Source: Bacteroidota bacterium (lineage in GTDB: Bacteria; Bacteroidota; Bacteroidia; Chitinophagales; UBA10324). Taken from it: a stretch of 64,000 nt of DNA. Shown here in pieces: positions 1-64,000 of the stretch; positions within the stretch are counted from its first letter, which is position 1, and the number at the start of each line of letters is the position of its first letter. The stretch covers positions 123 through 64,122 of the forward strand of contig JAFDYS010000050.1 in the NCBI GenBank assembly GCA_018267315.1, given 5' to 3'. A program made the position numbers and the translations under genes. A model generated the notes under the pieces. It searched no databases and had not been told where the DNA came from. It saw only the letters and a program-made list of their open reading frames with translations.

Positions 1-1
1 T

Positions 2-1915
2 CCGGGGTCCCTTTTAAAAACAATTGACTCTCCAGCCGATCTTAAGAAATTACCGAGGGAAAAACTGCACCAGGTTTGTGATGAATTACGCCAATATATC
101 ATCGACGTGGTAAGTGTATATGGAGGTCATTTCGGCGCCAGCCTTGGTGTTGTGGAATTGACGACAGCCCTCCATTATGTTTATAATACCCCTTATGATC
201 AATTAGTTTGGGACGTGGGCCACCAGGCTTACGGACATAAGATACTTACCGGGCGAAGGGACAATTTTATTTCAAATCGTAAATATAAAGGGATAAGCGG
301 CTTCCCAAAAAGAAGCGAAAGCGAATATGATACGTTTGGAGTGGGACATTCATCCACCTCCATTTCGGCAGCATTGGGCATGGCAATGGCAGCCAAATAC
401 AAAGGTGAAACCGACCGGAGAGTTGTTGCAATTATCGGGGATGGCGCCATGACTGCAGGACTTGCTTTTGAAGGAATGAATCATGCCGGTGTAGCGGATA
501 CCGATCTGCTGATCATTTTGAATGATAACCGCATGGGCATCGACCCCAATGTTGGTGCTTTAAAAGAATACCTGACCGATATTACCATCTCTCCTACTTA
601 TAATAAAGTAAAAGACGATGTCTGGAAGCTATTAGGAAAATTGCCCGTAGGAAAACATTTTACCCGTGCGATGGCGCATAAGTTAGTCGAAGGAATGAAA
701 GGAATGGTGAGCAGCAGTGCTAATTTATTTGAAGCATTGAAGCTTCGTTATTTTGGACCAATTGATGGGCATAATGTTGCCAAACTGGTAGATACATTAA
801 AAGACCTTCGTGAAATTCCTGGTCCTAAGATCCTGCACATTATTACTACAAAAGGAAAGGGATACGCCCTGGCAGAAAAAGATCAGACCAAGTGGCATGC
901 GCCGGGTTTGTTTGATAAAGTGACCGGTGAGATTTTCAAGAAAACACCTGACAAGCCTATGCCGCCTAAGTATCAGGATGTGTTTGGTCATACGATGGTT
1001 GAACTGGCTGAAAACAATCCGAAGATCGTCGGCATTACTCCGGCCATGCCTTCCGGTTCTTCACTCAACATCATGATGAAAGCCATGCCTGACCGGGCTT
1101 TCGATGTCGGCATTGCTGAACAGCATGCGGTTACATTTTCGGCCGGACTTGCTACGCAGGGTCTTGTTCCGTTCTGCAACATCTATTCATCATTTCTACA
1201 GCGGGCCTATGACCAGGTGATTCATGACGTGGCGCTGCAAAAACTGCCCGTCGTCTTTTGCCTCGATCGTGGCGGTCTGGTGGGTGAAGACGGCGCCACG
1301 CATCAGGGAGAATTTGATCTGGCCTACCTGCGCGTCATTCCCAACATGATTGTGAGTGCGCCCATGAATGAAGAAGAACTGCGTAATCTCATGTACACGG
1401 CGCAACTGGAAAAAACAAGAGCTCCGTTTGCTATCCGCTACCCGCGTGGCGAAGGCGTGATGCCTGACTGGAGAAAGCCGCTGCGCGAAATCGGAATCGG
1501 GAAAGGAAGAATGATCTGCGACGGTCAGGATATTGCTATTCTCTCCATTGGGCACCCCGGTAATTTTGTGACCGAAGCCATGAAGGATTTACGGACTCTC
1601 GAGATTTTCCCCGCGCACTTTGATATGCGGTTTGTTAAACCACTTGATGAGGAACTGCTCCATGAAGTGTTTACACGATTCAGCAGGATCATTACGGTGG
1701 AAGACGGCGTGATCCAGGGAGGTTTTGGAAGCGCCATTCTGGAATTCATGAGCGATCATGGCTATGATGCTGAAGTGAAACGACTTGGCATCCCCGATAA
1801 GTTTATTGAACACGGCTCACCAAGGGAACTCTATCACGAGTGCCGGTTTGATGATGAATCTATTTTTGAAACGGTGAAGGAAATGATTTCTTCCAGGGTG
1901 ACAGTGCATCACTGA
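2..1915 (+). CDS. dxs: 1-deoxy-D-xylulose-5-phosphate synthase, 5' end outside window
   Basis: Translation has DXS hallmarks (GGHFGASLGVVELTTALH, GDGAMTAGLAFEGMNHAG, AEQHAVTFSAGLA). The frame of ORF 107..1915 stays open back to nt 2 (PGSLLKTIDSPADLKKLPREKLHQVCDELRQYII), which matches a DXS N-terminal region, so the true start lies upstream. Confidence 0.95.
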   Translation, partial: PGSLLKTIDSPADLKKLPREKLHQVCDELRQYIIDVVSVYGGHFGASLGVVELTTALHYVYNTPYDQLVWDVGHQAYGHKILTGRRDNFISNRKYKGISGFPKRSESEYDTFGVGHSSTSISAALGMAMAAKYKGETDRRVVAIIGDGAMTAGLAFEGMNHAGVADTDLLIILNDNRMGIDPNVGALKEYLTDITISPTYNKVKDDVWKLLGKLPVGKHFTRAMAHKLVEGMKGMVSSSANLFEALKLRYFGPIDGHNVAKLVDTLKDLREIPGPKILHIITTKGKGYALAEKDQTKWHAPGLFDKVTGEIFKKTPDKPMPPKYQDVFGHTMVELAENNPKIVGITPAMPSGSSLNIMMKAMPDRAFDVGIAEQHAVTFSAGLATQGLVPFCNIYSSFLQRAYDQVIHDVALQKLPVVFCLDRGGLVGEDGATHQGEFDLAYLRVIPNMIVSAPMNEEELRNLMYTAQLEKTRAPFAIRYPRGEGVMPDWRKPLREIGIGKGRMICDGQDIAILSIGHPGNFVTEAMKDLRTLEIFPAHFDMRFVKPLDEELLHEVFTRFSRIITVEDGVIQGGFGSAILEFMSDHGYDAEVKRLGIPDKFIEHGSPRELYHECRFDDESIFETVKEMISSRVTVHH

Positions 1916-1935
1916 TTTCAACTCATTCAAAAACT

Positions 1936-1976
1936 AAAATCGCCGGTGCTGTACCCGGCGATTTTCATTTTTTTTT
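1936..1976. terminator. Bidirectional rho-independent terminator between convergent genes
   Basis: Perfect 11-bp stem AAAATCGCCGG (1936-1946) / CCGGCGATTTT (1955-1965) with an 8-nt loop, followed by CATTTTTTTTT. An A-rich run lies on the other side. Confidence 0.75.
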
Positions 1977-1990
1977 AAAGTTGCTTTGAA

Positions 1991-4063
1991 TTATTGCTTT
2001 ACAATACGAACGGAATAATCCTGCCCTTCCATTTTTACATGCAGCAAATACATGCCGGGCGCGAAGCGGGAAAAGTCAAGCCGCACATCGTTTTCACCGC
2101 TGAGCAAATGATAATTGTATGCTTTGAGTATTCTGCCATACAGGTCGAGTACTTCAAGCAGTGCATCACCATCCGATTCCATATTCATTTGAACCTGCAA
2201 GGCATCACTCACCGGGTTAGGATAGTATTTCACTTCTCCCACCGCTGAGCCGGCATTCATTGCTTCATCCGGTTCATTTAACCTGGCCGCAAACGACGAA
2301 CAGTTACCCATGGTGGTATCATTGGTATTAATCAATTTGCCAAGGAAGGCATCGGTATTTACCGGGCTTGAGGTGTGATAACCCACTACAATTTTATCAG
2401 CTTGTGAAAGCGTGCCCACATTGTCACTCTTCGTGGAGAAGGTGAAATAGATTTCCTTATGAGGACCAAAATCCATGAAAGGGCCATAACTCAGCGCCTG
2501 CTGATTGGTTTCTTCTTTTGACCCGCCGAGGTATGTGGCAAAGCGAAGCGACTGCGAATCCGCAGATGAGTTTACATCCTGCAACGCGGCGATAAACGCA
2601 TCAAACTTGATATTGGAACCGCTTGCATTTCCATTAAGGTATGTCATGATGGGATCTTTCACAGGCAGGTTGGTGCTGTTGGTCAAACCGATAATGAAGA
2701 CCGCTTTATCATTCGGGTCATTAGGATTCTTATACCACAGAATGGCGTTGTCCTGCTCATCTCCTGATCCACCATAGAATGTGCTCCAAACACATTTTCC
2801 GGCGGAATCGAATTTTGTTACAAAAGCATCATTGTATCCGCCTTTGATACGCTGAAAAGCTTTGCTGGAAGAAGGGAAATTATTGCTGGCCGTCCATCCG
2901 GTGATAAACACATTTCCGGCATCGTCAATAGCCAACCCGCGGCCACGATCGGTGCTTTTGCCTGCAATGTATGATCCCCATACTGGAGTATAGGTAACCA
3001 CCCCGTTAGTTCCAACACCATAAGCCCACTTACCAATAAAGGCATCGGTACCACCCTTGTAATTGGGTTGACAAGTGCCCGTGGTCGCAATTCCGCCGGT
3101 ACTCTCAGTGGTTCCTGACAGGTAGATATTCCGATTATTATCCATCACCACTGAGTGGCAACGATCCTGCCCTTTGGGAGAAGCGGTATCGGTATTATTT
3201 ACGTCATAATAAGTGAAGAACTTCATGGTAGATAAACAAGGATCCAGAACAGCTATGTATCCGTCACCTTTATTGTTGTATTTATTGTCGTAGGTATTGA
3301 TGGCTCCGGTTCCGATATTGAGACTTTCAGTAAATCCGGTAGCAATCACATCGTGAGATACGGGATCAATGGTCAGTGATAAAACCTGATCAAGTGATGC
3401 CTGCGTATTATTCCGGTTGCCGCCCAGCAGAGTCCATCTCAGCATCGTTCCTGAATCATCATATTTGGCAATCCATCCTTCCCATTCATCACGGCGCTCG
3501 GTTTGCCATGGACCCTGAGCGCATTCACCATAATCACAGGCGAAGGCGTCATAAATGGAATCCTGATTAGGGAGCAGTTTGGAATCGCCGCCGACATAGA
3601 TGTAGGTTTTTCCCGCTACGCTGTCGTGATCCAATGTAATGCAGTATCCATAATCACTGCCTTGCGGGTTACCCAGCATCCGGAACCACTGGATGGCGCC
3701 ACAAGCGCCATTGCTGTCCACGGAATATTTGGCGACGAATGCATCAGCGGCGCCATAATTTACCACATTGGTATCGCACAGGGTATCTGTAAAAACACCG
3801 AAGCTTTTTGTTCTGCCCACTACATAAATTGATTCCGGAGTTGTGTTTCTGTCAATCACCACCCCATCAATCAGTTCTTCATCGGTGAAACCGGTGGAAG
3901 CATTCAGGTCATCATCAATGTAAGTGCCCCAGTCAAAATTGTTGTATTGAGCTTTAACTGGGTTCACATTGGCTCCCGCGATAAAAATTGAAAGAAGCAC
4001 TAAAATCCGTAAAGTGAAACTTGATTTCAGGAAACGGGAAATGAATTCGTTGAATTTTGTCAT
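1991..4063 (-). CDS. Secreted SBBP-type beta-propeller repeat protein with T9SS C-terminal sorting domain
   Basis: N-terminal signal peptide (LRILVLLSIFIAGANVNPVKAQ). Recurrent DAF[VIL]xK[YWFL] repeat ends (DAFVAKY, DAFIGKW, DAFVTKF, DAFIAAL, DAFLGKL) typical of SBBP repeats. C-terminus YYPNPVSDALQVQM...GMYLLHVKMEGQDYSVRIVKQ is typical of the Por secretion tail. Confidence 0.8.
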   Translation of the reverse strand: MTKFNEFISRFLKSSFTLRILVLLSIFIAGANVNPVKAQYNNFDWGTYIDDDLNASTGFTDEELIDGVVIDRNTTPESIYVVGRTKSFGVFTDTLCDTNVVNYGAADAFVAKYSVDSNGACGAIQWFRMLGNPQGSDYGYCITLDHDSVAGKTYIYVGGDSKLLPNQDSIYDAFACDYGECAQGPWQTERRDEWEGWIAKYDDSGTMLRWTLLGGNRNNTQASLDQVLSLTIDPVSHDVIATGFTESLNIGTGAINTYDNKYNNKGDGYIAVLDPCLSTMKFFTYYDVNNTDTASPKGQDRCHSVVMDNNRNIYLSGTTESTGGIATTGTCQPNYKGGTDAFIGKWAYGVGTNGVVTYTPVWGSYIAGKSTDRGRGLAIDDAGNVFITGWTASNNFPSSSKAFQRIKGGYNDAFVTKFDSAGKCVWSTFYGGSGDEQDNAILWYKNPNDPNDKAVFIIGLTNSTNLPVKDPIMTYLNGNASGSNIKFDAFIAALQDVNSSADSQSLRFATYLGGSKEETNQQALSYGPFMDFGPHKEIYFTFSTKSDNVGTLSQADKIVVGYHTSSPVNTDAFLGKLINTNDTTMGNCSSFAARLNEPDEAMNAGSAVGEVKYYPNPVSDALQVQMNMESDGDALLEVLDLYGRILKAYNYHLLSGENDVRLDFSRFAPGMYLLHVKMEGQDYSVRIVKQ

Positions 4064-4209
4064 GGATTGGTTGTTAGAATCTTATTGAATAAAATTGAAA
4101 TCATATTGAATTTCAAATATGGGGCAATAGGTATCAACCTATATGCTGCCCTCCAAATATCAATTCACTAATATTACAAACTTCAAGCGGACAAAAGTAA
4201 TTATTTCAC

Positions 4210-4905
4210 ATGACGGCACCAACCGGAACCGGCATTCTCCACGTAGTTCCCACACCTATTGGTAACCTCGATGATATCACTTTGCGTGCAGTTAAATGCC
4301 TAAGGGAAGCTGATGTTATACTTGCTGAAGATACGCGTCATTCTTTAATTCTTTTAAAATATCTGGGAATAGAAAAGAAATTACAGGCCTACCACCAGCA
4401 CAACGAACATCAATTGACGATGGCTTTCATAAGCCGATTAAAATCAGGTGAAAAGTTGGCCCTCATCAGTGATGCCGGCACGCCGGGAATCAGTGATGCG
4501 GGCTTTTTGCTGGTTCGTGAATGCATCCGTAATCAGATTGCGGTGCAATGCCTGCCGGGCGCCACCGCATTTGTGCCCGCGCTGATCGTTTCAGGTTTTC
4601 CCACCAATGAATTTTTATTTGCGGGTTTTCTTCCCCAGAAAAAAGGAAGACAGAAAAAAATATCGGAGTTGCTCCGGGAAAAAAGGCCGGTAATACTATA
4701 TGAATCACCGAACCGTTTGATCAAACTGCTGGAAGAAATTATAACGATATCCGGAGAAAGCAGACTGGTAAGTGTCTCCCGCGAGCTCACAAAGATTCAT
4801 GAAGAAACTGTAAGAGGAACTGTCGCGGAACTGATCCTGCATTTCCGGTCGTCCGGTGTGAAAGGTGAAATTGTGGTTGTAATAAACCCGGCCAATGTGG
4901 ATTAG
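4210..4905 (+). CDS. rsmI: 16S rRNA (cytidine1402-2'-O)-methyltransferase
   Basis: LHVVPTPIGNLDDITLRAVKCLREADVILAEDTRHS and ISDAGTPGISDAGFLLV are typical RsmI motifs. Length is 231 aa. Confidence 0.9.
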   Translation: MTAPTGTGILHVVPTPIGNLDDITLRAVKCLREADVILAEDTRHSLILLKYLGIEKKLQAYHQHNEHQLTMAFISRLKSGEKLALISDAGTPGISDAGFLLVRECIRNQIAVQCLPGATAFVPALIVSGFPTNEFLFAGFLPQKKGRQKKISELLREKRPVILYESPNRLIKLLEEIITISGESRLVSVSRELTKIHEETVRGTVAELILHFRSSGVKGEIVVVINPANVD

Positions 4906-4923
4906 AAATATCTTTCCGCCCGC

Positions 4924-6564
4924 ATGACGCGATCACAAAAGCTGCTGCTGTCTTTTTCTGCCGGCGTATTGCTTTCACTGGGATGGCCGCCCCTCCCTCT
5001 ATTCCCTTTGCTATTTGCCGGCTTTGTACCCATTCTCTGGCTTGAAGATGCTGCGTACAGAAACCAACTCTCATCAAAAGCTTTTTTCGGTTACAGCTAT
5101 CTCGCTTTGCTTATCTGGAACCTGATCACCACCTGGTGGGTGGGCGCCACTTATTTCGGCACGCATGATATTTCAACAGCCATTGCAGGGCTTATCGCCA
5201 ATACCGCGAACCCGCTGCTCATGTCCATTCCACTTGTCGGATTTCACCGAACCCGCATGCGCTTTGGCAACATGATCGGCTACCTATCCCTGCCGGCATA
5301 CTGGATCACGTTTGAATTCATCCACCTGCGCTGGGATCTTTCATGGCCGTGGCTCACACTGGGAAACGGTTTGGCGGCATTTCCAAAATTCATTCAATGG
5401 TATGAATATACCGGTGCGCTGGGCGGAACTCTTTGGATACTGGTGGTCAATATCTTCCTGTACCGACTGCTTTTCATTTTTCTCTCAGGCAGAATTTATC
5501 AGAACTACCGCCGGATTTTGCTGGTTGCCATATTGACCATGGTGGTACCAGTGATTCTCTCACTCGGAATGTATTACTCTTACAAGGAAACGGGAAAGGC
5601 GGAAAAGGTTGTGGTAGTGCAGCCCAATATTGATCCATACAGCACTAAGTTCGATCCGTCCACGCTGCAATTGCAAATGCAAACCCTCATCCGGCTTTCA
5701 AAAGAGAAAGTGGATAGTACGACCGACTATCTGGTGTTCCCTGAAACCGCATTGCCTGATGGCATCATGATCAGTGAGCTTCACACCAATCCGTTCATTA
5801 AAGAACTTCAGCACTTTCGGGTTGCTTATCCCAAACTGAAAATTGTGACCGGCATCAGTTCATATGCCATCTATCAATCAGCGGAAACACCCACCGCACG
5901 TAAATCACAGGACGGCACTTACTACTGGGATGCTTTCAATTCAGCCATTCAGCTTGACTCAACGGGCAACATTCCTATTTATCACAAATCAAAACTGGTA
6001 CCCGGTGTAGAGAAGATGCCTTATCCTAAAATCTTCGGTTTCCTTGAATCACTGGCGCTTAACATGGGAGGCACGGCAGGAAGTTTGGGTTCGCAGCCGC
6101 ATCGCAGCGTATTCTTCTCGGGTAGTTCTGCTGATTCAACAGGCGCAGCGGCGCTTATTTGCTATGAATCTATTTACGGCGAATACTCCAATGAGTATGT
6201 GAACCGCGGCGCCGGATTGCTCTTTGTGATCACCAATGATGGCTGGTGGGGAAACACGGCCGGTTACAAACAGCATCTCATTTACGGAACCCTGCGCGCG
6301 ATTGAAACTAGAAGGGATGTGGCGCAGTCAGCCAATACCGGCACATCGGCCTTCATCAATCAGCGCGGCGACATTTCTGACAAAACACCGTGGTGGCAGC
6401 CGGCCGTGATCAGCAAAACGCTCTATGCAAATCATGCGATCACATTTTATGTGAAGTTTGGGGACCTGATTGGCAGATTATGTAACATGGTCACTGTATT
6501 GCTCACAGCGTTTTCCATTTACTCAAGAATCGCAGAGAGATTTAAACTGAAGAAATCATTGTAG
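4924..6564 (+). CDS. lnt: Apolipoprotein N-acyltransferase
   Basis: Multi-TM N-terminal half followed by a nitrilase-like domain with FPETAL, CYESIYGEY and NDGWWGNTAGYKQH motifs. Confidence 0.85.
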   Translation: MTRSQKLLLSFSAGVLLSLGWPPLPLFPLLFAGFVPILWLEDAAYRNQLSSKAFFGYSYLALLIWNLITTWWVGATYFGTHDISTAIAGLIANTANPLLMSIPLVGFHRTRMRFGNMIGYLSLPAYWITFEFIHLRWDLSWPWLTLGNGLAAFPKFIQWYEYTGALGGTLWILVVNIFLYRLLFIFLSGRIYQNYRRILLVAILTMVVPVILSLGMYYSYKETGKAEKVVVVQPNIDPYSTKFDPSTLQLQMQTLIRLSKEKVDSTTDYLVFPETALPDGIMISELHTNPFIKELQHFRVAYPKLKIVTGISSYAIYQSAETPTARKSQDGTYYWDAFNSAIQLDSTGNIPIYHKSKLVPGVEKMPYPKIFGFLESLALNMGGTAGSLGSQPHRSVFFSGSSADSTGAAALICYESIYGEYSNEYVNRGAGLLFVITNDGWWGNTAGYKQHLIYGTLRAIETRRDVAQSANTGTSAFINQRGDISDKTPWWQPAVISKTLYANHAITFYVKFGDLIGRLCNMVTVLLTAFSIYSRIAERFKLKKSL

Positions 6565-6565
6565 C

Positions 6566-7357
6566 ATGAACCTGGAAAATCTATGTGCAGCTGCCTGCGA
6601 GGTGGCGCGGGCTGCCGGCCATTTTATTGGAGAAGAAAGAAAGAAGTTTGACCTGAATGAAGTGGTGAACAAAGGCCAGCGGGATCTCGTCTCTTACGTT
6701 GATCTGCAATCAGAAAAAATCATTGTGGACGGATTGAGAAACCTACTACCCGGGGCCGGCTTTCTCACTGAAGAAAAAACCGTTGACAACGAAGAGAACG
6801 CCTCACTGCGGTGGATTATTGATCCGCTGGATGGCACCACCAATTTCATCCATGGCGTGCCGGCATACTCGGCAAGTATTGCCTTGCAAAAAGACGGTGA
6901 ACTGGTGATCGGGATAGTTTATGAAGTGAATCTCGGCGAGTGTTTTTATGCCTGGAAAAACGGCGGCGCCTATTGCAACGGAAAAAAGATATCCGTCACG
7001 AAAACGGAACACCTCAAAAACGCACTTACGGCCACCGGTTTTCCTTACCGGGAATTTCCGCAGATGCCGCGCTTCTTCGCCACCCTGAAATACCTCTTCA
7101 ACAACAGCCACGGGGTACGTCGCCTTGGCTCAGCTGCGGTAGATTTGGTTTACGTCGCCTGCGGCCGGTTTGACGGATTTTTTGAATACAACCTCAATGC
7201 GTGGGATGTGGCCGGCGGTGCACTTATTGTGCAGGAAGCGGGCGGCACTGTAACGGATTTCAAAGGAGGCAATGATTTCCTTTTTGGAAAAGAAATCATT
7301 GCCTCGAATACGCACCTCCACCGCGAATTCACTCAAGTGGTTGTTGATCCGGAATAA
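6566..7357 (+). CDS. Inositol monophosphatase family protein (SuhB-like)
   Basis: WIIDPLDGTTNFIHG and WDVAGGALIVQEAGG motifs. The start lies 2 nt after the lnt stop. Confidence 0.85.
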   Translation: MNLENLCAAACEVARAAGHFIGEERKKFDLNEVVNKGQRDLVSYVDLQSEKIIVDGLRNLLPGAGFLTEEKTVDNEENASLRWIIDPLDGTTNFIHGVPAYSASIALQKDGELVIGIVYEVNLGECFYAWKNGGAYCNGKKISVTKTEHLKNALTATGFPYREFPQMPRFFATLKYLFNNSHGVRRLGSAAVDLVYVACGRFDGFFEYNLNAWDVAGGALIVQEAGGTVTDFKGGNDFLFGKEIIASNTHLHREFTQVVVDPE

Positions 7358-7377
7358 CCGGTCAACCCGGGCTTCCC

Positions 7378-9588
7378 TTAGAACGCTCCCCTCACCCCTA
7401 CAATAAAATTGCGGCCGGGGGCACTGATGCCGGAAGCAAACACCCGGTAATTCTGATCCAAAATATTTTCACAGGCGGCTTGTACCATCAGGTTCTTCGT
7501 GATGGCATACTGAAGCCGCAGATTGAGCGTCCACCATGATGGCATGCCTTCCGGAGTTGCATATTGTTCATTGTCTTCCCCGTTGAGGTAATAGTCCTCG
7601 ATATGTTTCCATCCATTATACATGGCAAAAGCTTCCGCTCTGAATTTTTCATAGTTGTATATGATTGATGTTTTACCGATCACCGGTGGAATGTGATCGA
7701 GCGGTGCATTGCCTGTATCGTTTACAATCCGCCCGTAGGTGTACGTAATCGTGCTGGTCAGAGAGAGGTGATCAGTGAAGTCAACGAAAAGGTTTCCGTT
7801 CACACCATATAAAAATGCTTTGCCCTTGTTTTGATTGGCCATCACGGCGCTCATCTCACCATCATATTCGATTGAATCTTCTCCGTTGTAAGTGAAATAG
7901 TCCGTTACGATGGCATCGCGGAACACCGTGTAGAAACCCACGGCTTCGATCTTCACTTTGTTACCGAAAATCTTGCTAATGCTCAGGTCGGCATTGTACG
8001 TTTTCTCGGGTTTCAGATCGGGATTGGGAACGATGAGGGTGCCCGGCGCCGATTCAAAAACCTTGGCGAGATCATCCACATTCGGTGCGCGGAAACCGGT
8101 AGAACCCAGCAGCGACACACGCAGGTTCTTTTCACCATTCCAGATGATACCCAGTGATCCGCTGACGGGGGTGTTGCTTTGATCCACTTCATCATAAGGG
8201 AAATCAAAAAATTCTTTGTTCACAAAAGTGGAATGCAGCGAAATGTACTGAAACCGCAATCCTGCATTGAGCACCCATTGGTCACTGATGTTGTACGCAT
8301 CCGTTGCATAAATGCCGAAGTAATTCATGGTGTTGTCGCCATCCGGATACCGGGTATCCAGCGGCGAAACTTCACCCGTATTAATGTCAGTCTGCTCAGC
8401 GGTTGACTTCAGCCAGTTCAACTGCCCGTCTACTCCGAGTCGCAGGTCATTTTTCTCCTTCATGTTACGGGCATGAACATCGAAACCCATCACACTTACC
8501 TGCTCGTTGCGGTTCTGCAATCCCGAACGGTTTACCCGCCGCTGATGACGGCTCTCTTCAATGTATTGATAGTTGATACCTGCATAATATTCGCTGAAGA
8601 AGCCCTCCCGGTTTGTGACTTCGAAGGAATAAGCCGCCAGTGTACGGAGTTGCGGCCCGTAATACCACTCGGCATTGCGAAGGGTAGTATTGGGATCAGG
8701 ATCAGTAAGCCGGTCATACCGCGGCACATCAGAGGAGTTGGAAAGCTGCAGATTCAGCTGATGCTTTGTGCCGGAGCCCGGGCTAAAAAGAAATTTCTGC
8801 AAAATGTCATACTGGTTATAGCCCGATTGCACCTGCTTGTAGATGTTGTCATTCTTCACCAGCGAATCCTTGTCATTAATGCGGGCTATGTAGTACGGAC
8901 GCAGCCAACTACTGTCTGCCGTTTCATTCAGATTCTTGCCCTGAATCAAATCATCGAAAGACGAATAGGAAACGGAAGTCCATGATGCCAGTTTCCCGCC
9001 GCCGATATTAAAATCGAGATGTCCCGTTTTTTCAGACGAGGCGCTTGCATAGCGAAGCAGACCGTTGCCGTGAATGTTTAATTCACCGGCTTGTTCGCTG
9101 AGTTGCGGAGTGCGGGTGTGAAAATGAATAACACCGCCAAGCGCATCACTGCCATAAACGGTGGATGATGGACCAAAGAGCACATCCACGCGCTGCAACA
9201 TGGAAGGATCAAGGGTGACGATGTTTTGAAGGTGACCACTGCGGTAAATGATGTTGTTCATCCGCACGTCATCTATTACCAGCAGCACGCGGCTTGCTTC
9301 AAAGCCGCGAAGCACGGGGCTTCCGCCGCCCAGTTGTGACTTCTGTACCATCACCATTCCTGTTTGTGAAATGAGATCTGCTGCCGATGCCGGATTGGCC
9401 TGCTGAATCTGCCGGGCGTTGGTGGTCTCCGTTTGCTGCGCCACGTCCTTCTTATCCTCTGCCACCTTGTTGGCGGAAATCACTGCTTCGTCCAGCACAA
9501 TGGCGCGGTCTGCGCTGTCAACGGGCAGCGTTTGTGCTTGCCCCAGCTCAAAGGAGAGTATTAATGAAAATATGAAAAACTTTTTCAC
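7378..9588 (-). CDS. TonB-dependent outer-membrane receptor
   Basis: Signal peptide, a plug-domain sequence (GGGSPVLRGFEASRVLLVIDDVRMNN), a long beta-barrel region and a terminal aromatic residue (...VRGAF). Confidence 0.85.
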   Translation of the reverse strand: MKKFFIFSLILSFELGQAQTLPVDSADRAIVLDEAVISANKVAEDKKDVAQQTETTNARQIQQANPASAADLISQTGMVMVQKSQLGGGSPVLRGFEASRVLLVIDDVRMNNIIYRSGHLQNIVTLDPSMLQRVDVLFGPSSTVYGSDALGGVIHFHTRTPQLSEQAGELNIHGNGLLRYASASSEKTGHLDFNIGGGKLASWTSVSYSSFDDLIQGKNLNETADSSWLRPYYIARINDKDSLVKNDNIYKQVQSGYNQYDILQKFLFSPGSGTKHQLNLQLSNSSDVPRYDRLTDPDPNTTLRNAEWYYGPQLRTLAAYSFEVTNREGFFSEYYAGINYQYIEESRHQRRVNRSGLQNRNEQVSVMGFDVHARNMKEKNDLRLGVDGQLNWLKSTAEQTDINTGEVSPLDTRYPDGDNTMNYFGIYATDAYNISDQWVLNAGLRFQYISLHSTFVNKEFFDFPYDEVDQSNTPVSGSLGIIWNGEKNLRVSLLGSTGFRAPNVDDLAKVFESAPGTLIVPNPDLKPEKTYNADLSISKIFGNKVKIEAVGFYTVFRDAIVTDYFTYNGEDSIEYDGEMSAVMANQNKGKAFLYGVNGNLFVDFTDHLSLTSTITYTYGRIVNDTGNAPLDHIPPVIGKTSIIYNYEKFRAEAFAMYNGWKHIEDYYLNGEDNEQYATPEGMPSWWTLNLRLQYAITKNLMVQAACENILDQNYRVFASGISAPGRNFIVGVRGAF

Positions 9589-9659
9589 GATTTAGATTTT
9601 TAAGTTGAATCAATAAATAATTTCTGCATGCATGGGATGCAGGGAATGGAAGAGAAAAC

Positions 9660-10202
9660 TCAGCCGATGAAGTGGTCGGGTGGTGAGAATACTTCAGCTG
9701 AGAACAAAAAAGATTCCGCTGAGAGGTATGGGCTTACAAGCCATATCGAAGCGGGAAATGAAGCATTCAATTTTGTGCAGCCGGAAAAAGATTTCTCGCT
9801 AAAGATTTGAACGAAGACGGCACTGCGATCCGGCTTCTTCTTTGACTCATCATCATCCATCATCTGCGCCAGTTCGGTCACGAGATCGCTTTCTTCGATG
9901 TCAGCATAGGCCTTCACCTCCACTTCACCAATACCCGTACTAACCGAAATCACATCATACATCCGTCCGTTGAGCACAAACTCCCGTTGGTCCAGGCAGC
10001 GTTGATTCCACTCATCAGAAGTGAAATGGAAAATCATTAACCGTGATTCTTCTGTTATGCCCTGCAACCTCGCCTGCATATCGTTCCGCACTTCCATTCG
10101 TGCCAGGTGAAACACGGCCAGGAAACCGACGGAGGCATAGAGCGCTATGCCGAGAGCCGTACTGCTTATGATCCGTGTTTTCATTACGCTAAAGGTCGCC
10201 AT
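9660..10202 (-). CDS. Hypothetical membrane-anchored protein
   Basis: ORF with one N-terminal hydrophobic helix (IISSTALGIALYASVGFLAVF), 12 nt downstream of yicC. No recognisable motif, and the start is uncertain (alternative Met at 10184). Confidence 0.4.
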   Translation of the reverse strand: MATFSVMKTRIISSTALGIALYASVGFLAVFHLARMEVRNDMQARLQGITEESRLMIFHFTSDEWNQRCLDQREFVLNGRMYDVISVSTGIGEVEVKAYADIEESDLVTELAQMMDDDESKKKPDRSAVFVQIFSEKSFSGCTKLNASFPASIWLVSPYLSAESFLFSAEVFSPPDHFIG

Positions 10203-10214
10203 TGAGAACGCTCT

Positions 10215-11084
10215 TCAGAGCACATTGAGCAATTGTTCCTTGATCTTCTCCAGCTCATCCTTCATTTGCACCACAATCTTTTGAATGCCGGCATGGTTGG
10301 CTTTGGAGCCCAACGTATTGATTTCCCTTCCCATTTCCTGGGAGATAAAATTAAGGCGGCGCCCGTTCGATTCTTTTTCATCGAGTGTCTTCAGAAAAAA
10401 ATCACAATGACTTTTGAGTCTTACCTTCTCTTCACTGAAATCGAGACGCTCGAGGTAGAAAATCAATTCCTGCTCGAGGCGGTTTCGGTCCATTTCTTCC
10501 GATGCAAGGTTTTCGCTGATCTGGGCATGAAGCCGCTGCTTCACATTTTCAATACGGCTCTTTTCATGCGGCTCCACTTCCTGCAACAACTCCAGCAACC
10601 GCTTCACATTCTCATCCAATGAATGTTCCAGTGCCCGGCCTTCGTTGGTCCTGAACATAACCAGGTCGCCGAGCGCTTTATTCAAAACGCGTTTGGCAAG
10701 CTCCCATTCTTCTTCGCTAATGCTTCCTTTCTCGGGGCTCATCACATCAGGCATTTTGAATGCAAGCGCCAGCAGGTTTTTCTTGCTTTCACCTAATTCT
10801 TTTGCCAGCGATTTAATTTCTCTGTAGTATGCCTTCAGCAATTCACGGTTGATGGTGGAAGCGGCACCGGCTTCACTCTGCCAGATCACCGTTGCATCAA
10901 TTTTACCGCGCTGCAGCTGATCCGTAATGACAGACCGGATCTCCTGCTCCTTCTCACGCAGGAATGCGGAAACGCGCAGGTTAAGATCAAGGTATCGGTT
11001 GTTCAACGATCGCAACTCGACTTTGACGGTCACTCCATTCATACTCTCTTCCGCTTTGCCATAACCGGTCATTGATAAAATCAT
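10215..11084 (-). CDS. yicC: YicC-family stress-induced protein
   Basis: N-terminal MTGYGKAE and a C-terminal INTLGSKAN-type motif. Length of 289 aa is typical of YicC. Confidence 0.85.
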   Translation of the reverse strand: MILSMTGYGKAEESMNGVTVKVELRSLNNRYLDLNLRVSAFLREKEQEIRSVITDQLQRGKIDATVIWQSEAGAASTINRELLKAYYREIKSLAKELGESKKNLLALAFKMPDVMSPEKGSISEEEWELAKRVLNKALGDLVMFRTNEGRALEHSLDENVKRLLELLQEVEPHEKSRIENVKQRLHAQISENLASEEMDRNRLEQELIFYLERLDFSEEKVRLKSHCDFFLKTLDEKESNGRRLNFISQEMGREINTLGSKANHAGIQKIVVQMKDELEKIKEQLLNVL

Positions 11085-11141
11085 ATGCTGGAATTTGAGG
11101 TGAAGATAGGAGGTGTTGATTTAGCGGTGCGATCCGCAGGA

Positions 11142-12065
11142 TTACTTCGGTTGTATGAATCGTTCCTTGAGTGCTGAAAAAGTAAACGCATTTTTCATAC
11201 TCACCAGGTAAACGCCCAGGAATATGAGTGCCGTAGCTACCACTTTAATGAGCGGATATTCATCCCGGTTGAGCAGCAGGGCGATCAAGGTAGCCAGCGC
11301 CGGCTGCAGGTAAATGTAAATGCCTACTACGGACGGGGCGGCATAACGCATGGCCAGGGTGTTGAGCAGGTAGGCAAAGAAAGTTGTGAAGATGACAATG
11401 AAAGAAAGCTCAAGCCAAATATGCCGGGGGAATACATGCCAGCTGATTGCCGAAAACTCTGACCATCCAACCGGAAGCACGAAGAACCACCCGAAAATAA
11501 AAACCCAGGTGATCACGGTGATGGGATGATATTTCTTCATCAGCGGTTTCACGATCACCAGGTAGATGGCATAACTGGTAGCATTGAGCAGAACGAAAAT
11601 GTCGCCCATGGTTTGTCCGGAACCGCGTGTGATTTCCTTGCCGGAAAGAATCACCAGCACAGCGCCTGCTGCTCCGCAAATCACACCCGCGATTTTCAGC
11701 CACGTGATTTTTTCATCGTGAAATATTCCTGACAAGAGCAAAACGAGTATCGGCGTGGTCGTCATCATCAGTGCGGCATTAATGGGCGTAGTGATGGAGA
11801 GTCCCTTGAAGAAAAGCAGCTGGTTGATGGCAACGCCGAAGAGCCCGCAAAGAATGAGCAACCCATAATCCCTGCGTTCCACCTTTTCCTTCTCCATCGC
11901 CAGCTTGTAACCGATGAACAATGCACCGGCCACCGTAACCCGGATCACAATGGCTCCGAACGGTTTTATGTAATGCGGTACCACATCTTTTGCAACGGTG
12001 AAACTCAGGGCATAGATGAGATTGGCGAGAAAGAGATAGAGATGCGTTCGCAGCTTTTCACTCAT
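11142..12065 (-). CDS. EamA/DMT-family transporter
   Basis: About ten hydrophobic helices in two halves, the typical EamA layout. I chose the ATG at 12065 (MSEKLRTHLYLFL) over the upstream TTG of the ORF track. Confidence 0.75.
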   Translation of the reverse strand: MSEKLRTHLYLFLANLIYALSFTVAKDVVPHYIKPFGAIVIRVTVAGALFIGYKLAMEKEKVERRDYGLLILCGLFGVAINQLLFFKGLSITTPINAALMMTTTPILVLLLSGIFHDEKITWLKIAGVICGAAGAVLVILSGKEITRGSGQTMGDIFVLLNATSYAIYLVIVKPLMKKYHPITVITWVFIFGWFFVLPVGWSEFSAISWHVFPRHIWLELSFIVIFTTFFAYLLNTLAMRYAAPSVVGIYIYLQPALATLIALLLNRDEYPLIKVVATALIFLGVYLVSMKNAFTFSALKERFIQPK

Positions 12066-12190
12066 GTGCGGCAAAGCTACATGTTAGCTTAACCAAATCT
12101 TATTCAAAGCATGTTCAGTATGTAAGATCATTGGACAAGTACGGCCGGCGCCATTCAATCAACCCGGGACGATGACCCGCTGTATTGAAC

Positions 12191-15100
12191 TTAGAAATCC
12201 AGTCCCATGGAAAAATGCCAGCGCGGCTTTTGTTTGGCGCCGCTGTCAACACCGCGGGCATAATCAAGCCGGAGAAAATAACCGAGGATGGTTGTTCGCG
12301 CTCCCAGTCCGTAACCGTACACAATCGGCTCGCGGAAATAATTTACGTGAACAGAAATAGGTCCCTGTGTCACATCCACGGAGTTGAACGGATTGTCTTT
12401 GTCATAAGGCGACACGCCCTGCCAGGCCGTACCCGCATCAAAGAAGCCGACAAACTGGAAGTTCTTTACAAAGTCAGAACGAATGGGTGTATTGAGAAGG
12501 TATGAGAAAATCGGGAACCGCAACTCCGTATTCACGAGCGCATATGAGTTTCCATTTCTGATATTTTGCTGGAAGCCGCGCAGGTTGGTGGCTAATGTCT
12601 GAAACGCATAACCCGCATTCAGGTCAACCGGTGTTTCGGTATTGAATGCGGGGAGAAATTCATTCTCCGCTGCACCGAGGTAATACACCACTTTCTGGTC
12701 GCCCCAGCTTGTGGCGCCATTCAACCGGGTGGCCCAGATCAAATTGCGGTTGATCCGAAAATAATAACGCGCATCGAAACCCGCAGCAAAGAGATAGGTT
12801 TTCTTTTGATCGAGCTGGCGCTGCACATCACCATACACTTTGTAGCGAAGCCCGTCGTAGATGTTGGTTTGAATTTTCATGGTGTTATCGAACACATATT
12901 CCAACCGCACACTCAGCCATTCACTGTTGTTTTGAGGAAGGATTAAACTAAAGGTGTCTGTTGACAGGTAATTGGTTCTGTCATTACGGAACGTGAAGCT
13001 GCCACGGAAGCTGCGAAGCAGATCGAGCGGGTACCGGAAAGTGGCATCGGCTACGTAGGTGCGCACTTTGGCATTGACCGGCAGGTACCACACCGGCGTA
13101 TAATCGTAAGCAAGCGCCACGGATTTGCGGTACACGGTAAATTTCTTATCGAGCCGGTGCTTCAGGTTTTCGTATGTGAGGAAATATTCTGTTCCGTCAA
13201 ACTGCGTGGGGAAACGGAAGCCACCCTGGATACGGTAATCCTCCATGAGGTCCGTCATGTTCGCACTCAGGAAAACATTAAAGTCAGGATTATCGAACTG
13301 CCCGCCGAAAGCGCCGAACGGCTGATACCGCGTTACAATTAAGCTGTTATCTATTTGCGTGGTGATGGATGAAGTTGAAAATTTCACCGAGTACGGCAGG
13401 ATGCGTGAAAACCGGAAGGGCGGATTTTTCTTTTCCTGCGTTGCCGATTCAGGTAGAACCTTGGTAGGACTGAAAAGGAAATCACTCTGGAAATAGTAGT
13501 TATCGGCATTCACCGTATCGGCACGCATGGTATCGTTCAGCTTGGCCGGTTTCAAATCATTCACCGGCGCTTCGATGCGAATGGTATTGGACGGCTCCAT
13601 CTTTGAATACATGGCCCTGGCATATTCCGTGAGCGGCAGCACCATGGCTGCGCCGGTATCCACTGAAGATTTCACTACGGAAATCCGGTACTTGCCGTTG
13701 GTGTAAATCAACTGCGCCATTTTGCCGGCCCGCACAGCAGCATCCTGTTCAAGAATGGAATATGAATAATTGGTGGACGGAGAAAGGATGGCTGTATCGC
13801 GGTACACCGGAAGCTTCAGCGTGGAATCGGGTTGCAGTGTTTTTGATGCAATCAGTGAATCCATGTTGTAAGCAGGATTCAGCACGGTGGAGTCAGGAAA
13901 ATAGTAGTACCGGTCGTTGTGATCAAACACGCTGTCAATATGCCCGGTAAAACGATTGTAGATGCCGTTGTAATCACTGAGGAATGAAAAATTCTCCTTG
14001 TTAAACCCCGCTGCAAAATTTTCATTGGCAAAATCAGAATTCGTTATGCGCAGCAGCGACTTGGTTTTCTTTTTCATGTTGTAGAAAAACAGATTGTAAT
14101 TGCCGATCGGTCGCGTGGTATCGGCATTAAACGTGCGTAAGGTATCATTAATCCGGTTGGACGTGAACAGAATGCCCTGCCGTGTCGGCAGTTTCACGAA
14201 CACCGGATTCAAATCATCATAATAATCATTGGTGATCTGCTCCAGTTTGCCGGAGCGCAGGTTGTATTGATAAATGTCAGACTGCCCTTTGTTTTCAGCC
14301 GAAAGCACAATGGTGTTCGCATCACTGTAACCGAACCCAAAAACTTTCTGGAAACTCACAATATCATCCTTCTCCTTTTTGAATTTCTTCAAATCCACAT
14401 GCACCACCCTTGTCTTGTTTCTGCGCTGGTACATGATGGTGAGTTCATCGCCGGAAGGTGAAAAGGCAAGCTGTGGCTGCATGTAATCAATCGGCTGAGT
14501 CATGTTTTTGAAGCCGCCCCGGAAAACAGTCTTTGACTTGTCCTTATCCAGATCGCGGTAGCATACCCTGAAGCGCCCGAGGTTATTCTTCACAAAAGCC
14601 AGCCCGGAGGCATCGTTGTTGATGCGCAGTTCATGAATCACCTGCGGCGATTTCTGCTTCAAGGCGATCACGCTCCGCTCATCGGGCTGGTTGCGGTTCT
14701 TCTCATCTTCGGTGAATTGATTGTAGTAGTAATCGTAGAATTCATTCAGAAAATCCTTTGTCGTTTTTCCGAATACAAAACTGAAACCGCTTTCCATGCT
14801 TCGGTTGATGCGCGTGAGGTAAAGCAGATTGGGAATGGCCGGCTCGCCGTACTTATCTGCTATGTAGTGCCAAACGGCATGCCCCGCAAACCGGGCATCG
14901 GCACCGGTGAGCTTGTTGAGTTTTTTGTATTTGCCGCTCATGATGCCGTTGCGCAGCATGTTATCATTCTCTGAACTCCACGGTTGGCCCACATAGGAAG
15001 TGAGTCCCTCTTTAAACCAGAGTGGCAACTTCAGCAACACCGCATTCTGCACGGCCTCTCCCAAACTGCCGCCATAGAGCATGTTGCTCAGGAAGATGGC

Positions 15101-15547
15101 GGCAATACCTTCGCGGATCTGCTTACGCAGGTGCTGGTGATTACCGTCAAAGTAGATGAACATTTTGTTGCCGATGATCTTGGTTACGCCACCCGTGTTA
15201 TTCTGATCAATGCCGTAACCAATGTTTGACTGCTTCAGATCATCGAGGTTGTTATACACCATAATGTCAATGCGGTCCACCATCTTGAACTCAAGTTTCT
15301 TCTCGATGTCGTTCATTTCCTTCTCGGCATCTACAATAGTGAATTTGCCGATATCCTGTCCGCCGAGGTAGTAGTAAACATAAAACCGCTCTGACTGGTA
15401 GTATGACCACACGAAGTCTTTGTACTGCACACGGTTCTGCCCGAATAGCTGATCCGGTGTCTGCTGTGCGAAGGAATTGATACTCTGAAACAGAATGCCC
15501 AGCATTCCGCACAGGGTGAAGAATCGAATAACTTTGCCGCGCTTCAT
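12191..15547 (-). CDS. Omp85-superfamily outer-membrane beta-barrel protein with a large non-POTRA periplasmic region
   Basis: The C-terminal ~300 aa carry Omp85/BamA barrel motifs (NLRGF, ELRFPIF, FFDAGTAW, terminal HFSMGLDF). The start was moved to the internal Met that gives a signal peptide (MKRGKVIRFFTLCGMLGILFQSINSFAQQ). The middle region shows TolB/PD40-like stretches (LAFSPSGDELTIMY, GILFTSNR). Confidence 0.7.
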   Translation of the reverse strand: MKRGKVIRFFTLCGMLGILFQSINSFAQQTPDQLFGQNRVQYKDFVWSYYQSERFYVYYYLGGQDIGKFTIVDAEKEMNDIEKKLEFKMVDRIDIMVYNNLDDLKQSNIGYGIDQNNTGGVTKIIGNKMFIYFDGNHQHLRKQIREGIAAIFLSNMLYGGSLGEAVQNAVLLKLPLWFKEGLTSYVGQPWSSENDNMLRNGIMSGKYKKLNKLTGADARFAGHAVWHYIADKYGEPAIPNLLYLTRINRSMESGFSFVFGKTTKDFLNEFYDYYYNQFTEDEKNRNQPDERSVIALKQKSPQVIHELRINNDASGLAFVKNNLGRFRVCYRDLDKDKSKTVFRGGFKNMTQPIDYMQPQLAFSPSGDELTIMYQRRNKTRVVHVDLKKFKKEKDDIVSFQKVFGFGYSDANTIVLSAENKGQSDIYQYNLRSGKLEQITNDYYDDLNPVFVKLPTRQGILFTSNRINDTLRTFNADTTRPIGNYNLFFYNMKKKTKSLLRITNSDFANENFAAGFNKENFSFLSDYNGIYNRFTGHIDSVFDHNDRYYYFPDSTVLNPAYNMDSLIASKTLQPDSTLKLPVYRDTAILSPSTNYSYSILEQDAAVRAGKMAQLIYTNGKYRISVVKSSVDTGAAMVLPLTEYARAMYSKMEPSNTIRIEAPVNDLKPAKLNDTMRADTVNADNYYFQSDFLFSPTKVLPESATQEKKNPPFRFSRILPYSVKFSTSSITTQIDNSLIVTRYQPFGAFGGQFDNPDFNVFLSANMTDLMEDYRIQGGFRFPTQFDGTEYFLTYENLKHRLDKKFTVYRKSVALAYDYTPVWYLPVNAKVRTYVADATFRYPLDLLRSFRGSFTFRNDRTNYLSTDTFSLILPQNNSEWLSVRLEYVFDNTMKIQTNIYDGLRYKVYGDVQRQLDQKKTYLFAAGFDARYYFRINRNLIWATRLNGATSWGDQKVVYYLGAAENEFLPAFNTETPVDLNAGYAFQTLATNLRGFQQNIRNGNSYALVNTELRFPIFSYLLNTPIRSDFVKNFQFVGFFDAGTAWQGVSPYDKDNPFNSVDVTQGPISVHVNYFREPIVYGYGLGARTTILGYFLRLDYARGVDSGAKQKPRWHFSMGLDF

Positions 15548-15591
15548 AAAAACAAATCGCTCAGGGATTCCGAAAGTAAAACATTTTAAGC

Positions 15592-16266
15592 ATGGCATAT
15601 ATCCATCATTTCATCTTCAATAATTTTCAGGAGAACACTTACATCATCTGGGATGAAACCCATGAAGCCGTAATCATAGACCCGGGCTGCTATTACCCCG
15701 AAGAAAAGAGTGATCTGAAGAAATTCATTGAAGGAAAAAAACTGAATGTGGTTTTACTGCTCAACACCCATGGCCATCTCGATCATGTATTCGGTAATAA
15801 ATGGGTGAAAGAAACTTATGGGGTTCCCTTCCTCGCCCACCGTGATGATGAACTTTTTTTGAAACGCATGAAAGAGACCGCCGCGATGTATGGCTTCGGC
15901 GTAGAAGAGTCTCCCCTGCCCGACCGGTATCTGGAAGAAGGTGATGAAGTGAAATTCGGTAAAACCACGCTGCAGGTGATTCATGCTCCGGGTCATTCAC
16001 CGGGCAGTGTATGTTTCGTTTCCAGAGAAGATGCATTCCTCATCGGGGGTGATGTGCTTTTTGAAGGAAGCATCGGGCGGTTTGATTTGCCGGGAGGAAA
16101 CTATGAAACGCTGATGCAAAGCATTTTCATCAAACTGATGCAGTTGCCGGATGACATGCGTGTTTACAGTGGGCACGGATCCATGACTACGATTGGTGCG
16201 GAGAGAAAGAACAATCCGTTTCTGCTCGAATATGAGATAGAATCAAAAAAAATCTCAGCGGGCTGA
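15592..16266 (+). CDS. MBL-fold metallo-hydrolase (glyoxalase II-like)
   Basis: NTHGHLDH (HxHxDH) motif, HAPGHSPGS and SGHG motifs. Length is 224 aa. Confidence 0.85.
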   Translation: MAYIHHFIFNNFQENTYIIWDETHEAVIIDPGCYYPEEKSDLKKFIEGKKLNVVLLLNTHGHLDHVFGNKWVKETYGVPFLAHRDDELFLKRMKETAAMYGFGVEESPLPDRYLEEGDEVKFGKTTLQVIHAPGHSPGSVCFVSREDAFLIGGDVLFEGSIGRFDLPGGNYETLMQSIFIKLMQLPDDMRVYSGHGSMTTIGAERKNNPFLLEYEIESKKISAG

Positions 16267-16315
16267 TGCGGCGACCGGCACTGGCATAACTCTTCGTGAA
16301 CTTCAGTCCTGGTTT

Positions 16316-16804
16316 TTAACTGATCTCCTCGAAAGTGCCGGTCTTCCTGTTCTTGGTTACGTTGTTCCAGTTGAAGTGGCGGCCGTTCATGGCGATGTAA
16401 ACGCCATGAGGCAGGGTATCGGCATATGCGATCGCGCTGCCGAGGTTGAAGAATCCGTCGGATGAGCGAAACTGATACGGAATCATGGCGCCGGTGAGAA
16501 CAATGGTTTTGGGTAGTTTGGCTTCACCCAGCAGCCGGGCTGTGATCTCCATCGTATCGGTGCCATGGGTGATCACGATCTTGCCTTCATCGCACTGCGC
16601 GCAATAGTTGAGAATGATCTGCCTGTCGGCATCTTTCATTTCCAGTGAATCAATCATCATCAGCGTACGAACTTCTGCATCCACGGTGCATCGTCCGAGC
16701 CGCAGCATTTCAGGAACATGCGTTTCTTTAAAGTACAGGTTACCGGACAACTCATCATATTCCTTATCAAATGTTCCTCCTGTAACAAGAATCATTACGC
16801 TCAT
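16316..16804 (-). CDS. Stand-alone asparaginase N-terminal-domain protein
   Basis: VTGGTFDK (catalytic-Thr region) and THGTDTM motifs of L-asparaginase. At 162 aa it is about half the length of a canonical enzyme. Confidence 0.7.
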   Translation of the reverse strand: MSVMILVTGGTFDKEYDELSGNLYFKETHVPEMLRLGRCTVDAEVRTLMMIDSLEMKDADRQIILNYCAQCDEGKIVITHGTDTMEITARLLGEAKLPKTIVLTGAMIPYQFRSSDGFFNLGSAIAYADTLPHGVYIAMNGRHFNWNNVTKNRKTGTFEEIS

Positions 16805-16958
16805 GGGGTGGGTGTTTTGCTCTGCAAAATAGAAATTCCATTTTCTGCCACGATTGCCCGGTTCCCGTCCAAAAAATAATTATTGACATACCGTATGGAA
16901 TGCTGGATAATGTCCCTACCTTTTCTGGAACATTTTTTACTAACCTAAAAAACACCCA

Positions 16959-18461
16959 ATGAAAAAGCTAATTACCCTTTTGCTGGCTGCACTCCTTGCC
17001 CAAGCGGTGCATGCCCAATGGTCGATTGTCGGTCAAGCGTTCATCGGTACCGTTCGCGCTGTGTACTTTCAAGATGTGAACACCGGATTTGCCGCCGGAG
17101 GCGATGGCGCGACACTTGGCTTTATTGCCAAAACAAATGACGGCGGTGTCACGTGGACTTCAACATCAATCAGTGGTACCATTCTGCTGAGATCCATTGC
17201 CTTTGTGGATGAAAACACCGGGTATATCTGCGGCCATAGCGGCGTTTTGTTGAAAACAACAGATGGCGGTAATACCTGGACTAACATCTATACAAACGCA
17301 TCGCAAACATTCCGTGCCATTGATTTCATTTCATCAACCACTGGTTTGATGGCTGGAGCGGCAGGTACTATCTGGAAAACGACCGACGGAGGCACTTCAT
17401 GGTCCTCAACGTCACTCGGAATTTCAAGTGATGTGATTCAGCTTGACATGATTGACGAAAACACAGGATACGCCTGTGCCTCCAGCGGCGTTTCGCCGTT
17501 TGGAAATGGTTACGTGTTCAAAACCACAGACGGCGGCACCTCCTGGTCGCAGGTTTATTCTGATGCAAGCATCGGATTCCTCGGAATGGCTGCATTGGAT
17601 GTTAACACCATTTATGCCGGAGGAACGAATCAAAACATAATCAAATCAACCGATGGAGGGTTAACATGGTCAACTGTGTTTTCAGGAATTATCGGGCCGG
17701 CTATTCGAACCGGATTTGCAGTTACATCCGACAGAATTTATATGGCAGATGACAACGGCTACATTCAGTTTACGGAAGATGCCGGTACTAACTGGTCGAA
17801 TATCTTTTACGCGGCAGGCGGACTATACGGAATGCATTTCCCAACCAAGACGATTGGTTTTGCCGGTGACCTTTCAGGTAACATCTGGAAGTACGACGCC
17901 GAAGCTACCTGTACTATAAATGCGCCATTGCCGTATGGCGCTTATTACATCACACCAAACAGTGCCGTGCTGAACTGGGAGTCAGTGGCCGGAGCAGTTA
18001 AATACACAGTTAGAATGAGAAGCTATTATGGTGTGTCCAGTTTCAACTCGGTAGCGAATGCCCACATGGTGGACGGGCTAGAGCCAGACACAAAGTACAT
18101 ATGGCAAGTGAAGGCCTATTGCGGCTCGCCAATAGCCGGCGCAAGCGTGTGGTCTTCGAAATCATCATTCTTCACCGATCCGCTGCGCCTCAGCAGCAGC
18201 AATTCACTTTCATTCTTTGATGTGTATCCTAATCCCGTTGTGGACGCAGCAACCATCAGCTTCACACTTGAAGAGGAATCAAATGTCACTGCTATGCTGT
18301 ACACGATTGACGGAAAAGAAATAATGACCATCACCAAACAGCATTATCCGGCAGGCGCCAATCAGGTTTCGTTCGACCGTGGTAACCTGAGTGCAGGTAT
18401 TTACATGGTTCGTTTTATAGAAGGCGACCATGTAATTACCAACAAGATTGTTTTACAGTAA
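16959..18461 (+). CDS. T9SS cargo: Ycf48/BNR-like beta-propeller + fibronectin type III-like domain + C-terminal sorting domain
   Basis: Signal peptide. Repeated T[TN]DGG.[TS]W blocks. An FN3-like segment (NSAVLNWESVAGAVKYTVRM...EPDTKYIWQVKAYC). C-terminus FDVYPNPVVDAATISF...GIYMVRFIEGDHVITNKIVLQ. Confidence 0.8.
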   Translation: MKKLITLLLAALLAQAVHAQWSIVGQAFIGTVRAVYFQDVNTGFAAGGDGATLGFIAKTNDGGVTWTSTSISGTILLRSIAFVDENTGYICGHSGVLLKTTDGGNTWTNIYTNASQTFRAIDFISSTTGLMAGAAGTIWKTTDGGTSWSSTSLGISSDVIQLDMIDENTGYACASSGVSPFGNGYVFKTTDGGTSWSQVYSDASIGFLGMAALDVNTIYAGGTNQNIIKSTDGGLTWSTVFSGIIGPAIRTGFAVTSDRIYMADDNGYIQFTEDAGTNWSNIFYAAGGLYGMHFPTKTIGFAGDLSGNIWKYDAEATCTINAPLPYGAYYITPNSAVLNWESVAGAVKYTVRMRSYYGVSSFNSVANAHMVDGLEPDTKYIWQVKAYCGSPIAGASVWSSKSSFFTDPLRLSSSNSLSFFDVYPNPVVDAATISFTLEEESNVTAMLYTIDGKEIMTITKQHYPAGANQVSFDRGNLSAGIYMVRFIEGDHVITNKIVLQ

Positions 18462-18480
18462 TTGATTGAAGATAAGTAAT

Positions 18481-18516
18481 GAAGCCCTCACGGAAATCGC
18501 GGGGGCTTCTCTTTTT
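18481..18516 (+). terminator. Rho-independent terminator
   Basis: GAAGCCC (18481-18487) / GGGCTTC (18503-18509) stem followed by TCTTTTT. Confidence 0.6.
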
Positions 18517-18613
18517 GTGATGTCTGCTTGCGTCAAAAAAAAATTGAAGAAGTTGAAAGGAAGAAAAATGTAACTTTTCCAACTCATTTCACTCAAAAAC
18601 CAAAACCCATACT

Positions 18614-20296
18614 ATGAAAAAACTTTACGTGCTTTCAATTTTAATGGCTTGCTTGATTGGGGCGCAGGCCCAATGGACACAGGTAGGCACTGCGTTAACC
18701 GGAAGTGTACGCAGTCTCTGGTTCACTGACGAAAATAATGGCTTTGCGGTTGGCGGTAATAACAGTAACCTGGGTTATATCGCCAAAACCTCTGACGGAG
18801 GTGTCAACTGGACATCTGCTTCTTACAGTGGCACCGCTCTGTTACGCTCCATCTTTTTCACTTCCGCTGACACCGGATATACCTGCGGGCAAGGTGGGCT
18901 GGTACTGAAAACAACAGATGGTGGTGATACCTGGTCCACCCTTTATACCAATGTAGCGCAATACTTCAGGGCTGTTGCGTTTGTTTCAGCCGATGTGGGC
19001 ATGCTGGGCGGTGCAGCAGGAACAATTTTGCGAACGACCGATGCCGGCTCAAGCTGGACGACCATTAACCTTGGTCAAACTACAAGTGACATCATTCAGT
19101 TGAAGATGTTCGATGCTACCACCGGTTTCGCCGTTGCCTCATCCGGTACTTTCGTTTCAGGATATATTTACCGGACAACCGACGGCGGTGAAACCTGGGA
19201 ACAGGTTTATAGTGATGCAAACAAAGGATTCCTCGCACTCACCATTATTGATGCCTCCACCATTTATGCTGGAGGATACGGCCAAACCATTTTGAAATCA
19301 ACGGACGGGGGCGACACCTGGGTGTCGGTCTATTCCGGTTATGCTGCCAGTTCGTTCCGCGCAGCCGCTCATGCATCAGCTGATAGAATATTCATGGTGG
19401 ATGATGGAACCGGAAACTTGAGCAATGGGAGCATCGTGAGCACTTCGGATGGTGGTGCAAGCTGGGTGGATTCAGCTTACACCGGAATCATTTGGCTGTG
19501 CGTTTCCTTTCCTTCAGCGAGTGTCGGTTATGCTTCCAACACGGTTGGTACCATCTACAAATATTACTGCGCCATTCCGGGCACACCAGACCTAAGCAGC
19601 GATCCTTTAACGATCTGCAGCGGTGACACGGCAGTATTCAGCATCAGTGATGTAGATGGCGCTACCGGTTACAAATGGATTCTGCCGGACGGTGCTTACA
19701 TTATTGATGGAGATGGCACAACGTCAGTCACGGTGGTATTTGGAATCACCTCAGGTTCCATCTCAGTATTTGCGACGGGCGAATGTGCCGATGGAGAAGC
19801 AGCATATGAGGAAATCACCGTTAACATCACTCCCGCCACACCCATCATCACATTTGATGCTGGGGTATTAAGCTCCAGCGCTGCTTCAGGAAATCAATGG
19901 TACTTCAACGGCGATGAGATTCCCGGCGCCACAGGGCAAACCTATACCCCAACTCAGAATGGAACTTACTCGGTGATGGTCACTGAAAATGGCTGCTCCT
20001 CTCAGTCCGAACCGTATGAGGTGATCGGAGTGGGCATCATGGAATCGGATCACAATTCCATATTCACCGTATCGCCGAACCCCATGAGTGACTTCACGCA
20101 GATCACGATCGAAAATCATTATGCATCGCAACTCATCATCACCGATGTACAGGGCAGAGTGATCATGCAACAACCGGTCAATTCATCCTACGTAATGAAA
20201 ATTGGCCGCCAGCAACTGAGTGAAGGGATGTACATGATCCGTGTTATGAATGAGAAGGACGAACTGCTGGGGCTTTCAAAACTTTTGGTGCAATAA
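18614..20296 (+). CDS. T9SS cargo paralogue: Ycf48/BNR-like beta-propeller + two Ig/PKD-like domains + C-terminal sorting domain
   Basis: The N-terminal ~300 aa align by eye with 16959..18461. The middle has ATGYKWILPDG and NQWYFNGDEIPGATGQTYTPTQNGTYSV motifs. C-terminus FTVSPNPMSDFTQITI...GMYMIRVMNEKDELLGLSKLLVQ. Confidence 0.8.
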   Translation: MKKLYVLSILMACLIGAQAQWTQVGTALTGSVRSLWFTDENNGFAVGGNNSNLGYIAKTSDGGVNWTSASYSGTALLRSIFFTSADTGYTCGQGGLVLKTTDGGDTWSTLYTNVAQYFRAVAFVSADVGMLGGAAGTILRTTDAGSSWTTINLGQTTSDIIQLKMFDATTGFAVASSGTFVSGYIYRTTDGGETWEQVYSDANKGFLALTIIDASTIYAGGYGQTILKSTDGGDTWVSVYSGYAASSFRAAAHASADRIFMVDDGTGNLSNGSIVSTSDGGASWVDSAYTGIIWLCVSFPSASVGYASNTVGTIYKYYCAIPGTPDLSSDPLTICSGDTAVFSISDVDGATGYKWILPDGAYIIDGDGTTSVTVVFGITSGSISVFATGECADGEAAYEEITVNITPATPIITFDAGVLSSSAASGNQWYFNGDEIPGATGQTYTPTQNGTYSVMVTENGCSSQSEPYEVIGVGIMESDHNSIFTVSPNPMSDFTQITIENHYASQLIITDVQGRVIMQQPVNSSYVMKIGRQQLSEGMYMIRVMNEKDELLGLSKLLVQ

Positions 20297-20320
20297 TTAT
20301 TGTATCGGACAGATTACCTA

Positions 20321-20354
20321 AGGGCGGCTTCTGCGAAGCCGCCCTCATTTTTTT
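20321..20354 (+). terminator. Rho-independent terminator
   Basis: Perfect 11-bp stem AGGGCGGCTTC / GAAGCCGCCCT with a very short loop, followed by CATTTTTTT. Confidence 0.8.
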
Positions 20355-20375
20355 CTCCGCCATTACTTACCGCAC

Positions 20376-20395
20376 TTCGTCACTCAATTGACGAA
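20376..20395. promoter_or_regulatory. Candidate operator: inverted repeat TTCGTCA-N6-TGACGAA
   Basis: Perfect 7-bp inverted repeat with a 6-nt spacer, 38 nt upstream of the first gene of the Rieske/ferric-reductase cluster. No cognate regulator is identified. Confidence 0.3.
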
Positions 20396-20432
20396 ATGAA
20401 GATTTTCAATTTTTCTATTTTGCAGGGAATCC

Positions 20433-20648
20433 ATGGTAACGTCCGTAGCAACAGCCATATTGATCGCAACGCTGGTGTACCTCGCAGCGGGCTTCCTGTT
20501 TGCCATCTGGTTTGCCTTCAGCAAGGTGGATGAGCTTGATGAAGAAGCCCGGGGAGCGCCGCTGCTCTTCCGGCTCCTGATCATTCCGGCAAGCGCGCTG
20601 CTGTGGATTTATTTATTGAAACGAATCCTCGAAAAGAAAAAATCATGA
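20433..20648 (+). CDS. Small two-TM membrane protein (orphan)
   Basis: 71 aa with two hydrophobic helices (AILIATLVYLAAGFLFAIWFAF, LLFRLLIIPASALLWIYLL). Its stop overlaps the next start (ATGA at 20645). Confidence 0.55.
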   Translation: MVTSVATAILIATLVYLAAGFLFAIWFAFSKVDELDEEARGAPLLFRLLIIPASALLWIYLLKRILEKKKS

Positions 20649-21070
20649 TCGCTACTCTTCGCCGCAGGCACCGCATTATCTGGCGGGTGCTGGTTCCGAT
20701 TCTTTTCATCGGGGCCGTGAGCGGCTATATGCTGGCGCCCAAATATCCGTCGGATCAATTCGGTGTCTCACGCATCAGCTATCCGCAGTTGCTGCGCTCA
20801 GTAGTGAGTGAAAATTACATGTTCGATTTGCGAAACGGGTATGGCGGTGAAAGTATTTTGGAAGTGAAACAGATTTCGGCCATTAACCCGGTGAGCGAAC
20901 TGGTCACCATCCGCTACCGCAAAGCATCAGGCAGCGAGGTCACTCAGGAATTGGGAATGATGGGCGGCAGGAAGAAATATTCATTCAATCTGAAAACCAT
21001 TCAGCCACCATTCAGCGTGACCGTAACCGACACGATTAAACGGGTCACACTGGCTAACATTGAATTCTGA
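20645..21070 (+). CDS. N-terminally anchored hypothetical protein
   Basis: I chose the internal ATG (MIATLRRRHRIIWRVLVPILFIGAVSGYML), which is translationally coupled to the upstream gene. One TM helix, then a ~110-aa domain with no recognisable motif. Confidence 0.5.
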   Translation: MIATLRRRHRIIWRVLVPILFIGAVSGYMLAPKYPSDQFGVSRISYPQLLRSVVSENYMFDLRNGYGGESILEVKQISAINPVSELVTIRYRKASGSEVTQELGMMGGRKKYSFNLKTIQPPFSVTVTDTIKRVTLANIEF

Positions 21071-21093
21071 AAAAACACGGAAACGAAAACAGC

Positions 21094-22122
21094 ATGAGCG
21101 CGTCCTATCAGGGTGTTTTGTGGAACCGGCAAAAAAGAATTTATGATTTCGTGTTATGGAGTTTCATCGCCGTTTATATCGCGCTGTTTGCATTTCTCAA
21201 TTACCGGTTTGATCCGCGCATCACGCCGGAGACACTTTTCATCCGCGCCACGGGAACATTAGCGTTGCTGATGTTGCACGTGATTCTTTCCATCGGGCCG
21301 CTCGCACGCATTGATAAACGGTTTCTCATCCTGCTGTACAACCGGCGGCACCTGGGCGTGAGCATGTTTCTGGTTGCCGGCACGCATGGCGTGTTCAACC
21401 TTGCGCAATTTCATTCGATGGGTAATGTGAACCCCTTCGTGTCGCTATTCTCATCCAACATGCATTACACTTCGTTCATCAATTTCCCTTTCCAGGTACT
21501 TGGATTCTTTGCGCTCCTTATCCTATTCATGATGGCAGCCACCAGTCACGATTTCTGGCTAAACACACTCACCCCGCGCCTTTGGAAATCATTGCACATG
21601 TTGGTGTACGTGGCCTATGCATTGGTGATCATGCATGTGGTGCTGGGTGTGCTTCAACTCGAACATGAGCCCACTCTGTTCGGCGTATTGCTATTCGGAC
21701 TCACATGGGTTTCAGGCCTGCACCTCTATGCCGGATGGCTGGAAGGAAAACGGGATCGCGAGGCAAGTCACACCGAAGGATGGGTGGCAGTGGGAACTTC
21801 TGATGATATTGAAGACAGCCGGGCCAAAATTGTTTTTGTCGGCGGCGAACGCATTGCCGTTTTCAGATACAACGGAAAGCTTTCAGCCGTATCCAATGTG
21901 TGCAAGCATCAGAATGGTCCGCTGGGAGAGGGAAAGATCGTTGATGGTTGCATTACTTGTCCATGGCACGGATATCAGTATCGCCCGGAAGACGGTTGCG
22001 CACCGCCGCCATTTAAAGAAAAAGTTTCGACATTCAAGTTAAAGATGGTGAATGGAATTATTTATGTAAGTCCCAAACCAAATGCGGAAGGACAATTTGA
22101 AGAACCGCTGGTGATTGGGTGA
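21094..22122 (+). CDS. Ferric-reductase-like six-TM domain fused to a C-terminal Rieske [2Fe-2S] domain
   Basis: Six hydrophobic helices with intramembrane His residues (LMLHVILS, AGTHGVF, ATSHDFW, VIMHVVLG). The C-terminal CKH-x16-CPWH is a Rieske motif. Confidence 0.75.
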   Translation: MSASYQGVLWNRQKRIYDFVLWSFIAVYIALFAFLNYRFDPRITPETLFIRATGTLALLMLHVILSIGPLARIDKRFLILLYNRRHLGVSMFLVAGTHGVFNLAQFHSMGNVNPFVSLFSSNMHYTSFINFPFQVLGFFALLILFMMAATSHDFWLNTLTPRLWKSLHMLVYVAYALVIMHVVLGVLQLEHEPTLFGVLLFGLTWVSGLHLYAGWLEGKRDREASHTEGWVAVGTSDDIEDSRAKIVFVGGERIAVFRYNGKLSAVSNVCKHQNGPLGEGKIVDGCITCPWHGYQYRPEDGCAPPPFKEKVSTFKLKMVNGIIYVSPKPNAEGQFEEPLVIG

Positions 22123-22177
22123 GCAGTGAATAGTGATTAGTTTATAGCGATCAATGTGTTGAACTGATGAATTGAAG

Positions 22178-22999
22178 ATGATCATGCGGGAAAGAACACG
22201 ACAATCAAAACCATTTTACATCGGCTGGATGCCCAAAGCAGAGCCGGAATATCGCAGCTTCGTGCGCCTCGTGATTTTCGCATTAGTTGTTGTGATTATT
22301 TTCGTTTCGGTTTTTCTGGTGACCAATCAGCACGGATTTTCATCGGGCGTTTTTGAGAGAAGCAACTTCACCGAATTGGAAGGCATGCTCATTCAAAAAC
22401 CATTTCCCGCCATTAAAACATTTTACGGGAAGGACATTTACGGGAATCCGCTGGTGAAAACCATTCCCCTGGTGAACAAAGGCAAGTTCGGCGCCGATTC
22501 GCTGGTAGCGCAAATGATGGCCGCGCACCGAACCGCAGGTGATACGCTTTGGGTGAACATCAAAGGACGATTGATCTACAACCGGGGTGTGGCTTTAATG
22601 GAGCTTACTGCACAGGATGCAGCCATGCACATGATGAAAGCTCTGCCTGACGGACAAAAATTTGCTGCACCCATGGTTACTGATCTGGGAACTGCCACGC
22701 TTCAGGGACAAATTGTTGACCCCAAGTGCTATCTCGGTGTCATGAAACCGGGCGAAGGAAAACCCCATAGCGACTGCGCGATTCGTTGCATTGCCGGCGG
22801 CATTCCGCCCATGCTTCGCATTATTAATAAAGACGGTGAAGAAAATCTTTTGATCCTGAGAGGTGAGCAGGGTGAAACCATCAATAGGCAGGTGCTGAAG
22901 TTTGTGGGGCAACCGGTAACGGTATCAGGAAAAATAGAACAAGTGGATGACTGGCTGGTGATGAAAATAAATCCGCTCACTTCAATCGAAACAGAATAG
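22178..22999 (+). CDS. N-terminally anchored hypothetical protein (orphan)
   Basis: One TM helix (LVIFALVVVIIFVSVFLV). The C-terminal part has a Cys/His patch, DPKCYLGVMKPGEGKPHSDCAIRCIAGG. I chose the ATG at 22178 over the TTG at 22172. Confidence 0.55.
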   Translation: MIMRERTRQSKPFYIGWMPKAEPEYRSFVRLVIFALVVVIIFVSVFLVTNQHGFSSGVFERSNFTELEGMLIQKPFPAIKTFYGKDIYGNPLVKTIPLVNKGKFGADSLVAQMMAAHRTAGDTLWVNIKGRLIYNRGVALMELTAQDAAMHMMKALPDGQKFAAPMVTDLGTATLQGQIVDPKCYLGVMKPGEGKPHSDCAIRCIAGGIPPMLRIINKDGEENLLILRGEQGETINRQVLKFVGQPVTVSGKIEQVDDWLVMKINPLTSIETE

Positions 23000-23168
23000 C
23001 AGAGGCAGATTGAAATTTTTTTACTGCCACCTTTTCATAGTTGATTGTATTTTTCCTCCACCAAAACAGGTACAATACATGGCGGTGCCGTTACCCTTCA
23101 AACCATATTTTTTCACCTGCGCTGATACGGTATGTCACTAACCGCAGCGTTCACTTAAATCCTCCTGC

Positions 23169-24323
23169 ATGAACTACATGGAAGTGTGCTCCCTTTCTGA
23201 TTTACCTGCGCAGTCGCAAAAGATTGTGACCGTGGGTTCGGTTAAAGTGGCTCTGTTCCACTACAACAATCAGATCACCGCCATGGGCAATGCCTGCCTG
23301 CACAAAGCCGGCCCGCTCGGAATGGGAAACGTTGATTTCCGCTATGGCGATTGGTATGTGGTATGTCCCTGGCATGGCTGGGAATACCGCATCAAAGACG
23401 GCGGCGCTCCGCCGGGTTCACACGATCAGCAGGCGATGTATGAAGTGAAAGTGGAAGACGGAAAAATTCTGCTCAGCGAAAAACCCGTGGTGAAGGCCAA
23501 ACGGGCCGAACATGCTGAAAAGCCGCTGCTCGATCTGGAGAAACTGATGTATCAAACAACACCCGATTCCCTTAATGTACTCGGCATTTCAACCACGAAC
23601 CTCAATGAATCGCTTCCCCGGTTCTCCACTTCAGAAAATGCATTGGAGAAAGCACTTGACTATGCGAAAACGGAATATGGAGCAGCCACGCGGATGATCA
23701 AACTGCGCGACCTTAAGTTCCGGCACTGCGAAGGTTTTTATTCGCAGCATGAAAATGCCTGCACCTGGCCCTGCTCCATTTCTGAAATGGATCCGCACGA
23801 TGGCATGAATGAAGTGTATCGCGCCATGGTTTTGTGGGCTGATGTGCTGCTGGTGGCCTCGCCCATCCGCTGGGGAAATGCTTCTTCCCTATATTTCAAA
23901 ATGGCAGAGCGGCTGAATTGCGTGCAGAATCAGATCACGCTCAAGAACCGCGTGCTCATCAAGAACAAAGTGGCATCGTTCATCATCACCGGCGGGCAGG
24001 ATAATATTCAACAGGTGGCTGCGCAGCTCATGTGTTTCTACACCGATTTGGGATTCACTTTTCCGCCCTTCTCCTTTCTCGGCTGGAGCCGCGGCTGGAC
24101 GGCCGAAGACATGGACCGCAACATCGCCCAGTTTCAAAAATCGAAATACATTGACCGCGGTGTAAAAGAACTGGTGGACAACTGCGTTTGCCTTTCCCGC
24201 CAGATCAAAGAAAAACCGGTGGTGAAAATGAATACGCCGCTGCCGAAGATTGAAGAAGCGCCCGGCATGGCGGAAGATGATTACCGCGATGAAGAGCAAA
24301 TGCGGCTGGATCATATTTCCTGA
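23169..24323 (+). CDS. Soluble Rieske [2Fe-2S] domain fused to a flavodoxin-like NADPH-dependent FMN reductase / iron-sulfur flavoprotein-type domain
   Basis: N-terminal CLH-x20-CPWH Rieske motif. The C-terminal part resembles the FMN_red family (LNVLGISTT..., LLVASPIRWGNASS, ASFIITGGQDN) and has a Cys cluster, HCEGFYSQHENACTWPC. No signal peptide. Confidence 0.7.
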   Translation: MNYMEVCSLSDLPAQSQKIVTVGSVKVALFHYNNQITAMGNACLHKAGPLGMGNVDFRYGDWYVVCPWHGWEYRIKDGGAPPGSHDQQAMYEVKVEDGKILLSEKPVVKAKRAEHAEKPLLDLEKLMYQTTPDSLNVLGISTTNLNESLPRFSTSENALEKALDYAKTEYGAATRMIKLRDLKFRHCEGFYSQHENACTWPCSISEMDPHDGMNEVYRAMVLWADVLLVASPIRWGNASSLYFKMAERLNCVQNQITLKNRVLIKNKVASFIITGGQDNIQQVAAQLMCFYTDLGFTFPPFSFLGWSRGWTAEDMDRNIAQFQKSKYIDRGVKELVDNCVCLSRQIKEKPVVKMNTPLPKIEEAPGMAEDDYRDEEQMRLDHIS

Positions 24324-24363
24324 CACCCTCATCATTCATTTATAATTTTTTTTCAGAAAAAGA

Positions 24364-24702
24364 ATGACCATCAAAGAAGCACAGCAACAAATTGACCAGT
24401 GGATACGCACCACGGGCGTGCGCTATTTCAATGAACTCACTAACTTGGCCATGCTTACTGAAGAAGTAGGTGAAGTGGCGCGCATCATGGCGCGCCGATA
24501 CGGCGAACAATCATACAAGAAGAGCGATAAATCAAAAGAGCTCGATGATGAATTGGCCGATGTGCTGTTTGTACTGATCTGCATCGCCAATCAAACCGGA
24601 GTGGATCTTACCAAAGCACTGGAGAAAAACCTGGAGAAGAAAACCAGGCGCGACCACACGAGGCACAGGAAAAACACCAAGTTATTCGGAGACGGTAAAT
24701 AA
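24364..24702 (+). CDS. MazG-like nucleotide pyrophosphohydrolase
   Basis: LTEEVGEVARI and DELADVLFVLICIAN motifs (EExxE / DxxxD pairs). Length is 112 aa. Confidence 0.8.
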   Translation: MTIKEAQQQIDQWIRTTGVRYFNELTNLAMLTEEVGEVARIMARRYGEQSYKKSDKSKELDDELADVLFVLICIANQTGVDLTKALEKNLEKKTRRDHTRHRKNTKLFGDGK

Positions 24703-24732
24703 TTTTAGATTTACATCATAAAACAAGCACAC

Positions 24733-25092
24733 ATGAAAAAACTCTTTGCTCTCCTGTTCATGATCGGCATGGTATCGCTGGCACAGGCACAACAAACGAA
24801 TAGTACCTCCAATACGGCTGCCTCTTCTAATTGCACGATGGATACTAAATGCCATGGGGTCACCAAAGAATGTCCTACTCCCTGCATGAGTTCAAAAAAT
24901 ACTGAAAGCATGTCAAGCTCCTACTCGAATGCCGGCGCCTCAGCTAACAAGGGGGGGAAGAAAAAGAATAAAGAGAAATGCAGTGCCTCGGCCAGCTGCG
25001 GTGAAACGCAGGGAACAAAATCCTGCTGCCAGGGAGCATCAAAAGCCAAGGCCATCAACACCACGCCGGCTGAACCATCTCCGAATAAATAG
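24733..25092 (+). CDS. Small secreted Cys-, Ser- and Lys-rich low-complexity protein
   Basis: Signal peptide MKKLFALLFMIGMVSLAQAQ. The mature ~100 aa have 8 Cys, including a CC pair (NCTMDTKCHGVTKECPTPC ... KCSASASCGETQGTKSCCQG). A strong terminator follows. Confidence 0.6.
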   Translation: MKKLFALLFMIGMVSLAQAQQTNSTSNTAASSNCTMDTKCHGVTKECPTPCMSSKNTESMSSSYSNAGASANKGGKKKNKEKCSASASCGETQGTKSCCQGASKAKAINTTPAEPSPNK

Positions 25093-25112
25093 ACAACTTA
25101 ACAACACACCGG

Positions 25113-25142
25113 GCACCGGCAGCAGTTGCCGGTGCTTTTTTT
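25113..25142 (+). terminator. Rho-independent terminator
   Basis: GCACCGGCA (25113-25121) / TGCCGGTGC (25127-25135), 5-nt loop, then TTTTTTTATTTT. Confidence 0.85.
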
Positions 25143-25195
25143 ATTTTCGGGCCACGCCGCATATTGGTTATACTTGCAATCACTCAGATTTCGTC

Positions 25196-26482
25196 ATGAA
25201 AAAATTTTCGCTCCTGCTGTTCTCTTTCTTCCTGTTCGCCTCTGGCCGGGCTCAGCGCATGGTACCGGCCGGACCACAGCAAAATCCCGTGGCCATTACC
25301 GGCGGCACAGTGCACATCGGCAATGGCCAGGTGATTGAGAACGGAACCGTGGTGTTCAACAATGGCAAGATTGTGTACGCCGGAGCATCGGCCAATGCGC
25401 CTTCACTCCCCAATATTCAAACCATACGGGTTGATGGCAGGCAGGTTTACCCGGGATTAATTGCTCCCAATTCACAACTGGGGCTCAATGAAATTGAAGC
25501 CGCCAGAGCCACTAATGATTATGCAGAGGTGGGCACATTCAACCCGGGAGTGAGAAGCGTGATTGCTTACAATACTGACTCAAAGATTATTCCCACCGTT
25601 CGCTCAAACGGCATCCTGCTGGCCCAGTCAACTCCATTGGGAGGAACCATCAGCGGCACTTCATCCATCATGCAACTTGATGCTTGGAATTGGGAAGATG
25701 CGGCATATAAAACCGATGACGGCATTCATTTGTATTGGCCCGGGTATTTCACTTTTCAGTTCAAAGACAATGTGGCTTCTGTAACGCCCGGCGATCAATA
25801 TGAAAAACAAGTGAATGACATCCGACAGTATTTCACCCAGGCCAAGGCCTACAATGAAAGCACAACCCATGCAGAGCGAAACATCAACTTCGAAGCCATG
25901 AAAGGATTGTTCGATGGCACCAAGCGGTTGTATGTACATTGCGATTACGTAAGAGAGATTATTAACGCGGTGCAGTTTGCCGGCGATTTTAACCTGCATC
26001 CGGTGATTGTCGGGGGAACTGAATCGCACAAGTGCACGGAGCTGCTGAAAGAGAAAAATGTTCCTGTCATACTGGGCAACCTTCATGCGCTGCCCGGCAA
26101 TGACGATGATGAAGTGGAGTTACCTTATGAAACGGCCAACCTGCTAAACAAAGCCGGCGTGAAATATTGCCTGAGTGTGTATGGCTACTGGCAGATCAGG
26201 AATCTCCCCTTCATGGCAGGTACCAGCGCTGCCTTTGGTGTAAGTAAAGAAGACGCCTTGAAATCCATCACGTCTTCAACCGCGGAGATTCTTGGCATCA
26301 GCGATCGCACCGGCACGCTTGAAGCAGGCAAGGATGCCAACCTCATCGTTTCAACCGGTGATGTTATGGATATGAAAACAAGCAACATTGAATTTGCTTT
26401 CATACAGGGAAGGCAAATCAATCTAGATAACTCGCAGAAGCAGCTAAACGAAATCTACCTGAAGAAATACGGGCTGAAATAA
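25196..26482 (+). CDS. Periplasmic amidohydrolase-family protein with a degenerate metal-binding motif
   Basis: The start was moved to the internal Met that gives a signal peptide (MKKFSLLLFSFFLFASGRAQ). N-terminal GGTVHIGNG...YPGLI and C-terminal GTLEAGKDANLIV are typical of the family. The usual D-x-H-x-H after PGLI reads APNSQ. Confidence 0.65.
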   Translation: MKKFSLLLFSFFLFASGRAQRMVPAGPQQNPVAITGGTVHIGNGQVIENGTVVFNNGKIVYAGASANAPSLPNIQTIRVDGRQVYPGLIAPNSQLGLNEIEAARATNDYAEVGTFNPGVRSVIAYNTDSKIIPTVRSNGILLAQSTPLGGTISGTSSIMQLDAWNWEDAAYKTDDGIHLYWPGYFTFQFKDNVASVTPGDQYEKQVNDIRQYFTQAKAYNESTTHAERNINFEAMKGLFDGTKRLYVHCDYVREIINAVQFAGDFNLHPVIVGGTESHKCTELLKEKNVPVILGNLHALPGNDDDEVELPYETANLLNKAGVKYCLSVYGYWQIRNLPFMAGTSAAFGVSKEDALKSITSSTAEILGISDRTGTLEAGKDANLIVSTGDVMDMKTSNIEFAFIQGRQINLDNSQKQLNEIYLKKYGLK

Positions 26483-26490
26483 ACGGCCGC

Positions 26491-28182
26491 TTAATTTACG
26501 ACGGCACGTTTTGCCATAGATTCCGATACCACCTTATCACCGCTTTGAACGCGCAGGTAATAAAGCCCCGGCGGCCAAACTTGCCCGTTCAACGGAACTT
26601 CATTAAGCCCCGCCTGAACATTTGACTGAACGTCATACATAACCTGACCGAGGTTATTGTAAACCTGAATCCGCACATTCCCGGATTCCCCGGAAAAAAA
26701 CTCGGCGAAAAATTCATCCTGCACCGGATTGGGAGAAACCCTCAGGTGAAAAATATCACCGGTATGCCCGAGGTCGCCGGCATTAAATTTCTTTGACGTT
26801 TTCAGATAACAGGATTTTTCCAACGTGTCAATAGAGAGCGTATCAGAAAGTGCTGCGCGCATGCTGTCCAGTTTATTGCGGTATTGATCAATCAATACTG
26901 CATAAGAAGGATCATGAATCAGATTCGTGTTCTCCATTGGATCCGTGGTGAGGTCAAAGAATTCTTCAGTCACTGACTGGCACTGGTAGCTGATGTATTT
27001 GTAGTTGAAATCTCTCACACTGCGGATGGATGGCGTCGGCACATCATCGTTTCCTTCATCAGCATACAACTTAATGTTTTCATACAGCATCAGGTTGCGG
27101 TTCAGTTCGCCGGTGGCTTGCTTATGTAATGAAATTCCCTGGAAGTGATATGGGGTTGCGTCAATTCCTGCCGCTTCCAGAATGGTTGGAGCGAGATCCA
27201 CATGCAGTCCGATGCTGTTCGCGATTTCAGTACCTGGGGAAAACCAGGCCGGATAACGGATGAACATGGGCTGCCGGATGGAGGGATCGTACGCAACACC
27301 TTTGCCCGCCAGCAAATGTTCACCGTACATGGATCCATTGTCACTGGTGAAAATGATCAATGTATTGCCCAGCAAACCCCGCGACTGCAGAATGGAAAAG
27401 ATGCTGTCCATATTATCATCTATGCTTCTTACCCCCTCAAAATATTTTTCATAATCATCATTGAGCTGCACCTGAGCGAGGTAATAGCCACGCTCGTACA
27501 GAAAGGACGGGTAGTCCTTGGGATATTTGTAAAAGTCCGACGGGATTGGCATCGCTTTATTATGGTAAATACCATCATATTGCGGCTCGGGTACAATGTT
27601 TTTATGAGCCACTAAATGTCCGATGTTCATGAAAAACGGAGTGTCAATTGCTGCGAGCACCGCTTCCGAAGAATCATTAATGATCGCAGTGGTGTGTCCG
27701 TAAATAATTTTGGTGGTTCCGTTGTAGTTAAATTTTGGATCAGTGTAATCTGTTTCACCGTACTTGGAAAGCCAGTAATCCCACCCGGGCTGAGGGGTAT
27801 AGTAGGCATGAAACTTACCAATCATGGCAGTATGATAACCGGCGCCATGCAGGATGGAGGCGATGGTGGGTAATGACGAATTATACGTGGAGATGTTGTC
27901 ATAAGCGCCGTTGCTGTGCGGGTATAACCCCGTCATGATGGAACTCCTCGAAGGAATGCACAATGAATAGACGCAGAAGTAATTTTCAAAATTGGCACCT
28001 TCATTAGCAACGCGGTTAATGGATGCGCAACTAAACCAGGTGGGCCCGCCCGTGGGTCCATATGTGTCAAACCTCATATCATCGCCAATAACAAGTATGA
28101 TGTTGGGACGCGGAGACTGAGCAGAAACCAATTTAAAAGTAAAGCCGCATATCAGCAGCAATACATAATGGAGTTTATACAT
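26491..28182 (-). CDS. Sulfatase (Cys-type) with T9SS C-terminal sorting domain
   Basis: Signal peptide. NIILVIGDDMRFD and CIPSRSSIMTGLYPHSNG (CxPxR formylglycine motif). C-terminus VSPNPVQDEFFAEF...GLYYLRVQSGDKVV. Confidence 0.85.
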   Translation of the reverse strand: MYKLHYVLLLICGFTFKLVSAQSPRPNIILVIGDDMRFDTYGPTGGPTWFSCASINRVANEGANFENYFCVYSLCIPSRSSIMTGLYPHSNGAYDNISTYNSSLPTIASILHGAGYHTAMIGKFHAYYTPQPGWDYWLSKYGETDYTDPKFNYNGTTKIIYGHTTAIINDSSEAVLAAIDTPFFMNIGHLVAHKNIVPEPQYDGIYHNKAMPIPSDFYKYPKDYPSFLYERGYYLAQVQLNDDYEKYFEGVRSIDDNMDSIFSILQSRGLLGNTLIIFTSDNGSMYGEHLLAGKGVAYDPSIRQPMFIRYPAWFSPGTEIANSIGLHVDLAPTILEAAGIDATPYHFQGISLHKQATGELNRNLMLYENIKLYADEGNDDVPTPSIRSVRDFNYKYISYQCQSVTEEFFDLTTDPMENTNLIHDPSYAVLIDQYRNKLDSMRAALSDTLSIDTLEKSCYLKTSKKFNAGDLGHTGDIFHLRVSPNPVQDEFFAEFFSGESGNVRIQVYNNLGQVMYDVQSNVQAGLNEVPLNGQVWPPGLYYLRVQSGDKVVSESMAKRAVVN

Positions 28183-28422
28183 AACCGATACTTTACGGAC
28201 AAACGTACATGAAATAAAATTTCATTTCCTCAGCAAGCAAAACCACCGCTATAATGTTGGACGTTAAGTTCTTTGTGCAAATAAAAGATTGATGCACCAA
28301 GATGAGATTGCATTCAGTTTCCGGCGCTCCCGAAGTTTAGTTTATTCGGCATCCGGCTCAAAATGTTTCTGCTTTGAATCCCGGGATGCAAGTACTGCGT
28401 TTACTTTCTTTGCATAATCGAA

Positions 28423-29067
28423 ATGGGAAAGAAGAAACGGATCCGCCTGGCCGAAATGGAAAGTTTCCCCAATGTTTTTCAATTGCGAAGAGATCTGAAG
28501 GGTACGTGGAATGAAACCGTTTTCAGAAACCAGCAACCCATTGCGCTGGAACTGGCGTGCGGTAAAGGAGAATACACGCTGGCCCTTGCAAAACGGCACG
28601 CGGATAGAAACTTCATCGGGATTGACATCAAGGGCCCGCGCATCTGGCGCGGGGCTAAGACAGCATTGAATGACCAATTAAATAATGTCGCATTCCTGCG
28701 GACTTACATTGATCACATCACCGACTATTTTACCGCCGGCGAAGTGAGCGAAATATGGATCCTCTTTCCTGATCCATACCGCGAAAAAAGCAAAGCGCGC
28801 AAGCGGCTCACCTCACCCCTCTTCCTCGAACGATACAAACAAATCATAAAACCCGGCGGCCGCATCCACCTGAAAACCGATGATCTGCAACTTTATCAAT
28901 TCACATTGGAGTCATTGACGGAAGCCAAAGCGCAGATTTGGTTCAACACTGCTGATCTGTATGCCGCCCCGTTGCCGGATGAAGTATTGCAGGAGAAAAC
29001 ATTTTACGAACAAATGCACCTGCGTGCGGGAAAAAAAATCAAGTTCATTACATTCACTCTGAATTAG
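28423..29067 (+). CDS. trmB: tRNA (guanine-N7)-methyltransferase
   Basis: LELACGKGEYTLALAKRHADRNFIGIDIKG SAM-binding block and a FPDPY motif. Length is 214 aa. Confidence 0.85.
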   Translation: MGKKKRIRLAEMESFPNVFQLRRDLKGTWNETVFRNQQPIALELACGKGEYTLALAKRHADRNFIGIDIKGPRIWRGAKTALNDQLNNVAFLRTYIDHITDYFTAGEVSEIWILFPDPYREKSKARKRLTSPLFLERYKQIIKPGGRIHLKTDDLQLYQFTLESLTEAKAQIWFNTADLYAAPLPDEVLQEKTFYEQMHLRAGKKIKFITFTLN

Positions 29068-29078
29068 TACGGATCGAA

Positions 29079-29474
29079 ATGAAGAAGGAACCGGATTTTT
29101 TCGAACGGGTTTACCGCGTGGTGAGAAAAATTCCGCCGGGCAGAGTAACGAGCTACGGCGCGATTGCCAATTACCTTGGTACCGGGCTTTCTGCCCGAAC
29201 GGTGGGCTGGGCCATGAATTCAAGTCATGCGGCAATGCCGAAGGTGCCTGCGCATCGTGTGGTGAACCGGCTGGGGATGCTGACAGGCAAACATCATTTC
29301 TCCACTCCCACCCTCATGCAGGAATTACTCGAAGCAGAAGGAATAACGGTGGAAGATGATCAGATCACTGACTTTAGCGAACGGTTCTGGGATCCAGCAG
29401 GCAAAAGGCAAAAAAGTAAATCATCATTCCCTCCGAAACCGCGTTCACAAAAGAATGCGCGCCGTAAAAGATGA
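29079..29474 (+). CDS. Alkyltransferase-like (ATL) protein: MGMT DNA-binding domain without the acceptor Cys
   Basis: PPGRVTSYGAIANYLG...RTVGWAM...VPAHRVVN matches the MGMT/Atl fold, but the PCHRV cysteine is Ala. There is a basic C-terminal tail, KRQKSKSSFPPKPRSQKNARRKR. Confidence 0.7.
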   Translation: MKKEPDFFERVYRVVRKIPPGRVTSYGAIANYLGTGLSARTVGWAMNSSHAAMPKVPAHRVVNRLGMLTGKHHFSTPTLMQELLEAEGITVEDDQITDFSERFWDPAGKRQKSKSSFPPKPRSQKNARRKR

Positions 29475-29580
29475 CGACAGGAAAATTCAATCGGAATTTC
29501 ATTGCAGTTTCTTCAATGTGGCGCATCAGTGTCCGATTATTTTACAGAAATAATTTCAGCCGGGGTATAACTCATCGTTC

Positions 29581-31458
29581 ATGTGTGGCATAGTCGGACT
29601 CATCGTAAAAAATGATGCGGGGAAAAACTGGATGAAATTCCTTCCCGCGGCCACCCATGCACTCACCCTTCGCGGGCCCGATGCGGAACAACATTTCACT
29701 TCAGACGAAACGGCTTTCGGGCACTGCCGGCTTTCCATTATTGACCTGAGTGCTGAAGCCAACCAGCCGATGACAGTGAATGAACACGTGATCATTTACA
29801 ATGGCGAACTATTCAATTACCGGGAATTAAGAAAAGAACTGGAGAAAGACAGTGTTCCCTTCAGAACACATTCGGATACGGAAGTGCTGCTGCAACTCTT
29901 CAAGAAAAACGGGAGTGCGATGTTCGAATCACTCAATGGCTTTTTTGCTTTTGCCATTTACGATACGGTTAAGAAAACCTGTCTCATTGCACGTGACCGC
30001 TTCGGGGTAAAGCCGCTGTATTATTATGAAGACGGCAATTGCCTTGCTTTCGCATCTGAGATCAAAGCCCTGTTGCAATTTCCGATTACCAAAGAAATGG
30101 ATCACGAATCGCTGCTTGAATACCTTCAGCTCAATTACATACCCGGCCCGGCAACCATCTTCAGCAAAATCAAAAAACTGCAACCGGGACATTACATGAT
30201 GTGGGATGGCAGCCGCTGGCAGGTGAAGCGGTACTACTCCCTGCCGGAAGTGATCCCTCAAAAAATCAGAACAATGCGCTATGATGAGGCATGTACGCAA
30301 CTGTTCGGCTTGCTTGATGATGCCGTGCGACTGCGACTGATCAGCGATGTGCCGTTGGGTTCATTCCTAAGCGGCGGAATTGATTCAAGCATTATCAGCG
30401 GACTCGCCTCGCGGCATACCGGCCAGCTCAAGACTTTTTCGATCGGGTATGCTGAACACGGATTTTTTGATGAGACGGATTATGCACGCACTGTTGCCAG
30501 GCATTTTGCCACTGACCACACCGTTTTCTCCTTGTCGAGAACTGACCTGCATGAATCACTGGATGCCGTGCTGGATTATCTCGATGAACCATTCGGTGAT
30601 TCTTCCGCACTTCCGGTTTACATCCTCAGCAAACTCACGCGGCAGCATGTAAAAGTGGCTCTCAGCGGCGACGGGGCTGACGAACTCTTCGGCGGCTACC
30701 AAAAACACATAGCGCATTACCGGGCTGCTCATCCGCGGCTGGCCGAAAGGAGCACCGCATTGCTTGATCCCATCTGGAGAAGATTTCCAAAATCACGCAA
30801 CAGTCTTTTCAGCAACCGGATAAGGCAGTTCAATCGCTTTGCTGCGGGATACAGAATGGATCCCGCATCGCGCTATTGGCGGTGGTGCTCAATTGCCGAC
30901 TTGGATCAGTCAGCGGAAATGCTGAAACAATTCGATGAACAGGTGGCAAGCGAAAGAAGGCAGGCTCATACGCAATGGATTCAATCCGTCAGCGGTTTGA
31001 ATGATATTATGATGAATGATGTGCACTTTGTGTTGCCCGATGATATGCTTCGCAAAGTGGATTCCATGTCGATGGCGAACGGACTGGAAGTGCGCACGCC
31101 GTTTCTGGATTACCGCATCGCCGAATTCGCTTTCAGTATTCCCGCCTCATTCAAACTGGAACGCATGCACCGTAAAAAAATTGTTCATGATGCCTTTAGA
31201 AAATTTCTGCCTGCTGAACTCTATCACCGCCCGAAACGTGGCTTCGAAATCCCCCTTCATAGTTTTCTAACTACTGAATTGAAATTAAAAGTTGATGAAA
31301 TCACATCAGCCGGTTTTCTCGCTGAACAAGGAATATTTTCTGCACCGGCGGTGCAACAACTCAAGCAACAGCTATTCTCTCCTGATCCTGAAGACAGCGC
31401 GGCGCGGATGTGGGGCTTGCTGGTTTTTCAGCACTGGTGGAAAAAAGTGATGCAGTAA
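29581..31458 (+). CDS. asnB: Asparagine synthase (glutamine-hydrolysing) family amidotransferase
   Basis: N-terminal MCGIVG (Ntn Cys2) and the SGGIDSS PP-loop. Length is 625 aa. Confidence 0.85.
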   Translation: MCGIVGLIVKNDAGKNWMKFLPAATHALTLRGPDAEQHFTSDETAFGHCRLSIIDLSAEANQPMTVNEHVIIYNGELFNYRELRKELEKDSVPFRTHSDTEVLLQLFKKNGSAMFESLNGFFAFAIYDTVKKTCLIARDRFGVKPLYYYEDGNCLAFASEIKALLQFPITKEMDHESLLEYLQLNYIPGPATIFSKIKKLQPGHYMMWDGSRWQVKRYYSLPEVIPQKIRTMRYDEACTQLFGLLDDAVRLRLISDVPLGSFLSGGIDSSIISGLASRHTGQLKTFSIGYAEHGFFDETDYARTVARHFATDHTVFSLSRTDLHESLDAVLDYLDEPFGDSSALPVYILSKLTRQHVKVALSGDGADELFGGYQKHIAHYRAAHPRLAERSTALLDPIWRRFPKSRNSLFSNRIRQFNRFAAGYRMDPASRYWRWCSIADLDQSAEMLKQFDEQVASERRQAHTQWIQSVSGLNDIMMNDVHFVLPDDMLRKVDSMSMANGLEVRTPFLDYRIAEFAFSIPASFKLERMHRKKIVHDAFRKFLPAELYHRPKRGFEIPLHSFLTTELKLKVDEITSAGFLAEQGIFSAPAVQQLKQQLFSPDPEDSAARMWGLLVFQHWWKKVMQ

Positions 31459-31546
31459 GTTGATTGTTGCTGCTACCCGGAAAGAAAAATGAGTGACAGA
31501 ACGGTGGAACATTAAATTTGTCCGCGGGGGGTGGTACTGACAACGC

Positions 31547-32737
31547 ATGCCGCGCATCTTAAGATTAATTAACCGTCTGAACTTAGGGGGTCCGACTTTC
31601 AACGCCGCATACCTGACGAAGTATCTCGCACCGGAATACGAGACGCTTCTTGTTGCAGGAATGATTGATGATTCAGAAGCAAGTTCTGCCTTCATTCTGG
31701 AGGACATGGAGTTGGCCCCGATTTATATTCCGCAGATGTACCGCGAGGTAGACCCGGTGAATGATTTCCGCGCTTATCAAAATCTGAAGAAGATCATTCA
31801 GGATTTCAAACCGGATATCGTTCACACCCATGCGGCAAAAGCCGGTGCGCTCGGGCGGCTCGCTGCCAATGCCTGTAAAGTACCGGTTGTGGTGCATACC
31901 TTTCACGGTCATGTGTTCCACTCTTATTTCTCAAAATGGAAAAGCAATGCATTCGTCAGCATTGAAAGGTATTTGGCCAAAAAGAGCGATTGCATCATCG
32001 CCATCAGTGAAAAACAAAAGCGTGAACTGAGTGAAGAGTTCAGGATTTGTGAACCGGAAAAAATTGCCGTAGTGCCGCTCGGTTTTGATCTCAAACGGTT
32101 CACCGAAGATCAACAGATCAAACGCAACCGGTTTCGCACCAGATTCGGCCTGGCGGATGATGACATTGCCATGGTAATCGTAGGGCGGCTTGTTCCGGTG
32201 AAGAATCATTCACTTTTTCTTCATGCCTTTGCCAGCATTGCGAAACGTACGGGTAAAAAAGTGAAAGCAATTATTGTGGGTGACGGAGAAGAACGCCTGA
32301 AGATTGACAAACTGGCCGTTTCACTGGGTCTGTCCGTTCATCAGCCATTCGCTCTTCATGATGATGATGCGCAGGTAGTGTTCACATCATGGATGAAGGA
32401 GGTGGATGAGGCCTATGCCGGAAGCGATATTGTCGCGCTTTCTTCATGGAATGAAGGAACACCGGTAAGCATCATTGAAGCGCTGGCTTCGGGCAGGCCG
32501 GTGGTGACCACAGATGTAGGCGGCATCAGCGACATTGTAACACACCGGAGAAACGGGCTGGTGGTGCCAAGCAACAATGAAGCGGCTTTCACAGAGGCAC
32601 TTGGTGAACTGGTTGAAAACCGTGACCTGCGTGAATCCATGGGCCGGGTTGACGAACATGTGATTCTGAACAAGTTTAGCTACCAGCGGCTTATTGCAGA
32701 TATGAAAAATCTGTATGATCGGTTACTCCGAAACTAA
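31547..32737 (+). CDS. Glycosyltransferase family 4 (GT-B)
   Basis: NLGGPTFNAAYL at the N-terminus and a C-terminal EGTPVSIIEALASGRPVVTTDVGG (E-x7-E region). Confidence 0.8.
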   Translation: MPRILRLINRLNLGGPTFNAAYLTKYLAPEYETLLVAGMIDDSEASSAFILEDMELAPIYIPQMYREVDPVNDFRAYQNLKKIIQDFKPDIVHTHAAKAGALGRLAANACKVPVVVHTFHGHVFHSYFSKWKSNAFVSIERYLAKKSDCIIAISEKQKRELSEEFRICEPEKIAVVPLGFDLKRFTEDQQIKRNRFRTRFGLADDDIAMVIVGRLVPVKNHSLFLHAFASIAKRTGKKVKAIIVGDGEERLKIDKLAVSLGLSVHQPFALHDDDAQVVFTSWMKEVDEAYAGSDIVALSSWNEGTPVSIIEALASGRPVVTTDVGGISDIVTHRRNGLVVPSNNEAAFTEALGELVENRDLRESMGRVDEHVILNKFSYQRLIADMKNLYDRLLRN

Positions 32738-32853
32738 AAGTGACTTATTTGCGTACTTTTAACTCGCTGGTTCAGGACAAGTTTCAAGAGCAAACACAGC
32801 AACAGAATTTTTGATTGGCGCAATGGACATTCATAGATTAAAATGAAAATGGC

Positions 32854-33594
32854 TTGAAACGACTTAGCATTTTATTACCGGTGCTGTTGCTTCTGAATTC
32901 CTGCAAAGTTTTTTATCCCGATCGGCTCTTCAAGATTGATAAGGAAAAGTTGGCTATGGCTGACACGGTGCGCACTGCAAAACAGTATCAGATTCGCCCC
33001 GGTGACTTCATTAATCTCGGCGTTTTCTCCAACAACGGCTACCAGTTAATAGATGTGCTTACTCCCAGCGGCACCTCCTTTTCTCCGGTTCAGTTCCTGG
33101 TTAAAGCCAGCGGCTATGCATCGCTGCCGATGCTTGATTCCATTCGCATGGAGGGATTGACCATTGATCAGGCCGAGAAAATGCTGGCACAGAAATACAG
33201 TTATTACTTCGTGAATCCCTTTATCAGAATTGAAGTCACCAATCGGAATGTTTACATATTCCGCGGCCGTGGCAATGCGGAGATAGTCACGCTGATGCGG
33301 GATAATATGAACCTGCTTGAGGTTATTGCTGAAGCCGGTGGTATTCCGGTAGGCGCTAAGGCATTTCGCGTGCGGGTACTCCGCGGAAACCCAAACTCTC
33401 CCACCGTTTTTGATATTGATCTCTCAACCGTGGAGGGCATGCAGAAAGCAAATCTCACCATGGTGGCGGATGATATTGTTTACATTGAAACCCGCATCAC
33501 ATTCGGTGATGTATTCGCGCAGTTTACTCCATTCTTTGCCGCGTTTGCAACATTGCTTGCATTGTATGTGACCATAGATGCCACATTTAAGTGA
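32854..33594 (+). CDS. Polysaccharide export outer-membrane lipoprotein (Wza-like)
   Basis: TTG start. Lipoprotein signal LLLLNSC. YQIRPGDFINLGVF Poly_export motif and an SLBB-like region. Confidence 0.7.
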   Translation: MKRLSILLPVLLLLNSCKVFYPDRLFKIDKEKLAMADTVRTAKQYQIRPGDFINLGVFSNNGYQLIDVLTPSGTSFSPVQFLVKASGYASLPMLDSIRMEGLTIDQAEKMLAQKYSYYFVNPFIRIEVTNRNVYIFRGRGNAEIVTLMRDNMNLLEVIAEAGGIPVGAKAFRVRVLRGNPNSPTVFDIDLSTVEGMQKANLTMVADDIVYIETRITFGDVFAQFTPFFAAFATLLALYVTIDATFK

Positions 33595-36041
33595 TGAGTG
33601 AGAATAAGACCATATTGAGTCCGATGCAGCGTTTGCTGGGTGAAGATTTCAACCCGGCGCTGCTCATGATTATGGTGCGCAAGAGTTTGATCTGGTGCAT
33701 CCTCATCATGCTGGTCACCGTTTCTTCATCTCTGCTGTACCTGAGGTATACGCCACCGGTTTACGAAGTGAATGCGGCATTGATTGTTAAACCAACCAAT
33801 ACCGCCCAGGCACTGGATATCCCCATCATCGGTTCTGCGGGAAAAGGATCCAATCTTGACATTGATAAAGACATCCAGATCATGAGGTCCAATGTGATCC
33901 TTGACCGGGTGATTGACACGCTCAATTTGGGGATCAGTTATTTTCTTGCCGGAAAAATTCTGAATGAAGAATTATATCCCAATCCGCCTTTCACTGTCAG
34001 TCTGGAGAAATCGGATGACAACATCAGCAATTATCCCATCCGTTTCCGCATTCTGAATAACCAGCAATATCAAATCAATTTTGTTCCCGGCAGTTCATCA
34101 GAACAGGATTGGAAAACGCTCAACTTCGGAAAACGATATACCTACCCGCATATCACTTTCTCCATTACCCTGAATGAACGAGGGCGATCGGCTGAAGGAG
34201 CAACTAACACATCTGATTATTTCTTCATCATCAACTCACACGCCCGGTTGGCTGATAATCTGCGATCGAAACTCATGATTGCTCCGTCACTGCCCACTAT
34301 TGGAATGATCATGCGCGACCTCAAATCAAAGAAAGCCGCTGATATCCTGAACCGGGTAGCGATTGAATTTATCCGGTACGACAAGGAAAAGAAAACCGAG
34401 AGTGCTACCCTCATCCTGAAATTTATTGAAGACCAGGTGGATTCCATCAGTGAAGATCTGCGCGATTATGAAGATCAGATGACTGACTTCAAGCTGCAGA
34501 ACGGAATCGCCATTACTTCCATGGAGAGTGATATTTCTGATGAACTGAAAGGATTGCAGGCGAGGCAGGAACAACTAAGTATTGAACTGAGCACACTGGA
34601 CTACTATCGCAAATTCTTCATTCAATACCAGGATTCATCCCGATTGCTGTATGGCATCATGGATCAGCAGCACACCGGTCTTTACAATAACATGGTTGAA
34701 TTGAACCGACTTCAAACGGAGTTGCGGATTAATTCACTAAAGCTGACCCCTACAAATCCTCAGATCATTGATCTGCAAAAACAAGTAGCTGATGTAAAAA
34801 ACAACATTCTCAGCAGCATCCTGAAAGAACAGGAACAGGTAAGGGAAAATCAAAAAGAAGTGGAAAAGAAGATTGATGCCTACCTGGCCAAGTTTGCTAA
34901 CGTGCCCGGCATTCAATCAGAATACATGCGGCTGGCCCGACTCAGTGATTTGAAAGAGAAGTACTACTTGCTCTTACTGGATAAAAAGAGCGCCTTCAGT
35001 ATAACCAAAGCCGGATTTGTTTCCGACTATACCATCCTGAGAATGGCCGATGCAGTTACTACGCCTATTTCACCCAACGTTACGCTTATTCGCCTCTTGG
35101 GGCTGGTTCTGGGGTTGATGCTGTGCCTGATCCTGATCATCGTGCGCTACCTGCTCCACCACAAGATTCTTTCCATTGCAGAAATTCAACGCTACACCGA
35201 TGCCGGCATACTTGGAGTGATACCAAAGTATCATCAAACGATGGATGTATCGCAACTGGTGGTGAACAAAAGTCCCAAGTCAGTTATCTCAGAATGTTTT
35301 CGCGCCATGCGTACTAATCTTGAGTACGTGTCGCCGGATAAGCCGCCCCGCCTCATTGCAGTTACCTCCACTGTAGCGGGCGAAGGAAAGACCTTTATTT
35401 CAGTAAATATCGCGGGGATACTTGCCGTGGCGGGCAAGAAAGTGATCCTGGTTGACTTTGACCTTCGAAAACCCCAGTTGCACCGGGCTTTCAGCGTCGA
35501 AAATCAAAAAGGCATAAGCACCTTGCTCATCGGTAAATACAAGTTGGATGACTGCATCCGTCATTCTGAATGGGAAAATCTCGACTACATCACCTCCGGC
35601 CCGTTACCTCCCAATCCGGCAGAATTTCTGGATTCAAAAGTGACCGATAAGCTCATCGCGCAACTTATGGAGCGATATGACGTAGTAGTGGTAGATACGC
35701 CTCCTGTTGGTATTGTTACGGATGCACTGGAATTATTAAAGAAGGCCGATGTGCCTATCTATATTATGCGAGCCGATTATTCAAGCCGGAATTTCTTAAA
35801 CAACGTGAATCACCTCTACCTCAATCACGGCATTCAGCGACTTTCAGTGGTATTGAATGATATGGGAGAAGGTGCATCCATTTACTCATACAATTACGGT
35901 TACGGTTACGGTTACGGATATGGCTACGGCTATAGGGGATATGGTTACAGCCAGTTCGGACACCAATATTATTCGGATGACCTTCCGAAGAAAAAAACCT
36001 GGGCCGGAAAATTTGCCCAATTTGTCAGATCTCTTTTCTAA
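33594..36041 (+). CDS. Polysaccharide co-polymerase / tyrosine autokinase (Wzc-like BY-kinase)
   Basis: Two TM segments flank a long coiled periplasmic region. Walker A TVAGEGKT, Walker A' ILVDFDLRKP, Walker B VVVVDTPP. Tyr-rich tail YSYNYGYGYGYGYGYGYRGYGYSQFGHQYY. The start overlaps the stop of the upstream gene. Confidence 0.85.
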   Translation: MSENKTILSPMQRLLGEDFNPALLMIMVRKSLIWCILIMLVTVSSSLLYLRYTPPVYEVNAALIVKPTNTAQALDIPIIGSAGKGSNLDIDKDIQIMRSNVILDRVIDTLNLGISYFLAGKILNEELYPNPPFTVSLEKSDDNISNYPIRFRILNNQQYQINFVPGSSSEQDWKTLNFGKRYTYPHITFSITLNERGRSAEGATNTSDYFFIINSHARLADNLRSKLMIAPSLPTIGMIMRDLKSKKAADILNRVAIEFIRYDKEKKTESATLILKFIEDQVDSISEDLRDYEDQMTDFKLQNGIAITSMESDISDELKGLQARQEQLSIELSTLDYYRKFFIQYQDSSRLLYGIMDQQHTGLYNNMVELNRLQTELRINSLKLTPTNPQIIDLQKQVADVKNNILSSILKEQEQVRENQKEVEKKIDAYLAKFANVPGIQSEYMRLARLSDLKEKYYLLLLDKKSAFSITKAGFVSDYTILRMADAVTTPISPNVTLIRLLGLVLGLMLCLILIIVRYLLHHKILSIAEIQRYTDAGILGVIPKYHQTMDVSQLVVNKSPKSVISECFRAMRTNLEYVSPDKPPRLIAVTSTVAGEGKTFISVNIAGILAVAGKKVILVDFDLRKPQLHRAFSVENQKGISTLLIGKYKLDDCIRHSEWENLDYITSGPLPPNPAEFLDSKVTDKLIAQLMERYDVVVVDTPPVGIVTDALELLKKADVPIYIMRADYSSRNFLNNVNHLYLNHGIQRLSVVLNDMGEGASIYSYNYGYGYGYGYGYGYRGYGYSQFGHQYYSDDLPKKKTWAGKFAQFVRSLF
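35895..35948 (+). repeat. In-frame hexanucleotide tandem repeat (TACGGT-like units) encoding (Tyr-Gly)n
   Basis: TACGGT x3 perfect, then TACGGA TATGGC TACGGC TAT AGG GGA TAT GGT TAC. Confidence 0.9.
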
Positions 36042-36070
36042 ACTTGCAACAACACCAAACCTTACCCACC

Positions 36071-37216
36071 ATGGATTCCCAGCTTGTGTTGAGTTTGATC
36101 TTTGCACTTTTCTTTACAGTAGCTATTGTTTTTTCATATGTGATCAACGGGTTACTGCTGAAGTTTTCCAGATCGCTCGGTAGCCGTACTGATCACAGCA
36201 CGCATATCATCAGATGGGCCTCTCCCCTAAAACCGTCACTGGGTGGATTTTCATTTTACATTCTCTTTCTGATTTCATTGTCTGCATTCGGATTTGTGGC
36301 ACACGCTTCCAATGATTTCTTTTCAAGTTCTCTGTTCGGTATTGTGCTGGCTGTAAACTTTGGCTTTCTGCTTGGACTCACAGATGATGCATACAATACT
36401 ATTCCCCTCCTGAAATTCTGCGCTCAGATATTCTGCGGATTAGTCCTCATTTTCACCAATACCATGATTCACGCTACCGGCATCTTTACCATTGATGCTC
36501 TCGTAACCCTGCTTTGGGTAGTAGGACTGATGAACTCCATTAACATGCTTGACAACATGGATGGCATCAGCGGTTCCGTTTCCCTGCTGATTCTCGCAGC
36601 CATGGTAGTGGTGCTGGGGGTTGAACATAGCTTCTTCTCCGTCACCGCACTGATGATGCTTGCAGTAGGTGGTTCACTGATTGGCTTCCTGTTTCATAAT
36701 GCGCATCCTTCCCGCATTTACATGGGTGATACCGGCAGTCAGTTTCTCGGCGTTTTTATAGCCGCCCTTTCCATTCAGGTTCTCTGGAAATACCATGAAC
36801 CAGTCGGCAGTGTGGTGCAACTCAAACAATTTCTTATTCCCCTGATGGCCTTCTCAGTGCCCTTGATTGATACCACCACTGTGGTGATTCACCGCATTGC
36901 ACGCGGCCAATCGCCGTTTGTGGGAGGAAGAGATCACATCACCCACCACTTTGCCTATGCCGGACTGAAGGATAAACAGGTTATGTATCTATTGGGCGGA
37001 TGGACGGCTCTCTCCGGTCTGCTTACCGTGCTAATGATTTACTATTACCAGCAAGTGACCCTTACCATGGTGATTGCCGGGTATTCATTTATCATCTGTT
37101 CTTTCCTTGCCACTCAGTATTTCTATGATCTCGGCAAACGACGCGAAAGCAAACACGAAAAATCAAAATCATTCCAGCCCGCGGCATTCCCTGCCAAGCA
37201 ATCTGTAACGGCCTGA
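36071..37216 (+). CDS. Undecaprenyl-phosphate sugar-1-phosphate transferase (WecA/MraY family)
   Basis: About ten TM helices. NMLDNMDG and MGDTGSQFLG motifs. I chose the ATG at 36071 over the TTG at 36044. Confidence 0.8.
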   Translation: MDSQLVLSLIFALFFTVAIVFSYVINGLLLKFSRSLGSRTDHSTHIIRWASPLKPSLGGFSFYILFLISLSAFGFVAHASNDFFSSSLFGIVLAVNFGFLLGLTDDAYNTIPLLKFCAQIFCGLVLIFTNTMIHATGIFTIDALVTLLWVVGLMNSINMLDNMDGISGSVSLLILAAMVVVLGVEHSFFSVTALMMLAVGGSLIGFLFHNAHPSRIYMGDTGSQFLGVFIAALSIQVLWKYHEPVGSVVQLKQFLIPLMAFSVPLIDTTTVVIHRIARGQSPFVGGRDHITHHFAYAGLKDKQVMYLLGGWTALSGLLTVLMIYYYQQVTLTMVIAGYSFIICSFLATQYFYDLGKRRESKHEKSKSFQPAAFPAKQSVTA

Positions 37217-37281
37217 TTGCTCCCGATGGCCGTTTACGTACCTGAGTAACTGAAACCGCTTGTTTACTTTTGCGGGCGGTT

Positions 37282-39714
37282 ATGAAAATTTCATTCAATT
37301 GGCTGAAGGAATATCTTGATTTCAATCTGTCACCGGAAGAAACTGCTGATTTCCTCACCAACATCGGACTTGAGGTGGAGGGGGTTGAAAAATGGGAATC
37401 CATAAAAGGAAGTCTTGACGGGTTGGTGATCGGCCGTGTAATGGAAGTGAAAAAACATCCTGACGCCGATAAACTCAGTATCACCCGGGTGAATGTCGGC
37501 GGCGATGAAGACCTGCAGATTGTTTGCGGTGCACCCAATGTAGCCGAAGGTCAAAAGGTGATAGTGGCCGTTGACGGAACGGTACTTCATCCGTTTGAAG
37601 GAGAAACATTCAAAATCAGGAAAACAAAAATCCGCGGCGTTGAATCAAACGGCATGATCTGTTCCGAGGATGAAATCGGATTGAGTCATGATCATTCCGG
37701 CATCCGCATTTTGCCTGATGACGCTCCCGTTGGCAAAGCGGTGAATGAATACCTGCAGGTAAGCCATGATTTCATTTTCGAAATAGGTTTAACTCCCAAC
37801 CGCAGCGATGCCATGTCCCACCTTGGTGTGGCCAGAGATCTCGCCGCGCGGCTCCATGCCATAGGCGGTTCTGCAGCATCACTCAAAACGCCGGACACCA
37901 GCGCCTTCAGCATTGATGATCATTCGCTGAATATTTCTGTTTCGGTTGAGAATACCGGGGCCTGCCCGCGCTATTCGGCAATTACCATTACCGGAGTAAC
38001 GGTAACTGAATCGCCCGAGTGGTTGAAGCAAAAATTAAATGCCGTGGGCATGCGGCCGATCAACAATGTGGTTGACATCACCAATTTTGTAATGCTTGAA
38101 TGGGGACAGCCCCTCCATGCATTTGATGCTGATGAGGTAAAAGGAAATAAGGTAATTGTAAAGACGCTTGCCGGCGGAACGCTCTTCAAAACACTCGACA
38201 ACAAAGATGTAAAACTTGCCGCCGATGATCTGATGATATGCGATGCTGAAGAAGGCATGTGCATCGCCGGTGTTTATGGAGGAATTCATTCGGGCGTGAA
38301 AGAAAGCACGGAGAACATCTTCCTCGAAAGCGCCTGCTTCAGTCCGTCATTCATCAGAAGAACTTCCACGCGCCACCTGTTGAGAACCGATGCGGCCACC
38401 AGATTTGAAAAAGGCACGGATCCCGGCCAAACGGTGACTGTGCTCATGCGTGCCGCCCAATTGATCCGTGAAATATGCGGGGGAAAAATTTCTTCAGACA
38501 TTATTGATGTTTACCCCCATCCGGTGAAAGAAAAAGTGATTTCACTCACCTGGGAAAAACTGAACCGGGTTTCAGGAATTGAGTTTCCGAAAGAAACGGC
38601 TGCAAAGATTCTTGTAGCACTTCAATTCACCATCCTCGGGCAGGATGAAGAAAAGATCACCGTTTCTTCTCCCACCTTCAAAACGGATGTAACCATGGCT
38701 GAAGATGTGATGGAAGAAATTGTGCGCATCTACGGGATGGAAAAAATTCCCGTGCCCGATGCCGTTCGTTCTTCACTCAGTTACTCCGGCGGCGAGGAAC
38801 GGGAACGACTTCAGGAATCCGTATCGGTCATGCTTGCCGCGGCAGGATTTCATGAAATGATCAATAACTCAATCACCAATTCGGTTTATCATGAAACATG
38901 GTTTCCGGAAACGAAAGATGAAATCGTAAAGTTGCTGAGTTATTCCAATGCCGGACTCGATTCCATGAGAACCTCACTCCTTTTCCCGGCGCTTGAGGTG
39001 ATTCGTTACAATCACAACAGAAAAATCACCGACCTCCGGCTCTATGAATTCGGAAAGACCTACCGGAAAACCGGTGATGGATATGCCGAGTCGGATAAAA
39101 TGATCCTGCTGATCACCGGCAACAAGCGCACAGAATCGTGGCAGGCAAAGGAACAGGTGGCTGATTTTTATTTCCTGAAAGGCAACATGGAAAATATCCT
39201 GCGCCGCTGCGGCATGCCCGGTTTCACTACGGAAAAAATCAGGCATCCGTTGCTCGCTGACGGATTGCAGTATTTGATAGGTAAAAACCCGATCGGATTT
39301 GCGGGCCGCGTGAATCCAAAACTCGCCTCTTCCTTTGACATTAAAAGAGAGATCTTTTATGCGGAGCTGGAAATGGAAGCCATGGTGAAATTTTCAAAAC
39401 GCTCTATCGCATACAAAGAACCTCCGAAGTTTCCGGCCGTGCGCCGCGACCTGGCACTCATCCTCGATGAGAAAATCAGTTTCGGCGATATTGAATCACT
39501 CGCCTACCGGCAGGTGCGCGGATTGTTACAGGAGGTCAATCTCTTCGACGTGTATAAAGATGAGAAACTGGGAGCAGGCAAAAAATCGTATGCCGTTTCA
39601 TTCATCCTGCAGGATGAGCAGAAAACACTCACCGATAAGGAGGTGGATGATACAATGGCCAAGCTCATTCGTACCTTTGAAAAAGAGTTGGGCGCCGCCA
39701 TCCGCAGCAACTGA
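37282..39714 (+). CDS. pheT: Phenylalanine--tRNA ligase beta subunit
   Basis: MKISFNWLKEYL start, a tRNA-binding domain (HPDADKLSITRVNVG), B3/4 and B5 regions, and a C-terminal FDVY...KSYA motif. Confidence 0.95.
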   Translation: MKISFNWLKEYLDFNLSPEETADFLTNIGLEVEGVEKWESIKGSLDGLVIGRVMEVKKHPDADKLSITRVNVGGDEDLQIVCGAPNVAEGQKVIVAVDGTVLHPFEGETFKIRKTKIRGVESNGMICSEDEIGLSHDHSGIRILPDDAPVGKAVNEYLQVSHDFIFEIGLTPNRSDAMSHLGVARDLAARLHAIGGSAASLKTPDTSAFSIDDHSLNISVSVENTGACPRYSAITITGVTVTESPEWLKQKLNAVGMRPINNVVDITNFVMLEWGQPLHAFDADEVKGNKVIVKTLAGGTLFKTLDNKDVKLAADDLMICDAEEGMCIAGVYGGIHSGVKESTENIFLESACFSPSFIRRTSTRHLLRTDAATRFEKGTDPGQTVTVLMRAAQLIREICGGKISSDIIDVYPHPVKEKVISLTWEKLNRVSGIEFPKETAAKILVALQFTILGQDEEKITVSSPTFKTDVTMAEDVMEEIVRIYGMEKIPVPDAVRSSLSYSGGEERERLQESVSVMLAAAGFHEMINNSITNSVYHETWFPETKDEIVKLLSYSNAGLDSMRTSLLFPALEVIRYNHNRKITDLRLYEFGKTYRKTGDGYAESDKMILLITGNKRTESWQAKEQVADFYFLKGNMENILRRCGMPGFTTEKIRHPLLADGLQYLIGKNPIGFAGRVNPKLASSFDIKREIFYAELEMEAMVKFSKRSIAYKEPPKFPAVRRDLALILDEKISFGDIESLAYRQVRGLLQEVNLFDVYKDEKLGAGKKSYAVSFILQDEQKTLTDKEVDDTMAKLIRTFEKELGAAIRSN

Positions 39715-39738
39715 GTCGCACCTTTCCAAATCAACTTC

Positions 39739-40035
39739 ATGCAGGAACACATCAAACGGACCGAAGAACTGATCAGCAAGATTCGCCGGCTGATTGAGAA
39801 GCATGAAAAACTGAAACAATCTTTCGCTGAAGCCCAACAGGAAATTGAATCGCTGAAGAAAATAATTTCCGGGAAAGTGGAGCAGTTGGAAAAACTTGAA
39901 CGTGATGCGAATGCTTTACGGCTGGGGCAATTCATTTCATTGTCAGATGCAGAAAAGAAAGAAGTGCGGCAGAAGATCAATGACTACCTGAAAGAAATAG
40001 ACCGCATCATTGACAAGATCAGCGGCGAGGGTTGA
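39739..40035 (+). CDS. Coiled-coil protein (possible ZapB-like division factor)
   Basis: 98 aa, heptad-rich (LIEKHEKLKQSFAEAQQEIESLKKIISGKVEQLEKLERD), immediately upstream of zapA. Confidence 0.5.
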   Translation: MQEHIKRTEELISKIRRLIEKHEKLKQSFAEAQQEIESLKKIISGKVEQLEKLERDANALRLGQFISLSDAEKKEVRQKINDYLKEIDRIIDKISGEG

Positions 40036-40054
40036 GCAACAAACAATATGGAAT

Positions 40055-40348
40055 ATGGATGAACTCATCAGCATTAACATCACCATCGGCGAACGCCAGT
40101 ATCCCCTGAAGATCCGAAAGGCGGAAGAGGATATTGTGAGACATGCGGAACATCTGATCAATGAAAAGTTCAACGACTTCCAGCTCCGTTTTACAGGACA
40201 GGAAAAAATTGATTATCTCGCCATGAGCGCACTGATGAACCTGATTGATCAGCTCAGGAACCAATCGGGCACTATGCAGGAAGCGGAACTGCTTCAAAAG
40301 AAATTCGCCGAAGCCGAAGCGTTGCTTACCGAAGCGATGAAAAAATAG
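40055..40348 (+). CDS. zapA: Cell division protein ZapA
   Basis: I chose the internal ATG. INITIGERQYPLKIRKAEEDIVRHAEHLINEKF matches the ZapA family pattern. Confidence 0.7.
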   Translation: MDELISINITIGERQYPLKIRKAEEDIVRHAEHLINEKFNDFQLRFTGQEKIDYLAMSALMNLIDQLRNQSGTMQEAELLQKKFAEAEALLTEAMKK

Positions 40349-40422
40349 TGCAGCCCTTCCGTGGAACTGTTTCCCCCGCTAATAAGTTTACCACTTCATT
40401 CATCCGTCATCTGTTTTTTGCT

Positions 40423-40731
40423 ATGAAGGAATCACTTCAACCCTTACCGCTGCATGATCATACTGACATGCGCCGCTTCGAATTGGAGGTTGACGGGCAT
40501 ATCGCCTTTACGGAATATGAACGGACCGGCAAACGGATTTTTCTGGTTCACACCGAAGTACCGAAGGAACTGGAAGGCCAAGGTGTGGGCGCTGCCCTGG
40601 TGGAAAAGGAGTTTCAGTTTATCGAAGCCCATGGATGGAAACTCATCCCTTACTGCCCCTATGTAAAAACTTACCTGCTACGCCATCCTGAATGGAACCG
40701 CATTCTCGATCATGGCATCCGCATTAAATAA
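40423..40731 (+). CDS. Small GNAT-family N-acetyltransferase (YjdJ-like)
   Basis: I chose the internal ATG. FELEVDGHIAFTEYERTGKRIFLVHTEVPKELEGQGVGAALV...PYCPYV is typical of the ~100-aa GNAT_acetyltran family. Confidence 0.7.
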   Translation: MKESLQPLPLHDHTDMRRFELEVDGHIAFTEYERTGKRIFLVHTEVPKELEGQGVGAALVEKEFQFIEAHGWKLIPYCPYVKTYLLRHPEWNRILDHGIRIK

Positions 40732-40762
40732 AAAAACCTGCCGGCTGATGCGGCAGGGTTTA
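40730..40762. terminator. Terminator hairpin between convergent genes (strong on the minus strand)
   Basis: CCTGCCG (40737-40743) / CGGCAGG (40751-40757). On the minus strand T7 follows. On the plus strand only GTTT follows. Confidence 0.8.
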
Positions 40763-40783
40763 CCTCTTGTGAGTTTTATGTGA

Positions 40784-43700
40784 CTATCTCTCAGCCAGCG
40801 CCGCCGATTGATAAACTGTGCGCAGCTGATTTTTTGAATCCGTGATCATCACCTTATCCGTGAGTGATGGAATCACCGCAATCATCTTTGAGTTCTGCGA
40901 CATATATCCGTCACCGATATTCAGATCATACCGGATCCTGCGTCCATCTTTGAGGAAGACATCTGCGGTACGGTCAGTTTGCTCATAGGGAATTTTTTCC
41001 GAAGGCACGCCGGTGAGCTGGTAAGCAAACATGGCATTGTTGTTATTCGTGCCGAGTACCACGGGCATCTGATTCTTTCCCACATAAATTACGGCCAGTG
41101 CCTTCGCATCCTTGTCAGATAAAAATCCGCTTTGCTTGCTCGGCAAATAAGCAAAGTTGCCATGACCATCTCCGAGCATCACCTCGCCAATGAATGCATC
41201 ATTGCGCTCTGTTTCTGATTCCTTGCTATAAAAGTTTCCGTGATAGACGAGATCGAGATTACCGTCGCCGTTCACATCATAAACCAGGATGCCGAACATG
41301 CTCGATACCTGCGCCCGCAGCGGCAAGGCCTTAATCGCAAACTTTCCGTTGCCCTGATTTTCGATGTATGAACTGGCCAGTGTTTTAGCTGAGAGGTGAT
41401 ACGCTTTGTCAAGTCCTTTCGGACCATAAATTTCCTGCGTGGTTGACAGGGCGAAACCTGAATAGGTTTTGAATTCCTTGGTGAGAATCGGCATTTCTTC
41501 CGCGCTGTATTGAAGATTCTTCACCGGATATAACTTACCGCCGTTGTAAAATGAAAGCACCACATCTGTGGTTCCGTTATTGTCAAAATCTTTGGCGAAT
41601 AACTCAACGGGCTCCTTATCATTGGGGCAATAGAAACGTGTATTGAGTCCTTCATTGCCGGCCACATAATCAATATCCCCATCGTTATCGAAATCACCGC
41701 TCACAATACTGTTCCACCACCCGGTGGTGTTTTCAAATCCGTATTGTTTCGTCACGTCTTCAAACTTGCCACCGCTGTTTTTCATGAAGGTGATGGGCAT
41801 CCATTCACCGGCGAGCAGCAAATCGAGTTTGCCGTCATTATCAAAATCAGTCCACAGCGCTGAGCAAACCAGTCCGGCCTTATCGAGTGCGGGTGCAACC
41901 TGCGAAGTGACATCGGTAAACTTGCCGCCGTTATTCTGGAGAATGAAGCTGCGGGTGGGTGTCGGATAGCTTTGGGGTTCAATGCGGCCTCCGATGAAGA
42001 GATCAAGATCCCCGTCACCATCATAATCACCCGCCACCACACAGGAGCCGCTGCTGTAACTATCGGGGATGTTTGTTGATGCATCACTGAAATTTCCCTT
42101 GCCATCGTTGATATAGAAATGATCCCGGTAGTTCTTGTCATTATGCTGAAATTCATTTCCACCGGATACCACATATAAATCAGGATCCTTATCACCATCC
42201 GCATCAAAGAGCAACGCACCAAGGCAATCGGCCTGGTTGTTTTTCTCCCAGGGCTGCCCGGTGGTTGATTTGAATTCACCGGAAGCGGTTTGAATGTAAA
42301 GCACCCCGTTCTGCCGCGAAGCGCCGCCTACGAAGAAATCATCGAGCCCGTCGCCATTTACATCGCCCACGGCCAGCCCGGGCCCGAAGTAGCTGTTCTT
42401 TTCAGGTAGCAGCAGTTCTCGTTTGAAGTCGTCATACTGGTTCTCGCGATGGACGAAATCAATCTTAAGCTTGTCTGTCACGTTGACGAATAATGGCTTC
42501 GGTTTTTCTTCCGCCGCTGATTTTGTATGGGCATCACTGTGCTTCAGAATATAATTATGATCAGCTTGGAGATTTTCCAGCACCTGTGTTTTGCCATCGA
42601 GCCAGGTGACCACCGCCTTGTCCACTGCTGCGGCATCACCCAGTCCGAAGTGAATAAAGTTTTCTGAAGTGGATTGGTACCCGCGCACGATATGATGCGT
42701 TTGATACTGCATTCCGTTTTTAGTGTAGATGCGAATCTCCGACCCGATGCCCTTGTCATTCTGCTGCGGGCCCTGCAGGGTGAATGAGATGAAATGGTTG
42801 CCGTTCATCTGCCGGGCATTGTTGCGGTAAATGAATGGTGATTCTTCGGTGTTGGATGCAACGATGTCGAGATCGCCATCGTTATCAAAATCGGCAAATG
42901 CCGCACCATGAGTGATGGTTGGCTGAAAGAAGCCCCACTCTTCGGTAACCCGCTTAAAGGTGAGGTCGCCGTTATTCTTAAACATCACGTTTGGGTCTTT
43001 CAGCTTCTTCTTATTGATGATGCCGGCAATCTTGTTAAACATCACGCTGTCACCGCGGCGGGTGGCATCGCGCAGCCCCTGCACCAGTTCCCGTTCATCA
43101 ATATTGAAGGTTTTATAGTACCCGTTGGAAACAAAAATGTCCTGGTAGCCATCGTTATCAAAGTCAACCATCAGCGGCGACCACGACCATTCTGAAGCAT
43201 CCACGCCGGCGAGACAACCGATTTCCGAGAACGTGCCGTTGCCGTTATTCAGTTGAAGCATGTTGCGGACATACTGATAGTGGTATCCGCTGGAGACCAT
43301 GTTGTTGAATTCAGAGCGTCGCTGCGCCAGCATGAACGAGCGGCGCATGTATGACTTATCGAACTTCATGTCCACCACCATCAGGTCAGGCAAGCCGTCG
43401 TTGTTTACATCACCCACATCAGCGCCCATGCCGAACAGGGAAGTTTTCTTCAGCACATCGCGGGTCACTTCCTTGAATGTGCCGTTACCCTGGTTCAGGA
43501 AGAAATAGTCGTACATGGCAAAATCATTGGCCACATACAAATCCGGCCAGCCGTCATCATTGAAATCGGCAACCGTACAACTTAAGCTGTAGCCGTGTGT
43601 GTTGATGCCGGCCTGCTTCGATACATCGGTGAACTTGCCATTGTCATTGCGGTAGAGCTTGTCACTTTGATTGGTTCCCTGCTCAATTTTCTCCAGGTTG

Positions 43701-44392
43701 TTGAACCGAAGTTTTTCCACCCAGTCCGTCGGGTGATTGGCGAGAAACAAATCCAGGTCGCCGTCTTTGTCATAGTCAAAGAAGTTAGCCATGATGTGAT
43801 AAGAACCCGCAGCATCAATGCCGTATTCCTTGGCCCGCTCCGTGAATGTGCCGTTGCCGTTGTTTACATAGAGCAGGTTGCTGAGTGAATCTTTCCAGCG
43901 TGAACGGCACACATAAATATCATCGTACCCGTCGCCATTGATGTCAACAATGGAAACTCCGGTGCTCCAGCCCTTATTCTTCTGCAGGATGCCGGCTTCA
44001 GCACTTACGTCACGGAATTTCAGATTCCCTTCGTTGATGAAGAGTTTGTCAGGAACAATATTTCCTGTGAAGTACAGGTCGGGCAGCGAGTCGCCGTTGG
44101 CATTCAGCACGGCAACGCCGGCACCGTTGTAAAAATAGTTGTACTGGTTATTGTCATTGCGCATCCGGAAACCCACATCATTTGAAAATCGGAGTCCGGT
44201 GGATTTGTCACTGAGTATGTCGAACATTTTGCCGCTCGGTTTGTCAAGCGGATCGAATTTGGTGGAATCGTACGTGGGAAAATCAACTACGGTGAGAGCG
44301 GCATTCTTGTAATTGCCGCTGCACGACCACAGCAACTGACTTCCGACTATTGCTACGAGAATAAAGGCCGGTGATATGATTCTTCTCTTCAT
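40784..44392 (-). CDS. CRTAC1-like lipoprotein: two FG-GAP/VCBS propeller regions with UnbV/ASPIC-type domains
   Basis: I chose the internal Met (MKRRIISPAFILVAIVGSQLLWSC). There are many DxDxDG loops (DINGDGYDD, DYDKDGDLD, DFDNDGDLD). UnbV/ASPIC-like block GIGSEIRIYTKNGMQYQTHHIVRGYQSTSENFIHFGLG...VTWLDGKTQ at mid-protein, and a second similar block near the C-terminus (NIGDGYMSQNS). Confidence 0.8.
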   Translation of the reverse strand: MKRRIISPAFILVAIVGSQLLWSCSGNYKNAALTVVDFPTYDSTKFDPLDKPSGKMFDILSDKSTGLRFSNDVGFRMRNDNNQYNYFYNGAGVAVLNANGDSLPDLYFTGNIVPDKLFINEGNLKFRDVSAEAGILQKNKGWSTGVSIVDINGDGYDDIYVCRSRWKDSLSNLLYVNNGNGTFTERAKEYGIDAAGSYHIMANFFDYDKDGDLDLFLANHPTDWVEKLRFNNLEKIEQGTNQSDKLYRNDNGKFTDVSKQAGINTHGYSLSCTVADFNDDGWPDLYVANDFAMYDYFFLNQGNGTFKEVTRDVLKKTSLFGMGADVGDVNNDGLPDLMVVDMKFDKSYMRRSFMLAQRRSEFNNMVSSGYHYQYVRNMLQLNNGNGTFSEIGCLAGVDASEWSWSPLMVDFDNDGYQDIFVSNGYYKTFNIDERELVQGLRDATRRGDSVMFNKIAGIINKKKLKDPNVMFKNNGDLTFKRVTEEWGFFQPTITHGAAFADFDNDGDLDIVASNTEESPFIYRNNARQMNGNHFISFTLQGPQQNDKGIGSEIRIYTKNGMQYQTHHIVRGYQSTSENFIHFGLGDAAAVDKAVVTWLDGKTQVLENLQADHNYILKHSDAHTKSAAEEKPKPLFVNVTDKLKIDFVHRENQYDDFKRELLLPEKNSYFGPGLAVGDVNGDGLDDFFVGGASRQNGVLYIQTASGEFKSTTGQPWEKNNQADCLGALLFDADGDKDPDLYVVSGGNEFQHNDKNYRDHFYINDGKGNFSDASTNIPDSYSSGSCVVAGDYDGDGDLDLFIGGRIEPQSYPTPTRSFILQNNGGKFTDVTSQVAPALDKAGLVCSALWTDFDNDGKLDLLLAGEWMPITFMKNSGGKFEDVTKQYGFENTTGWWNSIVSGDFDNDGDIDYVAGNEGLNTRFYCPNDKEPVELFAKDFDNNGTTDVVLSFYNGGKLYPVKNLQYSAEEMPILTKEFKTYSGFALSTTQEIYGPKGLDKAYHLSAKTLASSYIENQGNGKFAIKALPLRAQVSSMFGILVYDVNGDGNLDLVYHGNFYSKESETERNDAFIGEVMLGDGHGNFAYLPSKQSGFLSDKDAKALAVIYVGKNQMPVVLGTNNNNAMFAYQLTGVPSEKIPYEQTDRTADVFLKDGRRIRYDLNIGDGYMSQNSKMIAVIPSLTDKVMITDSKNQLRTVYQSAALAER

Positions 44393-44420
44393 TACAAATC
44401 TTCTGTTTGAACTGATCCTG

Positions 44421-47400
44421 TTATTTTGAAGCGAGGGCACTGTTTTCAAATGCCACGCGCTGCTGATTTTTGTCGTCGGTTACCACAATCTTTTCTACCA
44501 ACTCGGGCACAAAGGAAATGGTAAGCGATCCCTGCGAAAGGTATCCCGAACCCACATTCACTTCCTGCCGCTCCGTACGTCCGTCGCGGTAATAAATAAG
44601 AGCGAAGCGATCATGCTGCGTGAGTGTGAGCTTATGCTGCGTATTCTTTATCATTTCAAAAGCGAACATCGAATCATTGTTGTTCGTACCCAGAATGACG
44701 GGATGCTCTTCCTTACCAAGGTGAATTAAGGCCAGCGCCTTGGCATCCTTATGACTGAAGAACCCGCTCTCCTCAGCCGTGAGCGGCCTGAAGTTTCCTT
44801 TACCGTCGCCCAGCATGGTGATGCCGATGCAGGCATCCTGCTTCTCCGTTTCAGTTTCGGTGGAATAGAAATTACCATGCGCAACGATGTCAAGATTCCC
44901 GTCTCCGTTCACATCAGTAGCCAGCATGCCGTAGATGCAGGAGAACTGCGCTTTCATCGGTAATTCGGACGGCGTGAAGGTGCCATCGCCATTGTTGCGG
45001 AAATAAGTTGATGCCAGCGTTTTGGCTGTCAGGTGCATGGCTTTGGTAAGGGCTTCTTTCCCGAAAATTTCATTGGTGGTGGCCAATGCAAACTGTTTGT
45101 AGAGCGGAAACTTCTCGGCAATGGAAGGAATTTCTTCCGCCATCGTGAGCCGGGTTTTTACCGGATACGGTTTGCCGAAGTTGTAAACCGACATCAGCAA
45201 ATCCATCGTTCCGTTTTTGTCAAAGTCATCGCAATACAATTCAACGGGCTGATCTTTGGTGGGCTGATAGTAGCGGGAATTGAGGCCTTCATTTCCGGCC
45301 ACGTAATCCATGTCTCCGTCATTATCAAAGTCGCCGGCGATAATGCTGTTCCACCATCCGGTAGTTTCAGCAAGCCCGGCCTCTGATGTCACTTCCACCA
45401 GTTTGCCGCCTGTGTTTTTGAAAATTCTGAGCGGCGACCATTCACCGGCAATCATGAGATCCATCTTGCCGTCATTGTTATAATCCGTCCAGATGGATGA
45501 GCAGGTTAATCCGCCACTGACCAGATCGGGCGCCACTTCTTTAGTGACATCAACGAACTTGCCCTTGTCATTGCGAAGGATGGCTGAAAGGGCGGGCATC
45601 GGATAATTGGCCGGCACCACCCTGCCTCCCACGAATAAATCGAGATCGCCATCGCCATCGAAATCGCCGGCCGTTACACAGGAACCGCTGGAGCGTTCGT
45701 CAGGCAGCGCGTCGGATGCTTTAGTGAAATTACCCTTGCCATCATTGAGGTACAGGTAATCAACAAGCAACGGATCATCTTTCTTGAACTCATTTCCACC
45801 TGAAACAGAATACAGGTCAAGGTCGCCGTCCTGATCCGCATCGAAGAAGAGTACGCCGAGTATTTCGGAGTTGTCATCTTTCTGCCATGCCTGGTTCTGT
45901 GCTTTCACAAATTTTTTATCAGTTGTTTGCAGGTACAAAGCGCCGGAGCTGCGGGTGGCGCCGCTCACAAAGAAATCTTCGAGCCCGTCGCCATTCACAT
46001 CGGCCACCGCGAGGCCCGGGCCGTAACGGCTGAGTTTATGAGGAAGCAGAATTTCCTTCTTGAAGTCTTCGTATTCATTTTCGACATGGACGTAGTCAAC
46101 ACCAAGTTTTTTGGTAGCGTCAGTGAAGAGGGGTTCGGCATCCTGCTTCCATTTGAATTTGGCATTGGTGGCATTCTTATGCTCGAGAGTGATCACCTGA
46201 TTGGGCTTAACATTCGTGAGTTCCTGCGATTTACCATCCAGCCATTCAATGGCTACGCGATATAGTGTGTCATCCTTCGCCAATCCGAAGTGAACCAGGT
46301 TCTGCGAAGTGGATTGATATCCGCGCACGATGTGATGCTGCACCATCTGCATTCCGCTCTTTGACCAGATGTAAACCTTGGCTCCTATCCCTTCCAGGTT
46401 ATTCTCATAACCCTTCAGTTTGAATTCAACCCAGTTGTTGCCCACCACGCTGTTTTCATTATTGCGATAGACGAGTGCGCTGATTTCGTGATTGCTCACT
46501 ACGATGTCCATATCGCCGTCATGATCCAGATCAGCGAGCGCCGCACCGTAGGAAATGGTGGGATAGTTTATGCCCCAGTTCTCCATTTCACGGGTGAATT
46601 GATAATTGCCGTTGTTTTTGAATGCATAATTCACGGCCTTGAGTTTCTTTTTACTCACCATCTTATACAGCTTGTTGTAAGCAGCGCTGTCGCCGCGGCG
46701 TGTGGCATCGCGCATGGCCTGGTACAATTCGCGCTCATCCACATTGAGCCAGCGATAATATCCGTTAGGGATGAAAATATCTTTCATGCCATCATTATCG
46801 AAGTCGCAGAACATGGGACCCCATGACCAGTCGGTGGCATCCACCTGGGCCAGGTTGGCGATTTCAGAAAAAGTGTTGTTACCGTTATTGATCTGCAGCG
46901 TGTTTTTCACATACTGATAGTGATAGCCGCTCGTGATCATGTTGTTGAATTCATTGCGGCGCAAACCAAGAGCAAAAGAGCGGCGCAGGTAGGAATGATC
47001 GAACCGCATGTCCGCCGTTACGATATCCTGGTACCCGTCATTGTCCACGTCAGCAATGTCAACACCCATGGAGAACATAGATGTTTTGCCGAGGTAGTCG
47101 GCAGACATTTCTTTGAACGTGCCGTTCTTCTGGTTGATGTAGAGGTAGTCGTACATCGCGAAATCATTACAGCCGTACACGTCGAGGTAGCCGTCATTAT
47201 TCACGTCGGCAGCACACACAGCCAACCCGTAGCCGTGATTATTGATACCGGCTTTCTTGGAGATATCAACGAAGTGCCCGTTGTCATTCCGGTAAAAGCG
47301 ATCGCTCTGATTGGTTCCCTTCTCCACTTTCTCGAGATTGTTGAAGCGCATGCGCTCCACGTAATCCGTCGGGTGGTTCTTCACATAAAGATCCATGTCG

Positions 47401-48023
47401 CCGTCATTATCGTAGTCAAAAAAAACAGCGCCCATGGAGTAGCAATCGGGGCAGTCAATGCCGTATTCCTTTGCGCGTTCAGTATAGGTGCCATCGCCGT
47501 TGCTCACATAAAACAGGTGCGCCAGCGAATCTTTCCAGCGCGAACGAAGCACATAAATATCATCGAGGCCGTCGTTATTGATATCAACGAGCGACACGCC
47601 GGTGCTCCATCCTTTGTTTTTGCGCAAGATGCCGGCCTTGTCCGACACACTTTCGAATTTCATGTTCCCTTCGTTCACATACAATTCATCGGGCACGAGG
47701 TTGCCGGTGAAATACAAATCCGGCAGCGAATCGTTATTGTAATTCAGCACGGCCACACCACCGCCGTTGTAGTAGTTCACATAAAGATTGTTGTCCTGCA
47801 TGAAGCCGAACTGTACGGCATTCAAAAAGTCAATGCCGGTGCTCTTGGCTGAGAGCAGGTCAAACATTTTGCCTGAGGGCACATCGGGTAAATTGAATTT
47901 GGTACTGTCCGGCGGCGGGAAATCAAAATTCTTCTTGTATGCACTCTCATAATTGGTGCAGGCTGAAACGGCAAGCGTCAGCAGTATCAATACACTTTTT
48001 GCCCGTGATTTGAAATCTTTCAT
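44421..48023 (-). CDS. CRTAC1-like lipoprotein, paralogue of 40784..44392
   Basis: Lipoprotein signal LILLTLAVSAC. Collinear with the downstream paralogue over its full length (same FG-GAP loops, GIGAKVYIWSKSGMQMVQHHIVRGYQSTSQNLVHFGL, C-terminal NVGSGYLSQGS). 28-nt gap to the next gene. Confidence 0.8.
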   Translation of the reverse strand: MKDFKSRAKSVLILLTLAVSACTNYESAYKKNFDFPPPDSTKFNLPDVPSGKMFDLLSAKSTGIDFLNAVQFGFMQDNNLYVNYYNGGGVAVLNYNNDSLPDLYFTGNLVPDELYVNEGNMKFESVSDKAGILRKNKGWSTGVSLVDINNDGLDDIYVLRSRWKDSLAHLFYVSNGDGTYTERAKEYGIDCPDCYSMGAVFFDYDNDGDMDLYVKNHPTDYVERMRFNNLEKVEKGTNQSDRFYRNDNGHFVDISKKAGINNHGYGLAVCAADVNNDGYLDVYGCNDFAMYDYLYINQKNGTFKEMSADYLGKTSMFSMGVDIADVDNDGYQDIVTADMRFDHSYLRRSFALGLRRNEFNNMITSGYHYQYVKNTLQINNGNNTFSEIANLAQVDATDWSWGPMFCDFDNDGMKDIFIPNGYYRWLNVDERELYQAMRDATRRGDSAAYNKLYKMVSKKKLKAVNYAFKNNGNYQFTREMENWGINYPTISYGAALADLDHDGDMDIVVSNHEISALVYRNNENSVVGNNWVEFKLKGYENNLEGIGAKVYIWSKSGMQMVQHHIVRGYQSTSQNLVHFGLAKDDTLYRVAIEWLDGKSQELTNVKPNQVITLEHKNATNAKFKWKQDAEPLFTDATKKLGVDYVHVENEYEDFKKEILLPHKLSRYGPGLAVADVNGDGLEDFFVSGATRSSGALYLQTTDKKFVKAQNQAWQKDDNSEILGVLFFDADQDGDLDLYSVSGGNEFKKDDPLLVDYLYLNDGKGNFTKASDALPDERSSGSCVTAGDFDGDGDLDLFVGGRVVPANYPMPALSAILRNDKGKFVDVTKEVAPDLVSGGLTCSSIWTDYNNDGKMDLMIAGEWSPLRIFKNTGGKLVEVTSEAGLAETTGWWNSIIAGDFDNDGDMDYVAGNEGLNSRYYQPTKDQPVELYCDDFDKNGTMDLLMSVYNFGKPYPVKTRLTMAEEIPSIAEKFPLYKQFALATTNEIFGKEALTKAMHLTAKTLASTYFRNNGDGTFTPSELPMKAQFSCIYGMLATDVNGDGNLDIVAHGNFYSTETETEKQDACIGITMLGDGKGNFRPLTAEESGFFSHKDAKALALIHLGKEEHPVILGTNNNDSMFAFEMIKNTQHKLTLTQHDRFALIYYRDGRTERQEVNVGSGYLSQGSLTISFVPELVEKIVVTDDKNQQRVAFENSALASK

Positions 48024-48224
48024 TTACTGTTTGGTTGTGAATTGAAGTTTGACAGAACCATCGGTTGGTCATGCATCATATTCCTCTAAATGCAGTTGGA
48101 CGGCCCATTAAATACGCCTCAAAAGTACCCTGTTGATGACTGGTACAGAAGCCATTTGATTTTCATTAACAAATAATATTGAAGCAAATATCCCCATGTT
48201 TCCCCTATGAAGAAAGTGAATGGA

Positions 48225-48238
48225 ATTGGCCGGCCAAT
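48225..48238. promoter_or_regulatory. Perfect 14-bp palindrome ATTGGCCGGCCAAT in the divergent control region
   Basis: Read directly from the sequence. It lies between the two divergent operons, 107 nt upstream of 48345 and 202 nt from 48023. Confidence 0.3.
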
Positions 48239-48279
48239 CCGTTTTGCGCATCAGTTTGTCTAAAAGGGATTTAATCAGG

Positions 48280-48309
48280 TTTAAATATGCTGCCGGTGGC
48301 ATAGTTTTG
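48280..48309 (+). promoter_or_regulatory. Candidate Bacteroidota-type promoter (-33 TTTA / -7 TAGTTTTG)
   Basis: TAGTTTTG (48302-48309) fits TAnnTTTG, and TTTA lies 18 nt upstream. The ATG is 36 nt downstream. Confidence 0.35.
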
Positions 48310-48344
48310 CCTCCACCCCTCTCATTTATCACTATTTCTGTCAT

Positions 48345-50648
48345 ATGTCAAAGAGAATATTACTCGCACTCGGTGTGCTTTTAGTTGCCGGAGTAGTTGC
48401 AATTTTTTTATGGAAGCGCAGCAAGATTGAAAAAATGATGAGTGAAAATGAGGTGCCGAAGTACACCAGCACCACCATGCCCCAGATCTATTACGAGATC
48501 GTGGACAACATGGATACCACGCTGCTCTATTCCAGAAATGAGCTCATGATACCATACCTGGAATGGAGGGTCAAAGCAAATCCTGACGATCTCAATCTGC
48601 AATTCGAGTTGGGTATTCAAAACATTTTCTACGGAACAACGGAGAAAGGGATACAGATTCTTGAAGCGCTGGAAAAGAATCCGAAGTTCATGAATGATGA
48701 AAAGAATAAGGAGAAGAAAGGCAAAGAAACAAGCTGGTCAACCCTGGATTCACTCGAGCAGTTCATTGCTTTGGGTTACCTGCGGCTGGGCGAACAATCC
48801 AATTGCATCAATAATCACAATGATGAATCATGTGTGTTCCCCATCTCAGGTGGCGGCGTTCATACCATAAAAACGCCGGTTGAAAATGCCATTACCCGTT
48901 ATCTGAAAATAATTGAAAAAGACCCGCATGATTACCTCTCCATTTGGCTGCTCAATGTGGCCTGCCAGGCCAATGGAAGTGTTCCGCCGGAAGTGCCGAA
49001 AGAATTAATCATACCGGCCAGCCGCATTCCTAATGAATATAACATCAAGCGCTTTAACGACATCGCCGTGGATCTCGGCGTAGATAACACCGGCGATGCC
49101 GGCGGCATTGCGCTGGATGATTTTGACAACGACGGCTACAACGATATCATTGATGGATCCTCCCGGCTGAAAGGACAGATCCGCTATTTTCATAACAACG
49201 GCGACGGCACCTTCAGCGACTGGACCGAGAAATCAAAACTCACCGGCGCCTTTGAAGGATTGGGCATGATGCAGTTTGATTACAACAACGACGGAAATAT
49301 GGATTTCCTCGTCACCCGCGGCGGCTGGAAAGCCAAGGCAGGTTTTCTTCCCCCTTCCCTGTACCGTAATAATGGCGACGGCACATTCACTGATGTAACC
49401 ATTGAAGCCGGGCTGCTCCATTTCCTGCCTTCGCAAACGGCCGAAGCCGCTGACATTGACCTCGACGGTGATCTTGATCTATTTATCGGGCATGAATTCA
49501 ATACCCACAGCAAGCTATACCTCAATAACGGCAACGGAACATTTAAAGATATCACTGCGGAAGCCGGCGTTGACTTTGAAGGATTCATTAAGGGAGTTTC
49601 ATTCGGTGATTACAATAATGACGGCTACCCGGATATTTACCTGAGCGACTTCGGCAATCCTAACCGGCTCTATAAAAACAACGGGCTGAATGAAAATGGA
49701 ATCGTGACCTTCACCAATGTGGCCAAGGAAGCCGGCGTGGAGAATCCCATCTGGAGTTTTCCCTGCTGGTTCTTTGATTACAATAATGACGGGTGGGAAG
49801 ATATTTACATATCGGCCTACAAACCCGGCTACATCATCAACTCATGCCGTGAATTCATGGGTCTGCCCATGGATTCCAATATGTTTCCCCGGTTGTACCG
49901 CAACAATGGCGATGGCACTTTCACCAACGTAGCCAAAGAAACACACATCCAATACGAATCATTTACTATGGGATGCAACTTCGGTGATCTCGATAACGAT
50001 GGCTGGCTCGATTTCTACCAGAGCATCGGTGCGCCGGACTACCGCGCCATTTTCCCGAACCGCATGTACCACAATTTTGAAGGAAAATATTTTCAGGACT
50101 GCACGCTTTCCGGCGGATTCGGACAACTGCAGAAAGGACATGCCGTGGGTTTCTGCGATTTTGATTACGATGGTGACCAGGATATTTATACGGATTTCGG
50201 CGGATTCTTCTATGGAGATGTTTTTCAGAATTCACTCTTTGAAAACCCCGGACATGGCAACCACTGGATCAATGTAAAATTTGAAGGTGTGAAAAATAAT
50301 CACTTCGGCGTGGGGTGCCGGGTGAAACTCACTTTTAAGGATAATGGCACCACCCGCAGCACCTACTTTGACATTGGCAAAGGAGCCAGCTTCGGCAGCA
50401 ACCCCATCCGCCTGCAAGCGGGCGTAGACAAAGCCACGGTGATTGATTCGATGGAAGTGATTTGGCCGGCCGGCAAAGTAAAACAGGTGTTTAAGAACGT
50501 GCCGGTCAATAAAATGTACCTGTGCAAAGAAGGCGCCACGGAATTAACTCCGCTCAGCATCAACTCCATCGTATTCAAAACCATGGAACGCAGAATGGCC
50601 GAAGGTGATTCATCCCTGATGAATATGCACATGCACATGAACATGTAA
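48345..50648 (+). CDS. Membrane-anchored CRTAC1-family protein (FG-GAP/VCBS repeats + UnbV/ASPIC) with a Met/His-rich C-terminal tail
   Basis: N-terminal anchor ILLALGVLLVAGVVAIFLW. DDFDNDGYND, DIDLDGDLD and DYNNDGWED loops. UnbV/ASPIC block GVGCRVKLTF...VIWPAGKVKQ. Terminal MNMHMHMNM. Confidence 0.8.
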   Translation: MSKRILLALGVLLVAGVVAIFLWKRSKIEKMMSENEVPKYTSTTMPQIYYEIVDNMDTTLLYSRNELMIPYLEWRVKANPDDLNLQFELGIQNIFYGTTEKGIQILEALEKNPKFMNDEKNKEKKGKETSWSTLDSLEQFIALGYLRLGEQSNCINNHNDESCVFPISGGGVHTIKTPVENAITRYLKIIEKDPHDYLSIWLLNVACQANGSVPPEVPKELIIPASRIPNEYNIKRFNDIAVDLGVDNTGDAGGIALDDFDNDGYNDIIDGSSRLKGQIRYFHNNGDGTFSDWTEKSKLTGAFEGLGMMQFDYNNDGNMDFLVTRGGWKAKAGFLPPSLYRNNGDGTFTDVTIEAGLLHFLPSQTAEAADIDLDGDLDLFIGHEFNTHSKLYLNNGNGTFKDITAEAGVDFEGFIKGVSFGDYNNDGYPDIYLSDFGNPNRLYKNNGLNENGIVTFTNVAKEAGVENPIWSFPCWFFDYNNDGWEDIYISAYKPGYIINSCREFMGLPMDSNMFPRLYRNNGDGTFTNVAKETHIQYESFTMGCNFGDLDNDGWLDFYQSIGAPDYRAIFPNRMYHNFEGKYFQDCTLSGGFGQLQKGHAVGFCDFDYDGDQDIYTDFGGFFYGDVFQNSLFENPGHGNHWINVKFEGVKNNHFGVGCRVKLTFKDNGTTRSTYFDIGKGASFGSNPIRLQAGVDKATVIDSMEVIWPAGKVKQVFKNVPVNKMYLCKEGATELTPLSINSIVFKTMERRMAEGDSSLMNMHMHMNM

Positions 50649-50670
50649 GAAGGCAATTCCCATGCGGCGG

Positions 50671-50697
50671 TTTTGTCACGGTTTGCAGGTGACAAAA
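50671..50697. terminator. Perfect 9-bp hairpin TTTTGTCAC-N9-GTGACAAAA (possible attenuator or weak terminator)
   Basis: Lies 23 nt after the stop at 50648. No downstream T-run on the plus strand, so its function is uncertain. Confidence 0.35.
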
Positions 50698-50756
50698 ATC
50701 ATATACCCTTCCTTAAGCAAATTCAAACAATTCGTTAATAAGTTCTATGACGGATT

Positions 50757-50764
50757 TATATTTG
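50757..50764 (+). promoter_or_regulatory. Candidate -7 box TATATTTG
   Basis: Matches TAnnTTTG, 11 nt upstream of the ATG at 50775. That is very close to the start codon and no clear -33 element is present. Confidence 0.25.
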
Positions 50765-50774
50765 GCCATAAATC

Positions 50775-52064
50775 ATGTATGGCTTGAAAGGAATTTTACC
50801 AACGTTCATTACCGCTTTCCTCCTCGCAATTTTCCCAAAACATTCAGCCGGTCAATTCACGCTAAGCGCTGAACTGCGCATCCGCCCTGAAGTACTTCAC
50901 GGTTATCGCACCCTGCCCGACACCGACTCGAGGGTTGCCGTGTTTGTTGATCAGCGCGCCCGGATCAACGCCCTTTATTCCAAAGAAAAATTTCAGGTTT
51001 ACGCCAGTATTCAGGAAGCCCGAACGTGGGGTGAACAGGCGCAGCTTGCTGACGAGCCAACGATCGGGGTTCATGAATTTTGGGGACAATATTTCTTTCA
51101 TAAGAATCTTTCATTGAAGGCGGGACGACAGGAATTACGGTATGACGATGAACGCCTGCTGGGTAATGCGGATTGGTACGCACAGGGCAGAAGCCACGAT
51201 GCGGCCGTGCTTAAATATGCCAATGCCAAAGGTTTCAAACTGGATGCGGGAGGAGCATTCAATCAGGCGACGCAGAATAATTTCGGCACCTATTATCCTG
51301 TGAACTCCTACAAAACACTGGAGTATTTGTGGGCCAACAAGGTTTGGAAAAATTCGCACCAGGAATTGAATGTTTCCGCAATGGTCATTGGCGACGGAAC
51401 CCAAGAGGCCGATTCAACAGGCATCACCACACGGGTGACTATTGGTTTCAACTCTGATTTTACGCGCGAAAAATTTGCGCTTCACCTCGCAGTTTATGAT
51501 CAACTGGGGCAGGATCCGGCTAAGCGGGATATCAGTGCTTACATGATATCGGCATATGGCACTGTAAATCCTTTTGAATACTGGAAATTCACTCTCGGCA
51601 TAGATTACCTATCCGGCACCGATCAGCTCAACAGTGAAAATGCCGATAAGCAAAAAACCTTCTTCACTCTCTATCCGTCAAATCATGCCTTCTATGGCAT
51701 CGCCGATTACTTTCTCAATATTCCCAATGACACGAAGAACGGAGGATTGATTGATGCCTTCTTCAAGGCCAACTGCACCATGGATAAATTCAAGATCAAC
51801 GGAGCATTTCACATGCTGGCTCTGCAAAACAATGTGGTGGTTGCTTCCAGCCCTGAAACGGCGCTGGATAAAAACCTGGGAACAGAAATTGATGTGTGGG
51901 GCTCTTACAATTTTGAACCCGAGGTGAGCATCATGCTGGGTGGTTCGCTCATGTTCGGAACAGAATCCATGGAAGCCATCAAGGGCGGCGACTCCGGCAT
52001 TCCGGGAAAATGGATTTATGCGGGCATTACCTTTAAGCCCGTTTTTTTCAGTTCACAAAAATGA
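50775..52064 (+). CDS. Alginate-export (AlgE-like) family outer-membrane beta-barrel
   Basis: Signal peptide. LRIRPE near the N-terminus and the GRQELRYDDERLLGNADWYAQGRSHDAAVLKY motif typical of the Alginate_exp family. Alternating beta-strand pattern throughout. Confidence 0.65.
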   Translation: MYGLKGILPTFITAFLLAIFPKHSAGQFTLSAELRIRPEVLHGYRTLPDTDSRVAVFVDQRARINALYSKEKFQVYASIQEARTWGEQAQLADEPTIGVHEFWGQYFFHKNLSLKAGRQELRYDDERLLGNADWYAQGRSHDAAVLKYANAKGFKLDAGGAFNQATQNNFGTYYPVNSYKTLEYLWANKVWKNSHQELNVSAMVIGDGTQEADSTGITTRVTIGFNSDFTREKFALHLAVYDQLGQDPAKRDISAYMISAYGTVNPFEYWKFTLGIDYLSGTDQLNSENADKQKTFFTLYPSNHAFYGIADYFLNIPNDTKNGGLIDAFFKANCTMDKFKINGAFHMLALQNNVVVASSPETALDKNLGTEIDVWGSYNFEPEVSIMLGGSLMFGTESMEAIKGGDSGIPGKWIYAGITFKPVFFSSQK

Positions 52065-52196
52065 AATCAGGTAAAGCCGTTTCCTGTGATTCATTTTCAT
52101 AAGACAAAATCTAAAGACGCTTTTGCATGAAGCAGATCACCTCGTAATCCCGTTAAAAATTCTTGACAAAAAAATTCCGAGGCACACTTAAATCTC

Positions 52197-52204
52197 TACA
52201 TTTG
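52197..52204 (+). promoter_or_regulatory. Candidate -7 box TACATTTG
   Basis: Matches TAnnTTTG, 45 nt upstream of the ATG at 52249, within a 184-nt intergenic gap. Confidence 0.3.
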
Positions 52205-52248
52205 CGCAGCACATTTCATTCACATTTTCAAACTTCAATTTCACTCGT

Positions 52249-53637
52249 ATGAATAAACCAATTGTTGCAGTTATGCTGACTGCGATTCTGGTGTCGTCTG
52301 CCATCTCAGGATGCAAGCAGACAAGCAGCCCGGGCAGTGCGGGTTCGCTTTACAACTCCAAGTCGAAACCGGCCACCGAGTTTGATAACAAGATGGCGCT
52401 TGCGTGGGTTGATCTGCTTTGTGACCAGGTAAGATTTCAGCGCGTAGGCCCGCCTCCGGCAGCACGGGCAATGGGTTACCTGGGTGTGGCCATGTATCAG
52501 TCCGTGGTAGGTGGCATTCCTGACGGCCATTCGCTGGAAGGTCAGTTAAAGGATTTAAAGAATCTGCCCAAGCCCGACCCGAACGCAGAATACGATTGGC
52601 CGACGGTATTGAATAACGCCGCATTTCTCGTTTGTGATGAAGGGCTGGCCCGTTTCATGGGACCTAACACACCCAACCTCAATAACCTCGTTGCTAAGAT
52701 GAATCACTTGCGCGACAGCGTGCTGGCCAATGCCGACGTGTTCAATCGCTCCAAAGAATATGGTACGCAACTCGGTAATGCCATTGTTGATTACATGAAA
52801 ACGGATAACTTCGATTACACCCGCGAGCATAACGAATATGAATCCCCTTCCCGCACCGGACATCCGGATTGGTATGAGGTGACTGACATTGACAAAACGC
52901 CGTTCGAACCGTTCTGGGGCACCCTGCGTCCCCTCGGACTTGACACTACGGAATTATGCCTGAGCAAACCTACCATTCCCTACAGCGCCGATCCGAATTC
53001 AGATTTTTACAAGTTCGCCTCTAAACTCTACGGTATTGACACCTCCTTCAGTGAGTATGACCGTATCACTTCCCTTTACTGGGCGGATGATCCGGTAGAA
53101 ACATTCACACCACCGGGGCACTGGATGAAGATTGCCAAGCAACAGGTGCGCAACCATAATTACAACCTGGCTCAAACCTGTGAGCTCTATTGTTACCTCG
53201 GTATGGCAGAATACAATGCCGGTATTGCGGTTTGGAAAATCAAGTATCAGGTGAATCTGCTTCGCCCGAAAACCTACATCGCTGAAGTGATGAATAAGCC
53301 GGATTGGGAGCCGTATCTCGAAACTCCTCCGTTCCCCGAATATCCTTCGGGTCACAGCGGATTCTCCGGCGCCGCCTCTTCCATTCTCACCAGCTATTTC
53401 GGCGACACAGAATTTACTGACAGCACAAACCTGGTGATTGGATTACTCCCGCGTCATTTCAAGTCATTCAATGCCGCGGCGGAAGAAGCCGCCTGGTCGC
53501 GCATGTTTGGTGGCATTCACTACGAAGCAGCTATTAAGGATGCCAAAGTAATGGGTGATTGCCTGGCGCAAAACCTGATGAAGAAAATCAAGCTGGGCAG
53601 CGGACAGACTGCTGAAAATGCTGAAACTAAAAAGTAA
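52249..53637 (+). CDS. Vanadium-dependent haloperoxidase / PAP2-superfamily lipoprotein
   Basis: Lipoprotein signal LVSSAISGC. K-x6-RP (KYQVNLLRP), PSGH (EYPSGHSG) and SR-x5-H (SRMFGGIHYEAAIKD) motifs in the canonical order. Confidence 0.7.
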   Translation: MNKPIVAVMLTAILVSSAISGCKQTSSPGSAGSLYNSKSKPATEFDNKMALAWVDLLCDQVRFQRVGPPPAARAMGYLGVAMYQSVVGGIPDGHSLEGQLKDLKNLPKPDPNAEYDWPTVLNNAAFLVCDEGLARFMGPNTPNLNNLVAKMNHLRDSVLANADVFNRSKEYGTQLGNAIVDYMKTDNFDYTREHNEYESPSRTGHPDWYEVTDIDKTPFEPFWGTLRPLGLDTTELCLSKPTIPYSADPNSDFYKFASKLYGIDTSFSEYDRITSLYWADDPVETFTPPGHWMKIAKQQVRNHNYNLAQTCELYCYLGMAEYNAGIAVWKIKYQVNLLRPKTYIAEVMNKPDWEPYLETPPFPEYPSGHSGFSGAASSILTSYFGDTEFTDSTNLVIGLLPRHFKSFNAAAEEAAWSRMFGGIHYEAAIKDAKVMGDCLAQNLMKKIKLGSGQTAENAETKK

Positions 53638-53668
53638 CTCCTCACTCAATCATCTAAAGAATTGTAAC

Positions 53669-54211
53669 ATGAATAAGATCATTAGCTTCTTTGCCATAGC
53701 GCTTCTCATCGGCGCCGGCACTGCCCAGGCACAGGTTCTCATGAAAGAAATGCTTACCCAGGAGCAGAAAGGAACGCTGGAAAAGAGCGTGAACTGGCCG
53801 GGAAAGAAAATTTACTACACGCTTAAATACGATAGCTCGCGGGCCTATTCTTATGAAACCTATAGCACCACGCGCTATTACTATACCCTCATGATCGCTG
53901 ATAATGCCGGCATGGCCAATGCCATCAAATTGCCCGGCATGGTTCGCGACCTGGTAATCACTTCGTATTTCGAATTCTATTTCAACAACGGTTCGGAAAC
54001 CAAGACGTTTACCCTGACTTACGACAAAAACAACAAGTGGTACCGCATCAAGTTTGCCCCGCAATGGGGCTGCCGCCGCGAAGAGTTATGGAAGCGCGTG
54101 AATGATATCAAGAGCTACTCGGATTTGCTCACGAGTATGGTGGGGCAAATGGATAATAATCTGATACTCGATTGCTACCGCGGACATGAAGGAAGGATAA
54201 TGACGCAGTAG
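53669..54211 (+). CDS. Small secreted hypothetical protein
   Basis: I chose the internal ATG, which gives the signal peptide MNKIISFFAIALLIGAGTAQAQ. No recognisable motif. It is the last gene before the terminator. Confidence 0.5.
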   Translation: MNKIISFFAIALLIGAGTAQAQVLMKEMLTQEQKGTLEKSVNWPGKKIYYTLKYDSSRAYSYETYSTTRYYYTLMIADNAGMANAIKLPGMVRDLVITSYFEFYFNNGSETKTFTLTYDKNNKWYRIKFAPQWGCRREELWKRVNDIKSYSDLLTSMVGQMDNNLILDCYRGHEGRIMTQ

Positions 54212-54232
54212 AGCGTTTTTGACATTCATTGA

Positions 54233-54269
54233 ATAGCCCTCTTCAATATGACGGGGGCTATTTTTTTTT
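54233..54269 (+). terminator. Rho-independent terminator
   Basis: ATAGCCC (54233-54239) / GGGCTAT (54255-54261) followed by a T9 run. Confidence 0.8.
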
Positions 54270-54277
54270 GCATGCCC

Positions 54278-55093
54278 TTACAGTTCGCCGATCACTTTCT
54301 CAAAGAGTCTGGTTAAATCCTTTTCGGCACCGGCGGCTACGGCAATGATCTCTTCAATGTTTACGGGCTGCAGGTGATCCGGATCGCATTCATCCGTAAG
54401 CACTGAAACCGCCGCAACCGGCAGTGACATATGATTTGCCACGATCACTTCAGGCACGGTGCTCATGCCTACGGCATCGGCGCCGATGGTGCGCAGATAA
54501 CGGTACTCCGCACGTGTTTCCAGGTTGGGGCCCGGCACGGCGGCATAAACACCTTTGTGCAGCGTGATATTCAATTCGGCTGCCGTTCGCTCCATGTGTT
54601 CATTTATGCCACGATCATACGGCTGACTCATATCCGGGTACCTGGGGCCCAACTCATCAAGATTTGAACCGGTGAGTGGGTTGAGCACTTGCAGGTTAAT
54701 ATGATCATCAAGAAGCATCAGCGATCCTTTTTTGAATTGCGGATTCAAACTGCCGGCTGCATTGGAGATCAGCAATTGTTTAATGCCAAGCACCTTCATT
54801 ACCCTTACAGGAAAAGTGATCTGCTGCATGGTATAGCCCTCATAGGCATGAAACCTGCCCTGCATGGCCAGAATTTTTTTTCCAGAAAGCGTCCCGTAAA
54901 TCAGTTTGCCTTTATGAAACTCCACTGTAGAAACAGGAAAATGAGGAATCGCTGAATAATCCATTTCCATTTCCTTGGTGATGCAGGTTGCCAGGTTTCC
55001 GAGCCCGGTGCCCAGAATGATTCCGGTTTCAGGATGGTTGATTCCTTCAGCTTTCAGAAACTCGGCACTCTCATGGATTTGTTGCAGGGTCAT
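54278..55093 (-). CDS. Purine nucleoside phosphorylase (PNP family 2)
   Basis: GIILGTGLG, GRFHAYEGY, and GMSTVPEVIVA motifs. Length is 271 aa. Confidence 0.9.
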   Translation of the reverse strand: MTLQQIHESAEFLKAEGINHPETGIILGTGLGNLATCITKEMEMDYSAIPHFPVSTVEFHKGKLIYGTLSGKKILAMQGRFHAYEGYTMQQITFPVRVMKVLGIKQLLISNAAGSLNPQFKKGSLMLLDDHINLQVLNPLTGSNLDELGPRYPDMSQPYDRGINEHMERTAAELNITLHKGVYAAVPGPNLETRAEYRYLRTIGADAVGMSTVPEVIVANHMSLPVAAVSVLTDECDPDHLQPVNIEEIIAVAAGAEKDLTRLFEKVIGEL

Positions 55094-55160
55094 GTTGGTT
55101 TAATATCTGATTTCAAAATTCAGAATAAATAATCGAGCCCGGTTATATGACGGAGAACAA

Positions 55161-55766
55161 TCAGAATTGATAGCCCGATTGAAGCAGGTCTTCTTCCGTA
55201 TCAATGTCAGTTAATTCAGGAAGAAGTTTGTAGGACCCGTTCATGTTGCGCAAATCGGTGAGGGTATCGTGCAGCACCTCATCACTGCTCCACTTTTTGT
55301 TCTTGAACAAAGCGGCATGCAGAGCCGTCATGCCAATGAGGTAATACCCGCCGTCATGCGTAGGGCCGATTACAAAATTGTTTTTGGGAATGGAATCAAA
55401 CGCCTCACGTAAAATATCCGTGGTGAGTTCAAAACAATCACTGCCAATGATCACCACCTTTTTATAGCCGCGCTGAAATGCATTCTTAAACGCATTAAGC
55501 ATGCGCTTGCCCAGGTCACTTCCTTCCTGAACCATCTTTTGATATTCGTTCATATCCCACACATCGCCTTCAATGATTTCATCAGAATAAAAAACGGCCT
55601 TGTCAACACCGAGCGCACTGGTTACTCGATGCGTATGCTGAATCAGCGCATTGTAAATCTCAAGGGCTTTGTCCGTACCCAGTGTTTTGGCCAGCCGGGT
55701 TTTTACTTTCCCCGGTACCGGATTCTTCACGAAAATCATCAACAGTTCTTGTCCCATATTACTCAT
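55161..55766 (-). CDS. DUF2064 / TIGR04282-family putative glycosyltransferase
   Basis: IFVKNPVPGKVKTRLA and GPTHDGGYYLIG motifs typical of the family. Confidence 0.7.
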   Translation of the reverse strand: MSNMGQELLMIFVKNPVPGKVKTRLAKTLGTDKALEIYNALIQHTHRVTSALGVDKAVFYSDEIIEGDVWDMNEYQKMVQEGSDLGKRMLNAFKNAFQRGYKKVVIIGSDCFELTTDILREAFDSIPKNNFVIGPTHDGGYYLIGMTALHAALFKNKKWSSDEVLHDTLTDLRNMNGSYKLLPELTDIDTEEDLLQSGYQF

Positions 55767-56487
55767 TCAATGACCAATCGTACTCAAGGTACTTAATCGG
55801 GGCCTGTGCCGAAATTTTTACGATTGAATATTGATTCAGAAAATCAATCAGGGTTCCTTTTTTGGTAAAATCACCCTGGTACCATTCGAAAATCTTCGAG
55901 ATCTGAATGGAGGTTGCCGAGATTTTATTTCTCGAAGGATCATTGATAAATCCTTTTGCTGCCTGCGTTAGCTGGGCGTTAAGTTTTTCGGCTGTATATG
56001 CTTCATTGAGCATTTTGGGGCAGGATGCTGAAGCGCAATTGAGAGCGAAATGAATGCGCGGCTCATTGAATTGCTTCCGAATGATATCCTGCTCAATTTG
56101 ATCAAGCGAATACATTTTGCCCCCGATAGAGATGAACATGGTGTTCCACACTTTTCCTCCGTCAATATCGAGGATGCTTTTTACCGGGTAATGATCCAAT
56201 ATCGTTTTTACCGTGAAGGCATTGTATGCATTAATCCAGTAAGCGAGTTTTTCTGATTCGCTCCAGGTGGCAGCAGGCGCATGTGCACTCAGCGACTTGA
56301 GGTAGGCATCAAACCTGGACCTGTCGTTCATGATTCCGCGGTAATTCACCTGCCCGGAAGCACCCACATATTTATGCAACAACTCGTTCCAGGGTTCATG
56401 CAATGATGCAGGGGGTTGACCATGTGAAACGGAAACAGAAAGAAAGAAAAGCAGAAAGAGATGAGAAAATGATTGGGTAACGTGCAT
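55759..56487 (-). CDS. DUF547 domain protein (secreted)
   Basis: I chose the internal Met, which gives a signal peptide (MHVTQSFSHLFLLFFLSVSVSHG). WINAYNAFTV and IHFALNCASASCP motifs of DUF547. 8-nt overlap with the downstream gene. Confidence 0.7.
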   Translation of the reverse strand: MHVTQSFSHLFLLFFLSVSVSHGQPPASLHEPWNELLHKYVGASGQVNYRGIMNDRSRFDAYLKSLSAHAPAATWSESEKLAYWINAYNAFTVKTILDHYPVKSILDIDGGKVWNTMFISIGGKMYSLDQIEQDIIRKQFNEPRIHFALNCASASCPKMLNEAYTAEKLNAQLTQAAKGFINDPSRNKISATSIQISKIFEWYQGDFTKKGTLIDFLNQYSIVKISAQAPIKYLEYDWSLNE

Positions 56488-56612
56488 TTTGTATTGATCT
56501 CGCAAATAAAATGAATTCCTACCATGCCAAAAAATTGTGCCACAGTTGTAAAAGGGTGTGAGCAATGTTTTACATCTTGCAATCGCAATAACACCTGTCA
56601 TCTGATTTTTCA

Positions 56613-57788
56613 ATGCCGACATACCTGTCTCACCTGAAATCAAAATTGCCCCAGACCGGCACCACCATTTTCACCATCATGTCCGGTTTGGCCAATGAGG
56701 TGGGCGCGATCAATCTCTCTCAGGGATTCCCTGATTTTTTGTGCGATGAAAAACTGATTAAACTGGTGGAACAATTCATGCGGAAAGGGCTGAACCAGTA
56801 TGCGCCCATGCCCGGTATAGTGCCGTTGCGTGAACGCATAGCAGAGAAAACGGAATCGCTCTATAAAACAAAATACAATCCCGATACAGAAATTACGATA
56901 ACAGCCGGCGGCACAGAAGCCATTTACGCCGCCATTACTTCTGTGATCAGCGAAGGAGATGAAGTGATCATTTTTGAGCCGGCATATGATTGTTATGCCC
57001 CGTCCATTGAATTAAACAAGGGTGTTCCCATTTATGTGGAGTTACAGCCGCCGGATTATTTAATTGACTGGCAGGCGGTGAAGAAACTGATCAGCCAGCG
57101 CACCAAAATGATCATGATCAATTCACCGCATAACCCCACGGGTACGGTGCTCTCTGCCAATGACCTTAAACAACTGGAATCCATCACGCAGAACAGCGAC
57201 ATACTCATCCTGAGTGACGAGGTGTATGAGCACATCATCTTTGATGGGCGGCAACATCAAAGTGTTTTGGCAAGTCCGCAGTTGGCTGAACGGTCTTTTG
57301 TGGTGTTTTCATTTGGAAAAACCTATCATAACACCGGATGGAAAATGGGTTACTGCCTCGCTCCTGCGGAACTAATGAAGGAATTCCGTAAAGCGCATCA
57401 GTTCATCGTCTTTTCAGCGAACACGCCCATCCAATATGCTTTTGCCGAAATGATGAAAGAACCCGCTCATTATCTCGGGCTCAAAGATTTTTACCAGCAG
57501 AAAAGAGATGCGTTCAATGCACTAATTAAGGAAACGCCGTTAGCGCTCAAGCCCGCATCAGGCAGTTATTTTCAGTGCGTGAGTTATGATTCATTCACTG
57601 ATGAAAAGGATTATGATTTCGCCGTGCGTTTAACCCGCGAAGCGGGTGTGGCGGCCATACCTGTGTCGGCATTCTATCACCACTCCAATGATTACAAGAT
57701 GCTGCGCTTCTGCTTTGCGAAAGAAAATGAAACCCTGGAGAAAGCGGCGGAACGGTTGATGGAGTTCTTCAAAAAAGAAAGCAGGTAA
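56613..57788 (+). CDS. Class I/II pyridoxal-phosphate aminotransferase (YbdL-like)
   Basis: INLSQGFPDF, NSPHNPTG and SFGKTYHNTGWKMGY (PLP lysine) motifs. Confidence 0.85.
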   Translation: MPTYLSHLKSKLPQTGTTIFTIMSGLANEVGAINLSQGFPDFLCDEKLIKLVEQFMRKGLNQYAPMPGIVPLRERIAEKTESLYKTKYNPDTEITITAGGTEAIYAAITSVISEGDEVIIFEPAYDCYAPSIELNKGVPIYVELQPPDYLIDWQAVKKLISQRTKMIMINSPHNPTGTVLSANDLKQLESITQNSDILILSDEVYEHIIFDGRQHQSVLASPQLAERSFVVFSFGKTYHNTGWKMGYCLAPAELMKEFRKAHQFIVFSANTPIQYAFAEMMKEPAHYLGLKDFYQQKRDAFNALIKETPLALKPASGSYFQCVSYDSFTDEKDYDFAVRLTREAGVAAIPVSAFYHHSNDYKMLRFCFAKENETLEKAAERLMEFFKKESR

Positions 57789-57999
57789 CCGGGGCTTTGA
57801 AAGATTTCACCGGATCTTCCAAAAATATTGAGAGGGGATTGATTTGAATCATCAGATTCATCCTGTGCTCCCGGTCACCTGCTTAAACCTCAAACAAAAA
57901 GAACGTGCTTACTTAATCAAAGATAAGAGGCGTGTATCATGCGTAAACAGTTTCAAAAAGAATTTGCGATTATTTCGATTTCATTCAATAATGAGTCGC

Positions 58000-58007
58000 T
58001 ATTTTTG
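58000..58007 (+). promoter_or_regulatory. Candidate -7 box TATTTTTG
   Basis: Matches TAnnTTTG, 26 nt upstream of the ATG at 58033, within a 244-nt intergenic region. Confidence 0.3.
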
Positions 58008-58032
58008 ATGTTTTCTAAAAACTCATGGGGAA

Positions 58033-58497
58033 ATGCCGGTGAAATTAGATTTTGACAAACTGGATCTCCAGATAATCGGGGAAATGATGAAGGATGCTTC
58101 CGCCTCTTACAAGGTGCTCGGGAAAAAATTATTTGTCTCTGCGGGCACTATTCATGTGCGAATGAAAAAGCTGCAGCGCCTCGGCGTACTCAGTGGCTCC
58201 AGCTACCACATCAACCTGAAGAAGATCGGCTATGATATCACCGCCTTCATCGGCATCTACCTGGAGAAGAGTTCACTTTATGCCACGGTGGCCAAAGATC
58301 TCAAGAAGATTCCCGAAATCGTGCGGCTCAATTATACCACCGGCAACTACAGCATGTTTGCCGAGATTGTTTGCCGCGATATGGAACACCTTCGCCTGGT
58401 GTTGTATGATAAGCTGCAGCATGTGAGAGGAATTGAACGGACGGAAACACTCATTTCGCTTGATGAAAGTTTTAAGCGAAGCGCTGAGATCTTATAA
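58033..58497 (+). CDS. Lrp/AsnC-family transcriptional regulator
   Basis: N-terminal HTH (LDLQIIGEMMKDASASYKVLGKKLFVSAGTIHVRMKKL) and a C-terminal RAM-like domain. Length is 154 aa. Confidence 0.85.
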   Translation: MPVKLDFDKLDLQIIGEMMKDASASYKVLGKKLFVSAGTIHVRMKKLQRLGVLSGSSYHINLKKIGYDITAFIGIYLEKSSLYATVAKDLKKIPEIVRLNYTTGNYSMFAEIVCRDMEHLRLVLYDKLQHVRGIERTETLISLDESFKRSAEIL

Positions 58498-59430
58498 CTC
58501 CGAAGCCGGGGATTGCATCAGTTGCCACAGCGCCCCTTCTTTAAGGGCATATGCTGAACGGGTGATGTGATGAACGTGTGCTGATTCCACAACGTAACCG
58601 GCGAGAATGGAAGCCGGCACAATCGTATCTACGCGGTACCAGATCAGCCCCTTCATATTCACGCGCTCTTCCCGGTTGGCGCGAATCACTTTATCACAGA
58701 AAATGTAGAAGTCACGCAATGAAATTTCAGTGCAGGTGGAACCGGCATCCAGGGGACGGCTATAAATATTTTCTGCAATCATCTGCGCCATGGTATCGAA
58801 AGAACCCGATGCCCCGATAAGCCGCTTCACCGGATATTGCTTGAGTTGCAACATCAGCGGCTCGAGTTCATGTTGCAGGTAATGAATCAGGTTGACCTGC
58901 TCAATGGCGCTGATAGGTTCACGCTGATGAAAGCGCTGCCGCAACACCGATCCGCCAACAGGAAAACTCTGCTTCCAGAAAACTGTATTCTTGCTAGCAA
59001 TAATGAATTCGGTGCTGCCGCCGCCGATATCCATGATAAGGGCCGGATGTTCATCCAACCTCACAGCCCTTCTCACGCCCTGGTAAATCAATTCCGCTTC
59101 TTCATCTCCGCTAATTTTTTTCAAATCCATCGGAATGATTTCCTTCACCGCGCGTACAAACTCCTCACCATTGGAAGATTTACGTATGGCGGCAGTACCG
59201 AAACCTATGATGCGTTCCGGTTTCAGATCATCAATCACGGTTTTGTATTTCCTGATCTGCTCTATGCCACGTTGAAAAGCAAGATCACCGATGCGCTCCA
59301 CCCCCTCTTCTCCCAGTGAAACAAATTCTTCGGCCCGGAACAATACATGAAATGATTGATCACGCCCGATGTCAGCAATCAGGAGATGAAACGTGTTTGT
59401 TCCGAGATCAAGTACAGCAACCCGTGACAT
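58492..59430 (-). CDS. Ppx/GppA-family phosphatase
   Basis: I chose the internal Met. VAVLDLGTNTFHLLIAD and MDIGGGSTEF motifs. Confidence 0.85.
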   Translation of the reverse strand: MSRVAVLDLGTNTFHLLIADIGRDQSFHVLFRAEEFVSLGEEGVERIGDLAFQRGIEQIRKYKTVIDDLKPERIIGFGTAAIRKSSNGEEFVRAVKEIIPMDLKKISGDEEAELIYQGVRRAVRLDEHPALIMDIGGGSTEFIIASKNTVFWKQSFPVGGSVLRQRFHQREPISAIEQVNLIHYLQHELEPLMLQLKQYPVKRLIGASGSFDTMAQMIAENIYSRPLDAGSTCTEISLRDFYIFCDKVIRANREERVNMKGLIWYRVDTIVPASILAGYVVESAHVHHITRSAYALKEGALWQLMQSPASEL

Positions 59431-59502
59431 GTGCTTTTCCAATACCGGTTTGCTTCCGGTGCTCTGCAAAGAAAATCCTTTCTTTGAAGCAAAATCATCT
59501 TC

Positions 59503-59952
59503 ATGGAAAAAAGCAAAAACCGGCGTGAATTTTTGGTTCAGGCAGGTACCATCAGTGCCGGCGTTTGTTTCTTCGGAACTTCTGCATTCCTATCTGCATG
59601 CAGCACTTCCAAAAGCGCCGGCTCTTCTGCCGTTTCATTTTCCGAAACCGCCGATCAACTTTCCATTCCGGCTACTGCTTTCAGCGAAAAAAATTCACAG
59701 ATCCTTCATACAAAGAAATACGAAGAACCCCTGTATGTTTCAAAACAACCGGACGGCACTTATGCTGCGCTGCGCATGTATTGCCCGCATAAGGGGTGCG
59801 AAGTGAATGCGGCGGCTGACCGTTTCGTTTGCCCCTGCCACGGATCGGAGTTTGCATTGGATGGCGCCCTGCTCAAAGGTCCTTCCAAATCGCCGCTGCA
59901 GTCATTCCCGGTAACCCTTGATCAGGACCAGGTCATTGTCCATTTCAAATGA
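59503..59952 (+). CDS. Tat-exported bc/b6f-type Rieske [2Fe-2S] lipoprotein
   Basis: Twin-arginine signal SKNRREFLVQAG followed by FLSAC. CPHKGC ... CPCHGSEF Rieske motif with the extra disulfide cysteines. Confidence 0.8.
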   Translation: MEKSKNRREFLVQAGTISAGVCFFGTSAFLSACSTSKSAGSSAVSFSETADQLSIPATAFSEKNSQILHTKKYEEPLYVSKQPDGTYAALRMYCPHKGCEVNAAADRFVCPCHGSEFALDGALLKGPSKSPLQSFPVTLDQDQVIVHFK

Positions 59953-60824
59953 TTGATCGTCATCCCGGGTTGAATGACTGGCTGCTGCTGCTGTTCCTCG
60001 CATTGATCTGGGGCAGTTCATTCATTTTAATGAAGGAGGGACTGAAAGCTTTTCACCCGGAACAGGTAGCCCTGCTGCGTATCATCATTACCGCTTTGGT
60101 GCTGATGCCGTTCGCGTTTATGCGCAGAAAAAAAGTGACGCTGAAGCAAACGCAAAACATGGTGATTCAGGGGATGTTCGGAAATTTTATTCCGGCATTT
60201 CTTTTTCCGGCCGCACAAACGCACATCAATAGTTCGCTGGCCGGAATACTCAACTCGCTTTCTCCTGTATGGGTACTGATCATCGGCGTGCTTTTCTTTG
60301 GTGCATCATTCAAATGGATACGCCTTGCAGGCGTGATCAGCGCATTGACGGGCGCGGTGGTGTTGCTTGTTTTTCAGCCGGCCCATGGCAGCACCGGCAA
60401 TGCGTGGTTCGGCATACTGATCGTGATCGCCACCATCTCTTATGGTTTGAGCGCAAACATCATCAAGCGGTACCTGCATGATGTGCATCCCGTCACCATC
60501 ACGTCCATTTCATTCAACATCGTACTCCTGCCGGCCCTCATTTATCTTTTCACCACGGATTTTACGGAGCTGATGAAATCGAACCCACAGGCGATGATTT
60601 CACTGGGGTATATCGCCATACTGGCTACACTCGGCTCCGCACTGGCATCCATTATTTTCAACCGGCTGGTGCATCACACGTCATCGCTTTTCGCCGCTTC
60701 AGTATCATACCTCATTCCAATCGTAGCGCTGATGTGGGGTGTGCTGGACGGCGAAACCGTTACCGCCATTGATTACGGAGGCATGGCCCTCATTGGCGCC
60801 GGCGTTTATCTCGCCAGCCGCTGA
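59949..60824 (+). CDS. EamA/DMT-family transporter
   Basis: Ten hydrophobic helices. WGSSFILMK motif. The start overlaps the stop of the Rieske gene (ATGA). Confidence 0.8.
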   Translation: MIDRHPGLNDWLLLLFLALIWGSSFILMKEGLKAFHPEQVALLRIIITALVLMPFAFMRRKKVTLKQTQNMVIQGMFGNFIPAFLFPAAQTHINSSLAGILNSLSPVWVLIIGVLFFGASFKWIRLAGVISALTGAVVLLVFQPAHGSTGNAWFGILIVIATISYGLSANIIKRYLHDVHPVTITSISFNIVLLPALIYLFTTDFTELMKSNPQAMISLGYIAILATLGSALASIIFNRLVHHTSSLFAASVSYLIPIVALMWGVLDGETVTAIDYGGMALIGAGVYLASR

Positions 60825-60832
60825 AACGAAGT

Positions 60833-61213
60833 TCACTTCATGGCAATCATGGAAATCTCGACGTTCACGCCGAGAGGCAAAGCGCTCACCTGCACCGTTT
60901 CGCGGGCGGGGTATTCACCGCTGAAGTATGAGCCATACACTTCGTTCATCGCGGCAAAATTTTTTAAGTCAGTCATGAAAATGGTGGTCTTCACCACATA
61001 AGAAAAATCCAGACCGGCCGACTCGAGGATGGCCCCGATATTTTCCATCACCTGCCGGGTTTCACTTTGAATGTCATTCATGATCAAGTCTCCGGTGTCC
61101 GCTACTTTGGCTACCTGCCCGGAAATAAAAAACATATTGCCGGCAAAAACTCCCTGACTGTACGGCCCGATGGGTGTGGGCGCTTCGTTGGTTTCAATGA
61201 TTTCTTTATCCAT
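60833..61213 (-). CDS. RidA/YjgF-family reactive intermediate deaminase
   Basis: I chose the internal Met (MDKEIIETNEAPTPIGPYSQG). The C-terminal ARETVQVSALPLGVNVEI is typical of the family. Confidence 0.85.
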   Translation of the reverse strand: MDKEIIETNEAPTPIGPYSQGVFAGNMFFISGQVAKVADTGDLIMNDIQSETRQVMENIGAILESAGLDFSYVVKTTIFMTDLKNFAAMNEVYGSYFSGEYPARETVQVSALPLGVNVEISMIAMK

Positions 61214-61322
61214 GTTCGAATGTGTGCTGCGAAAATTACTGATGTTTTGTCCAAAGCAGAAACTGATTCCGGAGAGTAAGGAGACGGGGCCATCATAAAT
61301 TTTGTGAGTTGCATGGTTACTT

Positions 61323-62030
61323 TTGTTTGAAGAAACACTTGCAGTGAAGACAGCAGTTACGGGCGATGCTTTGAGGATACGCGCATTCAACACGCGGGTG
61401 AATGGGGAAATCGCCGTGGATGATGCCGTTTTACATGACGCAGCCCGTGCCGCAGCTTATGATGTGATTGTTGATTTGAATGCCGATGAGAGAAGTGTAC
61501 CGCCGGCTTATTTTTCTGCACCGGATCATGCCTTATTGATTTTGGGAGCAGTGAAGCGTTCGCTCACACAACTGATTCACGATGCAGGAATAAAAGTGAA
61601 GTGCCATGTGGTGGGAATGAATGCGCTGCCATTATTCATAGAAAATCAACGGTGGGAAATTTCATTCGGCAGAAATGCTGATAAAGAGCCATTCAAGAAA
61701 TGGGCGCAGGAAATGAAAACTGATTTTCTGGAAGTGCGGGATCGTGTGGGAATGATTACACCACGGGTGGTTTGCATGATCATCAATGAAGCGTGCTATA
61801 CCCTGCAGGAAGGAACCGCCACGAAAGAGGACATTGACAAAGGCATGAAGCTCGGCACCAACTATCCATACGGGCCGTTTGAGTGGTGCGACCGCATCGG
61901 CATCAAAGAGGTCTATGAAACACTCGAAGCCATTTGGAATGATACGCATGATCCGCGATATAAAATTTGCCCTCTGCTGAAAACAAAATATCTGAAAGGA
62001 GAATCGTTTTATCAATCCTCCGCCGGTTAA
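61323..62030 (+). CDS. 3-hydroxyacyl-CoA dehydrogenase-family protein with degenerate NAD and catalytic motifs
   Basis: The C-terminal domain is well conserved (MIINEACYTLQEGTATKEDIDKGMKLGTNYPYGPFEWCDRIG). The N-terminal GxGxxG reads TGDALR, and GMHFFNP reads GMNALPL. The start is uncertain (TTG 61323 or a nearby GTG). Confidence 0.6.
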   Translation: MFEETLAVKTAVTGDALRIRAFNTRVNGEIAVDDAVLHDAARAAAYDVIVDLNADERSVPPAYFSAPDHALLILGAVKRSLTQLIHDAGIKVKCHVVGMNALPLFIENQRWEISFGRNADKEPFKKWAQEMKTDFLEVRDRVGMITPRVVCMIINEACYTLQEGTATKEDIDKGMKLGTNYPYGPFEWCDRIGIKEVYETLEAIWNDTHDPRYKICPLLKTKYLKGESFYQSSAG

Positions 62031-62031
62031 C

Positions 62032-63351
62032 ATGCTCCTGATCTACGTTCAGAAAATTACCCCGCGCATCCGGTACGTGATGCAATTGTATTTCGGTGAA
62101 TTGATCAGGACGGAATTTGAGATCACCGATGATGCCAACCGGTTTCAGTCTTTTCACGGGGCCAGACTGAATTACAGCCAACGTCCGTTTCATGATGAAT
62201 GCTTCGTGTTTGCTGAGGACATTTTGTTTGAATCAGGAATTCATGAGCAGAAAATTTCACGGGGTAACCGGAAAGGGATTCCCACGCTGTTCTCCCGTCA
62301 ATCATCCGGTGCTTTTCCATTTGATCCTTTTGCTGCGGCCTTCTACCTCGTTACGCGTTATGAAGAATATCTTCCGTTCACTCCGGATCAGTACGGAAGG
62401 TTTCCTGATAAAGAAAACACCGGCGTGAAAGAAGGATTCCACGAAGTGCCGGTAGTGAATCATTTTGCCATGTGGCTGAAGGAGTTTTTGCAACAGCGAT
62501 ATCCGGAGCTTTCATTTCAAAATCCTTCGTTTGAATTCCGGCTCACCTACGATATTGATTTTGCATTCGCTTACCGGGGCAAAGGATTCATGCGTAATGC
62601 CGGGGGCTTTGCGAAATCACTTTTGAAATTGGATTTGAAAGAGTCGTTGTGGCGCATGCACGTCCTTCGTGGTATGGAAGCGGATCCCTACGATACATTT
62701 GACTATCAGTTTGCACTTCACGAAAAATTTGGATTGAATCCCCTTTACTTTTTCCTTCTCGGCGACTTCAACAAATTTGATAAGAACATTCCATGGACTA
62801 ATCCCCGGCTGCAATCGCTGATAAGAAGCATATCGAACCGCTACGACTGTGGCCTTCACAGCAGCTACGCTTCCAATTCTTATTCAGGAAAAGTAAAAAC
62901 GGAATTGCAACGCCTCGAATCTATCAGCGGAAAAAAAATAATTCGCAACCGCCAGCATTTCTTGAAGCTGAAATTTCCTGACACTTATCAAACGCTTCTT
63001 GCCAATGAGATCACTGAAGATTACACGATGGGCTTTGCCTCGCTTACAGGTTTCCGGTCCGGAATTGCTTCACCATACCCGTGGTACGACTTGTCAAAAG
63101 AAGAAACCACCTCGCTCCGCATCTTTCCATTTACGGTGATGGACGCCTCACTGCATTATTATCTCAAGCTTTCACCCGAACACGCACTTACCAAAACCAA
63201 ATCACTAATGGATGAGGTTAAAAAAGTGAATGGCTACTTTCAGTTTCTTGCGCATAATGATTTGCTGAGTGAGTCTACGACATGGCACGGATGGCGAACG
63301 GGATTTGCTGAATTGCTGAACCACGCAGCGGGCCTGAGCAAGAGCAGGTAA
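62032..63351 (+). CDS. Hypothetical protein (possibly a polysaccharide-deacetylase-like fold)
   Basis: 439-aa ORF beginning 2 nt after the previous stop. No motif I can name confidently. The fold guess rests only on a loose resemblance around NRQHFLKLKFPDTY. Confidence 0.4.
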   Translation: MLLIYVQKITPRIRYVMQLYFGELIRTEFEITDDANRFQSFHGARLNYSQRPFHDECFVFAEDILFESGIHEQKISRGNRKGIPTLFSRQSSGAFPFDPFAAAFYLVTRYEEYLPFTPDQYGRFPDKENTGVKEGFHEVPVVNHFAMWLKEFLQQRYPELSFQNPSFEFRLTYDIDFAFAYRGKGFMRNAGGFAKSLLKLDLKESLWRMHVLRGMEADPYDTFDYQFALHEKFGLNPLYFFLLGDFNKFDKNIPWTNPRLQSLIRSISNRYDCGLHSSYASNSYSGKVKTELQRLESISGKKIIRNRQHFLKLKFPDTYQTLLANEITEDYTMGFASLTGFRSGIASPYPWYDLSKEETTSLRIFPFTVMDASLHYYLKLSPEHALTKTKSLMDEVKKVNGYFQFLAHNDLLSESTTWHGWRTGFAELLNHAAGLSKSR

Positions 63352-63425
63352 TGCTGCGCCTTTGAACCGCTCCAAAATTCGTAGCACTCACGATGACGAT
63401 ACGTGGGAAGATTGTGTAGCGCTAT

Positions 63426-63513
63426 GTCATTGCGAGCGGAGCGAAGCAATCCCCTGATTCAGCGATTGCTTTATTCTTGGGGATTGCTTCGTCGTTTCAC
63501 TCCTCGCAATGAC
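63426..63513. repeat. REP-like imperfect palindromic intergenic element
   Basis: The left arm GTCATTGCGAG...CGAAGCAATCCCC pairs with the right arm GGGGATTGCTTCG...CTCGCAATGAC (11-bp and 13-bp paired segments). It lies between convergent genes. Confidence 0.6.
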
Positions 63514-63520
63514 GCGTGAT

Positions 63521-64000
63521 TTATTTCACCACCGAAACTGCAATTGTCTTCACCTCACTCTCCGTTTGCATTCTCAGAAAATAAATTCCTTCACTCACAA
63601 CACTCCCATTTTCATCACGCGCATCCCACGTAAGTGTGTGTGTGCCTTCGCTCATCACTTCATTAGCGAGTGTGCGAATCAATCTTCCTTGCACATCAAA
63701 AATTTTGAGAGAGACATTTTCATCTTGTGGTAACTGAAAACTGACAACTGACAACTGACTAACAGGATTTGGATAAACGTTCAACTCCGAATTCGCTTCA
63801 GTAGCAATATCCTGATTCAAAACTTTACATGGCACTTTCACCTTCACCAAGGCAGAAGTAACAGAGCAATTATTTGTATTGTCTTTTACATTCACTTTGT
63901 ACCTACCTGCAACTTTTGCAGTATAAGTTTTACCGGTAGCCCCACTGATATTGCTTCCATTCAACTTCCATTTATAAGTGAGATTACTTCCGCTGTTGGC
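63521..64000 (-). CDS. T9SS cargo protein, C-terminal part only (N-terminus outside window)
   Basis: The frame stays open to nt 64000 (..YKWKLNGSNISGATGKTYTA.. Ig-like motif). C-terminus NVYPNPVSQLSVVSFQL...GIYFLRMQTESEVKTIAVSVVK is a Por secretion tail. Confidence 0.8.
   Translation of the reverse strand, partial: ANSGSNLTYKWKLNGSNISGATGKTYTAKVAGRYKVNVKDNTNNCSVTSALVKVKVPCKVLNQDIATEANSELNVYPNPVSQLSVVSFQLPQDENVSLKIFDVQGRLIRTLANEVMSEGTHTLTWDARDENGSVVSEGIYFLRMQTESEVKTIAVSVVK

Follow-up and report, generated by a model that had tools for sequence, protein, structure and literature searches.

A short-loop vanadium haloperoxidase-family lipoprotein of Bacteroidota linked to a small secreted protein and CRTAC1-like propeller proteins

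The locus studied here raises the question whether a 462-residue lipoprotein carrying active-site motifs common to PAP2 acid phosphatases and vanadium-dependent haloperoxidases (VHPOs) is a genuine haloperoxidase-family member, and which of the proteins encoded around it belong with it. The window, i.e. the whole analysed stretch of 64,000 nucleotides of Bacteroidota DNA, contains the gene together with the features collected in Table 1. An initial sequence-only reading had placed three motifs in canonical order within the last third of the protein, and this arrangement was confirmed for residues 332–424: KYQVNLLRP corresponds to K332-x6-R339-P340, EYPSGHSG includes P366-S367-G368-H369, and SRMFGGIHYEAAIKD includes S417-R418-x5-H424. 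The same reading had described the motif set as full, which holds for K-x6-RP, PSGH and SR-x5-H but not for SRx5Hx3D, the longer form of the motif in PAP2 phosphatases, whose final Asp is replaced by Ala428 in the window protein and by Ala in most family members.

The proposed lipobox is likewise present, as the amino-terminus MNKPIVAVMLTAILVSSAISGC matches the bacterial lipoprotein pattern with Cys22 as the lipobox Cys (...LVSSAISG-C22), and lipobox-like amino-termini are frequent across the VHPO family. Acidic residues following the lipobox Cys constitute the Bacteroidetes lipoprotein export signal. The residues at this point of the window protein, CKQTSS, include no acidic ones, which hints that the lipoprotein may face the periplasm.

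Table 1 Features of the VHPO locus, in window coordinates.
Feature	Position	Strand	Basis
CRTAC1-like lipoprotein, 1221-aa ORF	40784..44449	-	Pfam; amino-terminus MKRRIISPAFILVAIVGSQLLWSC
CRTAC1-like lipoprotein, 1200 aa; two propellers flanking UnbV_ASPIC; lipobox LAVSAC	44421..48023	-	Pfam
CRTAC1-like protein, 767 aa; amino-terminal TM anchor, one FG-GAP_3 propeller, UnbV_ASPIC	48345..50648	+	Pfam
Alginate_exp-type outer-membrane beta-barrel (porin)	50775..52064	+	Pfam E=1.2e-11
TAcaTTTG, Bacteroidetes-type -7 box, 45 nt upstream of VHPO ATG	52197..52204	+	motif conservation
VHPO-family lipoprotein, short-loop clade, 462 aa	52249..53637	+	ORF with ATG start, 4CIT match, AF2, Foldseek
Signal peptide and lipobox (AISG/C22)	52249..52314	+	read from sequence
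Short-loop region D280-H291 (WADDP-VETFTPPGHW)	53086..53121	+	alignments
W329-x2-K332-x6-R339-P340: motif 1 and halide-site Trp	53233..53268	+	conservation, 110 sequences
F362-P-E-Y-P-S367-G368-H369: motif 2 and halide-site Phe	53332..53355	+	conservation, 110 sequences
S417-R418-x5-H424: motif 3; H424 = predicted vanadate-binding His	53497..53520	+	conservation, 110 sequences
Small secreted partner protein, 180 aa; two invariant Cys (C135, C169)	53669..54211	+	conserved linkage

Only PAP2 exceeded its Pfam threshold on the VHPO protein, with 36 bits at a cutoff of 27.2, VCPO_2nd matched below threshold, and NCBIfam yielded zero matches for the VHPO, porin and CRTAC1-like (CRT) proteins of the window. 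A phmmer search of the PDB sequences returned the Zobellia galactanivorans enzyme 4CIT as the best match (E=7.6e-55, residues 58–449 on 49–449), followed by the Curvularia chloroperoxidase at E=1.6e-6, and the first acid phosphatase at E=0.008. With a profile built from 32 family members (A1), the PDB entries retrieved at E<=0.01 were VHPOs only, and 4CIT reached 4e-108. Judged by scores, the window protein therefore falls with the VHPOs and outside the ordinary PAP2 phosphatases (7.6e-55 for 4CIT vs 0.008). Among solved structures its nearest relative is the iodoperoxidase of Zobellia, which the sequence-only reading had named for the haloperoxidase branch.

The structure prediction points in the same direction. 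The AF2 model, built from the A1 alignment, is all-helical with a pLDDT of 88.8 and a pTM of 0.88, and it contains the amino-terminal helical bundle anticipated as a long helical extension. Foldseek placed 4CIT/4USZ on top (TM 0.79–0.81 on the query and 0.88–0.90 on the target, rmsd about 2.5 Å; 4CIT by itself 0.79/0.88 at 2.6 Å), followed by CiVCPO, NapH1, XhnO11 and NapH3 at around E 1e-11 and TM 0.55–0.62; class A acid phosphatases covered the carboxy-terminal bundle only, with a TMq of about 0.3. The predicted protein thus combines an amino-terminal bundle with a PAP2-like carboxy-terminal one, as VHPOs do, and K332, R339, S367-G368-H369, R418 and H424 align with the vanadate ligands of Zg-VIPO1 and CiVCPO. 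Its length, its two bundles and Ala428 set it apart from class A PAP2 acid phosphatases. Taken together, the sequence and model comparisons identify the product as a genuine member of the VHPO family and not an ordinary PAP2 phosphatase. The enzyme family itself is already known and annotated in close relatives (<=75% identity), which bear the NCBI name 'vanadium-dependent haloperoxidase [Chitinophagales bacterium]'. The family is large, with more than 5,000 homologues and, at E<=1e-30, 708 clusters at 50% identity; the near relatives of the window VHPO come from metagenome assemblies.

To place the protein within the family we used an alignment of 110 sequences, comprising the window protein, 76 genome loci, 31 database matches and Zg-VIPO1 rebuilt from the PDB alignment. 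All 110 sequences have W329, K332, R339, F362 and H291, 109/110 have S367, H369, R418 and H424, and 104/110 have G368. R418 and H424 align with R410 and H416 of Zg-VIPO1, and W329 and F362, the second-shell pair, presumably represent the Trp350/Phe397 halide site of CiVCPO. The alignment splits into a long-loop group of 64 sequences, which includes Zg-VIPO1 and shows 'FWDCNPYVSVTRGHLMFATKKITPGAHW', and a short-loop group of 46, which includes the window protein with 'YWADDP-VETFTPPGHW'. The short-loop group lacks 12 residues, the position of Tyr263 among them (numbering of the paper; 4CIT chain index +8). A neighbour-joining tree computed with the indel columns left out recovered this bipartition with a bootstrap of 73/100. 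Furthermore, 44/46 short-loop but 0/64 long-loop sequences have Cys at both of the positions of Cys237 and Cys438, a covariation that points to a disulfide particular to this clade and to an oxidising compartment. D281 of the window protein aligns with Asp292 of CiVCPO, a position held by Asn in the long-loop clade.

On this alignment and tree the window protein belongs to an uncharacterised short-loop sister clade of Zg-VIPO1. Tyr263 lies, as we assume, near the Zg-VIPO1 active site, and because the deleted loop carries this residue, the 12-residue deletion is predicted to remodel the active-site rim and hence the pocket. The window VHPO lacks the Tyr263 loop (NPYxxxxRGH...), has Val at the Tyr263 position before the deletion, and reads V-W-K-I-K in place of C-W-D-E-K; for these reasons we do not file it as an iodoperoxidase. 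A second argument leads to the same restraint: part of the VIPO-linked cluster was without a validated member in a 2026 survey, and a Rhodopirellula VHPO with VIPO-like residues proved to be a chloro/bromoperoxidase by experiment (PMC13519999), so that the name iodoperoxidase is not applied to the window protein.

The gene neighbourhood revealed a constant companion, more tightly linked than the CRTAC1-like genes. The sequence-only reading had passed over it, as it had the promoter of the pair and the separate clade of the enzyme. Directly downstream of the VHPO gene, a homologue of the small secreted protein was found in 11/11 short-loop Bacteroidota loci, and searching from the small protein identified a VHPO directly upstream in 10/10 metagenome loci with upstream sequence, giving adjacency in 21/21 informative loci overall; 20 further matches to the VHPO and the small protein agreed exactly in the length of their longest contig, consistent with co-location. 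The small secreted protein is an obligate partner of the VHPO in Bacteroidota. No fewer than 116 clusters at 90% identity make up its family; every one is termed 'hypothetical' and has no Pfam domain, and a match to DUF5367 at only 0.004 was rejected as spurious. The mechanical ORF start of the small protein in the window, at 53618, is probably too early. Its AF2 model (pLDDT 85) shows a β-sheet and a carboxy-terminal helix and gave no significant fold match in the PDB. The partner was not found in the Chloroflexi and cyanobacterial short-loop loci nor detected in long-loop loci, and the 'c18' and HmuY-like companions of other clades form separate blastp clusters that jackhmmer started from the small partner did not recover.

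TAnnTTTG, the Bacteroidetes -7 consensus, precedes the VHPO start codon by 26–57 nt in 7/7 loci of short-loop Bacteroidota, at a background of 0.05 per 200 nt, whereas a scan for sigma-70 promoters and terminators performed no better than on shuffled sequences. Since this box is conserved before the VHPO start in all seven, the VHPO and the small gene appear to form one unit behind a promoter of their own. The porin encoded ahead of this box was considered as a conserved partner and rejected (0/80 genome loci); an Alginate_exp porin lies by the VHPO only in the window and at loci L081 and L099, as an occasional accessory. Genes encoding an H2O2-generating oxidase or a halide or vanadate transporter were not found near the window VHPO. 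The flanking genes, pheT, PNP, DUF2064, aminotransferase, Ppx and others, are unrelated housekeeping genes.

The second set of neighbours consists of the CRT proteins, which the sequence-only reading had suggested as partners of the enzyme. All three in the window exceed the Pfam cutoffs for FG-GAP_3 and UnbV_ASPIC (E=2.7e-87 and E=8e-21 for the 1200-residue protein), two carrying a lipobox and one a TM anchor. For the 1221-residue ORF the true start is likely Met20 at 44392, giving about 1202 residues. Across the genome loci, a CRT-like gene lies within 10 kb of the VHPO gene in 39/80, and its position is specific: immediately upstream (-1) in 29/73 loci and at -2 in 17/64, vs 2/335 at five or more genes away and 4/409 at +2 or further downstream. 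The typical order in Bacteroidota is TonB receptor, SusD, CRT, CRT, VHPO, and the CRT-VHPO pair extends to Gemmatimonadota, Kapaibacteria, Rhodothermaceae and Longimicrobiales. In the clade of the window protein, two CRT genes of ~1200 residues run divergently from the VHPO gene (L001-L003, L081-L083, L085, L090, L093, L094 and L096), in some of these loci together with a ~770-residue CRT co-directional with the VHPO; this divergent pair was not found at L084 and L086. Orthologues of the ~770-residue protein are present in L081, L083 and L002.

Moreover, four proteins from other phyla, each in a separate 50%-identity cluster, join both modules in a single chain: P0226 (1388 aa), P0284 (1110 aa, Myxococcota), P0186 (1000 aa, Caldilineaceae) and P0212 (951 aa). 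In all four, FG-GAP_3 repeats are followed by UnbV_ASPIC and a carboxy-terminal VHPO domain with intact catalytic motifs, behind a single amino-terminal signal peptide and with a natural linker devoid of an internal signal remnant. The VHPO domains of all four are of the short-loop kind, three of them showing the motif clearly, and the 767-residue window protein aligns with the fused module of P0186/P0212. Position-specific synteny across phyla and the four fusions thus bear out the proposed CRT partnership. VHPO-related catalytic domains are also found fused to a lactonase-type propeller, to DUF642 with a T9SS tail, or to a second VHPO domain in tandem. Such fusions to binding or sorting modules would fit an enzyme targeted outside the cytoplasm. 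A literature search for a VHPO link to CRTAC1, ASPIC, UnbV, FG-GAP or SusD gave nothing relevant.

Haloperoxidase chemistry is the best reading of the window VHPO, and we hold it to be reasonably probable. By homology, the enzyme would be an envelope-anchored lipoprotein of the monomeric two-helical-bundle type known from Zobellia VIPO1, in which vanadate would be bound to His424 and held by Lys332, Arg339, Ser367, Gly368 and Arg418. H2O2 would convert this center into peroxovanadate with His369 acting as acid/base, and a halide near Trp329/Phe362 would be oxidised to hypohalous acid in the envelope. We infer the envelope location from the lipobox of the VHPO, the clade-specific Cys pair and the lipoprotein or secreted nature of the partners. 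The VHPO would be co-transcribed with the small secreted protein from their own promoter and may act alongside the CRT proteins, β-propeller lipoproteins of a Ca-binding type, whose likeliest role is to anchor the catalytic domain to a ligand outside the cell or in the periplasm, or to present such a ligand. More tentatively, and with considerable doubt, we propose that the VHPO, the small partner and the CRT propellers form a previously undescribed envelope machine, in which a propeller-bound extracellular ligand or polymer might be attacked by locally produced hypohalous acid, or in which the propellers might otherwise feed or position the peroxidase.

Among the alternatives, the one that survives best is a phosphoesterase function in vivo, which we consider unlikely. 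Here the protein would act as a PAP2-type histidine phosphatase that frees phosphate from an extracellular or periplasmic organophosphate, with the propellers binding the substrate and, in other Bacteroidota, SusC/SusD importing it. The invariant Trp329/Phe362 pair has no obvious role in a phosphatase, the Asp of Hx3D is absent, and both the whole-protein fold and the sequence group with the VHPOs, whose closest characterised member is an active iodoperoxidase. On the other hand, the catalytic set K/R/SGH/R/H is common to PAP2 phosphatases, apo-VCPO traps a phosphate intermediate, and apo-VHPOs can dephosphorylate (title of PDB 3BB0). As to genomic context, long-loop genes belong to nutrient-uptake loci of the SusC/SusD type that also contain genes for sugars and glycerol, and an anion-type porin adjoins the VHPO gene in the window, where no Pho-type genes lie nearby. 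The sugar and glycerol genes beside long-loop members do not help to choose between a peroxidase and a phosphatase. The earlier caveat that sequence alone leaves room for phosphatase activity still holds, as PAP2 phosphatases have the same first-shell residues. What favours the peroxidase is the fold, together with the invariant Trp/Phe pair and the lack of the Hx3D Asp.

We regard as decidedly improbable that the VHPO fold serves a non-halogenating role, be it as a peroxidase of pseudohalides, sulfides or a substrate bound by a partner, as an H2O2 sink, or as an oxyanion-binding or sensing subunit in a complex that includes the small protein and the propellers. Repurposing of the fold has a precedent in NapH3, a VHPO homologue that isomerises instead of halogenating. 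An obligate small partner and fusions to propellers point to a dedicated complex more than to a free HOX generator, and the 12-residue deletion is predicted to remodel the active-site rim. Yet the vanadate-ligand and halide-site residues are strictly conserved in both clades, which is better explained by retained canonical chemistry. That the motifs or the ORF arose by chance or artefact has a negligible probability, being refuted by the match to a solved enzyme (E=7.6e-55), the thousands of homologues, the confident model and the conserved synteny.

With haloperoxidase chemistry as the preferred reading, the novelty lies in the uncharacterised clade and in its conserved three-part module of VHPO, small protein and CRT, which is apparently undescribed. 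We know of no established physiological role for bacterial VHPOs outside natural-product clusters, and to our knowledge the molecular function of the CRTAC1/ASPIC-UnbV family is known in no organism. Synteny across several phyla, fusions and an obligate third component join the two families into a testable module. If the envelope machine exists, it would open a first way into the function of the CRTAC1/ASPIC-UnbV family and assign a physiological role to the many non-marine bacterial VHPOs. The short-loop clade is also a candidate source of haloperoxidase biocatalysts, with a rim that appears remodelled compared to the only solved close relative, and if widespread Bacteroidota VHPOs make hypohalous acid, they would become candidates for the natural halogenation of organic matter.

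Compared with known systems, the window protein shares KX6RP, PSGH and SRX5H and the carboxy-terminal helical-bundle core with the class A acid phosphatases of the PAP2 family (PhoN, PhoC, EB-NSAP). These enzymes, however, have ~220–230 residues in a single bundle without the amino-terminal one, match with a TMq of only ~0.3 and E=0.008, possess the Asp of Hx3D and are not known to have the Trp/Phe pair. The window partners resemble the CRTAC1/ASPIC-UnbV family in combining an FG-GAP_3 propeller with UnbV_ASPIC, the bacterial versions being lipoproteins, often with two propellers. The Curvularia inaequalis chloroperoxidase (1IDQ/1VNC) has the same two-bundle architecture and active-site set, and likewise 'YWA(D/Y)D...TPP' without loop insertion and an Asp at the Asp292 position. 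It differs in being a fungal protein of 609 residues with ~19% identity and a TM of ~0.55, and presumably keeps the Hx3D Asp that the window VHPO lacks. The Rhodopirellula baltica RhobaVHPO (Q7UVW2; PMC13519999) is bacterial, groups with the VIPOs and has the catalytic residues common to them. It is an active haloperoxidase among the relatives of the VIPO group and oxidises Cl- and Br- (PMC13519999), so that the halide scope is not readable from these residues. The closest likeness is to Zg-VIPO1 (4CIT/4USZ), also from Bacteroidota, with the monomeric two-bundle fold, ~33–35% identity over ~400 residues, the same set of vanadate ligands (K, R, S-G-H, R, H) and both the Trp and the Phe; lipoprotein-type amino-termini are frequent in its clade, and CRTAC1-like genes neighbour that clade, too. 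In contrast to Zg-VIPO1, the window VHPO lacks the Tyr263-bearing 12-residue loop and has Asp281 in place of the Asn of the Zg clade, and the Cys237/Cys438 pair and the obligate small downstream partner are found on the window side only.

The mechanically called ORF of the small secreted protein encoded directly downstream of the VHPO gene spans window positions 53618–54211, and its beginning overlaps the stop codon of the VHPO gene. Both its homologues and its signal peptide point to 53669 (MNKIISFF...) as the true start. The family of this small partner comprises at least 116 clusters, all unannotated, and a search for a fold match in the PDB yielded none. At one compared locus, L084, the small-partner gene (9347–10002) is broken over two frames, 9347–9868 and 9793–10002, the cause being a frameshift or an error in the assembly.

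Two of the CRTAC1-like genes are minus-strand ORFs of ~1200 aa each (window 40784–44449 and 44421–48023) with an apparent overlap of 29 nt, which is probably an artefact of a TTG start call. Read from Met20 (44392), the 40784–44449 ORF continues into a signal peptide and lipobox, leaving a gap of 28 nt to its neighbor; with this start, the two ORFs form a tandem paralogue pair. In L084, DUF7948/Por_Secre_tail proteins are found where the CRTAC1-like genes would stand.

An Alginate_exp-type barrel, which may serve as an anion channel accessory, lies beside the VHPO/small-protein pair at only three loci, preceding it at two of them and following it at the third. On the downstream flank of the module, the DUF2064/CofC-like and DUF547 gene pair is conserved, being adjacent to the module in L081 as well; neither this pair nor the Ppx/GppA gene showed an evident link to the VHPO module.

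Flanking genes of the module and further fusions of VHPO-like domains
Feature	Location or protein	Remark
Alginate_exp-type outer-membrane barrel	window 50775-52064; L081:4651-5931; L099:601-1263	adjoins VHPO/small-protein pair
DUF2064/CofC-like + DUF547 gene pair	window 55161-56643 (-)	downstream
Ppx/GppA phosphatase	window 58492-59469 (-)	further downstream
VHPO-like domain + DUF642 + T9SS sorting tail	P0282	
VHPO-like domain + lactonase-type 7-bladed propeller	P0116	
VHPO-like domain + second VHPO domain	P0177	tandem
VHPO-like domain + ~330-aa N-terminal region	P0103/P0106/P0187	region without Pfam domain

Small companions also accompany VHPO-family genes of other clades: a HmuY-like lipoprotein of ~210 aa directly downstream in Kapaibacteria-type loci (L013–L018, L022), and, in six Bacteroidota loci (L019, L043, L045, L048, L056, L062), 'c18', an unannotated protein of ~190 aa encoded immediately upstream. 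Both fall into clusters separate from the small partner of the window.

Within the long-loop clade, genes resembling Zobellia Zg-VIPO1 are embedded amid GH65, a GPH-type MFS transporter, an aquaglyceroporin and GlpK (L026, L034, L044, L047, L051). The GH65 matches 'kojibiose hydrolase' (NF053734, 1110 bits), and the gene set looks like one for alpha-1,2-glucoside or glucosylglycerol utilisation. In the marine Flavobacteriaceae loci L053, L066 and L074, XylB-like kinase and SSS symporter genes precede the Zg-VIPO1-like gene.
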